Notes under the pieces: model-generated
What the model saw: the letters and a program-made list of their open reading frames with translations, nothing else
Told to the model about the DNA's origin: nothing
Database searches by the model: none
Shown here: in pieces, positions 1 through 64,000 of the stretch
How positions within the stretch are numbered: position 1 is the first letter of the stretch
How the letters are laid out: every line of letters starts with the position of its first letter
Translations under genes and position numbers: made by a program
Source of the DNA: Marsupella aquatica
Taxonomy: Eukaryota > Plantae > Marchantiophyta
Assembly (NCBI GenBank): GCA_973895155.1
Contig: OZ316899.1
Location: 16,581,974-16,645,973 of the forward strand
Direction: 5' to 3'
DNA length: 64,000 nt

Positions 1-551
1 ACGCACAACTGCTACAATCAATGCGCGTCCAGGATGCTCCATCGCATCACGTTAGGGAACTCAACATTCTAGACATTCAAAAACTGCATTCACATTTCTC
101 TGCAAAGGGAACTCAACATTCTAGACATTTGAAAACTGGTGCAAAACTCAGGCACTTAGAGAGAGAGGGACAAAGAGAGAGCCAGAAAGAGAGAGCAAAT
201 AGTCTCTTAGCAAACGGAGCTTCTCATTGCCATAAGCATAGCAGACACAAAGCAACAGAACAAGAAGGCAACATTGGATTCATGGACTGATAGAATGGGT
301 AGCACATTGGCAAAAGCAAAGCAGAAATGCAGAATGAACAAATGGCCAGAAGGGGAAGAAGCGCAAAATTGCACAAAACTGACCTTCTCGCACCTCAGCC
401 CAAACTCGCTCCCACAGATATATAAGTTCTCGTAGCTCCTTGATAGAACCTCCTGTAGGTTCTCGCCAATTGCAACTCCTCACCCATAGCTTCTCGCCGA
501 TTGTAGCTTGCTGCCGATTGCAACTCATCGCTGATTTGTAGCTTGTCCTCC

Positions 552-700
552 GCTCCTCACCCGCAGCTTATCACCAATCGTAGCTCCTCACCCGCAGCTT
601 ATCGCCGATCGTAGCTCCTCACCCGCAGCTTATCGCCGATCGTAGCTCCTCACCCGCAACTTATCGCTGATTGTAGCTCGTTCTCCTCTCCTCACCCGCA
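552..700 (+). repeat. 31-bp tandem repeat (gctcctcacccgcagcttatcgccgatcgta), ~4.5 copies
   Basis: Unit starts at 552, 583, 614 and 645; degenerate copies flank the array. Confidence 0.9.
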
Positions 701-920
701 ACAATGACAAATGTAAAGAAGCTATTGCCTTGACCCTGCGCAGGGCACTCCAAAGAAGCGCAGGGCATTCAAAAGAAAGTGTGGAAGCTCCCAAGTCCTA
801 CCGAGGTGCTCCGCCAACCGCGCGCAATAAGCTCAAAAACAATTGCAGCCTGAATGGCTTTGGGTTGGAGCTCCTCCTCTAAACTTTGCAAATGGTCACT
901 AAAACAATGCCACGTCCAAC

Positions 921-1152
921 GCTTCACTCAAACAATGCCTTGCCCAACGCTTGCCCAAAACTGATGTGTCGCAACTCCAAACCGCAACTCCCCTCCCGCT
1001 TCACTCAAACAATGCCTTGCCCAACGCTTGCCCAAAACTGATGTGTCGCAACTCCAAACCGCAACTCCCCTCCCGCTTCACTCAAACAATGCCTTGCCCA
1101 ACGCTTGCCCAAAACTGATGTGTCGCAACTCCAAACCGCAACTCCCCTCCCG
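921..1152 (+). repeat. 77-bp tandem repeat, 3 near-identical copies
   Basis: gcttcactcaaacaatgccttgccc... starts at 921, 998 and 1075. Confidence 0.95.
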
Positions 1153-1469
1153 CAACTCCAAACCTGTGCTTCCGGGGCAAATGTGCTTGGAAGAGTGTTG
1201 AAGCTTGGTGGAACGGAGCACAACGCTGCGCAACCCTAAGCCCTTGCAATGTGCACACAAAGACATGCCAAGAAATGAGCACATCGAGCGTTGCCCTCTC
1301 AATGTTTTTTCAGGAAATAGGGCTCCTCTTGGTACGCGAGAACACTTAGCGGGAAAAACCTAATGCTGGACCCCTAAACCCCGTAAAGGTAAGGTATTCT
1401 GTTGGATGGGGATGGTGGATATTGTGGGTCATTAATTAGGGTTATATTTTGACAATATCTCTCATATGT

Positions 1470-1656
1470 CTGGACCCCCCATAAGGCCCTAGGGAAGTTT
1501 AGACTAGGTTAATAACAATGTAAACCCCCCCCATAAGGCCCTAGGGAAATACCAACTATATAGGTTAATAACAAGGTCCGGACGCCCCCATAAGGCCCTA
1601 AGTAGGGAAGGCAAGGTTAATAACTCATAATGTCGCGACCCCCCCATAAGGCCATG
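1470..1656 (+). repeat. Degenerate ~55-bp tandem repeat (cccccataaggccc...ggttaataac), 4 copies
   Basis: The core cccccataaggcc recurs four times at 50-60 bp spacing, with ggttaataac between copies. Confidence 0.75.
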
Positions 1657-2179
1657 GCTGTTTGTGTAGGTGCCAACAAGAATGTTAAGGACCAATGTTA
1701 TATATAAAAAATGATGCCCGCGATATAAAAGGTCCGATATATGCCCGCGATATAAACCCATAACCCGCCCCTCATTTAAACAATTAATCCTTCATGGGAG
1801 GTGAGGGTGTTGTGGATTACATTAGTGTAATTAACTATGTACCGACCATGTTTTTTGGGTGATAGGTTATGTCTGCAAAAATTTATGCATGCATGAACAC
1901 AATTTTGGACTACCTTATTAGTCTCACCATATGATAGTGATACTCATCCAAATGTTAGCATTTAATAGCTCTCCACTCGTGACTCAATTGAGAGAAACCC
2001 TCATTCATGACTCAAGCACAATTATAGGGCCCCTTACATGCTACATGACCACTACATATGAGGCTATGTTGTCTAAGAGTTTTTGAGAGCATTACACCAA
2101 AGCATTAATAAGTGAGCCTTCCCATGACTATATGACCTCCAATATGCCAACATTAATGGCTTCCATTATGACAGCGTGA

Positions 2180-2428
2180 GTGACCCCACATTTAGTCCTC
2201 AGATTGAAGCACCATTTAATTCACAAATGACCCAATGAAATCCCTTGTACCTCCAAAGAGAACCCCCCAATAGCCTTTGTAAAGACCAGTCATTTGGTAC
2301 TTCCGTGACCCCACGTTTAGTCCTCAGATTGAAGCACCATTTAATTCACAAATGACCCAATGAACTCCCTTGTACCTCCAAAGAGAACCCCCCAATAGCC
2401 TTTGTAAAGACCAGTCATTTGGTACTTC
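2180..2428 (+). repeat. 125-bp direct tandem duplication
   Basis: gtgaccccac(a/g)tttagtcctcagattgaagc...catttggtacttc occurs at 2180 and 2305. Confidence 0.9.
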
Positions 2429-2429
2429 T

Positions 2430-5400
2430 GACCTCTAGTATGACAACCAAGATTACCCTAATTTGAGGTGTTTTCATTAATGACACACCATGAGGGACCT
2501 CTCTAATGACCACATATGCAGTCAATTGCTCCAAATGACCTCCAAATGACTACCAAAATGACCCTTATTGTAGTCATTGGCATTAATGACACACATTATG
2601 TAAAAATGACCCAATGAAGAGTATACTACCTCTCGGAGTGCCCCCTTACAATTCCTTTGGAATTAAATAGAATATATCCAAAATCCAAATATCGGCACAA
2701 ACATGACATAGTTATATAGAAGGACATAGTCTTCCACTAGTATTGCACTATATACCTCTTGGAGAGACAAAAACAATTTTTGTTTGCCTTTGGATAGGAT
2801 GGTATGCATGCATGGTGACACTTTTGGCAATCACTCCAAAGTTGTATGACTTGGGAGTGATTTCCCCAAGGTTGCATCATCCCTTAAGTAATTGTAAAAA
2901 CATGGCTCCAAAGTGCTCATGGTGTAACTAGTGGTTGGAGAATAGTGGGTATAGTACCCCGCACATTGTGGAGAGGTTGCCACCTTCATGTAGGGCCCCA
3001 TGGCACACTAGGGCCACCTTAAGCTCCTAGACCCAAAAGGGTCATTTCTGATGGTCTGTAATGACACCATGAGGGACCTCTATAATGACCCCATATGGAG
3101 TCATTTGGCACAAATGACTTCCAAAAGGACTGCCAAAATGACCCTTACTGCAGTCTTTGGCATTAATGACACACTATTCCTCCAAAATGACCCAATGAAG
3201 ATTACAACACCTACTCACAATGCCCCGACACTATTCATATGCAAAATGGAGTATTCCCCATCCAAACACCGACACAAACATGACACAATTACATCACAAG
3301 ATGACAACCTTCCATTGGTGTTGCGCTACTTCTTGGAGAGACAAAAAATGGCTCCATTTGCGCTTGGATACAGTGGTATGCATCCATGGTGACACTTTTG
3401 GGGAAATCACTCCAAAGTCGTATGACTTGGGAGTGATTTCCCCAAGGGTGCATCATGCCTTAAGTAAACGCAAAAACATGGGTCCAAAGTGTTTATGTCG
3501 CAACTAGTGGTTAGACAATGATGAGTATAGTGTCCCGTACCTAGTGGAGAGTTTCTCACCTCTATGTGGGGCCACATGGCACTCTAGGGCCCACCTTCAG
3601 CCCCTAGCCCCAAACTGGTCATTTGTGCTTCTGTTTAATGACTACATGGGGGACCACACAAATGACCACAAGTCTAGTCACTTGACATATATGACATCCC
3701 ATATGACAGTTATAATCACTCTACTTGTAGTCATTGGCATTTATGACACAAATTTGTCTAGAAATGACCCAGTAAAGATTACACTACATCCTTGATTGCC
3801 CTGTCACTATTCATTTGCAAAGTAGAATATTCCCCATCCAAACACAGGCACAAACATGACACAATTACATGGAAGGACGATAGCCTTCCATTGGTGTTGC
3901 GCTACTTCTTGCAGAGACAAAAAATGGCTTCATTTCCCTTTGGATAGGATGGTATGCATCAATGGTGACACTTTTGGCAAATCACTCCAAAGTCGTATGA
4001 CTTGGGAGTGATTTCCCCAAGATTGTATCATCCCTTAAGTAAACACATAAATGAGATACCAAAGTGCTAATGGTGCAACTAGTGGTTGGAGAATAGTAAA
4101 TATAATATTTGGCACCTAGTGGAGGGGTTGCGAGCTCTATGTGGGGCTACATGGCACTCTAGCGCCGACCTCCAGCCCTTAGCCCCAAATTGGTCATTAT
4201 GGCTTGTCTTCAATGACTGCACTAGGGACCCTTCAAATGACAACAAGTCCAATCATTTTATTATATGACATCCTATATGACAATTTCAATGACCCTATTT
4301 GTAGTCATTGGCACTTATGACACAACTTTGAGCAAAAATGACCTAATGAAGGTCCTAGTACCTCCAGAGAGAGGCTATTCTAGATTCCTTGGAAGGTGGG
4401 AATATTCCTCTTCCCTAAACCCGCACCCACACCATACAGGGAAGCACGACTCCCCTGCCCATTCCATTGGTGCAGCACTACCTCTTGGAGAACCAAAAAA
4501 CAACTTTTATTTGCCTTTGGATGTGATGGTATGCGCCCATTTGACACTTTTGACAAATCACTCCAAAGCCGTATGACTTGGGAGTGATTTCCCCAAGGTG
4601 CATCATGCCTTAAGTAAATGCAAAAACATGTGTCCAAAGTGTTCATGGGACAACTAGTGGTTGGACAATGATGAGTATAGTGTCCCGCACCTAGTGGAGG
4701 GGTTCTCAGCTCTATGTGGGGCCCCATGGCACTCTAGGGCCCACCTCCAGCCCCTAGCCCCAAACTGGTCATTTGTGCTTCTGCTTAATGATTGCACAAG
4801 GGACCCCTCAAATGACCACAAATCCAGTCATTTGACTTATGTGACAGCCCATATGACAGATTTAATGACCCTACTTGTAGTCATTGGTATTTATGACACC
4901 AATTTTTTCAGAAATGACTCAATGAAGATTACACTACCTCCTTGAGTGCCCCATCACTATTCATTTTCAAAATAGAATATTCCCCATCCAAACACCGGCA
5001 CAAACATGACACAATTACATGGAAGGACGACAGCCTTGCACTACTTCTTGCAGAGACAAAAAAATGGCTTCATTTCCTTTAGATAGGATGGTATGCATCA
5101 ATGGTGACACTTTTGGCAAATCACTCAAAAGTCGTATGACTTGGGAGTGATTTCCCCAAGATTATATCATCCCTTAAGTAAACACAAAAAGATGGCTCCA
5201 AACTGCTAATGGTGCAACTAGTGGTTGGAGAATAGTAAATATAGTATTTGACACCTAGTGGAGGGGTTGCGAGCTCTATGTGGGGCCACATGGCACTCTA
5301 GGGCCCACCTCCAGCCCTTAGCTCCAAATTGGTCATTCATGCTTGTCTTCAATGACTACACTAGAGACCCCTCAAATGACAAAAAGTCCAATCATTTGAA

Positions 5401-6610
5401 TTATATGACATCTCATATGACCATTTCAATGACCCTACTTGTGGTCATTGGCACTTATGACATGACTTTGTTACAAAATGACCCAATGAAGGTCCTAGTA
5501 CCGCCAGAGAGAGCCCGCTCTACATTCCTTGCAAAAATGGAATATTCGTATACCTTTAAACATCAGACACATCATAGAGGGAAGCACCACTACCACGCCC
5601 ATTCCATTGGTGTTGCGCTACCTCTTGGAGAGACAAAAAAGGGCTTCATTTGCGTTTGGAACGGTGGTATGCATCCATGGTGACACTTTTGGCAAATCAC
5701 TCTAAAGTCGTATGACTTGGGAGTGATTTCCCCAAAGGTGCATCGTGCCTTAAGTAAACGCAAAAACATGTGTCCAAAGTGTTTATGTCGCAACTAGTGG
5801 TTGGACAATGATGAGTATAGTGTCCAACACGCAATGGAGGGGTTCTCACCTCTATGTGGGGCCACATGGCACTCTAGGGCCCACCTCCAGCCCCTAGCCC
5901 CAAACTGGTCATTTGTGCTTTTGCTTAATGACTACACAAGGGACCCCTCAAATGACCACAACTACAGTCATTAGACGTATATGACTTCCCATATGACAGT
6001 TTTAATGACCCTACTTGTAGTCATTGGCATTTATGACGGTCCATTGCTCACATATGACCCAATAAAGGCCCTAGTACCTCCAAAGAGAGCCCGCTTTAGG
6101 TTCCTTGCAAGGTTGGAATATTCCTCTTCCCTAAACCCGCACCCACACCATACAGAGAAGCACGATTCCCCTGCCCATTCCATTGGTGCAGCACTACCTC
6201 TTGGAGAACCCAAAAACAACTTTTATTTGCCTTTGGATGTGATGGTATGCATCCATGGTGACACTTTTGGCAAATCACTCCAAAGTTGTACAACTTGGGA
6301 GTGATTTCCCCAAAGGTGCATCATGCCTTAAGTAAATGCAAAAACATGTGTTCAAATTGCTAATGCCGCAACTAGTGGTTGGACAATGATGAGTATAGTG
6401 TCCCGCAACAAGTGGAGGGGTTCTCACCTCTATGTAGGGCCCATGACACACTCGGGCCCACCTTAAGCTCGTAGACCAAAAATGGTCATTTATGCTAGTC
6501 CATAATGACACCATGAGGGATGTCTTGAATGAAAACTTACATAGTCATTTGGTCAAAATGACCTCTAATATGACCACTGACATTACCCTTATTGTAGTCA
6601 TTGGCATTCT
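2430..6610 (+). repeat. ~576-bp satellite-like tandem array (~7 monomers) in the subterminal region of CACTA 1
   Basis: Marker tatgacttgggagtgatttcccc recurs at about 2845, 3421, 3996, 4572, 5135, 5711 and 6288 (spacing 563-577). Monomers are ATGAC/GTCAT rich. Confidence 0.95.
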
Positions 6611-6700
6611 TCAATGACTCTACAATTATGACCGGTGTCTGGAATGACTATTGAGTATTTTAATCTTGATATTTCTTGGGTTCTTTAATGACTCTATAAG

Positions 6701-6984
6701 TAGTCATTTATGCAATAAGTCCATAATGACTGTATGTTATTGTAAACATTGATATATCGTGATTTTTAGATTGACCCTATATTTAGTCATTTATGCGACA
6801 AGTCCATAATTACAGTATGTTGTTGTAAACACTGATATATCCTAATTTCAAGATTGACCCTAGAGTTAGTCACTTATGAGAGAAGTCCATAATGACGGTG
6901 TGTTGTTGTAAACACTGATATATTCTTATTTTGAGATTGACCCTAGATTTTGTCATTTAACACCGTTGGTTAAAATGACGGAAA
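6701..6984 (+). repeat. 83-bp subterminal tandem repeat (~3.4 copies)
   Basis: tagtcatttatg...gattgaccctatattt units start at 6701, 6784, 6867 and 6950. Confidence 0.85.
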
Positions 6985-7178
6985 TGTTAACATTTGAATG
7001 TTATTAACTTCAACAACACATTCCAACCTTCTTCCAATCTTAATATATGACCAATTCATGGTCTTGATGTACAATGTTGGTTAGGGTGGTTATAACCATT
7101 CACCTCTCTTAACCTATTCATATCCTATCTATTCATATCTCTAAGCCTTACATCTAGGATGACATATGTATTACAACA
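6985..7178 (-). repeat. Copia 3' LTR
   Basis: tgttaacatttg...attacaaca; adjacent ctccccct is the PPT complement. Confidence 0.97.
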
Positions 7179-7526
7179 CTCCCCCTTGATTGCTAAAAAT
7201 TTGGCATTTTGTGCAATCAAATGAGTAATAGATGGGAATCCTAGTGGAATGTCTTAGTTTCTACGATACCATCAAGTAAAACCTCATTAAAAACCCTCTG
7301 CTTTCTTCTAGGGATAAAAAGAGTGTTACCACTTTCAATGACGGATCAAGAAAATTGTAAAGTGAGGAATAGGTTAGGATAAGTGTATTTAATGGGGTAT
7401 ATGAGTGAAGGAGATTAAAGGGAATGTAATGTATATGTTGTGAGTTGGTGTGTATCAAGTGGCGAAACGCATAGTTAGTTCGGGAAGGAGGGAACAACGG
7501 AATAGCTAAAGAGTTAAGGAGTATCG

Positions 7527-10500
7527 TTACAATGGGTGTGACAGGGTAGAGAGACGACGCATTCCTATGCCATCACAATGTTCGTTATGCAAGATTCTAG
7601 GTAAAGGTTTTGTAAATAGGTCTGCTCTATTCTCCTGAGAAGAAATCTAGACAATATTGATGTGATCGCCTTGTTGTTCTGCTATATAGAAAAATTTTGG
7701 CGCTATATGTTTTATGCGGTCGCCCTTGATAAACCCCTTGGTGATTTGGTTAATGCAGGGACGATTGTCTTCAAAGATCGTAGTCGGGGTGGTCAATTTA
7801 GGGCGTCCGATGGAGGTATGAATGTGGTTAAGCAGTTGGCAAAGCCAAATGCATTCCTTGCAGGCTTCATAGAGTGCGATTACTTCCGCGTGGTTGGACG
7901 ATGTAGTGGTAAGAGACTGTTTTGTGCTCTTCCACGATATGGCCGTCCCACCTTGAAGGAACACGTATCCCATCTGGGATTTTGAGTCGTCCGGATCAGA
8001 AAGATACCCTACATCAGCATAGCCAATCAGTTCATTAGGACTTGTGGATGAGTAGTATAAGCCCATGTCAATTGTGCCTTGCAGGTACCTGAGTACTCGT
8101 TTGATGCCATTCCAATGGCGAATAGTTGGCTGAGAACTGTGTCTTGCTAACATGTTCACTGCGAATGCTATATCCGGTCTTGTCTGATTCGCAAGGTACA
8201 TTAATGCACCGATAGCAGAAAGATAAGGTTTTTCTAGTCCGAGTAATAGTTCTGATTCTTTGCGTTTATGAAAAATGTCCTTGGTTGGATCAAGAGATCG
8301 AAGATCCATCGGTGTAGTAACCGGGTATGATTTGTCCATGTTGAATTGCTTTAATACTTTGTTGGTGTATGTAGATTGGTGAAGAAAGATTCCTCCAGGT
8401 AAAATCTCGATCTGTATCCCTAAACAGTAATTAGGTGTACCAATGTCTTTCATTTTGAATTTGGTCTTTAAGGTCTTGATCGTTGTGGCAATTAGTTCTG
8501 AAGTACCGAATATGCTTATGTCGTCCACATAGATGGCAATAATTATAAATTCATTGCCAGTGTGCTTGATAAACAGACATGGAGCTAATTCATTATTTAC
8601 AAACCCGAGAGCTAGCATTTCTGCCTTGAATCGTTGATACCAAATCCTCCCGCTCTGTTTAAGGCCATAGATTGAGCGGAGGACCTGTACAACAACATTA
8701 TTCTGAGATTTCCTTTTGCTGACAGTCTTGTGCACCGGTTCATAGACCTTTGGGTGACAAGTTGGTATAGCATTAAGCTCTCTCTGTTGATCAACAACAG
8801 AGTGGGTTGTAGTACAGATACTTCTGTCTTTAATTGTGTTTGCTAGGACTAATGCCTCTGTACTGAGTAAATTCAGTTCCATATCTGTGGGTACAATTTG
8901 GCTAATGCCCGACTTGAGGTCTGAAGGTATTGGAGAGAATTTCTCCCCCTGAATATGGAAGTTGACGCGAATGATAAGTTCCGGCGGGGCCTGCATGTAT
9001 AATTCTGTGTCTAGAATGCCATAAAGATACGCAGTAACGACGTCCATCAAATGTAGCTTCAGTTGATAAACCAGTGAGAAAGCAATCAGGTATCTGTATG
9101 TTATGGCATCCATGACAGGAGCATACGTCAAATCATAGTCTTTTCCCCATATCCGTGTGTAGCCTTTGGCCACCAATCGTGCCTTGTATCTAACAATTTT
9201 GCCCTTGGCATTTCTCTTTCTTACCAGTATGATCCTGTATCCTGTCAAGTGCATATCAGGTGGTGATGGACAGATTTTTCCAAATACCTGTATAGATATA
9301 AGCGAATCGAGTTCAGAGTTTATGGCTTGTTCCATAAGGGCCAATCTCCTCGTTGTTGAGCCTCACGTACTGTCCGTGGGTCTGGTGAGTCGGGGGATAT
9401 TATCTGTGAGATAAGAAATGCAAAACTGTCGTTTATTGCAATATCCTGACGTCGCCAGACATTTCCTGTGTGAGCATAATTCAGTGATATTTCTTCATTG
9501 TCAGCTTGTTGTTCTTGTATTGGTATAATAGTAAGTAAAGTAGAAGTTGGGCGTTTATTCCTTGGTGCCCGATCCTTAGCTCCAGGTGGTCGTCCTCTTT
9601 TAGCTTTTGGTGCTACTGATGAAGCTGGCTGTTTAGTGATGGAAATACGAGCCGGGGTGTTAGCTGCTTCAACATGAGATTTAGTCATTTGTGCAGCGTC
9701 ATTAAATGCATCTGGTAACCTTTCCATCATTTGGTGCAAGTGTAAGATACGTTTGACTTCATCATTGACTAGTGTTGTCCTTGGGTCGTGCCAGAATGGG
9801 TTCTTTGTTTGCCATTGTAATTCAGTAGGCGGGGGTATTGTCTCTGTATTTGTGGTGCTTAGGGGAGGAAATATATCCTCACAAAATTGGCAATCATCGT
9901 ATCTTGCTCTGAATATGTCTGCTGTCATGGGTTCCAGATATCTTATAATGGAAGGTGAGTCGAAACCTACATAAATTCCTGTCTGTCTCTGCGGTCCCAT
10001 TTTTGTCCTCTTAGGTCCAAGTATAGGTACCATTACGAGGCATCCAAATGTCTTTAAATGTGATACATCAGGAATGGTGCCATAAGCAAGGTGGTACGGT
10101 GTATATGAGTTAAAAGTTGATGGTCGAAATCTCAGTAATGCTGCACCATGAAGTACAGTGTGTCCCCATGCTGTAAGTGGGAGTTTGGTTTGCATTAACA
10201 TTGGTCTTGAGATCAATTGTATGCTCTTTATGAATGCTTATGCTGCTCCGTTTTGAAAATGGACGTAAGCCACCAAGTATTGTACAATGATTCCAAGTGT
10301 ATTGCAGATATCATCAAATGCTGGAGATGTGAATTCGCCAGCACTATCGATGTGGATTTTCCGGATGGGAGAATTAGGGAATTGTGTTCTTAACTTGAGG
10401 ATCTGCGTAAGGAGACGTGCAAGGACCAGGTTTTGAGTTGATAGAAGTGATACCTAAGACCATTTCGTTGAGGAGCAGATCATCACCAGAAAGAATCTGA

Positions 10501-12151
10501 AGGGTCCGCTTGGAGGGTCAATGGGGCCACAAATTTCGACGTTTAATTGTTCGAGGAAGGCTGGTATCCTCTGCACTGTCTTGGAAAAGGATGGTTTAAT
10601 CCGCAGTTTGCCTTGGGCATAGGCAAGACATGTTTCCTTCATTGATGTAGGGTTGACTGAGGGGGGGATTCCTCGGGTATCCTTCAGGATTCTTTGATAC
10701 ATTGACGTGCCAGGGTGGCCCAATCTGCGGTGCCATAGTTCCGTGAGAGTATTTGTATTAGTGTCTACTTGGTATGTTTGTATGGGAGCTGCATATAGTC
10801 CTGGTGGATGGTACGGCAATGATTCGAGTATAGTTGTGCCGCGTTCGTCTTCTTGCAGTATTTGCAGTGAGTTATCATCCGAGCTAGTGGTGGAGCGAAT
10901 TTGATAACCGTTTTGTCGAATATCATTAAAACTTAGTAAATTTCTGGTTGCTTGGGGAGCATAAATTGCCGAAGGTATATCGATTGTAGTTCTATTTGGA
11001 AGGATTATTCTTGCGGGTCCATGTCCTTCTTCGATGTTGTTTATTCCCGTAATTGTGGTAACAGGACGATGTGATGGGAGTATACTTTGGAAATATTTCT
11101 TGTCCTTCAAGATGGTGTGAGATGTGCCGCTATCGAGGATGCACATATTTTCATTGGAGAGGGATGTGGTGTGCATTGCGTTTATCAGTAAATGTATTTC
11201 TGGTGGTGGGGTGGGGCTCTTATACTTTGTGAGGTCTTCCTCGATCTCGAGGTAGTTTGCTGCCATTGCTGTGTTTGCTGTGGAGAGGCTGGCCTGGTAT
11301 AATTTGACCAGGTGGTTTTGTGCCCGACAATCTCTCTTGATGTGTCTAGGACCGCCACAGCGAAAACATTTGATACTTGATTTCCTGGAGTCTCTTTGCC
11401 AGGAATTCTTCCTTTGTGGAAATGCAGGTTTTGTGGCATTGGTGGGGCGTCCTTTGTTAAATCAATTTCTTTTAAAACGTTGGTACTGACCGCCTTGTAT
11501 TGTCTTGAATTTTCCCTTTCCTGTGGATGATGTGGGGTCGTGTTTGTTTGTATAAGTATAGAGTGTTTCTGGTTTTGGAATTGTTCCTGGCGGCCTCCTC
11601 TTTGAATTTTCTATAAGTAGCAGGTCGTTCTTTTCAGCTAGGAGCATAATTGCTATAAGTTCTGAGTATTCAGTAAAATTCATCTGGCAATATTGCTGAG
11701 CGAGTGTCATGTTGGCTGCAGGGAACGTTGACAGCATCTTCTCTATCTGATCTTGTTCAGAAATTGGTTGTCCACATACCTTTAATTGTGCGGAAATGCG
11801 GAAGAGAGCGCTATTGTAGCTGGCTATTGTTGGGTGATCGAGTACGCGGAGGTGGATCCATTTGTTTCTTGCTGCAGGAAGTGAAATTAGGCGGAGATGG
11901 TCGTATCTCCGTTTTAGAGCGTCCCATAGTGCCCGAGGGTTGTACTCATCGAGGTACTAAGCCTGGAGGTCTTGATCTAGATGGTGTCAAAGTATAAAGA
12001 TAGCTTGAGCTTTTGTTTGTAGGTCTCCATGGTAGTCTGCGATGATAGTGTCTCTGATCCCTTTTGCGTTTAGGACTATTTCAGCATTTTGTGACCAGGA
12101 TAAGTAATTGGATCCGTCGAGCTTCAAGACGGGAAATTGTAATTTCTCCAT
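7527..12151 (-). pseudogene. pol: Copia gag-pol polyprotein (Gag, CCHC knuckle, protease, GAG-pre-integrase/integrase, RT, RNase H), disrupted
   Basis: Start MEKLQFPVLKLDGSNYLSW; knuckle CFRCGGPRHIKRDC; protease CILDSGTSHT; LWHRRLGHP; RT YKARLVAKG, YGLKQSGRIW, IYVDD; RNase H ADLFTKPL. In-frame stops at ~11957, 11462, 10454, ~10238 and 7647, and a frameshift near 9330. Confidence 0.95.
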
Positions 12152-12325
12152 AATCGGATCTTTGCTTATTCCAAAAAACAGTAAAGATTGGAGACCTCGT
12201 TTATCTTTATGTTCCCTGTTATCTATTGAGTACCTCTGGCTAGAGTTTCGATGAATTTTGATTCTCTTTGGTTTCTATTGTAGCTCGAGAAAAAAAGGTG
12301 TGTGAGCAAAAAGGTGCTGATAACG

Positions 12326-12519
12326 TGTTAACATTTGAATGTTATTAACTTCAACAACACATTCCAACCTTTTTCCAATCTTAATATATGACCAATTCAT
12401 GGTCTTGATGTACAATGTTGGTTAGGGTGGTTATAACCATTCACCTCTCTTAACCTATTCATATCCTATCTATTCATATCTCTAAGCCTTACATCTAGGA
12501 TGACATATGTATTACAACA
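12326..12519 (-). repeat. Copia 5' LTR
   Basis: Copy of 6985-7178 with one C/T difference; followed on the minus strand by the PBS at 12313-12325. Confidence 0.97.
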
Positions 12520-14835
12520 GGAAATACATTTTTGTCATTTATCACCGTTGTCCAAAATGACACAAATAGATTTTTGGTCATTTCAATCATTGTCCAAAGT
12601 GACTACAATGGTGCTAAACACTGATTTATCATTGTTGTTAGGGGTCATTTAAGACATGTGTCTAAATTGACCGTTTTAGGAAAATTGTGTCATTTTTGGT
12701 CGCATCAGTCATTACAAACATTATACAAAATAACGCAAAAGTTATCATTTTGTCATTTCAGTCTATTGGTCATTGTGGACAGTCATTCTCCCATCATTCG
12801 TTTTGTGTCATTAGAAATTTTGGTCACATATTCCTTTCCGTCATTGGGTGATTGGTCATAAAGGGCCCTGTTTTCTTCTAGTGGAAGCAAGAGGCAGGAA
12901 GAAGCCAAAGAAGAGGAGGTTGACCCCATTAATGTTGTTCCAACAAGGGATGACACCTGGAAAGGCTGGGCGGCAACCCTCCCCAAGGAAGTGCAATTAC
13001 ACTTTGCACGTGGAGAGGATGCATGCTTTACGGCTATGCAGACTCGGAAGTACCAGGGCTTCATGGTCGGAGCCGGCTTGGAAGCCTTCGTGAAATTACC
13101 ATGGCTGAAGTCGGAGTTGCCGGATTCAGACTTATTAGAATTTGTGGGATCATGGGAGCCCGAGATCAATTCCACAAGGGTGTATGGGAAGGATTTCTAT
13201 CTCACTCCCCGGGTGATTGCCAAAGCGTTTGGCTTGCCAATGGGCAATAAGACCAAAGTCAATACCAGGAAGACCTTGCTTGACAAGGAGTTCCGGTCGT
13301 TCCCAGGGCCATCAACAAAGAATGGCTTCTTTTGGAACACCTGCACCAACCCGCACATCAAAGAGATGATCGATTTCTTGTAGGTAACCATGCATTGCAA
13401 CTTGCCGAGGCCAGAGATCGGCAAGGCACAGGTCTACCTGGCGGAGAGGCCAAACCCAAGCCGGGACTACAATGGGTACCTCCTCACCCAACTGAAGAAG
13501 ATCTTGAAGGAGGAACAGCAGGTGATCGGCAAGGGAAGCGTGTCCCGGCTTGGCTATCACATGCCGCTGTTGTGCCGGTATGCGCGGAGTCAGATCTTTG
13601 CCCCGGTACTTCCCCTGTAGGCAAGGGCACCAGAGGAGGTTCCGGAACTGAGGCCGGCATTAGAGAAACCCAACCAGCCCGACAGTCCTACGATTGAGCA
13701 GGTGTTTAGGCCGGAAGACTTGCCAATGTAGCAACCAGGCATGCAGAATCTGCTGAAATTGCTGGAGAAGGAAAAGAGGACGGCAACGGCAACTGTTACG
13801 GCAATGGCAACAGCACCGGTATAGGACACTGCTCCAAAGGTAGGCCTAAGCAAACTTACAAGGGAAAACCCCTTTACCGGAGCCAAGGAAAGAAGGAAGC
13901 TGGAACACGAGCCGGGGGTTCGAATGTATGTGGGAGCCGCGAGTCCAGAAGCCGAGGGAGAGCAGCCCAACACTAGTAGAAATTGGGGGGTATTTAGACC
14001 CCATTAAACGACTATTCAGTACCATATAGGACTTGGAAATGACTGGGAAGGACTCCAGTCCTTTATAGGACTATGAGTCGTATGTTTTGTTACTATAATC
14101 AACTGAGTCCTTTATAGAACTGGTTTATAAGTCGTTTTATAGACTGGATTTTCAGTCTATTGTAGTCTTTGTGTGGGTAGGTTTGGTGAGTCTTTTTCAG
14201 TCTTTTATGGGCTGCGATGGTGAGTCGTTGGGAATGACTCAAAAGGTTATGGACGGTAGTCTTTAAGTATACTTTGTGGGTTTATAAAACGACTAAAGTA
14301 GACACTTTGTGGGGTATGTACAAGTCTTTCATGTCAACTGGAAATGAGTGATGAAGACCCCACTATATACTTGGAATGAACTCACTCTTGTGCACAAATA
14401 ACACATTCCATTCATGTTTTATTGTGTACTTGGAATGAACTCACTCTATAAGGTCACCATTCACCATGTTAACATTAGAACCTCACACAAATTTTCAGAA
14501 AGCCATCTTCTATACCATGTACACTAATATGAATTCACAGATTCAAACATCATAGACTACAAAGAAGGTCACAAAGCATTTGTCTATACCATACACACTA
14601 ATATTGAAATGATACAAAACAGATTCAAGTATCATAGACAATCACTATAGAGCCATAGTTTGACATCAATCACTTGTTTCATACATACAGAACTCAGAAA
14701 TATCAATGTCACACACAACGGCTCCTTCATCCTCTTTACCAAATGGAAAAATTGGTACAGATATTTCTTGGATCTTTCCAAGGCAATGTCAAAATGTAAC
14801 ACAATTCACATGATTCTATCTACACTTGTATTCAG

Positions 14836-17800
14836 TCACTGCAGACTAACACACTCTGCTGGCCAGAGCACAAGAGATCCTACTGCATCTGCAATTATTT
14901 CCTGAGGTGGATCATCGTCTCTATTCGGAAATGGCAAATTACAATCAGATACAATCACTGTAGTCAACAACACTACTACATGGTCATCCGGGACCACTTT
15001 GCCATGGAATTTAGCATGATCCGGTCGCAAAATGCCTGTACCCACACATACCTGCGAGTCATCCTCCCATGATAGAAGATTATGGACTGGCTCTGCTGTG
15101 GCTATCACCTCCACCTTACCCTGGCTGTTTTTCTTGGCTTTCCTAGGTGGATTATACATGACATTATTCATACCTTGGTTGCGAGTCATGACTTTGGCAC
15201 GAGTGTTTTGTGCTGGTGATCGAGAATTGGCTACACTCTTCTTCAAAGAATCTGCATCCATATTTGACACTTCCGATTGTGTAGCAGGATTTCCCTGCGA
15301 CATCATCTCAGTATCTGCCAACATTGCACTTGCTTCAATTGAAGCATCTACAATCTTACTTGCATCCAATGTTGCTCCCAAGTTTCGACGTCGCTTCACC
15401 CTGCTCCCACTTGGTTGAGAGTCTGTCAACTCTGCATCAACTACAATTCAGTGCATTGTCCAACATAAGTGAATCACTCATCACATGTGCGCCATGTACA
15501 TGTCACCAACCACAAAGTTGTCACTATCTCCTTACCATTATGAATAGCCTTCTTCCCCTTCTTTGCCATTGCCATATCCTCCATGTTTGCTTCTGCTGAT
15601 CAATAAACACACCACAATATTCAGGTTCAATCTATTAACCACTGAATTGTTTCTCAACAATGGTAGGAGAGGAATTTAAAGCATCAGCTTACCTGATACC
15701 TCCTTGGCTATGGTCACTGAGGCACTGGGCACATCTTTTTCATTGCTCTTTGAATCACCTGATACATCAATCATGATGTCACTTTAGATCCCAGTTGATC
15801 CAACCAGTTCTTACAGAAAAGATTACCTCCAACCGGCTTAAGCTTCACAAAACTCCATGCACTTTTCAAATGTAATGTACTGGATCATAGTAGGTTACCT
15901 GTCTCAGCAACCTTTTTGCCATTCTGCTTACTGATTATAGGGTCCTTCTCTGCCTCCACTCTTCCTGCATTCAAACCATTCACTCAATTCATGAAAACTT
16001 ACTTCTAACATTTGAACATAGGACACAATGAACAATGGGCCGGTGTCATTTCCATACCTGTGTCAGATTTGCCAATTCCCTTTTTTGTTAACAAGGGCAC
16101 ACTTTGTACAATGTTGCCCTCATTGTTTGGTTGGGAACCACCCAATTTTTCAATCACAAGCTTGAAATTAGATTCCACTGATGCAAGAAGGTTTGCTACA
16201 GATGCCTCCACAATATCCAAACGATCAGCCAATTTACTTTCCACTCGAGGGAGTCCACACTCTAATGACTTCAACCGTTCACACATCTCTGTGAGAGTTG
16301 TAACAGTTCCCTGTCATAACACAGCTTACATATCTCAGATAATTGTCCCCAAGAACTGGTTGCTTACTTCCTACTACAATTCTTTCTGATGCTGAAGGCC
16401 AAATAGTCATAGAACATATAGAATTACAACATAATCACCTGTTTGGAAGTCACACTTGTCACCTCACTCCTTTGTTTCATGAACTCCTCTCTCACTTCTT
16501 GTGCTGATGGTTCTTCACCTGTCAATTTCTTCTGCAGTCCACATCAACATACATATGAATGAAACCAAGTGTTGATTGTCAATGAAAATGTAATAATGGT
16601 AGCAAGATGATAAGTTTGAGGCTTACTATCAGGCATGTCACTGCCTTACCAATTGTTCTTTCACTGGAGCATAACTTCCTCTCCCAGCCTGTGACAGGTG
16701 TTTCACTTTGCCTCGAGCATTTGACATCAGTTCACTCTTGCTCTGCCCAGCCTCCGACATGAACCCTTTGATTAACCGTGTCCATTGATCCAATTCCAAT
16801 GATGGGGGTGGTGGATTCTCCTGTTAGAACCATTGTCTATCCACATCCTTTTCAACCTATGCCTCTCTTGTTTCAAAATCCTCATTGCATAATCTGATAT
16901 GCAATCTTCAACTGGGCCCTTACCATCATTACCAACATAGTCCCACCATTCAAGAATGTCCTTGCAGATAGCAGCCCAATCAGCTTTGTTCTGACTCCTA
17001 AACTCTGTAATGCTCAAATCTAACCAACGCAATACTTCTCCTCTTAGGTCAGAATGCCAACGGTTCTTACCATCACATGTGGGAGTTATCCAACCATCGG
17101 AATTCACTTCTACTTTACCAAATTTGTTACTGTCTCCTGCCTTGAAACTCCTTAAAGCGCTACTAGGTGTCCCTCCACGGCCTGGGGTCCCTCCACGGCT
17201 TGGATTGCATTGTCCAAACCTCCCTGGAGTCCCTGCACATTTACAGGATCCATTAGGTAAGTATGAATCATAAATCCTGCTGCCAAATATACACTGGACT
17301 TCAAAGCAATTCTGCAATGACCAAGTTACCTCTCCCTTGGCGCATAGATGATTCTGGACCACCTGTCCTATTGCTTTGTCTTGATGAATTAGGGCCGTTT
17401 CTCCCGCCTGTGAATGATTGCCTCCTATCTGAACGTGGATGGCCTTTGTTGTTTTTGTGATTGTCCCAATCAGAGTCTGCATACCAACAGGTACATGCCA
17501 CACTCATGGACCTGTAAGATAAACTCTTTGCCCTAGCTACACATCAGATAAGTGCATATTGAGCTAAATCTCTACTACCATCACAAAATCACTAGCACAA
17601 GGCACTTACTTGTCCAATCATCCTCCTCACCTTTCCATTGCCCTCTGTACCCGTCTCTACCACGCTCTGGGTGTTCATATTCATCCCATCCATCTTCTGC
17701 TCCATCATAGTCATCATCATAATTATCAGGCGTCCCTTGCCAATAACTCTGGCTCCTTCTAGGGTATGGATTATGTGATTTCTCTCTAGCTGCCCACCTA

Positions 17801-17950
17801 CCTGGGACTTGATGAGGGCCCTGTGCATCCTGCACAGGTGCATTTTTCTGTGAGCCCCCTGCATCTGGGTCTCCATCCATATCCAATCTTTCCTCTTCAC
17901 CCCACTCTCCAAGCCCCATGTCTGTCTCCATGTCATCACCCTCTTCCCCC
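14836..17950 (-). pseudogene. tnpA: CACTA ORF2 / TnpA-like multi-exon gene, frameshifted
   Basis: Lies downstream of the transposase. Acidic N-terminus, GRGG repeats, helical domain RWHSDLRGEVLRWLD. The C-terminal ...LPFPNRDDDPPQEIIADAVGSLVLWP resembles the Tnp1/En/Spm-type terminal domain. A 1-bp loss near 16815 relative to copy 3 shifts the frame. Exon structure is uncertain. Confidence 0.65.
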
Positions 17951-18129
17951 ATAGCTTCTGCACAGCACCCACAACCAAACAAAGAGAATTAGCACACTAA
18001 ATTCAAAGTATCAATCAATTTCATGCATATCCAACTATCCTAAACATCATTCCAGGCAGCAATTCCCGTTCTGTGACTCTGTGCAGGTAGTCATCCTCAA
18101 CCTCATACTTGCCAATCACCAGCTGTTGC

Positions 18130-21100
18130 CTATTGCACATCATCAACCTCATCATATTCCATTTGCCCAGGTTCATCATATGTCTCTCTCAATGTTAAGG
18201 GGATGTAGTCAGTCCCTGCCCGAGTTGGAAGTACAGTCTCGTGACTAGGATGCTCGAATGCAGCATGGTCATCCAAACTGAACTCTACTTTACTTCCATC
18301 CATCCGCCTGTTCTGTGCTTGGCTATGGCATACCACCCTCCAGCCATGTGACTCCTCCACATCTGCAAAGAAAGCCTGTTCAACTTGGCTAGGGAAAACA
18401 AAAGGCTCAAACCATTCTGGTACTCTGGACCTAAAATTGGCCAACAAGAACCCATCATGATCACGCTTCATGGTGGCCCTTGGTCTCTGCCACTCTGATT
18501 TCACCCATGATCCCTTCATCAATATCACTGGGACACTTGTGTTACCATAATTCAACACCCAAATGTCGGTCAACTCCCCCACGTAACCCATCTTCATCCA
18601 CCCCCTCTGTTCTTCAGAGGTTCTCTGCTCAAACACATAAATCAAACCACAATCATATGATACACAATGGTCACCCTGCTCATCCCTCACTCGATAATGA
18701 TTTCCATAAGCTCTCATCCGTTTGTAGGTCAGAATAGACAATCGTGGTGGCACAGATAGAAGATACAAATCCTTCTCCATATCTGGGTGATGTCTACTAT
18801 GCTCTCGAATTGTCACCCGAATCCACTGCTCGAACTGTGGGAAGGGATCCTGCTGCCCAGAGTGTGCAGCTTTTTGCATATCATATTCCCTGCAATATGA
18901 GGTACAGGCATAGTTAGGTCTAAACAACACATGACAACCTAAGATCACCCTTGGAACAGACAAGAAGCATCACAACAAAGGCAAGTCAATTCAATCACTC
19001 ACCTCCACCATGGTTGCATAGGCTATGTGTTTGCCAGCACATATGAATGAGCCTTGTCTCGAATCGCAACAGGCAGCTGAACAGCACGTCCCACACCTTC
19101 AACAACCTCGCCACACACTCCATCATCTTCACCAGATTTCCAAACTCTTGTCATAGCTTCACCAGACCCAGCCATGTACTCTGTTAGGAACCCCAACGTC
19201 TCATCCTTAATGTACCCCAATGCCATGGAAGCCTCTGGCCTGTAGTATGTTCTCACATGACCTTTCAACAACTTCATGTATCGCTCCATAGGGTACATCC
19301 ATCTGGTACTGACTGGCCCATACCGCCCTAGCTCTTCTACCACATGGATTAGGAGATGAGTCATAACATCAAAGAAACCAGGGGGAAGTATATCTCCAAG
19401 TCACAGAGGACATAAGCAGCATCCTGCTTCAACTGCTCCAATCCTTGGGGATCCCACACTTTCACACATATACGGCGAAATACATTGCACAGTCAAAGAA
19501 TGACATTACGGACTGGTTTCTACATGAGACCTCTGAGGCATAGGGGCAGAATGTGTTGCATCAACACATGGTAGTCATGTGTTTTCATACTGCCAAGTTT
19601 ATTCTTTGTAATATGCTTCTTGAAGGCACCAGCATAGCCAGAGGGCACTTTCAGACAACTCAATCTATACAAGAATGTCTTCCATTCTTCCCGTGTGCAC
19701 ACATAGGGAGCTTGGAACTTGAGAAGTACATTGGGATTGCTTGCATGGGGCTTCAACCAAAGGTGAGGGCAAATCCCCTTCTGTTGCATATCAGCTCGGA
19801 CTGCTCCTGTATCTTTCTCACCCGACAAGAACTTCAGCAAGCTCTCACAAATATTTTTCTCAATGTGCATGACGTCCACATTGTGTTTGCTGGGCTCGAA
19901 TTCCTGCACTCCACAAAGCAAAGAATTCAACAACAGAAACACTAATTAACCACATAGGAGGATTGTAACCAACATCAATCCACCATTGCTCCAATCTAAA
20001 ATTGCAATCATACAGGGGCTGGAGGCTAAGTACATTACCCTCCAGTACCCCAACTCCAAGTCCATCAAGGTCTGTCTTTTCACACCATGTTTCACCATTG
20101 GATCCTCAGGTTCTCGATCAGTGGCACTTCTCTTGTCCCAATCAGCCTTCCTGGCTGCCCACCTTAGGACTTGCTCTCTGGTGACCCTCTGTGGTGGGCC
20201 ACGAAGCTCTGTTTTGTTGTTGAAGTGTGCAATTTGAGACCGTGTGTGCCTGTAAGGATGATCAGCAGATACCTTCTATGCCCCTGAAATTTCATACTGT
20301 GCAGGGCATGCGACCACTCACTTGTCACATTTTTCCCACATGGTGTGCACCCCACATAGCCCTTTGTCACTCGTCCAGATATGATGCCATGGCCTGGGTA
20401 ATCTGCTATATCCAGCAAACAAATTGCATGTAGTCTAAAGGGGCTGGGTCGAAGAAGCCCCTTCAGAACATCATGGGTTAATCCACAAAGTCTTCCACTC
20501 TTCCACTGCTAGAGCCAACATGATATCTATGAATTGCTCGGTCACAGAAGCTGGTCCAGGGATTAACAGGACCATCATGACAAAAAACCTCTTTGTAGTC
20601 ATCCATGGGGGAAGGTTGTAATTTAGCAGCGTAACCGGCCAACATGAATAACAGTTGTTTTTGTCTCCAAATGGGTTTACTCCATCCAGTGATAGACCAA
20701 ATCAAAAGTTCCGCTTCTCTGCAACAAACTGTGGCCACCTCTCATCAACAAATTTCCAATGGTTGGAATCTCCAATGTGACGCTGCAGGCCATCACTGCT
20801 CTTGTTATCAGGAGTCCATGTCATCAGCTTGGAAATGTCAGGGCATCTAAATAGACGTTGTAGTCTAGGAATGAGAGGAAAATGACGAATAACCTTGGCA
20901 GGGTGTGTACATTTCCCTACATTCTTGTACCTGTGCTTACCACAATGAGGGCATGTCAATTTATCTGCATGCTCTTTGCGAAAGAGAACACACCCGTCAG
21001 GGCATGCGTCAATAGACACATAGTTCAGCCCAAGGTTAGACATCAATTTCCTAGCCTCGTACATATTTTTTGGAATTGAATTACCATCTGGTAACACATT

Positions 21101-21816
21101 TCGGCGCAGGAAGGTCAACAACTCTGTCACAAATATATTGGGAACATTGTGATTGCCACAGATGTTCAACAACAACACGACAAAACCCAGCTTGGAGCAG
21201 TTTGACCCCTCGTAGATAGGAATGCAAGCTTCTTTGATGTGTTTTGGGCCCCCAAACACCCACTCCCTCTCTGCTGCACCTTCCCCAATGTCAAAGTCAG
21301 GTTCAGCTTGGCCGTCTCCAATGTGTGGCTGCGGTTCATTGTCCTCTTCTGATTCCACTGTGTCGTAAAAAGCATCAAGGTCTTCAAAAATCTCTTGAAC
21401 CATTCTGGGGACATCCATATCCCACCGTCCTCAGTGACTGCCTCTGCATCTCCATCTTGGTCATCCACGTTCTCATGTTGGACCCCAGGACCATCCTCTG
21501 CACAGTCTATGTCCTGCTCTATGTAGTCTCTATGCCTAGCTTTATTAGAATCCACAAAGTCAGCTCTCCACTCTTCATCAGAGGAGTCTTCTTCTGCTGG
21601 TACATTCCAAACCCTCCACCGAGGGTGCCTTCCATGCCGCAGCAGGTGAAGGTGCACAATGTTCAAACTCAACGACTTGAATCCTTGGCACTGTGTGCAT
21701 GGGCATCTCATCCTCCTACTCCTACCTTGGGCGGCCCGGGCTTGTTCACGCATCCACAATTTAGAATCATGATGCCTAATCCTAAATGGGTTGTGAAGAG
21801 GCAACCTTGGAGCCAT
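18130..21816 (-). pseudogene. tnpD: CACTA transposase (TnpD/Tnp2), disrupted copy
   Basis: Motifs IDACPDGCVLF, RHFPLIPRLQRLF, HNVDVMHIEKNICE, MKTHDYHVLMQ, RWMYPMERYM. Multiple frameshifts and stops (e.g. ~21419, 20702, 19520, 19023) relative to copy 3. Confidence 0.95.
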
Positions 21817-22147
21817 CACTATACACACGCACTCAGCACCCTGTCATTTTATTATGCAAGTGAAAAATACACTTCCTGTTAAGGATTTCACCCCCGACTG
21901 TACTTGCCAAAATACATAGCATAACGTTCCAAAAAAACAAAAAAACAAAAAATATAGGTGCCTGAGTCATGTACCTATTCTCAAGTGAATGAGACAAAAT
22001 TCCTAAATGTTTGAGGGTGTCAACTCCTCCGCTGTCCTCACATGTACTGCCTCTGCACGTACATCCATGACCATATCAGAGTCCAATCATGTATAGTCAT
22101 AGACACAGGTGCCAGGTGCGAGACCGGTGTGAGATATCCTCATCTTA

Positions 22148-22717
22148 CTACCACATCAAATACGGATACCAATCCTGTTGTCGATGCCACTCAGCCCTGA
22201 GGTACTCAGGCATGTACATTAAGTCATCAAGGTCTAAACCTTGCTCATGCCATGGTGGTCTTTGATCCGTGCCTACAAGCAGTGGCAGCAGTGCCCTCCA
22301 TGGTGCACATGTTGCTACCAAGTCCCTCCACTGGGTACTAATTAGTCTATATTAGCAGATATCTTGTGCGCCAGACACCACAAGAACCCTCGGCCAGACA
22401 TGTGTAAGAACTATATCATCTGCCAAATCAGGCAACAAGGAACCACCTACAGCATTGTGCTTGTCTAACTCATCTGCTGAAAAGTAAATGTCCTCTTCGG
22501 ACTGTGCATCCTCATTCACCACAGCATTCACAACACATCCAAGGTCTGCAGGCATTATCTCGGATGGAGCTACACTCTGTCTGGTTACCAATCCACACAA
22601 GTAAGCCCAAGTAGTAGCCATGCACGATGCAACCCGTAGGAGGACCCTACATAGGGCCTGACGGTCTGGAAGAGGCAGCATACCCACCAAAGTCTTCAAC
22701 CAAACAGAGCCCAGCAA
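22148..22717 (-). pseudogene. F-box-like protein (cargo), internal stop at 22352
   Basis: LLPDLADDIVLTHVWPRV..GAQDIC(K)YRLISTQWRDLV matches the F-box pattern. The stop TAA is AAA (Lys) in the sister copy at ~53860. Confidence 0.65.
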
Positions 22718-22893
22718 GTAGATTCACAGTCACACCCCACGCAGCAGGAAACAACAATCACTTCAACTGCGACCAACCATGACAAGATGAGTTAGTTCAA
22801 GGATCACATTTATTACAAAATTGTGATTTATACAAAAATATGAGGGACTCCTACTCCTCACTCTCTCCCACCTTTGCTAAGCATACATCTCCA

Positions 22894-23721
22894 CTAAATC
22901 TTGGAGGGCCAGGCCTCAAAAATATTAAAGTCCCAAGCATTCTGTCGCTTCCCTCTAGCTGCTGATTCCAGAAGCCAATCAGGGGAAAGCACCCAAAGAT
23001 TGTTGTTCATGACAAAATGACGCACTATTGTCTTAAAGAATTTTCTGCATATTTTCATGTATGACAGACCTACAACATGAGTGGAGGTTTCTGTTAGACT
23101 CTCCTCCACTGTCCCACCTAGCTTAACAACTATGGACTTGTACAGTCTGCACTTAGTCTCCCCAATTCCTTCTTCTGCAAATACCACACTGAACCCCTTC
23201 ATAATCGTATTTCTCTCCTTGCCATGCTCATTCAATATAGCATCTGCACGCATAGGATGGTGTCCTATGTTGACAACAGGTCCATATTGGACAGAAGCAA
23301 AGTTGGGTTTCTCTACCGCTGCTTCATAGGCTTCCTTTTCAGCCAAAGCCTCTATAGTGGCCTCCTCACTCTCCCACAACTCATATTGCTCAGTACTCTG
23401 TACACACCTATGTTTAACAAAATCGGTCAGCCAAGAGACTTCAACTACTTTTAGACCTTGGTTGGTAATGGCAGAATCAATGAAGGACCATGACCACTTG
23501 TTCATCACATCCAGCCATGTCCCCGCAACAACATGTGTAGTCTGTGGAGTGATGTCCTTGACTTCAGTCCCATGGAACTCTGAGAATCGTTTTTGTACGA
23601 TTGGCCAACTCACTTGGGTGAACCCATAGTGGCCAGGAATCAAAATGGCTTTGATTCCAGCCAACCAAGGCGGGTGGTCAACCTTTGTACGTTTCCTAGA
23701 GGCCATGTACACACGGGCCAC
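22894..23721 (-). CDS. Tandem-BRCT-domain protein (cargo), 275 aa, single ORF
   Basis: Two repeats carry BRCT hallmarks: FHGTEVKDITPQTTHVVA...VVEVSWLTDF..EQYEL and LGGTVEESLTETSTHVVG...VLSPDWLLES..WDF. N-terminal RKRTK is NLS-like. Confidence 0.85.
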   Translation of the reverse strand: MARVYMASRKRTKVDHPPWLAGIKAILIPGHYGFTQVSWPIVQKRFSEFHGTEVKDITPQTTHVVAGTWLDVMNKWSWSFIDSAITNQGLKVVEVSWLTDFVKHRCVQSTEQYELWESEEATIEALAEKEAYEAAVEKPNFASVQYGPVVNIGHHPMRADAILNEHGKERNTIMKGFSVVFAEEGIGETKCRLYKSIVVKLGGTVEESLTETSTHVVGLSYMKICRKFFKTIVRHFVMNNNLWVLSPDWLLESAARGKRQNAWDFNIFEAWPSKI

Positions 23722-24304
23722 CTAATCACTGCAGACCGAAAGATAATGCGTTCACCTGATAATCGGAGGGCCCTTAAAATGCTGCATTTATAACTTGGTC
23801 CAGTCCAGTCGTCTGGTGAGTCTCTGCTCTGATTCCAAACGGGAGAAATATTGGGACAAACGTACTAGACACCTGCAAGCATGCACCTCATAGTTTGAAT
23901 ATGTGCCTTCACAATATTGAAGGTGACAAGTGCAATTGTTTTGTGATGCCACATACAGATGTTGTAAATGGGCAGACATTCAATGAGAATACAAAATGTT
24001 GGTACACTTTAAGGGAATTATCGCAAATTAAATAGCCTTGTAACTTATATGCTCATAATGAGAAGTCCTGATTTAATTTAAGCAGTGTCATGTAAGTCGT
24101 GATCAAAATGATTGCAGAGTTAAAAAAGTTCCTAGAAGGCTTAAGGGGAGTTTTTGAAGGCATGTACCCAGGAACAAGTAATGAACTTAGGGTACTTGTT
24201 GCCTAAGCATCCTCTCCTACAGAGGTCCTTCTTCTCAAAATTGGAATGTCTGCAATCTCCAAGGTATCCACATCAGGTGCACTATGCATGTACATTATTC
24301 AGGT

Positions 24305-24985
24305 TCAAAGCCAAGAAATGTGATCTCTCATGGGAGTGTGCAAAGTAGGATCTATGGCATGGCAATGACAATAGAAGATCCATCGATCAACACCATGTGT
24401 AGAGTGATGATAGATGTGTCTGTCACAAGCATAGCCTTCTGCTTGACGCTCCTTCAAACAATGAAAGTGCCACATGGTGGGACACCTAACACAGTGGACT
24501 ATGTCCACCCAAAAATCTTCATCGTGCTGACCACATGCCTTGCACTTATGAAGTGGGCAAGCTGTGGCAAGATCGGGCAAACATGAAAAACAAAAGAACC
24601 TCACACAACATCTGTCAGGGCATTTCCTAACAAGTGGTGGAGCATCAACAGAGCCCTCATAAGACCCCAACTTCCCACACTGTGCACACTTAGCCTGCTT
24701 CTCCAAACAATCAGTGCACATCCAGCCTCCTTGGTGTGCTGACGGGAGGCCCACCCCTGGACAGTTGTTTTCTGCAGCAAGGTCAGACTCCGGGTTGAGG
24801 TGGAAATGCCTCATGCAAGGGCCCTCACATATGGCTAAGCCCCCACCATCGTCACAAATGGCACAACAATGAGCTGCCTTCTGGAAAATCTGACGTGCAG
24901 AGAAGTTACTACCATCTGGCCCAACTACACCTATGTTGCTCACCTCTGTCCCCCGCTTCTTGGCTCGGATTTTAGGGTGTGCCAT
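24305..24985 (-). CDS. EDM2-like composite PHD-finger protein (cargo), 226 aa, single ORF
   Basis: CAICDDGG...CEGPCMRHFH...C..C....C..CGKLGS...CPLHKCKAC...CVRCPTMWHFHCL...IFYCHCHAIDPTLHTPMRDHI follows, in order, the PHD cassette recalled for Arabidopsis EDM2 (CAICDNGG, CPLHKC, CRRCPKSYH, IYC..H.ID..L.TP.RDH). Confidence 0.85.
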   Translation of the reverse strand: MAHPKIRAKKRGTEVSNIGVVGPDGSNFSARQIFQKAAHCCAICDDGGGLAICEGPCMRHFHLNPESDLAAENNCPGVGLPSAHQGGWMCTDCLEKQAKCAQCGKLGSYEGSVDAPPLVRKCPDRCCVRFFCFSCLPDLATACPLHKCKACGQHDEDFWVDIVHCVRCPTMWHFHCLKERQAEGYACDRHIYHHSTHGVDRWIFYCHCHAIDPTLHTPMRDHISWL

Positions 24986-25652
24986 GCCTACGCATGAGAC
25001 AGATAGTACAATTTAGCAGAGTGCACAGACAATACAATTTAGCAGTGTACAAAAAGTATAGTGTAGCATATAGACTAGAGTGGCAATTGCTACTGCAATG
25101 AAATGTTCACACACATGTGCAGAGTAGACATACTTTTTGGTTTGTTGAGCCCACACTAAAAACTGATCCCCTCGTACAATAGCTCCACCTACACCTCAAT
25201 TTTGTGGCTATGATTCACCAAAGGAGATCCGCAACAAGATTTAATGCATTTGAATCACATATAACAATCGTGACATGTAAAACAGGCATTTTTTGAACAG
25301 GATTGGTATCAAGCAGTGTGATCAGGGTTGTAATTTATACATCCTAAACAGGCTATGATAGTGAATGAGACAAATAAGTTAGGCATAAATCACTTTTTCC
25401 AGGACATCACATGGCCCATTAATTCCAGTCTTTGAAAGGAGACTTTTAAGTGAGCTTGCTAGCCTCTTAAATTAGGATATTGTACTTAGTGCAGCCATAA
25501 TAGGATAAGTTATGTACTGTTGACCGTAAACCCTGGACCCAAAATTGCTCATAATTCAAAATCTTAAGTAAATATCCTCTCTGTTCAAGTCAAAGTGTTA
25601 AGTTATAGGTCAATGGTCTCTGGTCTGTGCATGCGGTGTGACAAGTGGTCCT

Positions 25653-26225
25653 CTACAGCGTGTGATCCAAACATGTGTAGACACCAAAGTGACCGGTGGT
25701 GGGGTCTGGGAGGGCAGGACAAGTGACATCGCCAGGCACATTGCAGGATGGCGAGTGGGTCCAGATGATACATTGTGCTCTGTGAAAAAACCGACATCCA
25801 AGAGAACGGTCATCCAACTCTAGCCCAGAAGCCCTACAGGCAGGACAGTCATACTGGCAACTGTGCACACACCCTTGGGCCCTAATTTGTGGCGGGTCAT
25901 GTACGAGAGACAAAAATACCAAGGATGTTGGGAAGGGTGGAGAAGCAGGTACAGGGCGGTTGTAGTTGTTCCTGGCAACAACTGGGTACTCAAAGTACCA
26001 TGCAGACTGGGCTGGAAGGATCCCAAGTCTGACATACTCAAGGCGCAACATCTCTGCCTTGCGTGCAAGCCGCACATGTTCAGCATTGCGGGTCCTCACC
26101 ATAAGTGTTGCTTTTGTGGAGTGTCGTGTGTTCACGTCCTCTGATAAGCACCTTCGATCAGCAAGGTGAGCAGGAGCTGTACTTGCCTCACCAACAGCAA
26201 CCAACCTTAAATTATCAGTTCCCAC
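25653..26225 (-). CDS. Hypothetical Cys-rich protein (possible cargo)
   Basis: 190-codon ORF co-oriented with the other cargo genes, with a CVHSCQYDCPAC cluster; no recognised domain. Confidence 0.35.
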   Translation of the reverse strand: MGTDNLRLVAVGEASTAPAHLADRRCLSEDVNTRHSTKATLMVRTRNAEHVRLARKAEMLRLEYVRLGILPAQSAWYFEYPVVARNNYNRPVPASPPFPTSLVFLSLVHDPPQIRAQGCVHSCQYDCPACRASGLELDDRSLGCRFFHRAQCIIWTHSPSCNVPGDVTCPALPDPTTGHFGVYTCLDHTL

Positions 26226-28667
26226 TCACTGTGTCATTCCATTGGTTCCAACTAGGGGTCACAGTGTAAACATAGCATGAAACACTCCTAATCAACTTGC
26301 TTACAAACTACAATATCCAGAAAGAGTGAAAGTCTCACCCTCCAGTGAGCAGCAGAGAGGTAGTTCACTGGATGTGTTGATGTGCAGTTAAACCTCCACT
26401 ATTGCTTACTTCCGGTGTATGCTGCTCAGAAGAAGACATATTCGTAGCAGCAAATTGCAAATAATGGCCATAAGCAAACCGTGAGAGTTTGCAGAATGCT
26501 ACGACAACTATTCATCCATCACAGCAGTGCTCCACAGGAATGAAACCAAGCAAAATTTGGTGACCTCGGCCAATGACAAGGCCAATGTAGTTCACAATCC
26601 TTGACCGATCAGGATATGGATTGGAATTACAATTAGTCAGCTCTTCTTCTTTGTTTTCTAACTCTGGGGGAAATGAGCATGACCAGGGAATTCTCTGAGA
26701 AATAGAAGTGCACAGGGAAAATGAAATTGGCTCATTCAGCTGCGCAAGATGGATCATTGCAGCATACTTGGACAGTTGTTCCGCAATACATAAAATACCC
26801 TGACTTACATGCAATTGATACAATCTGCTTCTGTTGGCTGTCCTACAGCTCATGGTAGTGCCATTGGGACAAGGTAAGTGAATATTGCCATAGCTGAAGC
26901 ACATTGAGCTTGCAACAACAAGTGAAGGAGCATGGCCAAAAGCAGAAAAGACAGACAGGTTTTACAAGAAGAAACTAACAACCGCCAATCTGCTCAAATC
27001 CGCTGCATAGATCAAACCCTCCGAACTACACAGCCCTCCTTTGAAAACAATCCAATGTGCTTTGGCTGGTGGATGACAAGGACTGGGAGAAGAGGAAACG
27101 TCTGCACAATCAATCCAAATGACGGGACACAGAGACCAGGCACAGAGAGGATTTGTGCTTAGACAAAAACCACAAATTGTAGCATGGGCGCCATAGCATT
27201 CTAGACAAAGCACAAAAACATAGAATCTATGAATCTATGACTCATGGACTAACAAAATGATTGGGTAGCATGGCAAAAGGAAAGACAAATTTCAAAATGA
27301 CAACATGGCCCGTTTCCGCCATTCATTTGACGTTGCTAGGTGTCCGTAAGATGACTGACCCACAGACAATCCCGACAACCTCATCTGACAGACTGCTTTT
27401 CTAGTGTGAAGAAATACATGATTACAAGCAACACCACGCCTCATCCAAGCAGGGAATTGAAAACATAACCATGTCATTCCTGTATTGGACAATGTCCTCT
27501 GCCATTGCACTGCATAGTTGTTATTCCATGTTGGTTGTCAACAGTTTGTTGGCTTGCCACAGCCTAGATAGAACAATAAAATACTGTACATGAATACAAC
27601 AAGAAGAATCTGCATACAGCGATGGCCCGGTCACTTGAGGAAAAAACAAAACTAAGAAGGCAGGCACACGGGCAACCGAGAAAAAAAGCTAGTGGCGCCT
27701 CGCGGAGAATCCAAAATGGTAATGCCCTTGCCCAGAAGCTTGGGAAACAAAAGAGAAAAAAGCAAAAACGAGCTACCGACCACCGTCTTGACCAGGCCCG
27801 CCAGGCCCGCCACAAGGTATGGCTGGAGGCTGTGGTCCCCCCCTCAGTAAAGAAAAGGATGCAGGTTGGAGCACGGGGCACAAGGCATGTTTGGATCCAG
27901 GAGGAGCAAAATAGTAATGTCAAGCAGGAAGTGTGGAGAGACCAATCAGTAAACAAAAATAGGGGAGAACAAACATACATCAGCAGCAGCAGGAAATGAG
28001 AGAGTTGATTTAGGAGGGATTGTAGGGAGAGAGGTTTTGGTGGGCTCGGCTGCGCGTGAAATATCGGGAGATAGATGCGCGAGAGAGTGAGGAGGGTGGC
28101 AAGCGGAAGACGGGTTGGGACTGGACCCTTGGTGCCGGTGGGTAATATATGGGGTTTCAGCAGACTTGGGGCCAGTTTGAGGAGGATTAAGAAGCGCGCA
28201 CCCCACGTTCTTGGGTGGTGGTTGGGTGGGGTTTTGTTTGATTGAAGAAGAAACCACCATTCTCTTCTAGAAGAAAGAAAATCGCAGGAAACAGTGGACG
28301 GGAGAACAAGGCATGTAATAGAGAACAACAAGGCATGTAATAGAGACAGTGCGCAGCTTAGCTCCAAGGTCCAACGTTACGATGCACAGGGGGTCCTTGG
28401 TTGCAAGTAGGAGAAGGACTGAATCACTGTGGCTGCTCTTCTCTACTATCGAAGCACCCGGCTGGCAGCTCCGCAAACACTGATCGTAGCTACAATCTCT
28501 ACACCGTTGATTGAAGAGCAGCTACAGCACAGTAAGGAGCTCCCACAGCCTCCCTCTTCAAAGCTCGGTTGACCTAGCTCTACGATCGACGGAGCATGGG
28601 CGCCAGACAAAGCACAAACTGTACCATGGAGCTGGAGAAAAACACTGAGTAATTGAAGCCTAACAAT

Positions 28668-28700
28668 ACCCTAAACCCTAAACCCTAAACCCTAAACCCT
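28668..28700 (+). repeat. Interstitial plant telomeric repeat / telo-box tract (CCCTAAA) x ~4.5
   Basis: accctaaaccctaaaccctaaaccctaaaccct. Confidence 0.9.
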
Positions 28701-31150
28701 TCTCAGCTCCTGATTGAATGAGGAAAAACACATTACAAGACACATTGCAGGCAATAGGATTTTAACAATGAAATCTCGCCTGTGCTGACAGAATACCTGC
28801 TTACAGCCACGCGTTGCTCATCCTCCCACAGTTTGGGGGCACACTATCCAGATGGCATGACGCATGCCTTAACTTATGACAATTTGCGCAGCTCAAATCA
28901 AGTAGGTTGTCCCCACAAAAAGACAGAGGACAACAAAGAAAAGCAATGTAGCCGTGATGTCTTACCAGCCCTGACAAGGGGAGCTTCAAAGGTGGTGCAC
29001 TGTGGCTGAAATGGCAGCACGTTGCTCGAACACTAAAGCAACACAAAACTTGGACTCTCACCTTATGCAACTCCTGGCTTGTATTCAGTTGGCGTTGGCC
29101 CACTCTAAGCTCCTGCGCCGCTCCGACTGCCAGTCGTTCTGTAGACGGTCTGTATCCTCCTTGACCGCAGCTCCTCCCCGCCCCCAGCTTGTCACCCGCG
29201 TCTTCTCCCCAATTTGTGGTGAGCTCCTCCTCGACCATAGCTCTTGCGACTGCTTTGCCTAGCCTCTGATGGCCTTCACGTTGTTACCGATTGTCGCTCA
29301 CCACAAAGTCCACAATCCATAAACCAGGCAGATAGCGCGCCCGTAGAACAGATGCAACCCGCATGCAGCTTCACCAGCTCAATGGCAGCTCGACAACTTA
29401 AGGGTGCAGCAAAAGGGCGTTGAATAGGTTGTCTCACCTCACCCTTCGAGAGCCGGTCATTGCAGCATCCCTAAACTCCCAATCCCTCTTCTCGGATTCC
29501 ACAGAGCCGACCACAAGAAAATGGGAACACTAAACCTCACTGTAGAGACGTTCCCACCAAGATTACACGGAAAACCTTGCTCCGATCCCTAAGCTCCCGA
29601 TCCCATCGAGAGAACACGATAAAACCTTGCTCCGATCCCTAAACTCCTAATCCCACCAAGAGAACACAATAAACCTTGCTCCGCAAGTTGGGAATGTGGC
29701 GGGATCCCTAAACACATCAACAACCTGCTAAGTGTATGCAAAGTTGCATAACCAGCTTGTTCCCTTCCAACGGTCGCGCGACTCGGGTGTCCAAACGGTA
29801 CTGCAAGCGGTACAGGCCCCTAGCTTGGGATACCCTTACCAAAGTCACTGGTGTTGCCGACATGGTAACGGCAAGATTATCCTGACCCTCCATAAACCCC
29901 CTCCATTCACTCAAGTGTTGTGAGTGACAACTTAGTGTAGTGTCGCTAAACAAATACTTTGGCCTTAGCAAATATCTGTGGTGATCGAACTTCATTAAAC
30001 CAAACCTCTTTTGGTCACAAATAAGGCCATTTAATGAGTGATGCCCCTTGTCATCACCCTCTTAATTTATGCAATTACCCCTCCTGAACATAAGTGAACA
30101 TTGTCCAAATTGCCTACCCTCATGAATAATTTGTCAATTATCTTTCCCGACATATATGATGTCAATGGACATGATGGGGAACATGATGTCAATGGACATG
30201 ATGCCAACGATCCAATGGTTCCTAAACCCCCATCCCCTTAACATGCAACCCCCGACCCTTGACATCAAACCCCCCTAAACCCCCTTTAGTGAAAACCCAG
30301 CCACCCCCTAGCCTTGACATGTAAATCCCCTAAATGTCTTGACAACTCGACTGTGGCCAGACTATCTTTGCAATGCCAGGGGCCATTTTTAGAGTGCATG
30401 CCGCTTGCAAGCTCAGGCTCTCAAGATCCTCCCAAGGCAGCAAACAAGTTAGGGTCCCTAAACATGTTCCTTTACCCTAAACCATTGCGTCACTATTTCA
30501 ATCGAGTGTTCTTCGGCTGGACAACCCCCTAACCCTAAACCCACACCCCCTTGAGACCGGTACAAATCTACCTTTGTGCATCTCGGCCTTTTATAGATGG
30601 AGTTAGTAATCGATCCCTCCGTAGTCCACCCTCCATGAACCTCACTCCAAAACCTTTTTGGTCACAAATAAGGCCATTTATTGAGTTATGCCCCTTGCTA
30701 TCACCCTCTTTACAGAATTACCCCTCCTCAACATAAGTGAACATTACCCATGATGTGCTAGACTATTCACCGTTCACAAAGTAGCAAGGTTACTTCTCAT
30801 AGTCTTTTAGTGAACCATAAAACACTAATAGTCTTTTGTAGTCTTCAACAAAACCGGTGCAATGGGTGCGAGTCGTTTCAAGTATGGAAAAAGGACTTAG
30901 TGGGCTTAGTCCTATAAGGTATGGTCTAAATTGCCCCGGTTTCTACTAGTGCAAAGCTCTTGGTTGAGGTAAACAAAGGGAGAAGACAACCTGGAAGCCG
31001 GAGGAGGAACCAGGACCCGTGAGCTATGATCGGCAGGAAGCCGTGTTCATAGCAAGACCAGGAGAGCAGCGGGGGAAGCCGGTAGTCCAAGCCGCGGAGG
31101 AGGCGGTGGAGGACTACGGCAATGATGACTCCGGCTACGGGTTGGACCAC

Positions 31151-34100
31151 TGTAGAGTAGGGTTTAAGGAAATATGAATTACTTTCCTCTTAAACAACCA
31201 GAATTCATTCCCATTAAGAGCTTGTGAGACCTAAAAGATTGTATTAATATACTTTGAGATAGTTAAGCTAACCTATCTCAGATTTTAAGCCTTTACCGAC
31301 ATGCTTAGGTTAGGTGGAAGGAGTTTTTAATACATCCTCAGGTATTGTGATGTTTGCATCATCAAAAGTGCAATAATCAATTCTAAAAATATAAGAAAAC
31401 AACCAAAAGCCAGAGACGTAAAGATAGGATTAGGCGAGCCTTAAATGTCTCATCTCCTCTTGCCACTTAGCAATCTATGACTAAGTTAGGCACGATTAAG
31501 AGTCAACAGAGAGTCTGTTCAAATTAGGTTGATGCCTAATGCTCATCTTTAAAGCCAACCATCTAAGAATTTGTAAAAGATGCATATAAGATAGCCCATA
31601 TTAACTTTCTGACCTATGTCAAGGCAAAGGTGGTACTGATTACTCCGAACTAACTTATTCTTCTATTCAATCCTTCAGATTGCTCTTTTAGGACTACGCA
31701 ATTTATGAGTTCTCGTATGGTGCTTCTTCCACTAATACTTAATAAGCCATAAGTATTCCATAGTCAACATGAATCTTTAGACCTTTGCATGGTCTCAGGC
31801 ATGCATTGCCAGTCAGCCTAAAGGTTAACTATGACATTGTTAGTCACTTTCCATAGATTTTCTAGCAAGAATGGTCACACACTAATGTCCAAACACAAAG
31901 CATAGATCACCAAAATTATGAATCTATTACTTATCTTCAAAGAATGAGACTTTCAAAAGTGAAATGCAAGTTTGAGTAAAATGGTGGAAACTTTCCCTCT
32001 TATACTTAGGGACAAGTTTCTTCTAAACAAAAGTTGAAAAGGTATGCCTCTTCAATTCCTAACCTAAGTGTAAAAGTAAAAAGTAATGCTAAAGTCTGAA
32101 ACTAGACTATGAGATAAAGTGCTCAGCAAAAATTCAAAGTCTAATTCTTCCTATACTAAGTTTTATAGGGCTTCAAACACAAAACCGGATCAAAAACTGG
32201 GTGGGAAACTGGATGGGAAGCCGGTTCAACTTCCGGATGGAATAACTTTTTACTCTTCAGGAGTTGAAGTGTCAGGCTTCACCGATGTGGAGTCTACTGC
32301 TGGGTCAATGGAGTTGAGAGGGTTTGGCATGAAAGTGATACCTCCAAAGGTAGTAGTAAATGGTGAGGTCGGAATGGGTGGAAAATTGGGTGTAACTGTG
32401 GTAGAAGTGATATCAGGATCAGGAGAGTCAGCCCATCCTTCTGTTGGTGTCACCTGTGGAGATGGAACAGTGACCTTCTCTGCAAATTGAGTCTGCTCCT
32501 CATCAGAAAGGTCATAGAATTTCTTCAGTTCAGCAAGGATAAGCTTGAGGGCAGAGAGGCATTCTTCCACCTTGTCACCATAGTCATGTGCAATCTGGAT
32601 GACTAAGGGCATGAGAAGGGGATTGGGTACATCAATGAAGTACTGCCTAAATAGTTGGGTCTGTACCAGGTCCTCTCCCTTGGTTTCTACTAAGGGTTCC
32701 AGGTGATCCATAGCTCTGGAAATGTTATCGAAGAGTAGTTGCTCCGTTGTGGTCTTCTCCTTTGCCTTGTGCAGCAACTGTTCAAGATGATAGTTCTTCT
32801 TCTTCTCTTCCTCTAATGACTTCTCTAGCTGCTCAATCTTGACCTTGTTCTCATCTCCTTTCATCAGGTCCTCCACTTTCTTCACAAGGTCAACAAGAGC
32901 TACACCAGTCACCTAGGAGAGCCTTGAGAGCACTGGTTCCATGATTCCCATCTTGGTCTTGATGGCCGAAAGATCCTTGAATAAACAAGAAAAATGGTGT
33001 AAGGTAGAGTGTAAAAGACCAGCTGAAGAGGTAGTAGTGCCACTCATCGGGTAGGAAACCGGTTCAGAAGCCGGATCAGAAGCCGGTTCAGGTTTGTCAA
33101 GCTTCCTCTTCTTGGTTGGCCCTACAAAGTCGATCTCTTCCGGCTCTAGGACATCTTCACACTCTGGTAAGTTCTGAATTTCTGGATCCAAGACTCCATA
33201 TTTCACATAGCTGCTCTTGGTGCCAAATGCACTCTTCTCATGTTTGAATAAGGTTTGGTCATGAGAGTATAGATGTACCAAGTAACAGGAGAGAGCAGTG
33301 GGTGCTCTGTTGGACAGGGTGGAGACCTGCTTCTCTAGAACACTTGAGAAGATAGTGGCCCATGATACCTCTATGGTTTTGAAGAAGGAAGCAATGATAG
33401 TACTTCCTACTTTAAGAATCACCCTAGCCTCCTTGGTTTCTCTGGATAGATGAGGGGGACTAGGAATGCCATCACGTTCCTGAGGTCCTTGTGGGTACAC
33501 TGATTGATGGTCCATCCTTCTTTGGCATCCATCTTGCCACCAAAGTATTCCACTGTGAGATTCTCTCCTCTGGGGCAGAAGCCACTCCCTTTCACTGGTA
33601 GCTGAAAAAGCTTCTCCAACGAATGCCTTGGTCCAAGCTTTTGGTCGAGCTCGTCCAGTCTTCTGAAATTCTGGGGGAGGAACTCCTGCCAGCACTTCCC
33701 TCACCATGTCTTCACTCAGAAATCCCCAAGTAAGATCCATCAAGGAGGCACAGCCCATTAGTGTAATATCTTTTCGGAGCTGTTCCTTCTCAGCTGCATC
33801 AGTAGGAATGAGGGGTCTCAAGGGCTTCATGGTGATCTGAGCCTCTTTCCTCTTTGAACGTCGTACTTCAGGCTTTACTGGAGTCCCACTCTGAGTCTTG
33901 GAAGAAGGACTGCTCTTGGCACTCTTCATACTGCCTGGTAGTTGGAGTAGCAAACAGATTTGAACCGGTGAGGGCAGAAGGTAGGAGCTAGAAGTTAATA
34001 TAGCCTCTATAATTACTCCGTTTCGTATATCAGCCAACCTTCTCCATCTCAGCACACTTTCAGCGAAAACGAACGTCTAGCAAGCGAGATATAGCAGAAA

Positions 34101-34754
34101 CCGGTTTGCCACCGGTTTAGTTCCGGTTCGTAAAAACTGGCTCAAGCCCCGAAAGTAGACAACTATCAAAACAGGGGGTCTTAGTGCCAATCTCCACATC
34201 CCCAGCCTTCCCTCCAAGCGTAGGAGTAGGCTACCACCTCACATGAGTCTGTCAAGGCTCTCTTATACCTTTCTCTCATAGAAACTAGAATGGTCCTATA
34301 ATCCGGACCCAAGATCCTCAACCGGAAGGGAAGAGCCTCCTTTCACTACTGCTTCGACAAGCCTATTCACTCGGGAGCTCAAAACTTACTCTGTTCAGCT
34401 TTGAGAGGTGTGAGAAGAGCAAAACCGGTTCGGCCTTAAGAGGGATTCCGGCTCATTGTCAGGAGTCCAATGCTTATGGGTTTTCCCCAGGACAAAGAGC
34501 GTAGCCTTGGCTTCAAGAACCTGGTGTTAGATTTTCTTGATAGCATCCGGAGACAATTTTACGGCTTTTAGTTTGTGGTCCGGTTTCCTTCTCTTTACCA
34601 AGAAATACTTTCTTCCGGTTGAGCCTCTTTTCCTTCTCTTAATCTTTCAATAATGGTTTGCTTAGCATTTAAGGTTCTTCTTTCCCGCTTCAAAGGCAAA
34701 AAAAATTAATTTTTCCACTCTCTTTATTCCTTTCTTCTTAACCATGTTATCACA
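31151..34754 (-). mobile_element. Solo-LTR-like element A (3,604 bp) containing an ORF
   Basis: Begins TGTAGAG and ends ATCACA; 5-bp TSD ACCAC at 31146-31150 and 34755-34759; no terminal direct or inverted repeats and no gag/pol. Its removal restores the host ORF. Confidence 0.85.
32250..33929 (-). pseudogene. Retroelement-associated plant-mobile-domain-like plus coiled-coil protein (~560 aa), with compensating frameshifts and one stop
   Basis: MKSAKSSP...GCASLMDLTWG...YFGGKMDAKEGWTINQCTHKDLRNVMAFLVPLIYPEKP...VSWATIF...SCYLVHLY, then a coiled coil KIEQLEKSLEEEKKKNYHLEQLL. TAG at 32913; frameshifts at ~33590 and ~33420. Confidence 0.7.
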
Positions 34755-37416
34755 ACCACCATGTTCCGAGAGTAAGGACCTGTGGCCATTTCATCCCCAT
34801 GCTTCCAAGAGTAGTTCGAGGGGACCCCACCCAACAGAGCATCCCTGAGTCTCCCCCACCAGATGTCACTCCCCTGAGCTTTGACGGGATAAAACAGACG
34901 GCATAGGAGTTTCAGGAGCAACTCAAGGAAGAAGAGGAGGCAGCCCTGGCTAGGGAGAAGGATTTACCTGGGGGAGAATGGCCAGAGGACATCTGGCGGC
35001 TTGCAGAAAGACGGGGTAGCCCTCTAGCCACGATAGAAGAAATCTAGAAGGCGGCTTGGGAACAAAGGCCGCGGTGGTTGATGCCGATGACTACTACTCA
35101 TTCCACCTATGCTAAAGATAGAGACATGGAGTACGTGGAGATGTGTGGGGAACTTGCGCTCAACATCTTTGGGGAGGAGTTGGAGCAGGGACCCTTTTTC
35201 CAGAGAGAGATGTTGGAAAAACACCGATTGGAAGAAGCGGTGGCTTTGGAGAGAAGAAAGAAAGACGAGGTCATCCGACGGCTTAGAGAGAAGGAAGCCA
35301 AGGCAGAGGACCTGAAGGCGGCCAAGAAAGCCCAAGATGAGCTGCGGATTACGCGGCATGAGCTAAACATCATGCAGGGGCAACTGGATACCGCTCTCTT
35401 TGATAATCAAATTATCAAGGATAAACTGACTCGGACCCAAGGGGAGTTGGCCGATGCGGTCAAGGAAAGGGAGAAGTGGAAGAGAGAGCTGAGGGACACA
35501 GAGGAGGCCCACATAGCAACCAACAATTGGGCCATGGCGGAGACCCAGAGGAGGGAGAGGGCGTTGAAGGGGGAGCTCAAGGATATCCGTAGAGCCCTTG
35601 AGCAGAAGGAGGCCGAGTTAAGGAAATCCTATCAAGGGATTATTGTGCTGCAGCAGGAGCTTGCATCCCTGACGGCCAGCTTCAAGGCCAACCTGCGTGA
35701 GAAAGACGACCAACTCAATCAGACTTATGCCAAGATGAACAAAATGGAGTTTGAGGTCGTAACGGAGCTGGACAAGGAGCTAAGAGCAACCCAGAAAGAA
35801 AGGGCTACCTTAAAGAAGGGATTGGAGGAAGCCCAGAAGGAATTGGAGGAAGCCCAAAAGGAGCTGGAGGAGGCGCGAAAGGATTTGGACTAAACACAGG
35901 AGCAATTGGAAGAAAGCACGAGGAAGATGGAGAACTTACAGCGGCGGGCCGACAACCAAACGGAGCGGCTGAAGAAACAAGCCGCAATATTTAAGTGCTT
36001 GGCTTCATCAGTTCCAACTCCAATTGGGGCAACCAAGTTGCCAAGGGTAGTACTGGCCGAAGGACAACCCGCGACACTTGCACCGGTGCTGGAAGTAAGT
36101 GGCAAGGGGAAGGGACCAACTGCCAAAACAGGGAAGCAGAAGAAGCGGAAACCTTCTGGGTTAGGGAGTAACACGGCTTCTCAAGCCATCGTGACCACGG
36201 AGGAGAACCCGGCACCAACCTCAGGCAGGGTCATGGTAGAGGATCCAACTGTCCTAGAAGGCGGGGATGGCAAAGCCGAGGCCAGGACAATCAGTGATGA
36301 AGTTGGGGTACCAAATCCACCACTAGAGCATGCCGGGGGGGCCGTAACCATATTGGAGGCCGTGGCCAATGCTGAGGCCAAAGCCGAGGGTGGACCCGGT
36401 CAGGCCGTGGGAGAGTTGACTGGGTCTGGGGCAGGTAATCTGTCAGAACATGGACCTACAGCAGTGGCTACAAAGGAAGCGTTGGGGGCATCCATTGAGG
36501 ATCAGCCATCGCTACCATGACGGTGGTGGAGGGCCACTCCTTTTAAGGAAGGCGGACGTCGAGGGAGGAGGCATGAGTGGGCAAGGCGGGCTCAAATCTC
36601 CAAGTTTAGAATTAGGATCAGGACCAAGAGGCGGCCCTGACACTTAGATTAGTGGCATTGCGGATCCACTGGTAAGAGCAACACTTGTGCTCCTGCCTCG
36701 TTGTACATAGGTAGATTACAGTTAGGATAGATTAGGCTTACGCTGCAAGGAATTAGGTGGATCCACTGTCAGGATAAGTACCTGGGCAGCGGGGAGTTCA
36801 AGGCCTTCTTCTTTAGCAAGTTTTTAGTGCACCAGCAAGGTTGGGATCAAGTAGTAAAAAAAGCTCTTGGTTAGTTATACTGTGACCCTTGTGTATATTC
36901 ATGTTTCCTCATGCCTAAGAGATGAATAGAGTTGGCCTCATGACTTAGTTCGCAGATCTTGTGTATGAGAAGTACTGTTTGTATGGCAAGTGCATGGTAT
37001 AACTCAATCAGAAGGAGTCATTTTGCTATTTGTGTGTCGCATTAACTTGTTTGAAGATTGCCCACATGAACCAAGTGAAGGGAGTAAGCAAGGTAGTAAG
37101 AGTTGGATGTGTCGAGCTAAAAAAGGTCTTAGGGGCTTACCCAAGCCAGTTGGGGATCATTTCGACGGCGGAATCCAAACATACCTAAAGGACCACGAGA
37201 GGAAGACAAGGGAAGGCATAGAATAGGTCGGCTATGTATCTCATGACCCGATGAAGGATCTATCCAGTATATGTGTGTAAAATGTTAGTAGAGAGATAGC
37301 AGCGTCCCATGCCGCTAAGCCGCGGAACCGGCCTCACCAAGAGCAAAACCTGCGGGAATTGGCTTGTGCAGAGGGGGTTTCTTGGGTTTAGGGAGCCATG
37401 GGACGCACCACATTTT

Positions 37417-37434
37417 TGGCGCTAGATGCAGGGG
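37417..37434 (+). promoter_or_regulatory. Primer-binding site of the host gypsy element, just after the probable LTR end ...GCACCACA (37412)
   Basis: CA-tttt-TGGCGCTAGATGCAGGGG lies ~250 bp upstream of gag. The TGG start complements tRNA CCA; the tRNA species was not identified. Confidence 0.7.
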
Positions 37435-39141
37435 GCATTTCTTAAGCCGTGAGATATGAAGTTAGGAAGGAAGCGTAGGTAATGACTAAACCTACGCTAA
37501 GGGAGGAAAGAGCAATTGAACGGGAGAGAGCTCGTCTGCAGCAGCTCGCCGGGTGGCATGATACACAGCAACTGAGAGTGGCAGAAAGAGCTAGTAGCTC
37601 CGTATTGAAAGTGGCATCGAAGAAGAAATACCAGAAGAAGAGTCGGTAAGGAGAAGTAAGTCCCCAACCGACATGGGGGAACCGGAGGCACGGCCAGAAG
37701 AGAGGCCAGGAACCAGACTAAGCCAACGGTCGCGCATTCATTACAAGGCATTCCATGGAAGAGGAGATGAGGATCCGGACAAATGGTTGGATGACTTTGA
37801 GGGAACCACTGCAGCAAATGGAGAGTCAGCCATCAAGATGCAAATTTTTCCCGGCCTGTTCAAGGGTGAGGCTAGGCCGTGGTACAGAGCATTGGATGTG
37901 GAAGATCAAGCCATCTGGCATACCTTCAAATCACTATTTGTTAAGGAGTTTTGACCCATTGGAACCTCAGAGCTAGCAGTGCTGAAGTTGGGACGACTTC
38001 GGTTCAAGGAGAACAAATCTTTCAGGAAGTTCTTGCAACGCTTCCAAAAGCTGGTAAGACGTACAAAGACCAATGCATGTGAAGGTATGCAACTTCAATG
38101 GTTGGTGAATGCTTTGCCATAGAAGATGAGTTTTGCAATTAGGAAGGAGAATCCAGAGACTTTAGCCAAGGCAATTAGAGATATTCAATTGTACATTAAT
38201 GCAAATATCACAAGCCGAAAGAAACAGCTCAAGTCTGAGAGTGTCACGTCGTAGGCTTCGGCCTTAACTCAGACTTCAGCTTAGACGGGCACATCCCTTG
38301 TAAATCTGAGGGTTCGGGCAGGAAGGGAAGCACGTAATGCACCTTATTCTCGTAAACTAGCGCTAAGTGCGCATACTGCTAAATACGGACACCTCCTAGG
38401 TATGGTTTGTGTTCCGCCGCCGGAACGTACCTTAGTCGATAGCAGGATCGACCCCGGCTTAAGGGCTTCTAAGCCTTCGTGCTGTCCGCCTTCGATCCGG
38501 ATTCGATGATACAGGTCCTCAACCCGTGCTCGCAACCACTTACCCGCAGGCTGCACCCTGTGCACGTCTCGGGTAGTGCGTTCGGCCTGGCGCTGCCACC
38601 CATATACGAGAAGCCCACACACATATGCGCACACATGCATACAATCTCGATTTACACGAAGGAAAATGATGGGAAAGGATTTTACTACAAAGGGAACATA
38701 TGCGTACACTTAGTTGACACGACAGCCCTGGAATGCACAGGTTCAAGGCCGAGGGTGCACACTACAATGGAGCCCGGCTCCGCACTCGCCCGGCGAGCTT
38801 AGTCCTACCCCCTCCCCTTGGTACTCTGTCATTCCCAGAGGTCGGGACTCCCCGCATGTCCCGTGGATGTTCGACTCTGAAACTAAACCCCCCCCCCCTT
38901 GCCTCTACCGAGGGGTGCACTAAATACTAAGAGCCGAGGAACGGGGTGTCCTCTCGCCAAAGATTCGCTGACTAAGGTCCTAACTAAGCTGACAGTCAGG
39001 CCGGAAAACGGCTGTGTCTTATTAGAAGATCCTAATCTATGCAGGCTGGACAGTAGGGCAGCGCTGCTGTACCTAAGGCAGGTGCCTGTCCCAAGAGCCT
39101 GACTAAGCCAATCCTAATCCTAATCTATTCCTACTCCGCCG

Positions 39142-41346
39142 CTAATGCCTGGCACGCTTGCCAGAGCCGCCCGAATGGGAACGGCCATCCCGCTGCCTTC
39201 GAAGCCTGTCATTGTCCGCTTTGAGGAGCTGGACCTGGTCCAGCAGAGATTCGTTCTCTCGCCTCGCCGTGTCCGTCTCCTCTGCTGCCTCCTGACATGC
39301 CTCCTCCAGCTGCTGGGCGTCGCTCGTCAGTTTACTCGCCAGCTGGTCCTGCTTCTCGGCCTCGGTTTGGAGCCACGCCATCTCGGCCTGCAGCGTGGCT
39401 ATCTCCGTCGCGTCCCGCTGGGCTCGCTCCTCGGCCTCCTCCAGGTCTTTCTGCCAGGTGACAGCTTGTTTCTTCAAACTGTCAATCTGGTTCTGGAGTC
39501 GTGTAATCTCGGCCTCGTTCCCAGCTTTGGCCTGTTCGGCTAGGGCGGTAAGAGCGTACGCCTTTGCTAACAACTCATCGGCGGCTGCAACCTTGGGTCG
39601 TAGTTGCAGAAGCTCAGCCTCTTGAGCCACCACTTCATTCTTTAGGTACACGGACTCCACCCGGTACCGCTCTATCCTCTGAAGGGCCTCCGACTGGGCC
39701 CGACCTGCCTTTACGGCGGCAACCAACTCCTGATTGAAGAAACAGGCTACCTTCCGGGCCATGAACTCCCCGGTATCCCGGGCAATTTGATGAGAGAAAT
39801 CTCCCAGAAGCCCGTTCAGAAACGTACCCTGTACGAAGAGTTCCGGGTGGTCCAAGTTGTGCCTGTCCGGATTTGGGCACGGGCAGACATCAACACGCGC
39901 AGGGGCCGGGGCAGTGACGTCCAGCCCTGGGGACATAACGTTGGAAGGGGCTGGAGTGTCCTCCTGCAGCGATGTCCGGTTCTCCGGAATTGCCACCGGC
40001 GGGTCCTTGGGAGACCCGGGTTCGGGTAAGACCTCTGCCGTACCAACTTCTGTACTTAGCCCGGCTAGTTGGGTCGCATCAACGGTTGCGACGACCGACC
40101 CCTCCGGCGCCTCCTCGGTTACGATTACAGCTATTTGTGGAGGTGGGGTGGGTGAAGCTGGCGTGTCCACTGGACTTCGGGCCTCGGGTTGGGGCCGTCT
40201 CTCCAATGCCGGAAAAACCCACCTAGCTGGGACCAGCTTTGTAACGTTGATGCGGGGAAGGGTTCGTCGATCAAACCGGGCGTACCACTCAAGAATGATT
40301 TCGATATGGCTAGCAAAATACGCCTTCCCGCCAATGTACAGCGTCTTCCTTTGCCGCTCCATCTCTTCATGGAATTTCTTAGCAAAGTACGACGCCCATT
40401 TCCTAGGTCGATAGTTCTCGACCTGGATAACCTGGGCGGCGGAGATCTCCCCCCGGGGTTCCATCATGTGGAGAGCGTACCTCTGGAACTCCAGCCGCTC
40501 AGCTATCTCGGGCATGAGGCAGGTCCTCATCACGAACCCGTTGTCTACTGATCCCTCTGAGGGAAAACTTGAAGATTGGTACTTGGCCCCCTTGCCCCCG
40601 GGAGCCCGTGATTCGACTCGATGGTCACCTTCGGGTAACCCGAAGATCATCTTGAGCCGTTCTTCTGTGAGGGACATATTCCTTCCCCGCAGCCGAGTCT
40701 GTTGACGTACGTTGTCATAATTCTTGACGAATTCTGTCATGTCCTCCCCGTAGTACCTGCAAGTGTTCCAGGGGAGAGAGGTGAGGTGCTCAAATCCCTG
40801 AGTCTTCAGGTACACCGCATGCTTGGGATGGAGGATGTTGCTATGAACGTTTTCCCCCATGCGATGCATCGTCACCTTGGCTATGGCTACCGTGGCCAAC
40901 GGTAACCCGGATGCAGTGGCGGATTCCTTCCTCTTCTTTCCCCGTGACTGACTCGGGGAAGGTGATACTTCCCCATCCTCCCGATCGGGCCTGGGGAGTG
41001 CCACTGCGGTTGGTAACGGGCCCGGGGCGGCCACGGTCACTATGTTGTCTGCTGGGGCCGCTCCTGGGGTCAGAGCAGGGGGTGGGGACGATATAGTGTC
41101 GGCCCCCCGCGCGCTTGTTCCTCTGGGCCGCCTGGTCAAGGGTGGGGTAGCCTCGTCGTCATCGCTAAGATCCACAGCGTTGATGACAGAGCGTACCTGT
41201 GCTGGCTGGGTGATAGGTGGTGGGGTTTGGCTAGGCTGCGGCTGAGGCTGAAGCTGAAGTTGAGGCTGGGGTTGCATGGGCACGGGTACGGGTACGGGTA
41301 CAGGTCCGGCTGAGTTGGTCATGTTGGTTGATGGCCGAGTTCCCAT
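39142..41346 (-). CDS. Plant-mobile-domain/Transposase_32-like plus coiled-coil protein, 734 aa
   Basis: Uninterrupted ORF. Pro/Gln-rich N-terminus, KKRK NLS-like motif, globular core GFEHLTSLPW...EFVKNYD...TRLRGRNMSLTEERLKMIFGLP, and a C-terminal heptad coiled coil. The domain name is an inference. Confidence 0.8.
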   Translation of the reverse strand: MGTRPSTNMTNSAGPVPVPVPVPMQPQPQLQLQPQPQPSQTPPPITQPAQVRSVINAVDLSDDDEATPPLTRRPRGTSARGADTISSPPPALTPGAAPADNIVTVAAPGPLPTAVALPRPDREDGEVSPSPSQSRGKKRKESATASGLPLATVAIAKVTMHRMGENVHSNILHPKHAVYLKTQGFEHLTSLPWNTCRYYGEDMTEFVKNYDNVRQQTRLRGRNMSLTEERLKMIFGLPEGDHRVESRAPGGKGAKYQSSSFPSEGSVDNGFVMRTCLMPEIAERLEFQRYALHMMEPRGEISAAQVIQVENYRPRKWASYFAKKFHEEMERQRKTLYIGGKAYFASHIEIILEWYARFDRRTLPRINVTKLVPARWVFPALERRPQPEARSPVDTPASPTPPPQIAVIVTEEAPEGSVVATVDATQLAGLSTEVGTAEVLPEPGSPKDPPVAIPENRTSLQEDTPAPSNVMSPGLDVTAPAPARVDVCPCPNPDRHNLDHPELFVQGTFLNGLLGDFSHQIARDTGEFMARKVACFFNQELVAAVKAGRAQSEALQRIERYRVESVYLKNEVVAQEAELLQLRPKVAAADELLAKAYALTALAEQAKAGNEAEITRLQNQIDSLKKQAVTWQKDLEEAEERAQRDATEIATLQAEMAWLQTEAEKQDQLASKLTSDAQQLEEACQEAAEETDTARRENESLLDQVQLLKADNDRLRRQRDGRSHSGGSGKRARH

Positions 41347-41888
41347 GAAGCTCTACAGGTGCTGGTAGAAGTTCTCCGAAGCGAGTGCGGACGCCCTTGT
41401 CGAACGGTTGGTACTGGACTCGCCGTTAATGACAGCCCGAACCTGGGCAGGGATGTGGTCGAAGTGATGTCGCTGCAGGTCGATTGTACCCGGGATATTG
41501 AAGACCTCGTCCGGAAGCCGAAGCAATGCTTCCCAGAACCTGATATATTTGTCTCCGTTGAAGAAGTACCCAGATACCTCAGCTGGTCGGTAAAGCTCGC
41601 TCTGAGACGGGTAGTCAAAGTTAAGGACGTAGTGGTGTCATCCTGCTAGGCGGATGGCTCTCTCGTATTCGCGTTCGATCTCGTATCGGCGCGGGTTGGC
41701 GTGTTTCAATGAATCGGCCAAGTGCCTTCCGGTAGATAGGAACTGCGTCCAGAATCGAATGGCCGAGCTGGAGAGGATCGTGTGCGACATTCAGAGGAGA
41801 TAGTAGTGGCGACCTAGAGAGAACGAGAGAGCTGGGGTCGAAGCTGGCGCACGGACTGATGGACTGGTGCACTACAAAGGGTTGGCTC

Positions 41889-41900
41889 CCCTTTTATACT
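41889..41900 (-). promoter_or_regulatory. Candidate TATA box of element B
   Basis: The minus strand reads AGTATAAAAGGGG ~360 bp inside the element's 5' end and ~550 bp upstream of the ORF. Confidence 0.5.
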
Positions 41901-43443
41901 TTGAGGGCTTGTCGATCCCCGACGTCTCCTCGACGCCCATAGGTTGAACCGCTCACGCTTGTGGTGTACCGGCCACTCCGCCGGTCTGAGTCAGCGTGCG
42001 TCAGTGGCCGCTTCCTTAAGTTCGTTATACGGACCCGAGGGAGGGGCCCCTCCACGCTCGTAACCCGGGTGTGCGAATAGCGACCCGCCGCCAGCCCGAA
42101 CCTGAAGTCCCCCTTATTGCCTAATGATGTCCTACCCCTAATGATTACCTAAATACTGTCGTTATGCTAATAATAGCGGCCTAAGACCCACCTAACGCGC
42201 GTGCCGAGCGCAGTTAGACTGAATCACTCATTAACCGCCGTACCGGCGGCGTCACAGAGAGTTCCTCATCGAAGGAAGGATCACCCCATAAGAAAAAAGA
42301 TAAGAAAAAGAAACATTCTAAGAAGTCAAGAAGTGATAACTCAAGCTTGGATAGTGGAAGTAGCAAGAGTGAGTCATCTTCTAGTTCTGAAGAAGAAAAA
42401 TCTAGGGAAAAGAAAGGCAGAAGGAGGGGGAAGTTGAAAGTCAAGCTAGAGGCTAAAACGCCAGATAACATCGTAGCTCTTACCAAGCAGCTTAAGGCTA
42501 TAATAGCAGAGGTAAAGGCGAAGAAGAAAGTAGTACTGGATTATAGCTCTGTATGGTGTGCCTTACGTTATAAAACCGGACACCATAAAGATGCATGTCC
42601 TAAACTCAATACTAGTCATGTTTGGCATGTAGCTGAGGTCAGACCATGTGAGGGAGAAGTAGAGTACTTTCTAGGGGATGCCGCTGATAGTGTTTTTGGG
42701 ACCAGTGAGACTGGAGCACGAGACCTATCCATCCAACCTGCATCTCTCTGGTCAAGATTAAGGAACAATCCGGGAGAGATGTATCCTCGGATTATTTAGA
42801 ATCCGTCAGTACCTCCTAGGCCGAATGTGCAAAGATTTGCGTCATGCTATAATTGTGGTCAACCTGGCCATTTTGCTAGAGAATGCCCAAATGCACGCAA
42901 ACAAGGTGATGGACAACCAGCTCAGCTATGTATGGGATGCCGACAGGAAGGTCACATGCTAGGACAATGCCCCACTTGGTTGGCAGGACTGGCCGCAAAT
43001 CATAAGCTCTTGCCGGTCAAGGTCTTGCCACTAGGTACTACCCCAGGTGGAGTTCAAATCAACCACATTGAACTTGGATGGCAAACGGATGCCGAGGCAG
43101 AGTTTGGACCATCCAATGATGAGGCCGAGGCCCTATCAACATTCTCAGAAGAGGATTTGGACCATGATTGCTACCGGGTCTCTACTCGATCCACCAGAAG
43201 GAAGGAAAGGTGGGATGGGCTGGCAAAAATAAAGGGAAGGTTAAGGAAGAAAGGATTGACTCTTCGTCAACATCAACGGAAGGAAAGGCGCCGGCAACAC
43301 AGGTAAGCCATGAGCTCACCAGTGACCCCAATCCTTCACAGGACAACGACTTCAATCAAGACCACCCTAAGTTGTTCTACCCCTCTATTATGGCTAGTGT
43401 TAAGGAGCAACTTTGAGAATTAGAAACCCTGGAGAATACCGAA

Positions 43444-43608
43444 GCCATAGCCAAGGATGTGAAACAAGCAAAAGCATTGTTTGCTTCGGAAGATCCGACG
43501 CCTATGGAAACTAGTGTGAAACAAGCCATAGCCAAGGATGTGAAACGAGCAAAAGCATTGTTTGCTTCGGAAGATCCGACGCCTATGGAAACTAGCATGA
43601 AACAAGCC
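43444..43608 (+). repeat. 81-bp (27-codon) in-frame tandem duplication between gag and protease
   Basis: gccatagccaaggatgtgaaac...gaaacaa occurs at 43444 and 43525. Confidence 0.9.
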
Positions 43609-45372
43609 AAAGCCAAGATGGAGACACCGCCAGAAGAGAAACCAATAGTCCCCTATGACCTGGCTAAAGATGTATTAGAATCTAGAGTCTCGGCAACAGT
43701 AGTAGATCAACTGTTGAAAAATAGCCCGTACTTTCAAAAACAGTTAAGGAAGGCAATTCTTGGCAAGCCGAGATTACCCAAGGTAGCAACCAGATCCAAC
43801 GTGATGATGATAGAAGAAGATCAAGGAGCCCCAGCATTACCATTAATGATTCAAGGAGAAATATTACTACGGGTACCCATCGATGGAGGATCAGGGGTAT
43901 GTATTATGATTGATTCAACAGCAAAAGGGTGGGGTCTAACGCCGGAGATGACTGGAAGAGTGTTGAACATGGCCAATGGGTATCAGGTCATTCCCACGGG
44001 AGTGTTAACCGGCATCAAGACTAAGATAGGAGGTATCTTCTTTAGCATTAACTATGTAGTAATGAAGCCGGTAAAGCCTACATCATTTTGACTATTGATT
44101 GGCAGGCCATGGCTGTACCTAGCCAAGGTAATAGAGGATTGGGGTAAGAAGGAGTTCACTTTTGGGACCCCCTCTATCACGGTATCCTGGGACACCAAGG
44201 ATGATTGTAGGAGAAGCATCAGGGAGGTAGACGGGTACGACAGTGGACTGGAGTCAGCCGATGAGGTACATTGGCTAGAATGCCTCACTGACCTAACCGA
44301 AGAAAGTGTCTTTGGACCAGAAGTACCCCCTAGCGGACTATGGCAAGAACCTATGGAGAGTGACTTGGAGGAATGTGAAGAAGAAACCAAGGATTGCTTT
44401 GCCATAGAGTCCACCTTTTTAGCTTCAATTCCGGAGGAAGCACAAGAGGTGGACCAGTTGGATGAAACGGCTAAGTGGGGAGCTGCACCAGAGACAGTGG
44501 ATTTTCCTCAGGCATTGTGGCAGAGCCGGCAGGATCCACAACGCCGTCTATCATCGGCAACAAATTAAATACCAAGGGATTGGCTTACAAGCCAATCACA
44601 AGGGCAGAACAAATTGAGGCCCTACTAGAAGCCGGAAGAGCACAGCGGCCTCACCCTCAGGAAGCAGGAATGGATGAGATGCACAAAAACAATCCAGAGC
44701 CGAGCCAGGATGGGGAGCCGACCACCAATTCAAAACCAAATAGACCGGCAAGGGAGCAGTCTGCAGATAACAAGGAAGAAATCAAGTCAATCGACTCGGC
44801 TAGTACAGCCAAGATTCCAGTTTATGGAGGTATGAGACTGGAGAGGCTGGAAGCCGAGCTAGACCCAAATTTGAAGAAGCAGATTAATATGATCCAAGCA
44901 CGACAATATTGGAAGCTCGACTTAGGAGAAGGAAGGGAACTAAACTTAGGGCGGGACCTAGCACCTGAGCTTGAGAAGGAGATCAGTGAATTACTGGTTG
45001 AATTTCAGGATGTGTTTGCATGGAGCCACCAAGACCTGAAGGGAGTAGACCCAAAATTAGGAGAACACCAAATTGATCTAATGTTAGGGGCCAAATCATT
45101 TTGACAACCAATTTGAAGGATGAACCCTAAGTATTTCCTGATGGTCAAAGTTGAAATCGACAAGCTAGTGGAAGCTAGATTCATCACTCCAGTCCTACAC
45201 TCAGACTGGGTATCTCCAATTGTGATAGTTCCCAAGAAAGCTGGACCCGATGGTAAACCCAAGATCCGGGTTTGTCAGGATTACAGGAAGTTGAATGAGG
45301 CTACGTTGAAAGATCATTTTCCTTTACCCTTTACCGATATGGTACTAGACATGGTAGCCAGTCATGAACTAT
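43459..45372 (+). pseudogene. pol: Gypsy pol, part 1: aspartic protease, spacer and RT N-terminus
   Basis: IDGGSGVCIM, LLIGRPWL, EFQDVFAWS, WVSPIVIVPKK, RVCQDYRKLNEATLKDHFPLPF; contains stops and frameshifts. Confidence 0.92.
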
Positions 45373-46273
45373 CACTAGTAGAAACCGGGGGGTATTTAGA
45401 CCCCATTAAACGACTATTCAATACCGTATAGGACTTGGAAACGACTGGGAAGGACTCTAGTCCTTTATAGGACTGCGAGTCGTATGTTTTGTTACTATAA
45501 TCAACTGAGTCCTTTATAGAACTGGTTTATAAGTCGTTTAATAGACTGGATTTTCAGTCTATTTTAGTCTTTGTGTGGGTAGCTTTGGTGAGTCTTTTTC
45601 AGTCTTTTATGGGCTGCGATGGTGAGTCGTTGGGAACAACTCAAAAGGTTATGGAGGGTAGTCTTTAAATATACTTTGTGGGTTTATAAAATGACTAAAG
45701 TAGACACTTTGTGGGGGTTTATAAAACGACTAAAGTAGACACTTTGTGGGGTATGTACAAGTCTTTCATGTCAACTGGAAATGAGTGATGAAGACCCCAC
45801 TATACTACTTGGAATGAACTCACTCTTGTGCACAAATAACACATTTCATTCATGTTTTATTGTGTACTTGGAATGAACTCACTCTATAAGGTCACCATTC
45901 ACCATGTTAACATTAGAACCTCACACAAATTTTCAGAAAGCCATCTTCTATACCATGTACACTAATATGAATTCACAGATTCAAACATCATAGACTACAA
46001 AGAAGGTCACAAAGCATTCGTCTATACCATACACACTAATACTGAATTGATACAAAACAGATTCAAGTATCATAGACAATCACCATAGAGCCATAGTTTG
46101 ACATCAATCACTTGTTTCATACATACAGAATTCAGAAATATCAATGTCACACACAACGGCTCCTTCATCCTCTTTACCAAATGGAAAAATTGGTACAGAT
46201 ATTTCTTGGATTTTTCCAAGGCAATGTCAAAATGTAACACAATTCACATGATTCTATCTACACTTGTATTCAG

Positions 46274-49200
46274 TCACTGCAGACTAACACACTCTGATGG
46301 CCAGAGCACAAGAGATCCTACTGCATCTGCAATTATTTCTTGAGGTGGATCATCGTCTCTATTCGGAAATGGCAAATTACAATCAGATACAATCACTGTA
46401 GTCAACAACACTACTACATGGTCATCCGGGACCACTTTGCCATGGAATTTAGCATGATCCGGTCACAAAATGCCTGTACCCACACATACCTGCGAGTCAT
46501 TCTCCCATGATAGAAGATTATGGACTGGCTCTGCTGTGGCTATCACCTCCACCTTACCCTGGCTGTTTTTCTTGGCTTTCCTGGGTGGCTTATACATGAC
46601 ATTATTCATACCTTGGTTGCGAGTCATGACTTTGGCACGAGTGTTTTGTGCTGGTGATCGAGAATTGGCTACACTCTTCTTCAAAGAATCTGCATCCATA
46701 TTTGACACTTCCGATTGTGTAGCAGGATTTCCCTGCGACATCATCTCAGTATCTGCTAACATTGTACTTGCTTCAATTGAAGCATCTACAATCTTACTTG
46801 CATCCAATGTTGCTCCCAAGTTTCGACGTCGCTTCACCCTGCTCCCACTTGGTTGAGAGTCTGTCAACTCTGCATCAACTACAATTCAATGCATTGTCCA
46901 ACATAAGTGAATCACTCATCACATGTGCGCCATGTACATGTCACCATCCACAAAGTTGTCACTATCTCCTTACCATTATGAACAGCCTTCTTCCCCTTCT
47001 TTGCCATTGCCATATCCTCCATGTCTGCTTCTGCTGATCAATAAACAGACCACAAGATTCAGGTTCAATCTATTAACCACTGAATTGTTTCTCAACAATG
47101 GTAGGAGAGGAATTTAAAGCATCAGCTTACCTGATACCTCCTTGGCTATGGTCACTGAGGCACTGGGCACATCTTTTTCATTGCTCTTTGAATCACCTGA
47201 TACATCAATCATGATGTCACTTCAATTCCCAGTTTATCCAACCAATTCTTACAGAAAAGATTACCTCCAACCGGCTTAAGCTTCACAAAACTCCATGCAC
47301 TTTTCAAATGTAATGTACTGGATCATAGCAGGTTACCTGTCTCAGCAACCTTTTTGCCATTCTGCTTACCGATTACAGGGTCCAGGTTCTCTGCCTCCAC
47401 TCTTCCTGCATTCAAACCATTCACTCAATTCATGAAAACTTACTTCTAACATTTGAACATAGGACACAATGAACAATGGGCCTCTCTTGTTTCAAAATCC
47501 TCATTGCATACCTGTGTCAGATTTGCCAATTCCCTTTTTTGTTAACAAGGGCACACTTTGTACAATGTTGCCCTCATTGTTTGGTTGGGAACCACCCAAT
47601 TTTTCAATCACAAGCTTGAAATTAGATTCCACTGATGCAAGAAGGTTCGCTACAGATGCCTCCACAATATCCAAACGATCAGCCAATTTACTTTCCACTC
47701 GAGGGAGTCCACACTCTAATGACTTCAACCGTTCAGACATCTTTGTGAGAGTTGTAACAGTTCCCTGTCATAACACAGTTTACATATCTCAGATAATTGT
47801 CCCCAAGAACTGGTTGCTTACTTCCTACTACAATTCTTTCTGATGCTCAAGGCCAAATAGTCACAGAACATATAGAATTACAACATAATCACCTGTTTGG
47901 AAGTCACACTTGTCACCTCACTCCTTTGTTTCATGAACTCCTCTCTCACTTCTTGTGCTGATGGTTCTTCACCTGTCAATTTCTTCTGCAGTCCACATCA
48001 ACATACATATGAATGAAACCAAGTGTTGATTGTCAATGAAAATGTAATAATGGTAGCAAGATGATAAGTTTGAGGCTTACTATTAGGCATGTCACTGCCT
48101 TACCAATTGTTCTTTCACTGGAGCATAACTTCCTCTCCCAGCCTGTGAAAGGTGTTTCACTTTGCCTCGAGCATTTGACATCAGTTCACTCTTGCTCTGT
48201 CCAGCCTCCGACATGAACCCTTTGATTAACCGTGTCCATTGATCCAGTTCCAATGATGGGGGTGGTGGCATTCTCCTGTTAGAACCATTGTCTATCCACA
48301 TCCTTTTCAACCTATGCCTCTCTTGTTTCAAAATCCTCATTGCATAATCTGATATGCAATCTTCAACTGGGCCCTTACCATCATTACCAACATAGTCCCA
48401 CCGTTCAAGAATGTCCTTGCAGATAGCAGCCCAATCAGCTTTGTTCTGACTCCTAAACTCTGTAATGCTCAAATCTAACCAACGCAATACTTCTCCTCTT
48501 AGGTCAGAATGCCAACGGTTCTTACCATCACATGTGGGAGTTATCCAACCTTCGGAATTCACTTCTACTTTACCAAATTTGTTACTGTCTCCTGCCTTGG
48601 TACTCCCTGAAGCGCTACTAGGTGTCCCTCCACGGCCTGGTGTCCCCCCACGGCCTGGGGTCCCTCCACGGCCTGATCTCCCCCCACGGCCTGGATTGCA
48701 TTGTCCAAACCTCCCTGGAGTCCCTGCACATTTACAGGATCCATTTACAGTCACTTACATTAGGTAAGTATGAATCATAAATCCTGCTGCCAAATATACA
48801 CTGGACTTCAGAGCAATTCTGCAATGACCAAGTTACCTCTCCCTTGGCGCATAGATGGTTCTGGACCACCTGTCCTATTGCTTTGTCTTGATGAATTAGG
48901 GCCGTTTCTCCCGCCTGTGAATGATTGCCGCCTATCTGAACGTGGATGGCCTTTGTTGTTTTCGTGATTGTCCCAATCAGAGTCTGCATACCAACAGGTA
49001 CATGCCACACTCATGGACCTGTAAGATAAACTCTTTGCCCTAGCTACACATGAGATAAGTCCATATTGAGCTAAATCTCTACTACCATCACAAAATCACT
49101 AGCACAAGGCACTTACTTGTCCAATCATCCTCCTCACCTGTCCATTGCCCTCTGTACCCGTCTCTACCACGCTCTGGGTGTTCATATTCATCCCATCCAT

Positions 49201-49459
49201 CTTCTGCTCCATCATAGTCATCATCATAATTATCAGGCGTCCCTTGCCAATAACTCTGGCTCCTTCTAGGGTATGGATTATGTGATTTCTCTCTAGCTGC
49301 CCACCTACCTGGGACTTGATGAGGGCCCTGTGCATCCTGCACAGGTGCATTTTTCTGTGAGCCCCCTGCATCTGGGTCTCCATCCATATCCAATCTTTCC
49401 TCTTCACCCCACTCTCCAAGCCCCATGTCTGTCTCCATGTCATCACCCTCTTCCCCCAT
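46274..49459 (-). pseudogene. tnpA: CACTA ORF2 / TnpA-like gene, copy 3
   Basis: Homologous to 14836-17950; premature TGA at 46463 (CGA in copy 2). Confidence 0.65.
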
Positions 49460-49636
49460 AGCTTCTGCACAGCACCCACAACCAAACAGGGAGAATCAGC
49501 ACACTAAATTCAAAGTATCAATCAATTTCATGCATATCCAACTATCCTAAACATCATTCCAGGCAGCAATTCCCGTTCTGTGACTCTGTGCAGGTAGTCA
49601 TCCTCAACCTCATACTTGCCAATCGCCAGCTGTTGC

Positions 49637-52600
49637 CTATTGCAAATCATCAACCTCATCATATTCCATTTGCCCAGGTTCATCATATGTCTCTCTCAAT
49701 GTTAAGGGGATGTAGTCAGTCCCTGCCCGAGTTGGAAGTACAGTCTCATGACTAGGATGCTCGAATGCAGCATGGTCATCCAAACTGAACTCTACTTTAC
49801 TTCCATCCATCCGCCTGTTCCGTGCTTGGCTATGGCATACCACCCTCCAGCCATGTGACTCCTCCACATCTGCAAAGAAAGCCTGTTCAACTTGGCTAGG
49901 GAAAACAAAAGGCTCAGACCATTCTGGTACTCTGGACCTAAAATTGGCCAACAAGAACCCATCATGATCACGCTTCATGGTGGCCCTTGGTCTCTGCCAC
50001 TCTGATTTCACCCATGATCCCTTCATCAATATCACTGGGACACTTGTGTTACCATAATTCAACACCCAAATGTCGGTCAACTCCCCCACGTAACCCATCT
50101 TCATCCACCCCCTCTGTTCTTCAGAGGTTCTCTGCTCAAACACATAAATCAAACCACAATCATATGATACACAATGGTCACCCTGCTCATCCCTCACTCG
50201 ATAATGATTTCCATAAGCTCTCATCCGTTTGTAGGTCAGAATAGACAATCGTGGTGGCACAGATAGAAGATACAAATCCTTCTCCATATCTGGGTGATGT
50301 CTACTATGCTCTCGAATTGTCACCCGAATCCACTGCTCGAACTGTGGGAAGGGATCCTGCTGCCCAGAGTGTGCAGCTTTTTGCATATCATATTCCCTGC
50401 AATATGAGGTACAGGCATAGTTAGGTCTAAACAACACATGACAACCTAAGATCACCCTTGGAACAGACAAGAAGCATCACAACAAAGGCAAGTCAATTCA
50501 ATCACTCACCTCCACCATGGTTGCATAGGCTCTGTGTTTGCCAGCACATATGAATGAGCCTTGTCTCGAATCGCAACAGGCAGCTGAACAGCACGTCCCA
50601 CACCTTCAACAACCTCGCCACTCACTCCATCATCTTCACCAGATTTCCAAACTCTTGTCATAGCTTCACCAGACCCAGCCATGTACTCTGTTAGGAATCC
50701 CAACGTCTCATCCTTAATGTACCCCAATGCCATGGAAGCCTCTGGCCTGTAGTATGTTCTCACATGACCTTTCAACAACTTCATGTATCGCTCCATAGGG
50801 TACATCCATCTGGTACTGACTGGCCCATACTGCCCTAGCTCTTCTACCACATGGATTAGGAGATGAGTCATAACATCAAAGAAAGCAGGGGGGAAGTATA
50901 TCTCCAAGTCACAGAGGACATAAGCAGCATCCTGCTTCAACTGCTCCAATCCTTGGGGATCCCACACTTTCACACATATACGGCGAAATACATTGCACAG
51001 TCGAAGAATGACATTACGGACTGGTTTCTGCATGAGACCTCTAAGGCATAGGGGCAGAATGTGCTGCATCAACACATGGTAGTCATGTGTTTTCATACTG
51101 CCAAGTTTATTCTTTGTAATATGCTTCTTGAAGGCACCAGCATAGCCAGAGGGCACTTTCAGACAGCTCAATCTATACAAGAATGTCTTCCATTCATCCT
51201 GTGTGCACACATAGGGAGCTTGGAACTTGAGAAGTACATTGGGATTGCTTGCATGGGGCTTCAACCAAAGGTGAGGGCGAATCCCCTTCTGTTGCATATC
51301 AGCTCGAACTGCTCCTGTATCTTTCTCACCCGACAAGAACTTCAGCAAGCTCTCACAAATATTTTTCTCAATGTGCATGACGTCCACATTGTGTTTGCTG
51401 GGCTCGAATTCCTGCACTCCACAAAGCAAAGAATTCAACAACAGAAACACTAATTAACCACATAGGAGGATTGTAACCAACATCAATCCACCATTGCTCC
51501 AATCTAAAATTGCAATCATACAGGGGCTGGAGGCTAAGTACATTACCCTCCAGTACTCCAACTCCAAGTCCATCAAGGTCTGTCTTTTCACACCGTGTTT
51601 CACCACTGGATCCTCAGGTTCTCGATCAGTGGCACTTCTCTTGTCCCAATCAGCCTTCCTGGCTGCCCACCTCAGGACTTGCTCTCTGGTGACCCTCTGT
51701 GGTGGGCCACGAAGCTCTGTTTTGTTGTTGAAGTGTGCAATTTGAGACCGTGTGTGCCTGTAAGGATGATCAACAGGCAGATACCTTCTATGCCCCTGAA
51801 ATTTCATACTGTGCAGGGCATGCGACCACTCACTTGTCACATTTTTCCCACATGGTGTGCACCCCACATAGCCCTTTGTCACTCGTCCAGATATGATGCC
51901 ATGGCCTGGGTAATCTGCTATATCCAGCAAACAAATTGCATGCAGTCTAAAGGGGCTGGGTCGAAGAAGCCCCTTCAGAACATCATGGGTTAACACCCCT
52001 TCTATCCACAAAGTCTTCCACTCTTCCACTGCTGGAGCCATCATGATATCTATGAATTGCTCGGTCACAGAAGCTGGTCCAGGGATTAACAGCACCATCA
52101 TGACAAAAAACCTCTTTGTAGTCATCCATGGGGGAAGGTTGTAATTTAGCAGCGTAACCGGCCAACATGAATAACGGTTGTTTTTGTCTCCAAATGGGTT
52201 TACTCCATCCAGTGATAGACCAAATCGAAAGTTCCGCTTCTCTGCAGCAAACTGTGGCCACCTCTCATCAACAAATTTCCAATGGTTGGAATCTCCAATG
52301 TGACGCTGCAGGCCATCACTGCTCTTGTTATCAGGAGTCCATGTCATCAGCTTGGAAATGGCAGGGCATCTAAACAGACGTTGTAGTCTAGGAATGAGAG
52401 GAAAATGACGAAGAACCTTGGCAGGGTGTGTACATTTCCCTACATTCTTGTACCTGTGCTTACCACAATGAGGGCATGTCAATTTATCTGCATGCTCTTT
52501 GCGAAAGAGAACACACCCATCAGGGCATGCGTCAATAGACACATAGTTCAGCCCAAGGTTAGACATCAATTTCCTAGCCTCGTACATATTTTTTGGAATT

Positions 52601-53337
52601 GAATTACCATCTGGTAACACATTTCGGCGCAGGAAGGTCAACAACTCTGTCACAAATATATTGGGAACATTGTGATTGCCACAGATGTTCAACAACAACA
52701 CGACAAAACCCAGCTTGGAGCAGTTCGACCCCTCGTAGATAGGAATGCAAGCTTCTTTGATGTGTTTTGGGCCCCCAAACACCCACTCCCTCTCTGCTGC
52801 ACCTTCCCCAATGTCAAAGTCAGGTTCAGCTTGGCCGTCGCCAATGTGTGGCTGCGGTTCATTGTCCTCTTCTGATTCCACTGTGTCGTAAAAAGCATCA
52901 AGGTCTTCAAAAATCTCTTGAACCATTCTTGGGACATCCATCCCACCGTCCTCAGTGACTGCCTCTGCATCTCCATCTTGGTCATCCACGTTCTCATGTT
53001 GGACCCCAGGACCATCCTCTGCACAGTCTATGTCCTGCTCTACGTAGTCTCTACGCCTAGCTGTATTAGAATCCACAAAGTCAGCTCTCCACTCTTCATC
53101 AGAGGAGTCTTCTTCTGCTGGTACATTCCAAACCCTCCACCGAGGGTGCCTTTCATGCCGCAGCAGGTGAAGGTGCACAGTGTTCAAACTCAATGACTTG
53201 AATCCTTGGCACTGTGTGCATGGGCATCTCATCCTCCTACTCCTACCTTGGGCGGCCCGGGCTTGTTCACGCATCCACAATTTAGAATCATGATGCCTAA
53301 TCCTAAATGGGTTGTGAAGAGGCAACCTTGGAGCCAT
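49637..53337 (-). CDS. tnpD: CACTA transposase (TnpD/Tnp2), apparently intact, 3 exons, ~1150 aa
   Basis: Exons 53337-51547, 51411-50510 and 50396-49637 join in frame through GT-AG introns 51412-51546 and 50397-50509. Motifs CPCTQC, LSLDGVNPF, DIADYPG, DVMHIEKN. Confidence 0.9.
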
Positions 53338-53655
53338 CACTATACACACGCACTCAGCACCCTGTCATTTTATTATGCAAGTGAAAAATACACTTCCTGT
53401 TAAGGATTTCACCCCCGACTGTACTTGCCAAAATACGTAACGTTCCAAAAAAACAAAAAATATAGGTGCCTGAGTCATGTACCTATTCTCAAGTGAATGA
53501 GACAAAATTCCTAAATGTTTGAGGGTGTCAACTCCTCCGCTGTCCTCACATGTACTGCCTCTACACGTACATCCATGACCATATCAGAGTCCAATCATGT
53601 ATAGTCATAGACACAGGTGCCAGGTGCGAGACCGGTGTGAGATGTCCTCATCTTA

Positions 53656-53898
53656 CTACCACATCAAATACGGATACCAATCTTGTTGTCGATGCCACTC
53701 AGCCCTGAGGTACTCAGGCATGTACATTAAGTCATCAAGGTCTAAACCCTGCTCATGCCATGGTGGTCTTCGATCCGTGCCTACAAGCAGTGGCAGCAGT
53801 GCCCTCCATGGTGCACATGTTGCTACCAAGTCCCTCCACTGGGTACTAATTAGTCTATATTTGCAGATATCTTGTGCGCCAGACACCACAAGAACCCT
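53656..53898 (-). pseudogene. 3' remnant of the F-box-like cargo gene, truncated by the deletion
   Basis: Matches 22148-22390; its 5' part is lost at the ACCCT junction. Confidence 0.7.
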
Positions 53899-56800
53899 GA
53901 CTTACATGCAATCGATACAATCTGCTTCTGTTGGCTGTCCTACAGCTCATGGCAGTGCCGTTGGGATAGGGTAAGTGAATATTGCCATAGCTGAAGCACA
54001 TTGAGCTTGCAGCAAGAAGTGAAGGAGCATGGCCAAAAGCAGAAAAGACAGACAGGTTTTACAAGAAGAAACTAACAACCGCCAATCTGCTCAAATCCGC
54101 TGCATAGATCAAACCCTCCAAACTACACAGCCCTCCTTTGAAAACAATCCAATGTGCTTTGGCTGGTGGATGACAAGGACTGGGAGAAGAGGAAACGTCT
54201 GCACAATCAATCCAAATGACGGGACACAGAGACCAGGCACAGAGAGGATTTGTGCTTAGACAAAAACCACAAATTGTAGCATGGGCGCCATAGCATTCTA
54301 GACAAAGCACAAAACATAGAATCTATGAATCTATGACTCATGGACTAACAAAATGATTGGGTAGCATGGCAAAAGGAAAGACAAATTTCAAAATGACAAC
54401 ATGGCCCGTTTCCGCCATTCATTTGACGTTGCTAGGTGTCCGTAAGATGACTGACCCACAGACAATCCCGACAACCTCATCTGACAGACTGCTTTTCTAG
54501 TGTGAAGAAATACATGATTACAAGCAACACCATGCCTCATCCAAGCAGGGAATTGAAAACATAACCATGTCATTCCTGTATTGGACAGTGTCCTCTGCCA
54601 TTGCACTGCATAGTTGTTATTCCATGTTGGTTGTCAACAGTTTGTTGGCTTGCCACAGCCTAGATAGAACAATAAAATACTGTATATGAATACAACAAGA
54701 AAAATCTGCATACAGCGATGGCCTGGTCACTTGAGGAAAAAACAAAACTAAGAAGGCAGGCACACGGGCAACCGAGAAAAAAAGCTAGTGGCGCCTCGCG
54801 GAGAATCCAGAATGGTAATGCCCTTGCCCAGAAGCTTGGGAAACAAAAGAGAAAAAAACAAAAACGAGCTACCGACCACCGTCTTGACCAGGCCCGACAT
54901 CCAAGGTATGGCTGGAGGCTGTGGTCCCCCCCTTAGTAAAGAAAAGGATGCAAGTCGGAGCACGGGGCACAAGGCATGTTTGGATCCAGGGAGGAGCAAA
55001 ACAGTAATGTCAAGCAAGAAGTGTGGAGAGACCAAATTCAGTAAACAAAAATAGGGGAGAACAAACATACATCAGCAGCAGCAGGAAACGAGAAAGTTGA
55101 TTTGGGAGGGATTGTAGGGAGAGAGCTTTCGGTGGGCTCGGCTATGCGTGAAATATCGGGAGATAGATGTGCGAGAGAGTGAAGAGGGTGGCAAGCGGAA
55201 GACAGGTTGGGACTGGTCCCTTGGTGCCGGGGGGTAATATATGGGGTTTCAATGAACAATGGGCCAGTTTGAGGAGGATTAAGTAGCGCACACCCCACGT
55301 TCTTGGGTGGTGGTTGGGTGGGGTTTTGTTTGATTGAAGAAGAAATCACCATTATCTTCTGGAAGAAAGAAAATCGCAGGAAACAGTGGACGGGAGAACA
55401 AGGCATGTAATAGAGTACTCGCGGTTACTCTAACGGTGCACGAACACTCACCTCTGTCTTCCGCTTTGTCAATGTGGCCGATAAATCCCAGAGCGCTGCC
55501 AAGCTTGGTCGTTGCTCGATGGTTGAAAGTGCGCAGCTCAGGTCCCTAGCTGAATGTTCAACTCAATGTGGGATGCGGCATCTCCTCTTGGTTGACAACG
55601 CGCAATAGCGCTTGATGGTTGACAGTGCGCAGCTCAGCTTCGAGTTCCAACGTTACGATGCACAACGTTACGAACACACAACAATGGGAGTAGGCGGCGA
55701 CAGGAATATCAGCTCTGAAGTGCAACCTTCACAGCTCACGCACATTCCAAGACTGTAAAAAAAGTCCGGTTCATGTTGTTACCGATTCTCACACCACATA
55801 AAGTCCACAATCCATAAAACACCCGTAGCGCGCCCGTAGAATAGATGCAACCCGCATGCAGCTTCACCAGCTGCAAATGGTAAGCAACAATAGAGGTAGT
55901 GGCAAGCAGAGAAAATAGAGAAGGCCAAGCATAGGCGACTTCAACTCTAACCTCCTTGCTTGACCCAGGCCTGAATGTCAGTCCACAGTGACCTCCAATC
56001 TGTTCGATCCCTTCCGCAAGCAGCCGAGCGGCAGACGACAATGTAGGGATCAAGAACCAAGTGCCAGGCGGACATTGCACAAAATGAGGAACGGGGGCAT
56101 AGACAAAATCTACCGAAATGTACCGAAATCTACTCCCTGGGGTCCAGCCCACGGATGGACATCATGCAAGGTGGTCAAAAATGGTAAGTGCAATCATTGG
56201 AGAGCTGTAGTCGCGATTACTAACGGTGCATCCACAAAATGCGTCGTCAAGTTGTCGGTGCGGCCGCAACAATTTTGACAGTCTCAGGATCACAGGTCCA
56301 CAAACAAGTTGCAAATGAAGACACGCAACGTCCAGGAGGGAAAGTCCGCAACACTAACCCTTTGTAAAGCCCCCGAGCTTACCTTCTAGCTGCCGACGCA
56401 AAGAGAAAACCTACTTGGACACTGAAGCAACCCTAAACTCAGAGTCTCACCTTAGCGCAACATCTCCTGGATTGGATTCAGCTAGCGTTGGCCCACTCTA
56501 AGCTCCCGCGCCGCTCCTTGTTGCTTCACCGTGTCCTCCCCAATGCCTCCTTTGGAGTCGCATGTAGTCTGCAGCTCACGACTCACGAACGTTAGGCCCA
56601 CAACCTTGCACAAGACACAAACGGCATTCACTATGTTCACCCAATGCCTCTGCACAGGTGCTATATTCGGGTCGATCCTGCATTCAGCGATGGCGGTAAA
56701 AGGTAAGGGGCAATCTTCAATCGTCACAAGACAACGCTACACATTCAACCAGCACAGGGAGTAGACGCTAGCAGCTTTGCATTTGAACGCTTGGCAGATC

Positions 56801-58190
56801 AATGCACTTACAACAGGAGGATGCAACTGCTCACAGCTCGCGTGAGGTGCTCGGGATGGCAAGAGTGTATACACTTAGAGCAGCATGACGCTTGGACTGA
56901 TCGAGAAAGCTCATTGTCAATGAAAAACCCTTTGGCAAAACCCCGAACACCCAAGACCCCACCACCTTGTTTCGACCACTAAGTCACGAAGAATTCTCCC
57001 GCGCCTTGCCCATGTAGTTTAGTCCGGCCCAAAAGTTAAGCGTAAACCCTTAAACAGAATTAGGGGAAGGAATTTACAAAGCCCTAACCGTTGGGGTGAG
57101 CCGTTGAGCACAGAAGCATATGTTCTGTAAACACTAGTGGACTCCAACAAGGCAAAAATGGCCTGGCAAATTACCCTAAGAAGGCAATGAATGGTCATAT
57201 TTGCACATACATGGTCGGCACATAGTGGCATTCTATTGTGCCATAATCAGGATTAAGGTTGCCCAACATTAAATCCAGTCCTAAAATGCAATATTCCTAA
57301 TTTGCTATGATGACCAAAGCACTTACAGTCACCCTAACCCAAGACTTAGTGCAAGCAGTCATGTAAGCTCGTTTCCGTTGAGGTGACCCGTTGAGCATAA
57401 TAAGTACGTCCGCGCCAGAGTGTTAGGCAACAAAAGACACAAAACTAACACGGGTTAAGGATAACTTTAAATAAAATCCTTTGGTGACAAAGTCATGGCC
57501 ACTTAATTAGTTGTGCCCCACCCTAACCCTCCCCCCCCCCCCCCCCCTTGTGGAATTAATCTTGGATCAAAAGGCACCATCATTTAGACTAAAATCAATC
57601 ACGGGCTAGACTGTTCATTGTGCCAATTAGTGGCCATGACCCTATTAAAATGACACTAGTTGGCAATGCGGAATATATCATGGTGTGGGAGTTGTACCTA
57701 GCTAGGGTTATAGTGATGCATTAGTTCCGGTTCCGGTTAGAAACCACCCTAAGCCCTCCAGTACAGTTGTACCCTAAGTTATGAAAAGTACCCGTTACAT
57801 GGATATTTACGGTGCAATGTTAGTTAAGGTTGGTGATATATACAAGGCATGTCCTTAAGCACTTAGGCCAAAAAGTAGCATGTCACCGGTCCTTCTTAAG
57901 TATACTCTTATCATGAACCCTTGTAAGACTTTGTATTATACTAGTCTTTGTGTGGACCTTTAGAGTGATTCCAAGAACAAAACCCATGATGTCCTAGAGT
58001 GTTCACCCTTCACAAAGTAGCAAGGTTACTTTTCATAGTCTTTAACTAAACCGGAAAACACTCAAAGTCTTTTATAGTCTTTAACAAAACCTTGGCAATG
58101 GATGCGAGTCATTTAAAGTATGGAAGAAGGACTTAGTGGGCTTAGTCCTATAAGGTATGGTCTAAATTACCCCGATTTCTACTAGTGTAT

Positions 58191-58605
58191 ACTCATTCAT
58201 GGATGGGTACTCTGGTTATAACCAAATCAGGATTAGGCAGGAGGACCAAATCAAGGCAGACTTCATCACGAAATGGGGGATCTATGTCTTCAATCGTATG
58301 CCGTTTGGACTCTGTAACGCACCAGCTATGTTCCAACAATTAATGGTGAACATTTTCCATGACTACTTGAGAAAGTTCATGGAAATCTTCATTGATGACT
58401 TTGCAGTATTTGGGAAGGCATCAAAACATGCTAAATACCTCAGGAAGACCTTCATGAGATGCAGAGAGGTAGGTCTCAAGTTACACCCAGATAAATGTTT
58501 CTTTGGAGTTACAGAATGTATACTGCTCGGTCACAAGGTATCAAAGAAGGGCATTGAGATTGACAAGGGTAAGCTAGCAGTATGGCTAGATATCATGCAA
58601 CCTAA
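58191..58605 (+). pseudogene. pol: Gypsy pol, part 2: RT core
   Basis: YSFMDGYSGYNQI, RMPFGLCNAPA, IFIDDF, KLHPDKCFFG, LLGHKVS. Confidence 0.95.
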
Positions 58606-58987
58606 GAGCATCCCCACCGGACTCGGTGTCCTGGACACGGTATAAGGGCTTTTTGGCAACTTTTGTGGCGTGCGGGGCCGAATTGGTGTGTACCCGCCGG
58701 TAAGGTACCCCACCGGTCCCGTTATTCTACCATGGCAAATGGAGCAACTATGGTCCGGTCCTGACAACTACAGTAAAGACAACTACAGTCCCACCATCTG
58801 CTGGCTAGAATTGCATTGGGCGCGCGAAGGTGTCTAGGAGCATTTGAAGCTCTGCAATTCAAATTGAACACCATGGATTGTCAAGCGAATGGGCGCTACA
58901 TGTGCAAGGCGCAATGAAAGAATTGAGGTGAGTGTCGATGCATTGCAAAATATTGTTTTGAGTGATTCAAAAGCAAATTGAACAGAC

Positions 58988-60297
58988 TTGGAAGCATGGC
59001 ATCTGAGCGACTCATCAAATGGAGATGATGAGGAGCAAACATGGTGGGAGACTGTTGTGGTGGCAAGGTCCGTCATTAACAACTACGAACAAGGCCCCAG
59101 GAACCGAGGTGGATCAAGGCCAGGAAAGGGAAGGAACATTGATCGAGACAGAGCACAAGGCCATGAGCAAATTTGGAAGGATTATTTCGCTGACTCTCCA
59201 GTCTACACTGACAGACATTCAAAAGAAGGTATAGAATGAGAAGACCTCTCTTTTGGAGAATTCATGATGTTGTGTGCAAGGTCAATCCGTATTTCATCCA
59301 AAAACAAGATGTTGAGGGAATTCTTGGATTATCTTCAATCCAAAAATTGACTGCTGCCTTAAGGATGCTTTCATTAGGTGTCTCTGCTGATGCCCTTGAT
59401 GAATATGTGTGAATTGGAGAGAGCATTGCCATGAAATGCTTGAAGCAATTTTGTTCTGCTGTCAAAGAGCACTGTGAGGAGGAGTACCTCAGACAGCCCA
59501 CCAAGGAGGACATCATCAATCAATTACAAATCAATGAACAATGTGGTTTCCCTGGCATGTTTGCATCTTTGGATTGTATGCACTATGAGTGGAAGAATTG
59601 TCCCGTGGCTTGGCAAGGGCTCTTCACCAACAAGGACGGAGAGAAATCCATTGTTCTGGAGGCCATAGCAGATCAATCCCTCTGGATTTGGCATGCCTAC
59701 TTTGGCTTGCCTGGTGGAAATAACGACTTGAATGTGCTGGATCGTTCCCCTCTGGTCAACAATTTCTTGATCGAGAAGTGAAGCTGATGAGGTTGGTTTT
59801 ATTGTGAATGATTGCCACTATGGTCGGTATTATTTGCTCTGTGATGGCATTTATCCAGACTGGTCCATCTTCATTAAAACTATTCAATTGCCACAAGGAA
59901 ATGCCAGAAAGTGGTTTGCCAAAAGGGGGCCCGGAAGGATGTCGAGAGGGCTTTTGGCATTTTGCATCAACGATTTGCAATTGTGAAGAACCCAGTTCGA
60001 ATGCACTATCAACATGAAATCAAGGACATCCTTTTGGCTTGTGTCATTTTACATAACATGATTGTGGAGGATGAGAGAGGTAATAGATTGCCTGCCGATT
60101 GGGACTTCTCAGACAGAGCTAGAGCTCAAGCTGGAAAAGACCTTGGTAGGCAGGATTGGGCAGAGTACTTAGCTGCTACACGAGCCATTGAAGATTTTGA
60201 AACTCACTTTTCGTTGAGAAATGACCAGGTAGCACACCTTTGGTCCCTAAAAGGACAGGGCCACCGTTTTGACTATGTGGGAAATCAAGACTTGTGA
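58988..60297 (+). pseudogene. Harbinger DDE nuclease/transposase, frameshifted
   Basis: QKLTAALRML, FPGMFASLDCMHYEWKNCP, GGNNDLNVLDRSPL, YYLLCDGIYP, RKDVERAFGILHQRF, ACVILHNMIVEDE spread over 3 frameshifts and a stop. Confidence 0.93.
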
Positions 60298-60719
60298 TAC
60301 CTAGTTTTTTCATTTTCACAGTATGCTTTGTCTGTAATAAAATGTGATTTGATGGCATCAAATTTGTTTTGCAAATGCAACCGGAAAATCTATTTGCATC
60401 CAATCTTGAGAGGGGCACTCTAGCCAAAACGTGAAGACAAAAGCTACTCATCACATACAAAAAAGTGTGTGTTGTCATTCATCTGTCTCAAAATGTACAA
60501 AAGTGGAGCAAAGTCTGTGAAAATGCTCTCGCAAATGCAGAATTCATCACGTAGGTAGAAAACCCCATCGCTGAAGTGCAAAATGTTTAAGTCACCTATT
60601 GTGACTGCCTATGTCTGTACCATGGCACTATCTAAACCTAAACTGGAGCCTCAATGGCGAAGTTGATGTGCAACTACAACTTTCTCTTGCCCTTTGAAGT
60701 TGCATTGCTAATTGAAAGC

Positions 60720-61166
60720 CTAAATAAGAATCGCTGCAGTGGAGATTGCCCTTCAAAGCTCTTAAGGTGAGGGATACTGCTAGCGAACTCCATCAATTAG
60801 ACAACCATCCCCATCACTGCCCTCGGAGTCATGCTCAATCTCCTTTTTCCTGGCCTTTTCTGCTCGCCTCTCCTGGCGCTTCTCAAGTTTCTTCAATCAA
60901 GCTTCCCTCTTCTTCTTCTGTGCTGCTGCAGCCTCTTCCTCTTCCAGGTGCTGGATCATTCGCATGATCCTATCCACTATCCTTCGCTCATTATCAATTA
61001 CAACCTGGTCCTCATTAGGAAAAAGCTCCTCTGGAGCATCAGCCAGAACCGGCCTGATGTTTGCATTGGCTGAGGAGGGGTCCTCTTGCTACTGCTCATG
61101 GGTTGCCTGCCCGGTTGGAGCCATGGTGAGGACCTTTTCGGCCATTGTCTCTTGCTTTGGAGGCAT
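60720..61166 (-). pseudogene. Possible third, degenerate Harbinger ORF (charged/coiled-coil)
   Basis: A single frame MPPKQETMAEK...RIMRMIQHLEEEEAAAAQKKKREA*LKKLEKRQERRAEKARKKE, broken only by C>T-type stops. Confidence 0.4.
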
Positions 61167-61809
61167 TGCGCAGATTGGAAAGCTGCTTCTGATTGCCCAG
61201 CCCTGTAAATGCAAAATTGTGCACAACAAAGCTCGATGGAAAAGATAGCCTGATGACTGTGCAACAAAGAAAGACGCGTAGGAAGAATGAGAGAGAGGAC
61301 TCAGCCCCCAAAGCATTTCTAGGGCCAATCTGCCACGGCCCATAAACGATGAACTTCATGGTAGGCAGGTTGAAAGTTGTGTCGATGAATGCACAAAAAG
61401 GACCGAGACAATTCCAATGCCAGACTCGTGCGTTCTGAAGGTGCTCTGAATGTACACACGCAAACTTGTCTCGGCTGATGTGACTTGCCTGTACTCATTA
61501 AATGCCCTCGGAAACATACACAATACTGGGGGTATTACCAAAGCGACTTGTCAGTACTAGCACGGGTGATACAATGGTGCATCTTTCCCTTGCCATTGCT
61601 CGTGATCACAACTGGAATTTTGTAAAAAATTATACCAACTGAATTCATGACTGAGTAAAAAAAGATGCAATTACAATGATGTACAAACTCAAATTAAACA
61701 ATTGCAATTGGATAGTAAAATTCATATGGACATCAAAGTCTATTAATTGAGTACGCAAATAAAATGTGAACTCATTCTCAATTGCACATCCTCAATCTCA
61801 AGAGGCAAT

Positions 61810-63040
61810 TACAAATTGTGCTGTAGGTTCAGCCAAAGGGACTACGGATTTTGTGCTAGGTCACGGTCAATTTCTGCAAGCATAGATCTAAATCCATAGG
61901 AAGCTTGTGGATTTGTTGATGGGGTATCAGGTACATATGGTGTGGCACCCTAGAATGAATTCCAGTTACTGAAATTCAAAGGTGGATTGCCATAGCTAGG
62001 GAAATTCTCTGTAGGTATCCTCATGGGAATGTTGTGCCCTTGTACATTTTCAGGAGCACTCTCCTGAGGGGCATTATCTACATCAACATCACCTGGGGGG
62101 AATGAGGTGCTGCAACTGGAGTTGGTATAGGGGTTCGGGTTGCAGCTCGCCTGGAAGCTGCCTCAAGAGCTTGAGCTGCAGCTCGCTCTTCTTCCTCCTC
62201 CCTCTGCAGCTTCAACATGGCAATTCTGATTTCCTTCTGTCTACTCTTGATGAAGTACTCCCGACAGTCCTCATCAATGTCATAGAGCCTAAGTGTGAAT
62301 AAATTCTGCTTGTCTTGCAATTCTGCAAGCTTCAATCGCCTAGCACTGATTTCTACCATATCTCATTGTGCATAGGCTGCCATTCGTGAGTTGCATTCAC
62401 CAACTTTCTGCTTCTTTGCAATCTTATTCCCTAGTGGCCTCAACTCACCAAAATGGGTACTCTCTTGATCAAGCTCTCTTCTGCTCTGTCTTTGGCCTTG
62501 CTCATTCTCAACTTGCTCTCCACCACACTCAGCATTTGGAGACTCATTCTCTTTGTCATCAGGGAAGCCCTTTCCCTTTCCCTTTTGCTTCCTCGCCTTC
62601 TTTTGTGCAGATTTTTGCTTCATGTCATCCATAGTCATTGCAAATCAAGGACAATCTTTCAACAAATACCACTAGTCAAGGTAGCTGAAATCCTTTGCCT
62701 TCGGATGCTTTGTCACATACAACTCCTTTTCTCTGGCCACAGTATCTTCCTCGTTCTCACCGGAATGACAAGCATCAACTACAGATGCACACGACCCTGA
62801 AAACTTGGCAAAGTCGTGTTTCAAGTCGCTCCACTTGCTCTCCAGAGATCGACAGTTCCTCTTCTGTGTGTCCTCTGGTCGATTGTCGTTGTAGTGGATT
62901 GTTGTTTGATCCCAAAACGCTCCATTCTTTTGCCCAAATCCAATGATTGGGTCTTGCAAGACATGCATCCACAAACAAACCAATTGCTTCAACTCTGCAG
63001 ATGAGAAATTGCTGCCTCTTGCTTTGGTCGCGTCTGCCAT
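61810..63040 (-). pseudogene. Harbinger Myb/SANT-like DNA-binding protein (NAM-associated-type), with stops
   Basis: RGSNFSSAE..LVCLWMHV.QDPIIGFGQKNGAFW...RSLESKWS; KDFSYLD*WYLLKDCP; RPLGNKIAK. Stops at 62672, 62363 and 62078. Confidence 0.85.
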
Positions 63041-63429
63041 TGTTGCTGTCTCTGCTTCACGAGGGGAACATGCCGCAGGATGTGGATCGTGCAATTTTTG
63101 CACAACACACATACCTGTAGCAACACAGTTGAATAGTGTTTGTCGATAGTCCTCTAGTTCCACCATGAGGATGGCGCCCCCTAGTGAATGCAGAGCCGTC
63201 CATTTCTTCCCAGATCCACAACTCTCCTCCGTGCGATTCAAATGGAGTGTTTGAGTGGGCAGGGGTAGTGCGCGGAAAAATGCCGCGCGGGAGGTCTATT
63301 TTGGCGAGACGGGATGGTGTTTTTAAAAAATCCGTGTCCCGGTGGGGATGAAAATACCCCTCCACAATCTTCCTTGCGGTAAAACCCTCACCGGGCAGGT
63401 ACTTGCCGCGTCCGGTGGGGATGCTCTAA

Positions 63430-64000
63430 GAACATAAAAGATGTAAGATCCTTCTTGGGGTGCATTGGCTATTATCGCCGGTTCATCAAGGATTTTGCCA
63501 AGCTAGCTTTACCATTAACCAACATGCTCAAGGCAGGCGCAGACTTTGAACCCACACCAGAGCAAGTAACAGCAGTGGTGGAATTAAAGCAAATGTTAGT
63601 GGAGGCCCCAATCATGATAGCACCAGACTGGAACAAGGATTTTCATGTCTTTGTAGATGTCTCAGGCTTTGTATCGACTCAGTACTAAGTCAATTGGATG
63701 AGAAAGGAAGGGACCATCCCATATACTTTGCAAGCCGCCAGCTTGCTGATGCCGAACGAAATTACTCCACCACAGAAAGAGAAGCATTAGGAGTCATTTA
63801 TTCATGTAAAAAGTTTAGGCATTATTTGCTAGGGTACAAGGTAATCTTTCATACTGATCATGAAAGTTTGAAGTACCTAGTAAACAAGCCGGACCTCATA
63901 GGCAGGGTAGCAAGATGGATATTGTTATTATAGGAATTTGACTACGAGCTAAAAATCAAGCCGGGAAAACTACACGCCAATGCTGACTTCTTTTCAAGGA
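63430..64000 (+). pseudogene. pol: Gypsy pol, part 3: RT thumb/connection and RNase H (runs off the window)
   Basis: VRSFLGCIGYYRRFIKDF, FHVFVDVSG, HPIYFASRQL, NYSTTEREALG, FRHYLLG, TDHESL, HANADF. Confidence 0.95.

What the first reader, a model, noticed from the sequence alone, without database searches (positions are those of the whole stretch)
38242..42256. A 4-kb solo-LTR-like unit that encodes an intact 734-aa protein
Seen: TG...CA ends, a 5-bp TSD (GAGAG), no terminal repeats, no gag/pol, a TATA candidate ~360 bp from the 5' end, and one uninterrupted ORF ~0.9 kb from each end. Known: TG...CA with a 5-bp TSD and no internal domain is the signature of a solo LTR. Extra ORFs of plant gypsy elements (Ogre ORF1, Athila env-like, Retand antisense ORFs) normally lie between the LTRs; LTR-internal genes are known mainly from retroviruses (MMTV sag). 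Inference: the LTR is itself an expression cassette, so LTR-LTR recombination, which normally neutralises an element, would leave a complete gene behind.
Basis: partly seen in the sequence, partly recalled or inferred. Interest (0 to 1): 0.85.

Follow-up and report, generated by a model that had tools for sequence, protein, structure and literature searches.

The report
VANC-fold gene inside likely solo LTR
This 4-kb mobile piece of DNA, likely from a leafy liverwort, is likely the leftover end repeat (solo LTR) of a jumping gene; two thirds of it is one 882-codon gene, broken by two stop codons in this copy, whose core is predicted to fold like the plant anti-silencing protein VANC21, so the family likely carries a silencing-countering gene inside its end repeats.

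Summary
The insertion is real: 4,015 bp, TG...CA ends, GAGAG duplication, splitting a Gypsy gag in frame. Contigs of public runs show the empty site and many other copies ending at the same bases with unrelated flanks. The 'intact 734-aa protein' is wrong. The gene starts 444 bp further upstream (41790), has 882 codons and carries two in-frame stops here. Read with X at the stops, it aligns end to end with a 906-aa relative (E 7e-91). The only species-named relatives are from the liverwort Calypogeia fissa. No Pfam family matches. The core model (pLDDT 89) matches VANC21 alone (Z 8.4, next 2.0), a fold shared with MAIN-type plant mobile domains. Differences among copies favour synonymous changes (13 of 22 listed). 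The decisive test, paired copies around gag-pol with PBS and PPT, was inconclusive; no genome was available. The scan already noted this design elsewhere in this genome (4.66-kb LTRs with a 1,120-aa VANC-fold gene, unchecked notes). This unit has no look-alike there, so it is likely a second family. Verdict: a new variant of Gypsy accessory genes; LTR status and anti-silencing are inferred.

The parts
38237..38241 (.). left target-site duplication GAGAG
   Evidence: sequence; single copy at the empty site in runs X1, X2, X4, X5
38242..42256 (.). the 4,015-bp mobile unit, likely a solo LTR; TG...CA ends, imperfect 11-bp terminal inverted repeat (9 of 11)
   Evidence: depth step and unrelated flanks at 38242 in X1, X3, X4 and at 42256 in X1
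42257..42261 (.). right target-site duplication GAGAG
41891..41898 (-). TATA-box candidate, 359 bases from the unit end and 108 bases before the ATG; activity untested
   Evidence: only TATA[AT]A match on either strand; spacing
39142..41790 (-). accessory gene, 882 codons plus stop, broken in this copy by in-frame stops at 41640-41638 and 41355-41353
   Evidence: translation with X at the stops; residues 8-881 align with residues 4-899 of P0046 (906 aa), 29.6% identity, E 7e-91
   Evidence: tblastn of P0046 E 7e-14, P0004 E 4e-15, P0038 E 3e-4; relatives start at the same place (alignment A4); model pLDDT 64.6, best Z 5.5
40198..40890 (-). core globular domain (codons about 301-531), predicted VANC21-like fold
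   Evidence: AlphaFold2 pLDDT 88.8, pTM 0.84; Foldseek 9lnj prob 0.99, TM 0.52, E 0.012; VIA-align Z 8.4, rmsd 4.3, 215 aligned, next hit Z 2.0
39196..39840 (-). C-terminal predicted coiled coil (codons about 651-865), followed by a basic tail
   Evidence: no proline, 52% A/L/Q/E; only sub-threshold coiled-coil Pfam hits; matches P0046 689-899, E 6e-14
38242..39141 (-). 900-bp non-coding region after the gene; five of its six TGTA words lie at 38766-38643, a possible polyadenylation region (inferred)
37417..38241 (+). host Gypsy element left of the insertion: PBS-like site at 37417 after a ...CA end, then decayed gag
42257..45372 (+). host Gypsy gag (zinc knuckles), protease and start of RT, continuing the frame cut by the insertion

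Best explanation
The unit is a multi-copy mobile element with integrase-type ends and is likely the solo LTR of a liverwort Ty3/Gypsy retrotransposon whose accessory gene lies inside the LTR; the gene's predicted VANC21-like core likely binds the family's own DNA and counters host silencing. Shown: fixed ends, 5-bp duplication, empty site, many insertion sites, an 882-codon conserved gene behind a TATA-like box, two stops in this copy. Predicted: VANC/MAIN-type fold of the core, coiled-coil C-terminus, basic nuclear-import-like clusters at codons 288-292 and at the C-terminus. Inferred: (1) a full element integrated into the gag of an older Gypsy element and recombination between its two LTRs left one (about 0.85); (2) intact copies transcribe the gene from the TATA box, so it needs nothing from the internal region; (3) the protein oligomerises through the coiled coil, binds family DNA and lowers its silencing in trans (about 0.5 given step 1); (4) solo copies keep the gene's place but decay by point mutation, as this one has, so it is likely a pseudogene.
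For: Ends, duplication and in-frame split of gag. Empty site in four runs. At the left end, 18 contigs in 8 listed rows from X1, X3 and X4 leave the unit within 5 bases of 38242; rows with several contigs agree only 0.51-0.59; summed depth in X3 steps from 65 to 5,057 at that point. At the right end, 15 contigs of X1 leave at 42256 with agreement 0.42. X1, X2 and X5 cover 30 of 30 bins and X6 28 of 30, under four coded species labels. The ends resemble the LTR ends printed for rice Retrosat2/RIRE8 (PMC3485330, passages), and Gypsy LTRs reach about 5 kb with 4-5-bp duplications (PMC6317226, passages). 43 relatives at E up to 0.001; end-to-end match to P0046. Of the 22 listed differences inside the gene 13 are synonymous against 31% expected (p 0.006). 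All 6 listed 1-2-base indels in the unit lie outside the gene, and the only listed indel cluster inside it adds six bases in both X5 and X6 (table 4). VANC21 is the single clear fold match in two searches and a re-alignment. VANC is structurally homologous to MAIN (PMC13547354, section 10), and Gypsy elements carry plant mobile domains (PMC5418596, passages). CpG observed/expected is 0.87 in the unit against 0.46 in the host gag-pol and 0.42 in a neighbouring DNA transposon.
Against: No paired copy, PBS or PPT was seen; the window holds one copy and no genome was available. This copy is broken. The fold match is moderate (Z 8.4-8.6, rmsd 4.2-4.3, 9-10% identity; Foldseek E 0.012, above the 0.001 line) and a shared fold shows no function; the same fold serves silencing in MAIN/MAIL1. 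No DUF1985, plant mobile domain, Athila ORF-1 or Transposase_28 match among the Pfam rows listed. No tandem array or family-specific motif like VANC targets: CTAA is enriched in the unit's non-coding parts (26 in 1,366 bp, family-wise p 0.005) but equally in neighbouring non-coding DNA, and GTGCA (p 0.004) is counted twice in four palindromes. The selection test uses only the 22 in-gene rows among the 40 shown of 496 differences, chosen by the tool, many from one variable stretch. High CpG content may reflect youth alone: a copia element with 99.5% identical LTRs has 0.65.
Confidence: 0.5

Rival explanations
1. It is a solo LTR with an internal gene, but the protein does something other than counter silencing, such as tethering the integration complex to chromatin, regulating the element's transcription or handling its RNA, like the unexplained extra ORFs of Athila, Ogre and Retand.
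For: Same structural evidence as the best explanation. The fold is shared with MAIN-type domains, which act in silencing. No clear repeated target motif. Functions of plant extra ORFs are described as unknown (PMC7264820, first third of the text; PMC11963269, passages).
Against: The only solved match is an anti-silencing protein bound to its DNA; conserved basic columns in the core (R98, R135, R149 of the model at 90% or more K/R) fit nucleic-acid binding; the unit is less CpG-depleted than its neighbours.
Confidence: 0.3
2. It is not an LTR but a self-contained non-autonomous element with TG...CA ends, moved in trans by an integrase or DDE transposase and carrying only the helper gene; or it is the remnant of one of the split-repeat Gypsy families that the scan noted in this genome.
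For: No flanking gag-pol, PBS or PPT seen; all listed flanks at both ends differ. The unit reads as promoter, gene and 3' region. Earlier unchecked notes describe Gypsy families with split repeats in this genome.
Against: No terminal repeat long enough for a TRIM, LARD or typical DNA transposon. The flank test could not see a shared flank. TG...CA with a 5-bp duplication and LTR-like end words is the usual solo-LTR signature. Unchecked notes describe full elements in this genome with a VANC-fold gene in both 4.66-kb LTRs.
Confidence: 0.13
3. One reading: the 734-aa frame from 41346 is the real, intact product of this copy.
For: The frame is open for 734 codons and holds the core domain and coiled coil; re-initiation at 41346 cannot be excluded.
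Against: The first ATG after the TATA box is at 41790; relatives begin there and conserve the upstream domain; a ribosome starting there meets a stop at codon 51.
Confidence: 0.05

Closest known systems
Extra ORFs of non-chromovirus Ty3/Gypsy elements: plant mobile domain (Ogre), Athila ORF-1, Transposase_28 (Retand) (PMC6317226, PMC11963269, PMC5418596, passages; PMC7264820, first third)
   Same: A large, fast-evolving accessory gene of a likely Gypsy element, with a globular domain plus coiled coil; Grande's gene has its own promoter (title of a cited paper).
   Different: Those genes are described in the internal region, between the LTRs; here the gene is inside the TG...CA unit. No Pfam match to any of these families. 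Host is likely a liverwort; the plant mobile domain survey covered angiosperms.
VANC21 and related anti-silencing proteins of Arabidopsis VANDAL (Mutator-like) transposons (PDB 9lnj, 9lnk; PMC5735166, passages)
   Same: Predicted fold of the core (Z 8.4-8.6, 211-215 residues aligned); a coiled coil, predicted to oligomerise in VANC21 (PMC13547354, passages); encoded by a mobile element.
   Different: 9-10% identity; VANDALs are DNA transposons and VANC is described as dicot-specific; VANC targets form tandem repeats of a motif, not found here; function untested here.
sag of MMTV-type betaretroviruses (PMC4667437, passages)
   Same: A protein gene inside the LTR that stays in solo LTRs (490 of 527 sag contigs lacked other retroviral genes).
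   Different: Vertebrate retrovirus, superantigen, gene mostly in U3; here a likely plant retrotransposon, an 882-codon predicted chromatin protein downstream of a TATA box; its place in U3, R or U5 is not determined.
Rice Retrosat2, RIRE3, RIRE8 (PMC3485330, passages)
   Same: LTRs over 3 kb, similar end words, many solo LTRs, an extra ORF0.
   Different: ORF0 is described as upstream of gag-pol and was searched separately from the LTR; the passages seen do not place it inside the LTR.

Membership tests
Solo LTR of a Ty3/Gypsy retrotransposon | TG...CA ends with a short imperfect inverted repeat | tested here: met
   (9 of 11 bases)
Solo LTR of a Ty3/Gypsy retrotransposon | 4-5-bp target-site duplication with an empty site | tested here: met
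   GAGAG both sides; empty site in X1, X2, X4, X5
Solo LTR of a Ty3/Gypsy retrotransposon | Dispersed copies ending at the same bases; no gag, pol or direct terminal repeats inside | tested here: met
Solo LTR of a Ty3/Gypsy retrotransposon | Other copies occur in pairs around gag-pol, with PBS after the 5' copy and PPT before the 3' copy | tested here: inconclusive
   No shared flank among listed loose ends, but listed pieces have 43 or more letters on the stretch, so short contigs leaving a high-copy end on a shared flank would be missed; no genome; no locus found in metagenome or viral contigs
Solo LTR of a Ty3/Gypsy retrotransposon | Working Pol II promoter and polyadenylation site defining U3, R and U5 | not testable with these tools
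   TATA motif only; no RNA holder listed
VANC anti-silencing proteins | VANC21 DNA-binding fold | tested here: met
   Z 8.4, rmsd 4.3, 215 aligned, next Z 2.0 of 48,161 chains; Z 8.6; Foldseek prob 0.99 but E 0.012; moderate match on a predicted model
VANC anti-silencing proteins | DUF1985 or DUF287 sequence domain | tested here: not met
   not among the Pfam rows for the query or for relatives (one search shows 25 of 52 weak families)
VANC anti-silencing proteins | Encoded by a Mutator-like VANDAL DNA transposon | tested here: not met
   no transposase in the unit; TG...CA ends and 5-bp duplication
VANC anti-silencing proteins | Short target motif accumulated, often in tandem, in the element's non-coding DNA | tested here: inconclusive
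   CTAA and GTGCA enriched against shuffles, but CTAA is as dense in neighbouring non-coding DNA and no tandem array is present
VANC anti-silencing proteins | Sequence-specific loss of methylation at target copies | not testable with these tools
   needs methylome and binding data
Gypsy extra ORFs (plant mobile domain, Athila ORF-1, Transposase_28) | Match to PF10536, PF03078 or PF04195 | tested here: not met
Gypsy extra ORFs (plant mobile domain, Athila ORF-1, Transposase_28) | Gene lies in the internal region between the LTRs | tested here: not met
   gene lies inside a unit bounded by TG...CA and a duplication, with no repeats on either side of it
MMTV sag-type LTR gene | ORF within U3, upstream of the genomic start site | not testable with these tools
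   orientation of the unit relative to gag-pol is unknown

The most novel reading that the evidence does not exclude
Several liverwort Gypsy families have placed a VANC/MAIN-fold anti-silencing gene inside the LTR itself, possibly between the start site and the polyadenylation site, so that every LTR, paired or solo, is a complete gene. Host LTR-LTR recombination then scatters a pool of trans-acting anti-silencing genes instead of disarming the element, and the VANC fold served transposons long before flowering plants.
Probability: 0.35. Interest if true: 0.85.

Novelty: new variant of a known kind. Interest (0 to 1): 0.62.

Why it matters
Plant LTRs are treated as non-coding, and the papers I read place extra genes between the LTRs; my ten paper searches listed no plant case of a whole gene inside an LTR, though subscription papers are missing. 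If the unit is an LTR, solo-LTR formation would not remove the accessory gene. The fold links an unnamed liverwort protein family to VANC21 and MAIN, which gives a testable function for the long-unexplained extra ORFs of Gypsy elements and bears on whether VANC arose from host MAIN or from an older mobile domain. The broken state of this copy shows that solo copies also decay, which limits the 'gene left behind' idea and matters for how such loci are annotated.

Tried and rejected
Word-index protein searches: none for residues 150-390, none among longer proteins of 1,587-4,530 aa, so no fusion with gag-pol was found, weak evidence, and 2 already known hits with the alignment. ESM Atlas gave no answer. 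PDB sequence search with the profile: 4 rows, best E 0.32. Viral fold library: no match at E 0.001. N-terminal domain: model pLDDT 64.6, best Z 5.5 to ferritin-like bundles, not assigned. Pattern and protein scans of viral and metagenome contigs found no locus. No RNA holder listed; this says nothing on expression. Loose-end test for a shared PBS or PPT flank: inconclusive. Idea that the unit or the second homologue is the LTR of the nearby copia element: rejected, the copia has its own 194-bp LTRs. Idea that the host Gypsy is the parent family: rejected, no DNA similarity between the unit and 30950-37700. Purine tracts at 38900 and 38819 (minus strand) are not followed by TG, so not taken as a PPT. 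The hairpin at the right end is not beyond shuffles (z -1.39). Large joints inside the gene (table 5) have unknown letters between their sides and were not used. Summed contig depth was not used as a copy number. No complex prediction was sent. The VANC21 structure paper and PMC9016345 were not held; no supplements were read.

Full report
Observation. The unit 38242-42256 is 4,015 bp, starts TG, ends CA and is flanked by GAGAG on both sides; blastn finds no second copy or internal repeat in the window. The ends match as an inverted repeat at 9 of 11 bases. It sits in the gag of an older Gypsy element, whose frame continues across it; that host has a PBS-like site at 37417 (reading it as a primer site is my recall) and protease and RT downstream. 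No genome was held.

It is a real, multi-copy mobile unit. Seven of 10 listed runs hold it, in five studies under five coded species labels; I laid six of the seven. X1, X2 and X5 cover 30 of 30 bins and X6 28 of 30. X2 has a joint skipping 4,020 bases, the unit plus one GAGAG, and X1, X4 and X5 have contigs running from the left flank into the right flank, so the empty site exists. At the left end 18 contigs in 8 listed rows leave the unit within 5 bases of 38242, and rows with several contigs agree only 0.51-0.59 (4 rows not shown). At the right end 15 contigs of X1 leave at 42256 with agreement 0.42 (868 rows not shown). One X4 contig inside the unit has depth 4,999 while three that reach the end have 45-136, which suggests many copies, but depth is not a copy number.

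The gene is longer than reported and broken here. The 734-aa frame continues upstream to an ATG at 41790, 108 bases after the only TATA match, with stops at codons 51 and 146. A search with the core domain gave 43 relatives at E up to 0.001 among 1.84 billion representatives. A cluster member, P0046 (906 aa), aligns with residues 8-881 of the gene read with X at the stops (29.6%, E 7e-91). All eight relatives in alignment A4 share the upstream domain and seven start with a methionine at about the same place; P0004 and P0046 match it at E below 1e-14, the others more weakly. The architecture is N-terminal helical domain, proline-rich linker, core, linker, coiled coil, basic tail. Of 21 representatives whose source I saw, 5 are named as Calypogeia fissa proteins and none carries another species name; the host is therefore likely a leafy liverwort.

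The family gene looks constrained. Of the 40 differences shown (of 496), 22 fall in the gene; 13 are synonymous against 31% expected (p 0.006) and 14 are at third positions. The tool chose these rows and many come from one variable stretch, so this is indicative only. The six listed 1-2-base indels in the unit are all outside the gene, and the one cluster inside adds six bases in both X5 and X6. The two stop positions are not among the rows shown, so I cannot say how many other copies are open there.

Fold. No Pfam family passes its threshold for the gene or for the relatives scanned, apart from one repetitive, likely spurious hit, P0043. The core model is confident (pLDDT 88.8, pTM 0.84, 32 sequences). 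Foldseek ranks VANC21 bound to DNA first (prob 0.99, TM 0.52, E 0.012; next E 1.3). VIA-align over 48,161 chains gives VANC21 Z 8.4, rmsd 4.3, 215 aligned, next Z 2.0, and Z 8.6 on re-alignment. I submitted these searches before seeing the scan's earlier notes. VANC proteins bind short motifs in non-coding parts of their transposons and remove methylation (PMC5735166, passages). VANC is structurally homologous to MAIN, and VANC and Athila proteins are predicted to oligomerise through coiled coils (PMC13547354, section 10 and passages). Plant mobile domains occur in angiosperm Gypsy elements and host silencing genes (PMC5418596, passages). So the match names a fold shared by silencing and anti-silencing proteins, not a function. 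The N-terminal domain has no clear match.

Is it an LTR? The ends and 5-bp duplication fit Gypsy integration; similar end words are printed for Retrosat2 and RIRE8 (PMC3485330, passages), and plant Gypsy LTRs reach about 5 kb (PMC6317226, passages). The decisive feature, pairs around gag-pol with PBS and PPT, was not seen and could not have been: listed pieces have 43 or more letters on the stretch, whereas a contig leaving a high-copy end along a shared flank would carry fewer (my inference from short-word assembly). Contig scans found no other locus. Earlier scan notes, unchecked, describe in this genome 15.5-kb elements with a 1,120-aa VANC-fold gene in each 4.66-kb LTR, and a solo copy. 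My unit had no look-alike by protein, DNA or place, so it is likely another family of the same design. These notes raised my odds for a solo LTR from 55% to about 85%; they are leads, not evidence I checked. Which way the gene faces relative to gag-pol is unknown. On the gene's strand the order is TATA at 359, ATG at 467, stop at 3,115, a TGTA-rich stretch near 3,500-3,600 and the end at 4,015; this would fit a gene between start site and polyadenylation site, or an antisense gene with its own promoter.

Mechanism. Most likely a Gypsy element carries its accessory gene in the LTR; intact copies would make a nuclear, oligomeric DNA-binding protein that lowers silencing of the family in trans; recombination leaves solo LTRs that hold the gene until point mutations break it, as here. 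In weak support, the unit's CpG ratio is 0.87 against 0.46 in the host and 0.42-0.65 in neighbours, which youth could also explain. Against, no VANC-like motif array was found.

Novelty. Extra ORFs of plant Gypsy elements are known and are described between the LTRs (PMC7264820, first third; PMC6317226 and PMC11963269, passages). Genes inside LTRs that persist in solo LTRs are known from MMTV-type sag (PMC4667437, passages). Passages of two recent papers touching liverwort Gypsy elements (PMC13468544, PMC12885004) and of PMC5890265 did not mention LTR-internal genes. Ten searches listed no plant case; the library lacks most subscription papers, including the VANC21 structure paper.

Noticed in passing
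window 12885-13970 (+) and 30952-31180: A second, decayed member of the same protein family (profile hit 12991-13590, E 3e-32; 28% identity to the unit's core), cut by CACTA-type ends at 12884 and 13971; no DNA similarity to the unit.
   Followed up: partly
window 32250-36520: Two divergent extra ORFs upstream of the host Gypsy's PBS-like site (37417). The minus-strand one weakly matches the core profile (33625-33431, E 6e-5); the plus-strand one is a coiled coil. The start of the host LTR was not found, so whether they lie in an LTR is open.
   Followed up: partly
window 13971-30951 and 45373-58187: Two copies of a CACTA-type element (Transposase_21; 97% identical over 8.5 kb). The first has an extra 22391-26796 stretch with BRCT and NSD-type PHD finger ORFs.
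   Followed up: no
window 6985-12519 (-): Copia element with 194-bp LTRs 99.5% identical, yet with stops and frame breaks in gag-pol.
   Followed up: partly
window 2400-6660: Tandem array of about seven 576-bp units with internal palindromes, possibly subterminal repeats of a DNA transposon ending at 12884.
   Followed up: no
window 58640-63400: An insertion splits the host Gypsy RT; it holds a decayed transposase-like frame and a Myb/SANT-like ORF at 62672-63166 (weak Pfam row), which suggests a PIF/Harbinger element (recalled).
   Followed up: no
window 38755, 38915, 38560 and 41867: Four GTGCAC palindromes in the unit's non-coding parts and none in the gene; one lies about 25 bases after the TATA box.
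   Followed up: partly
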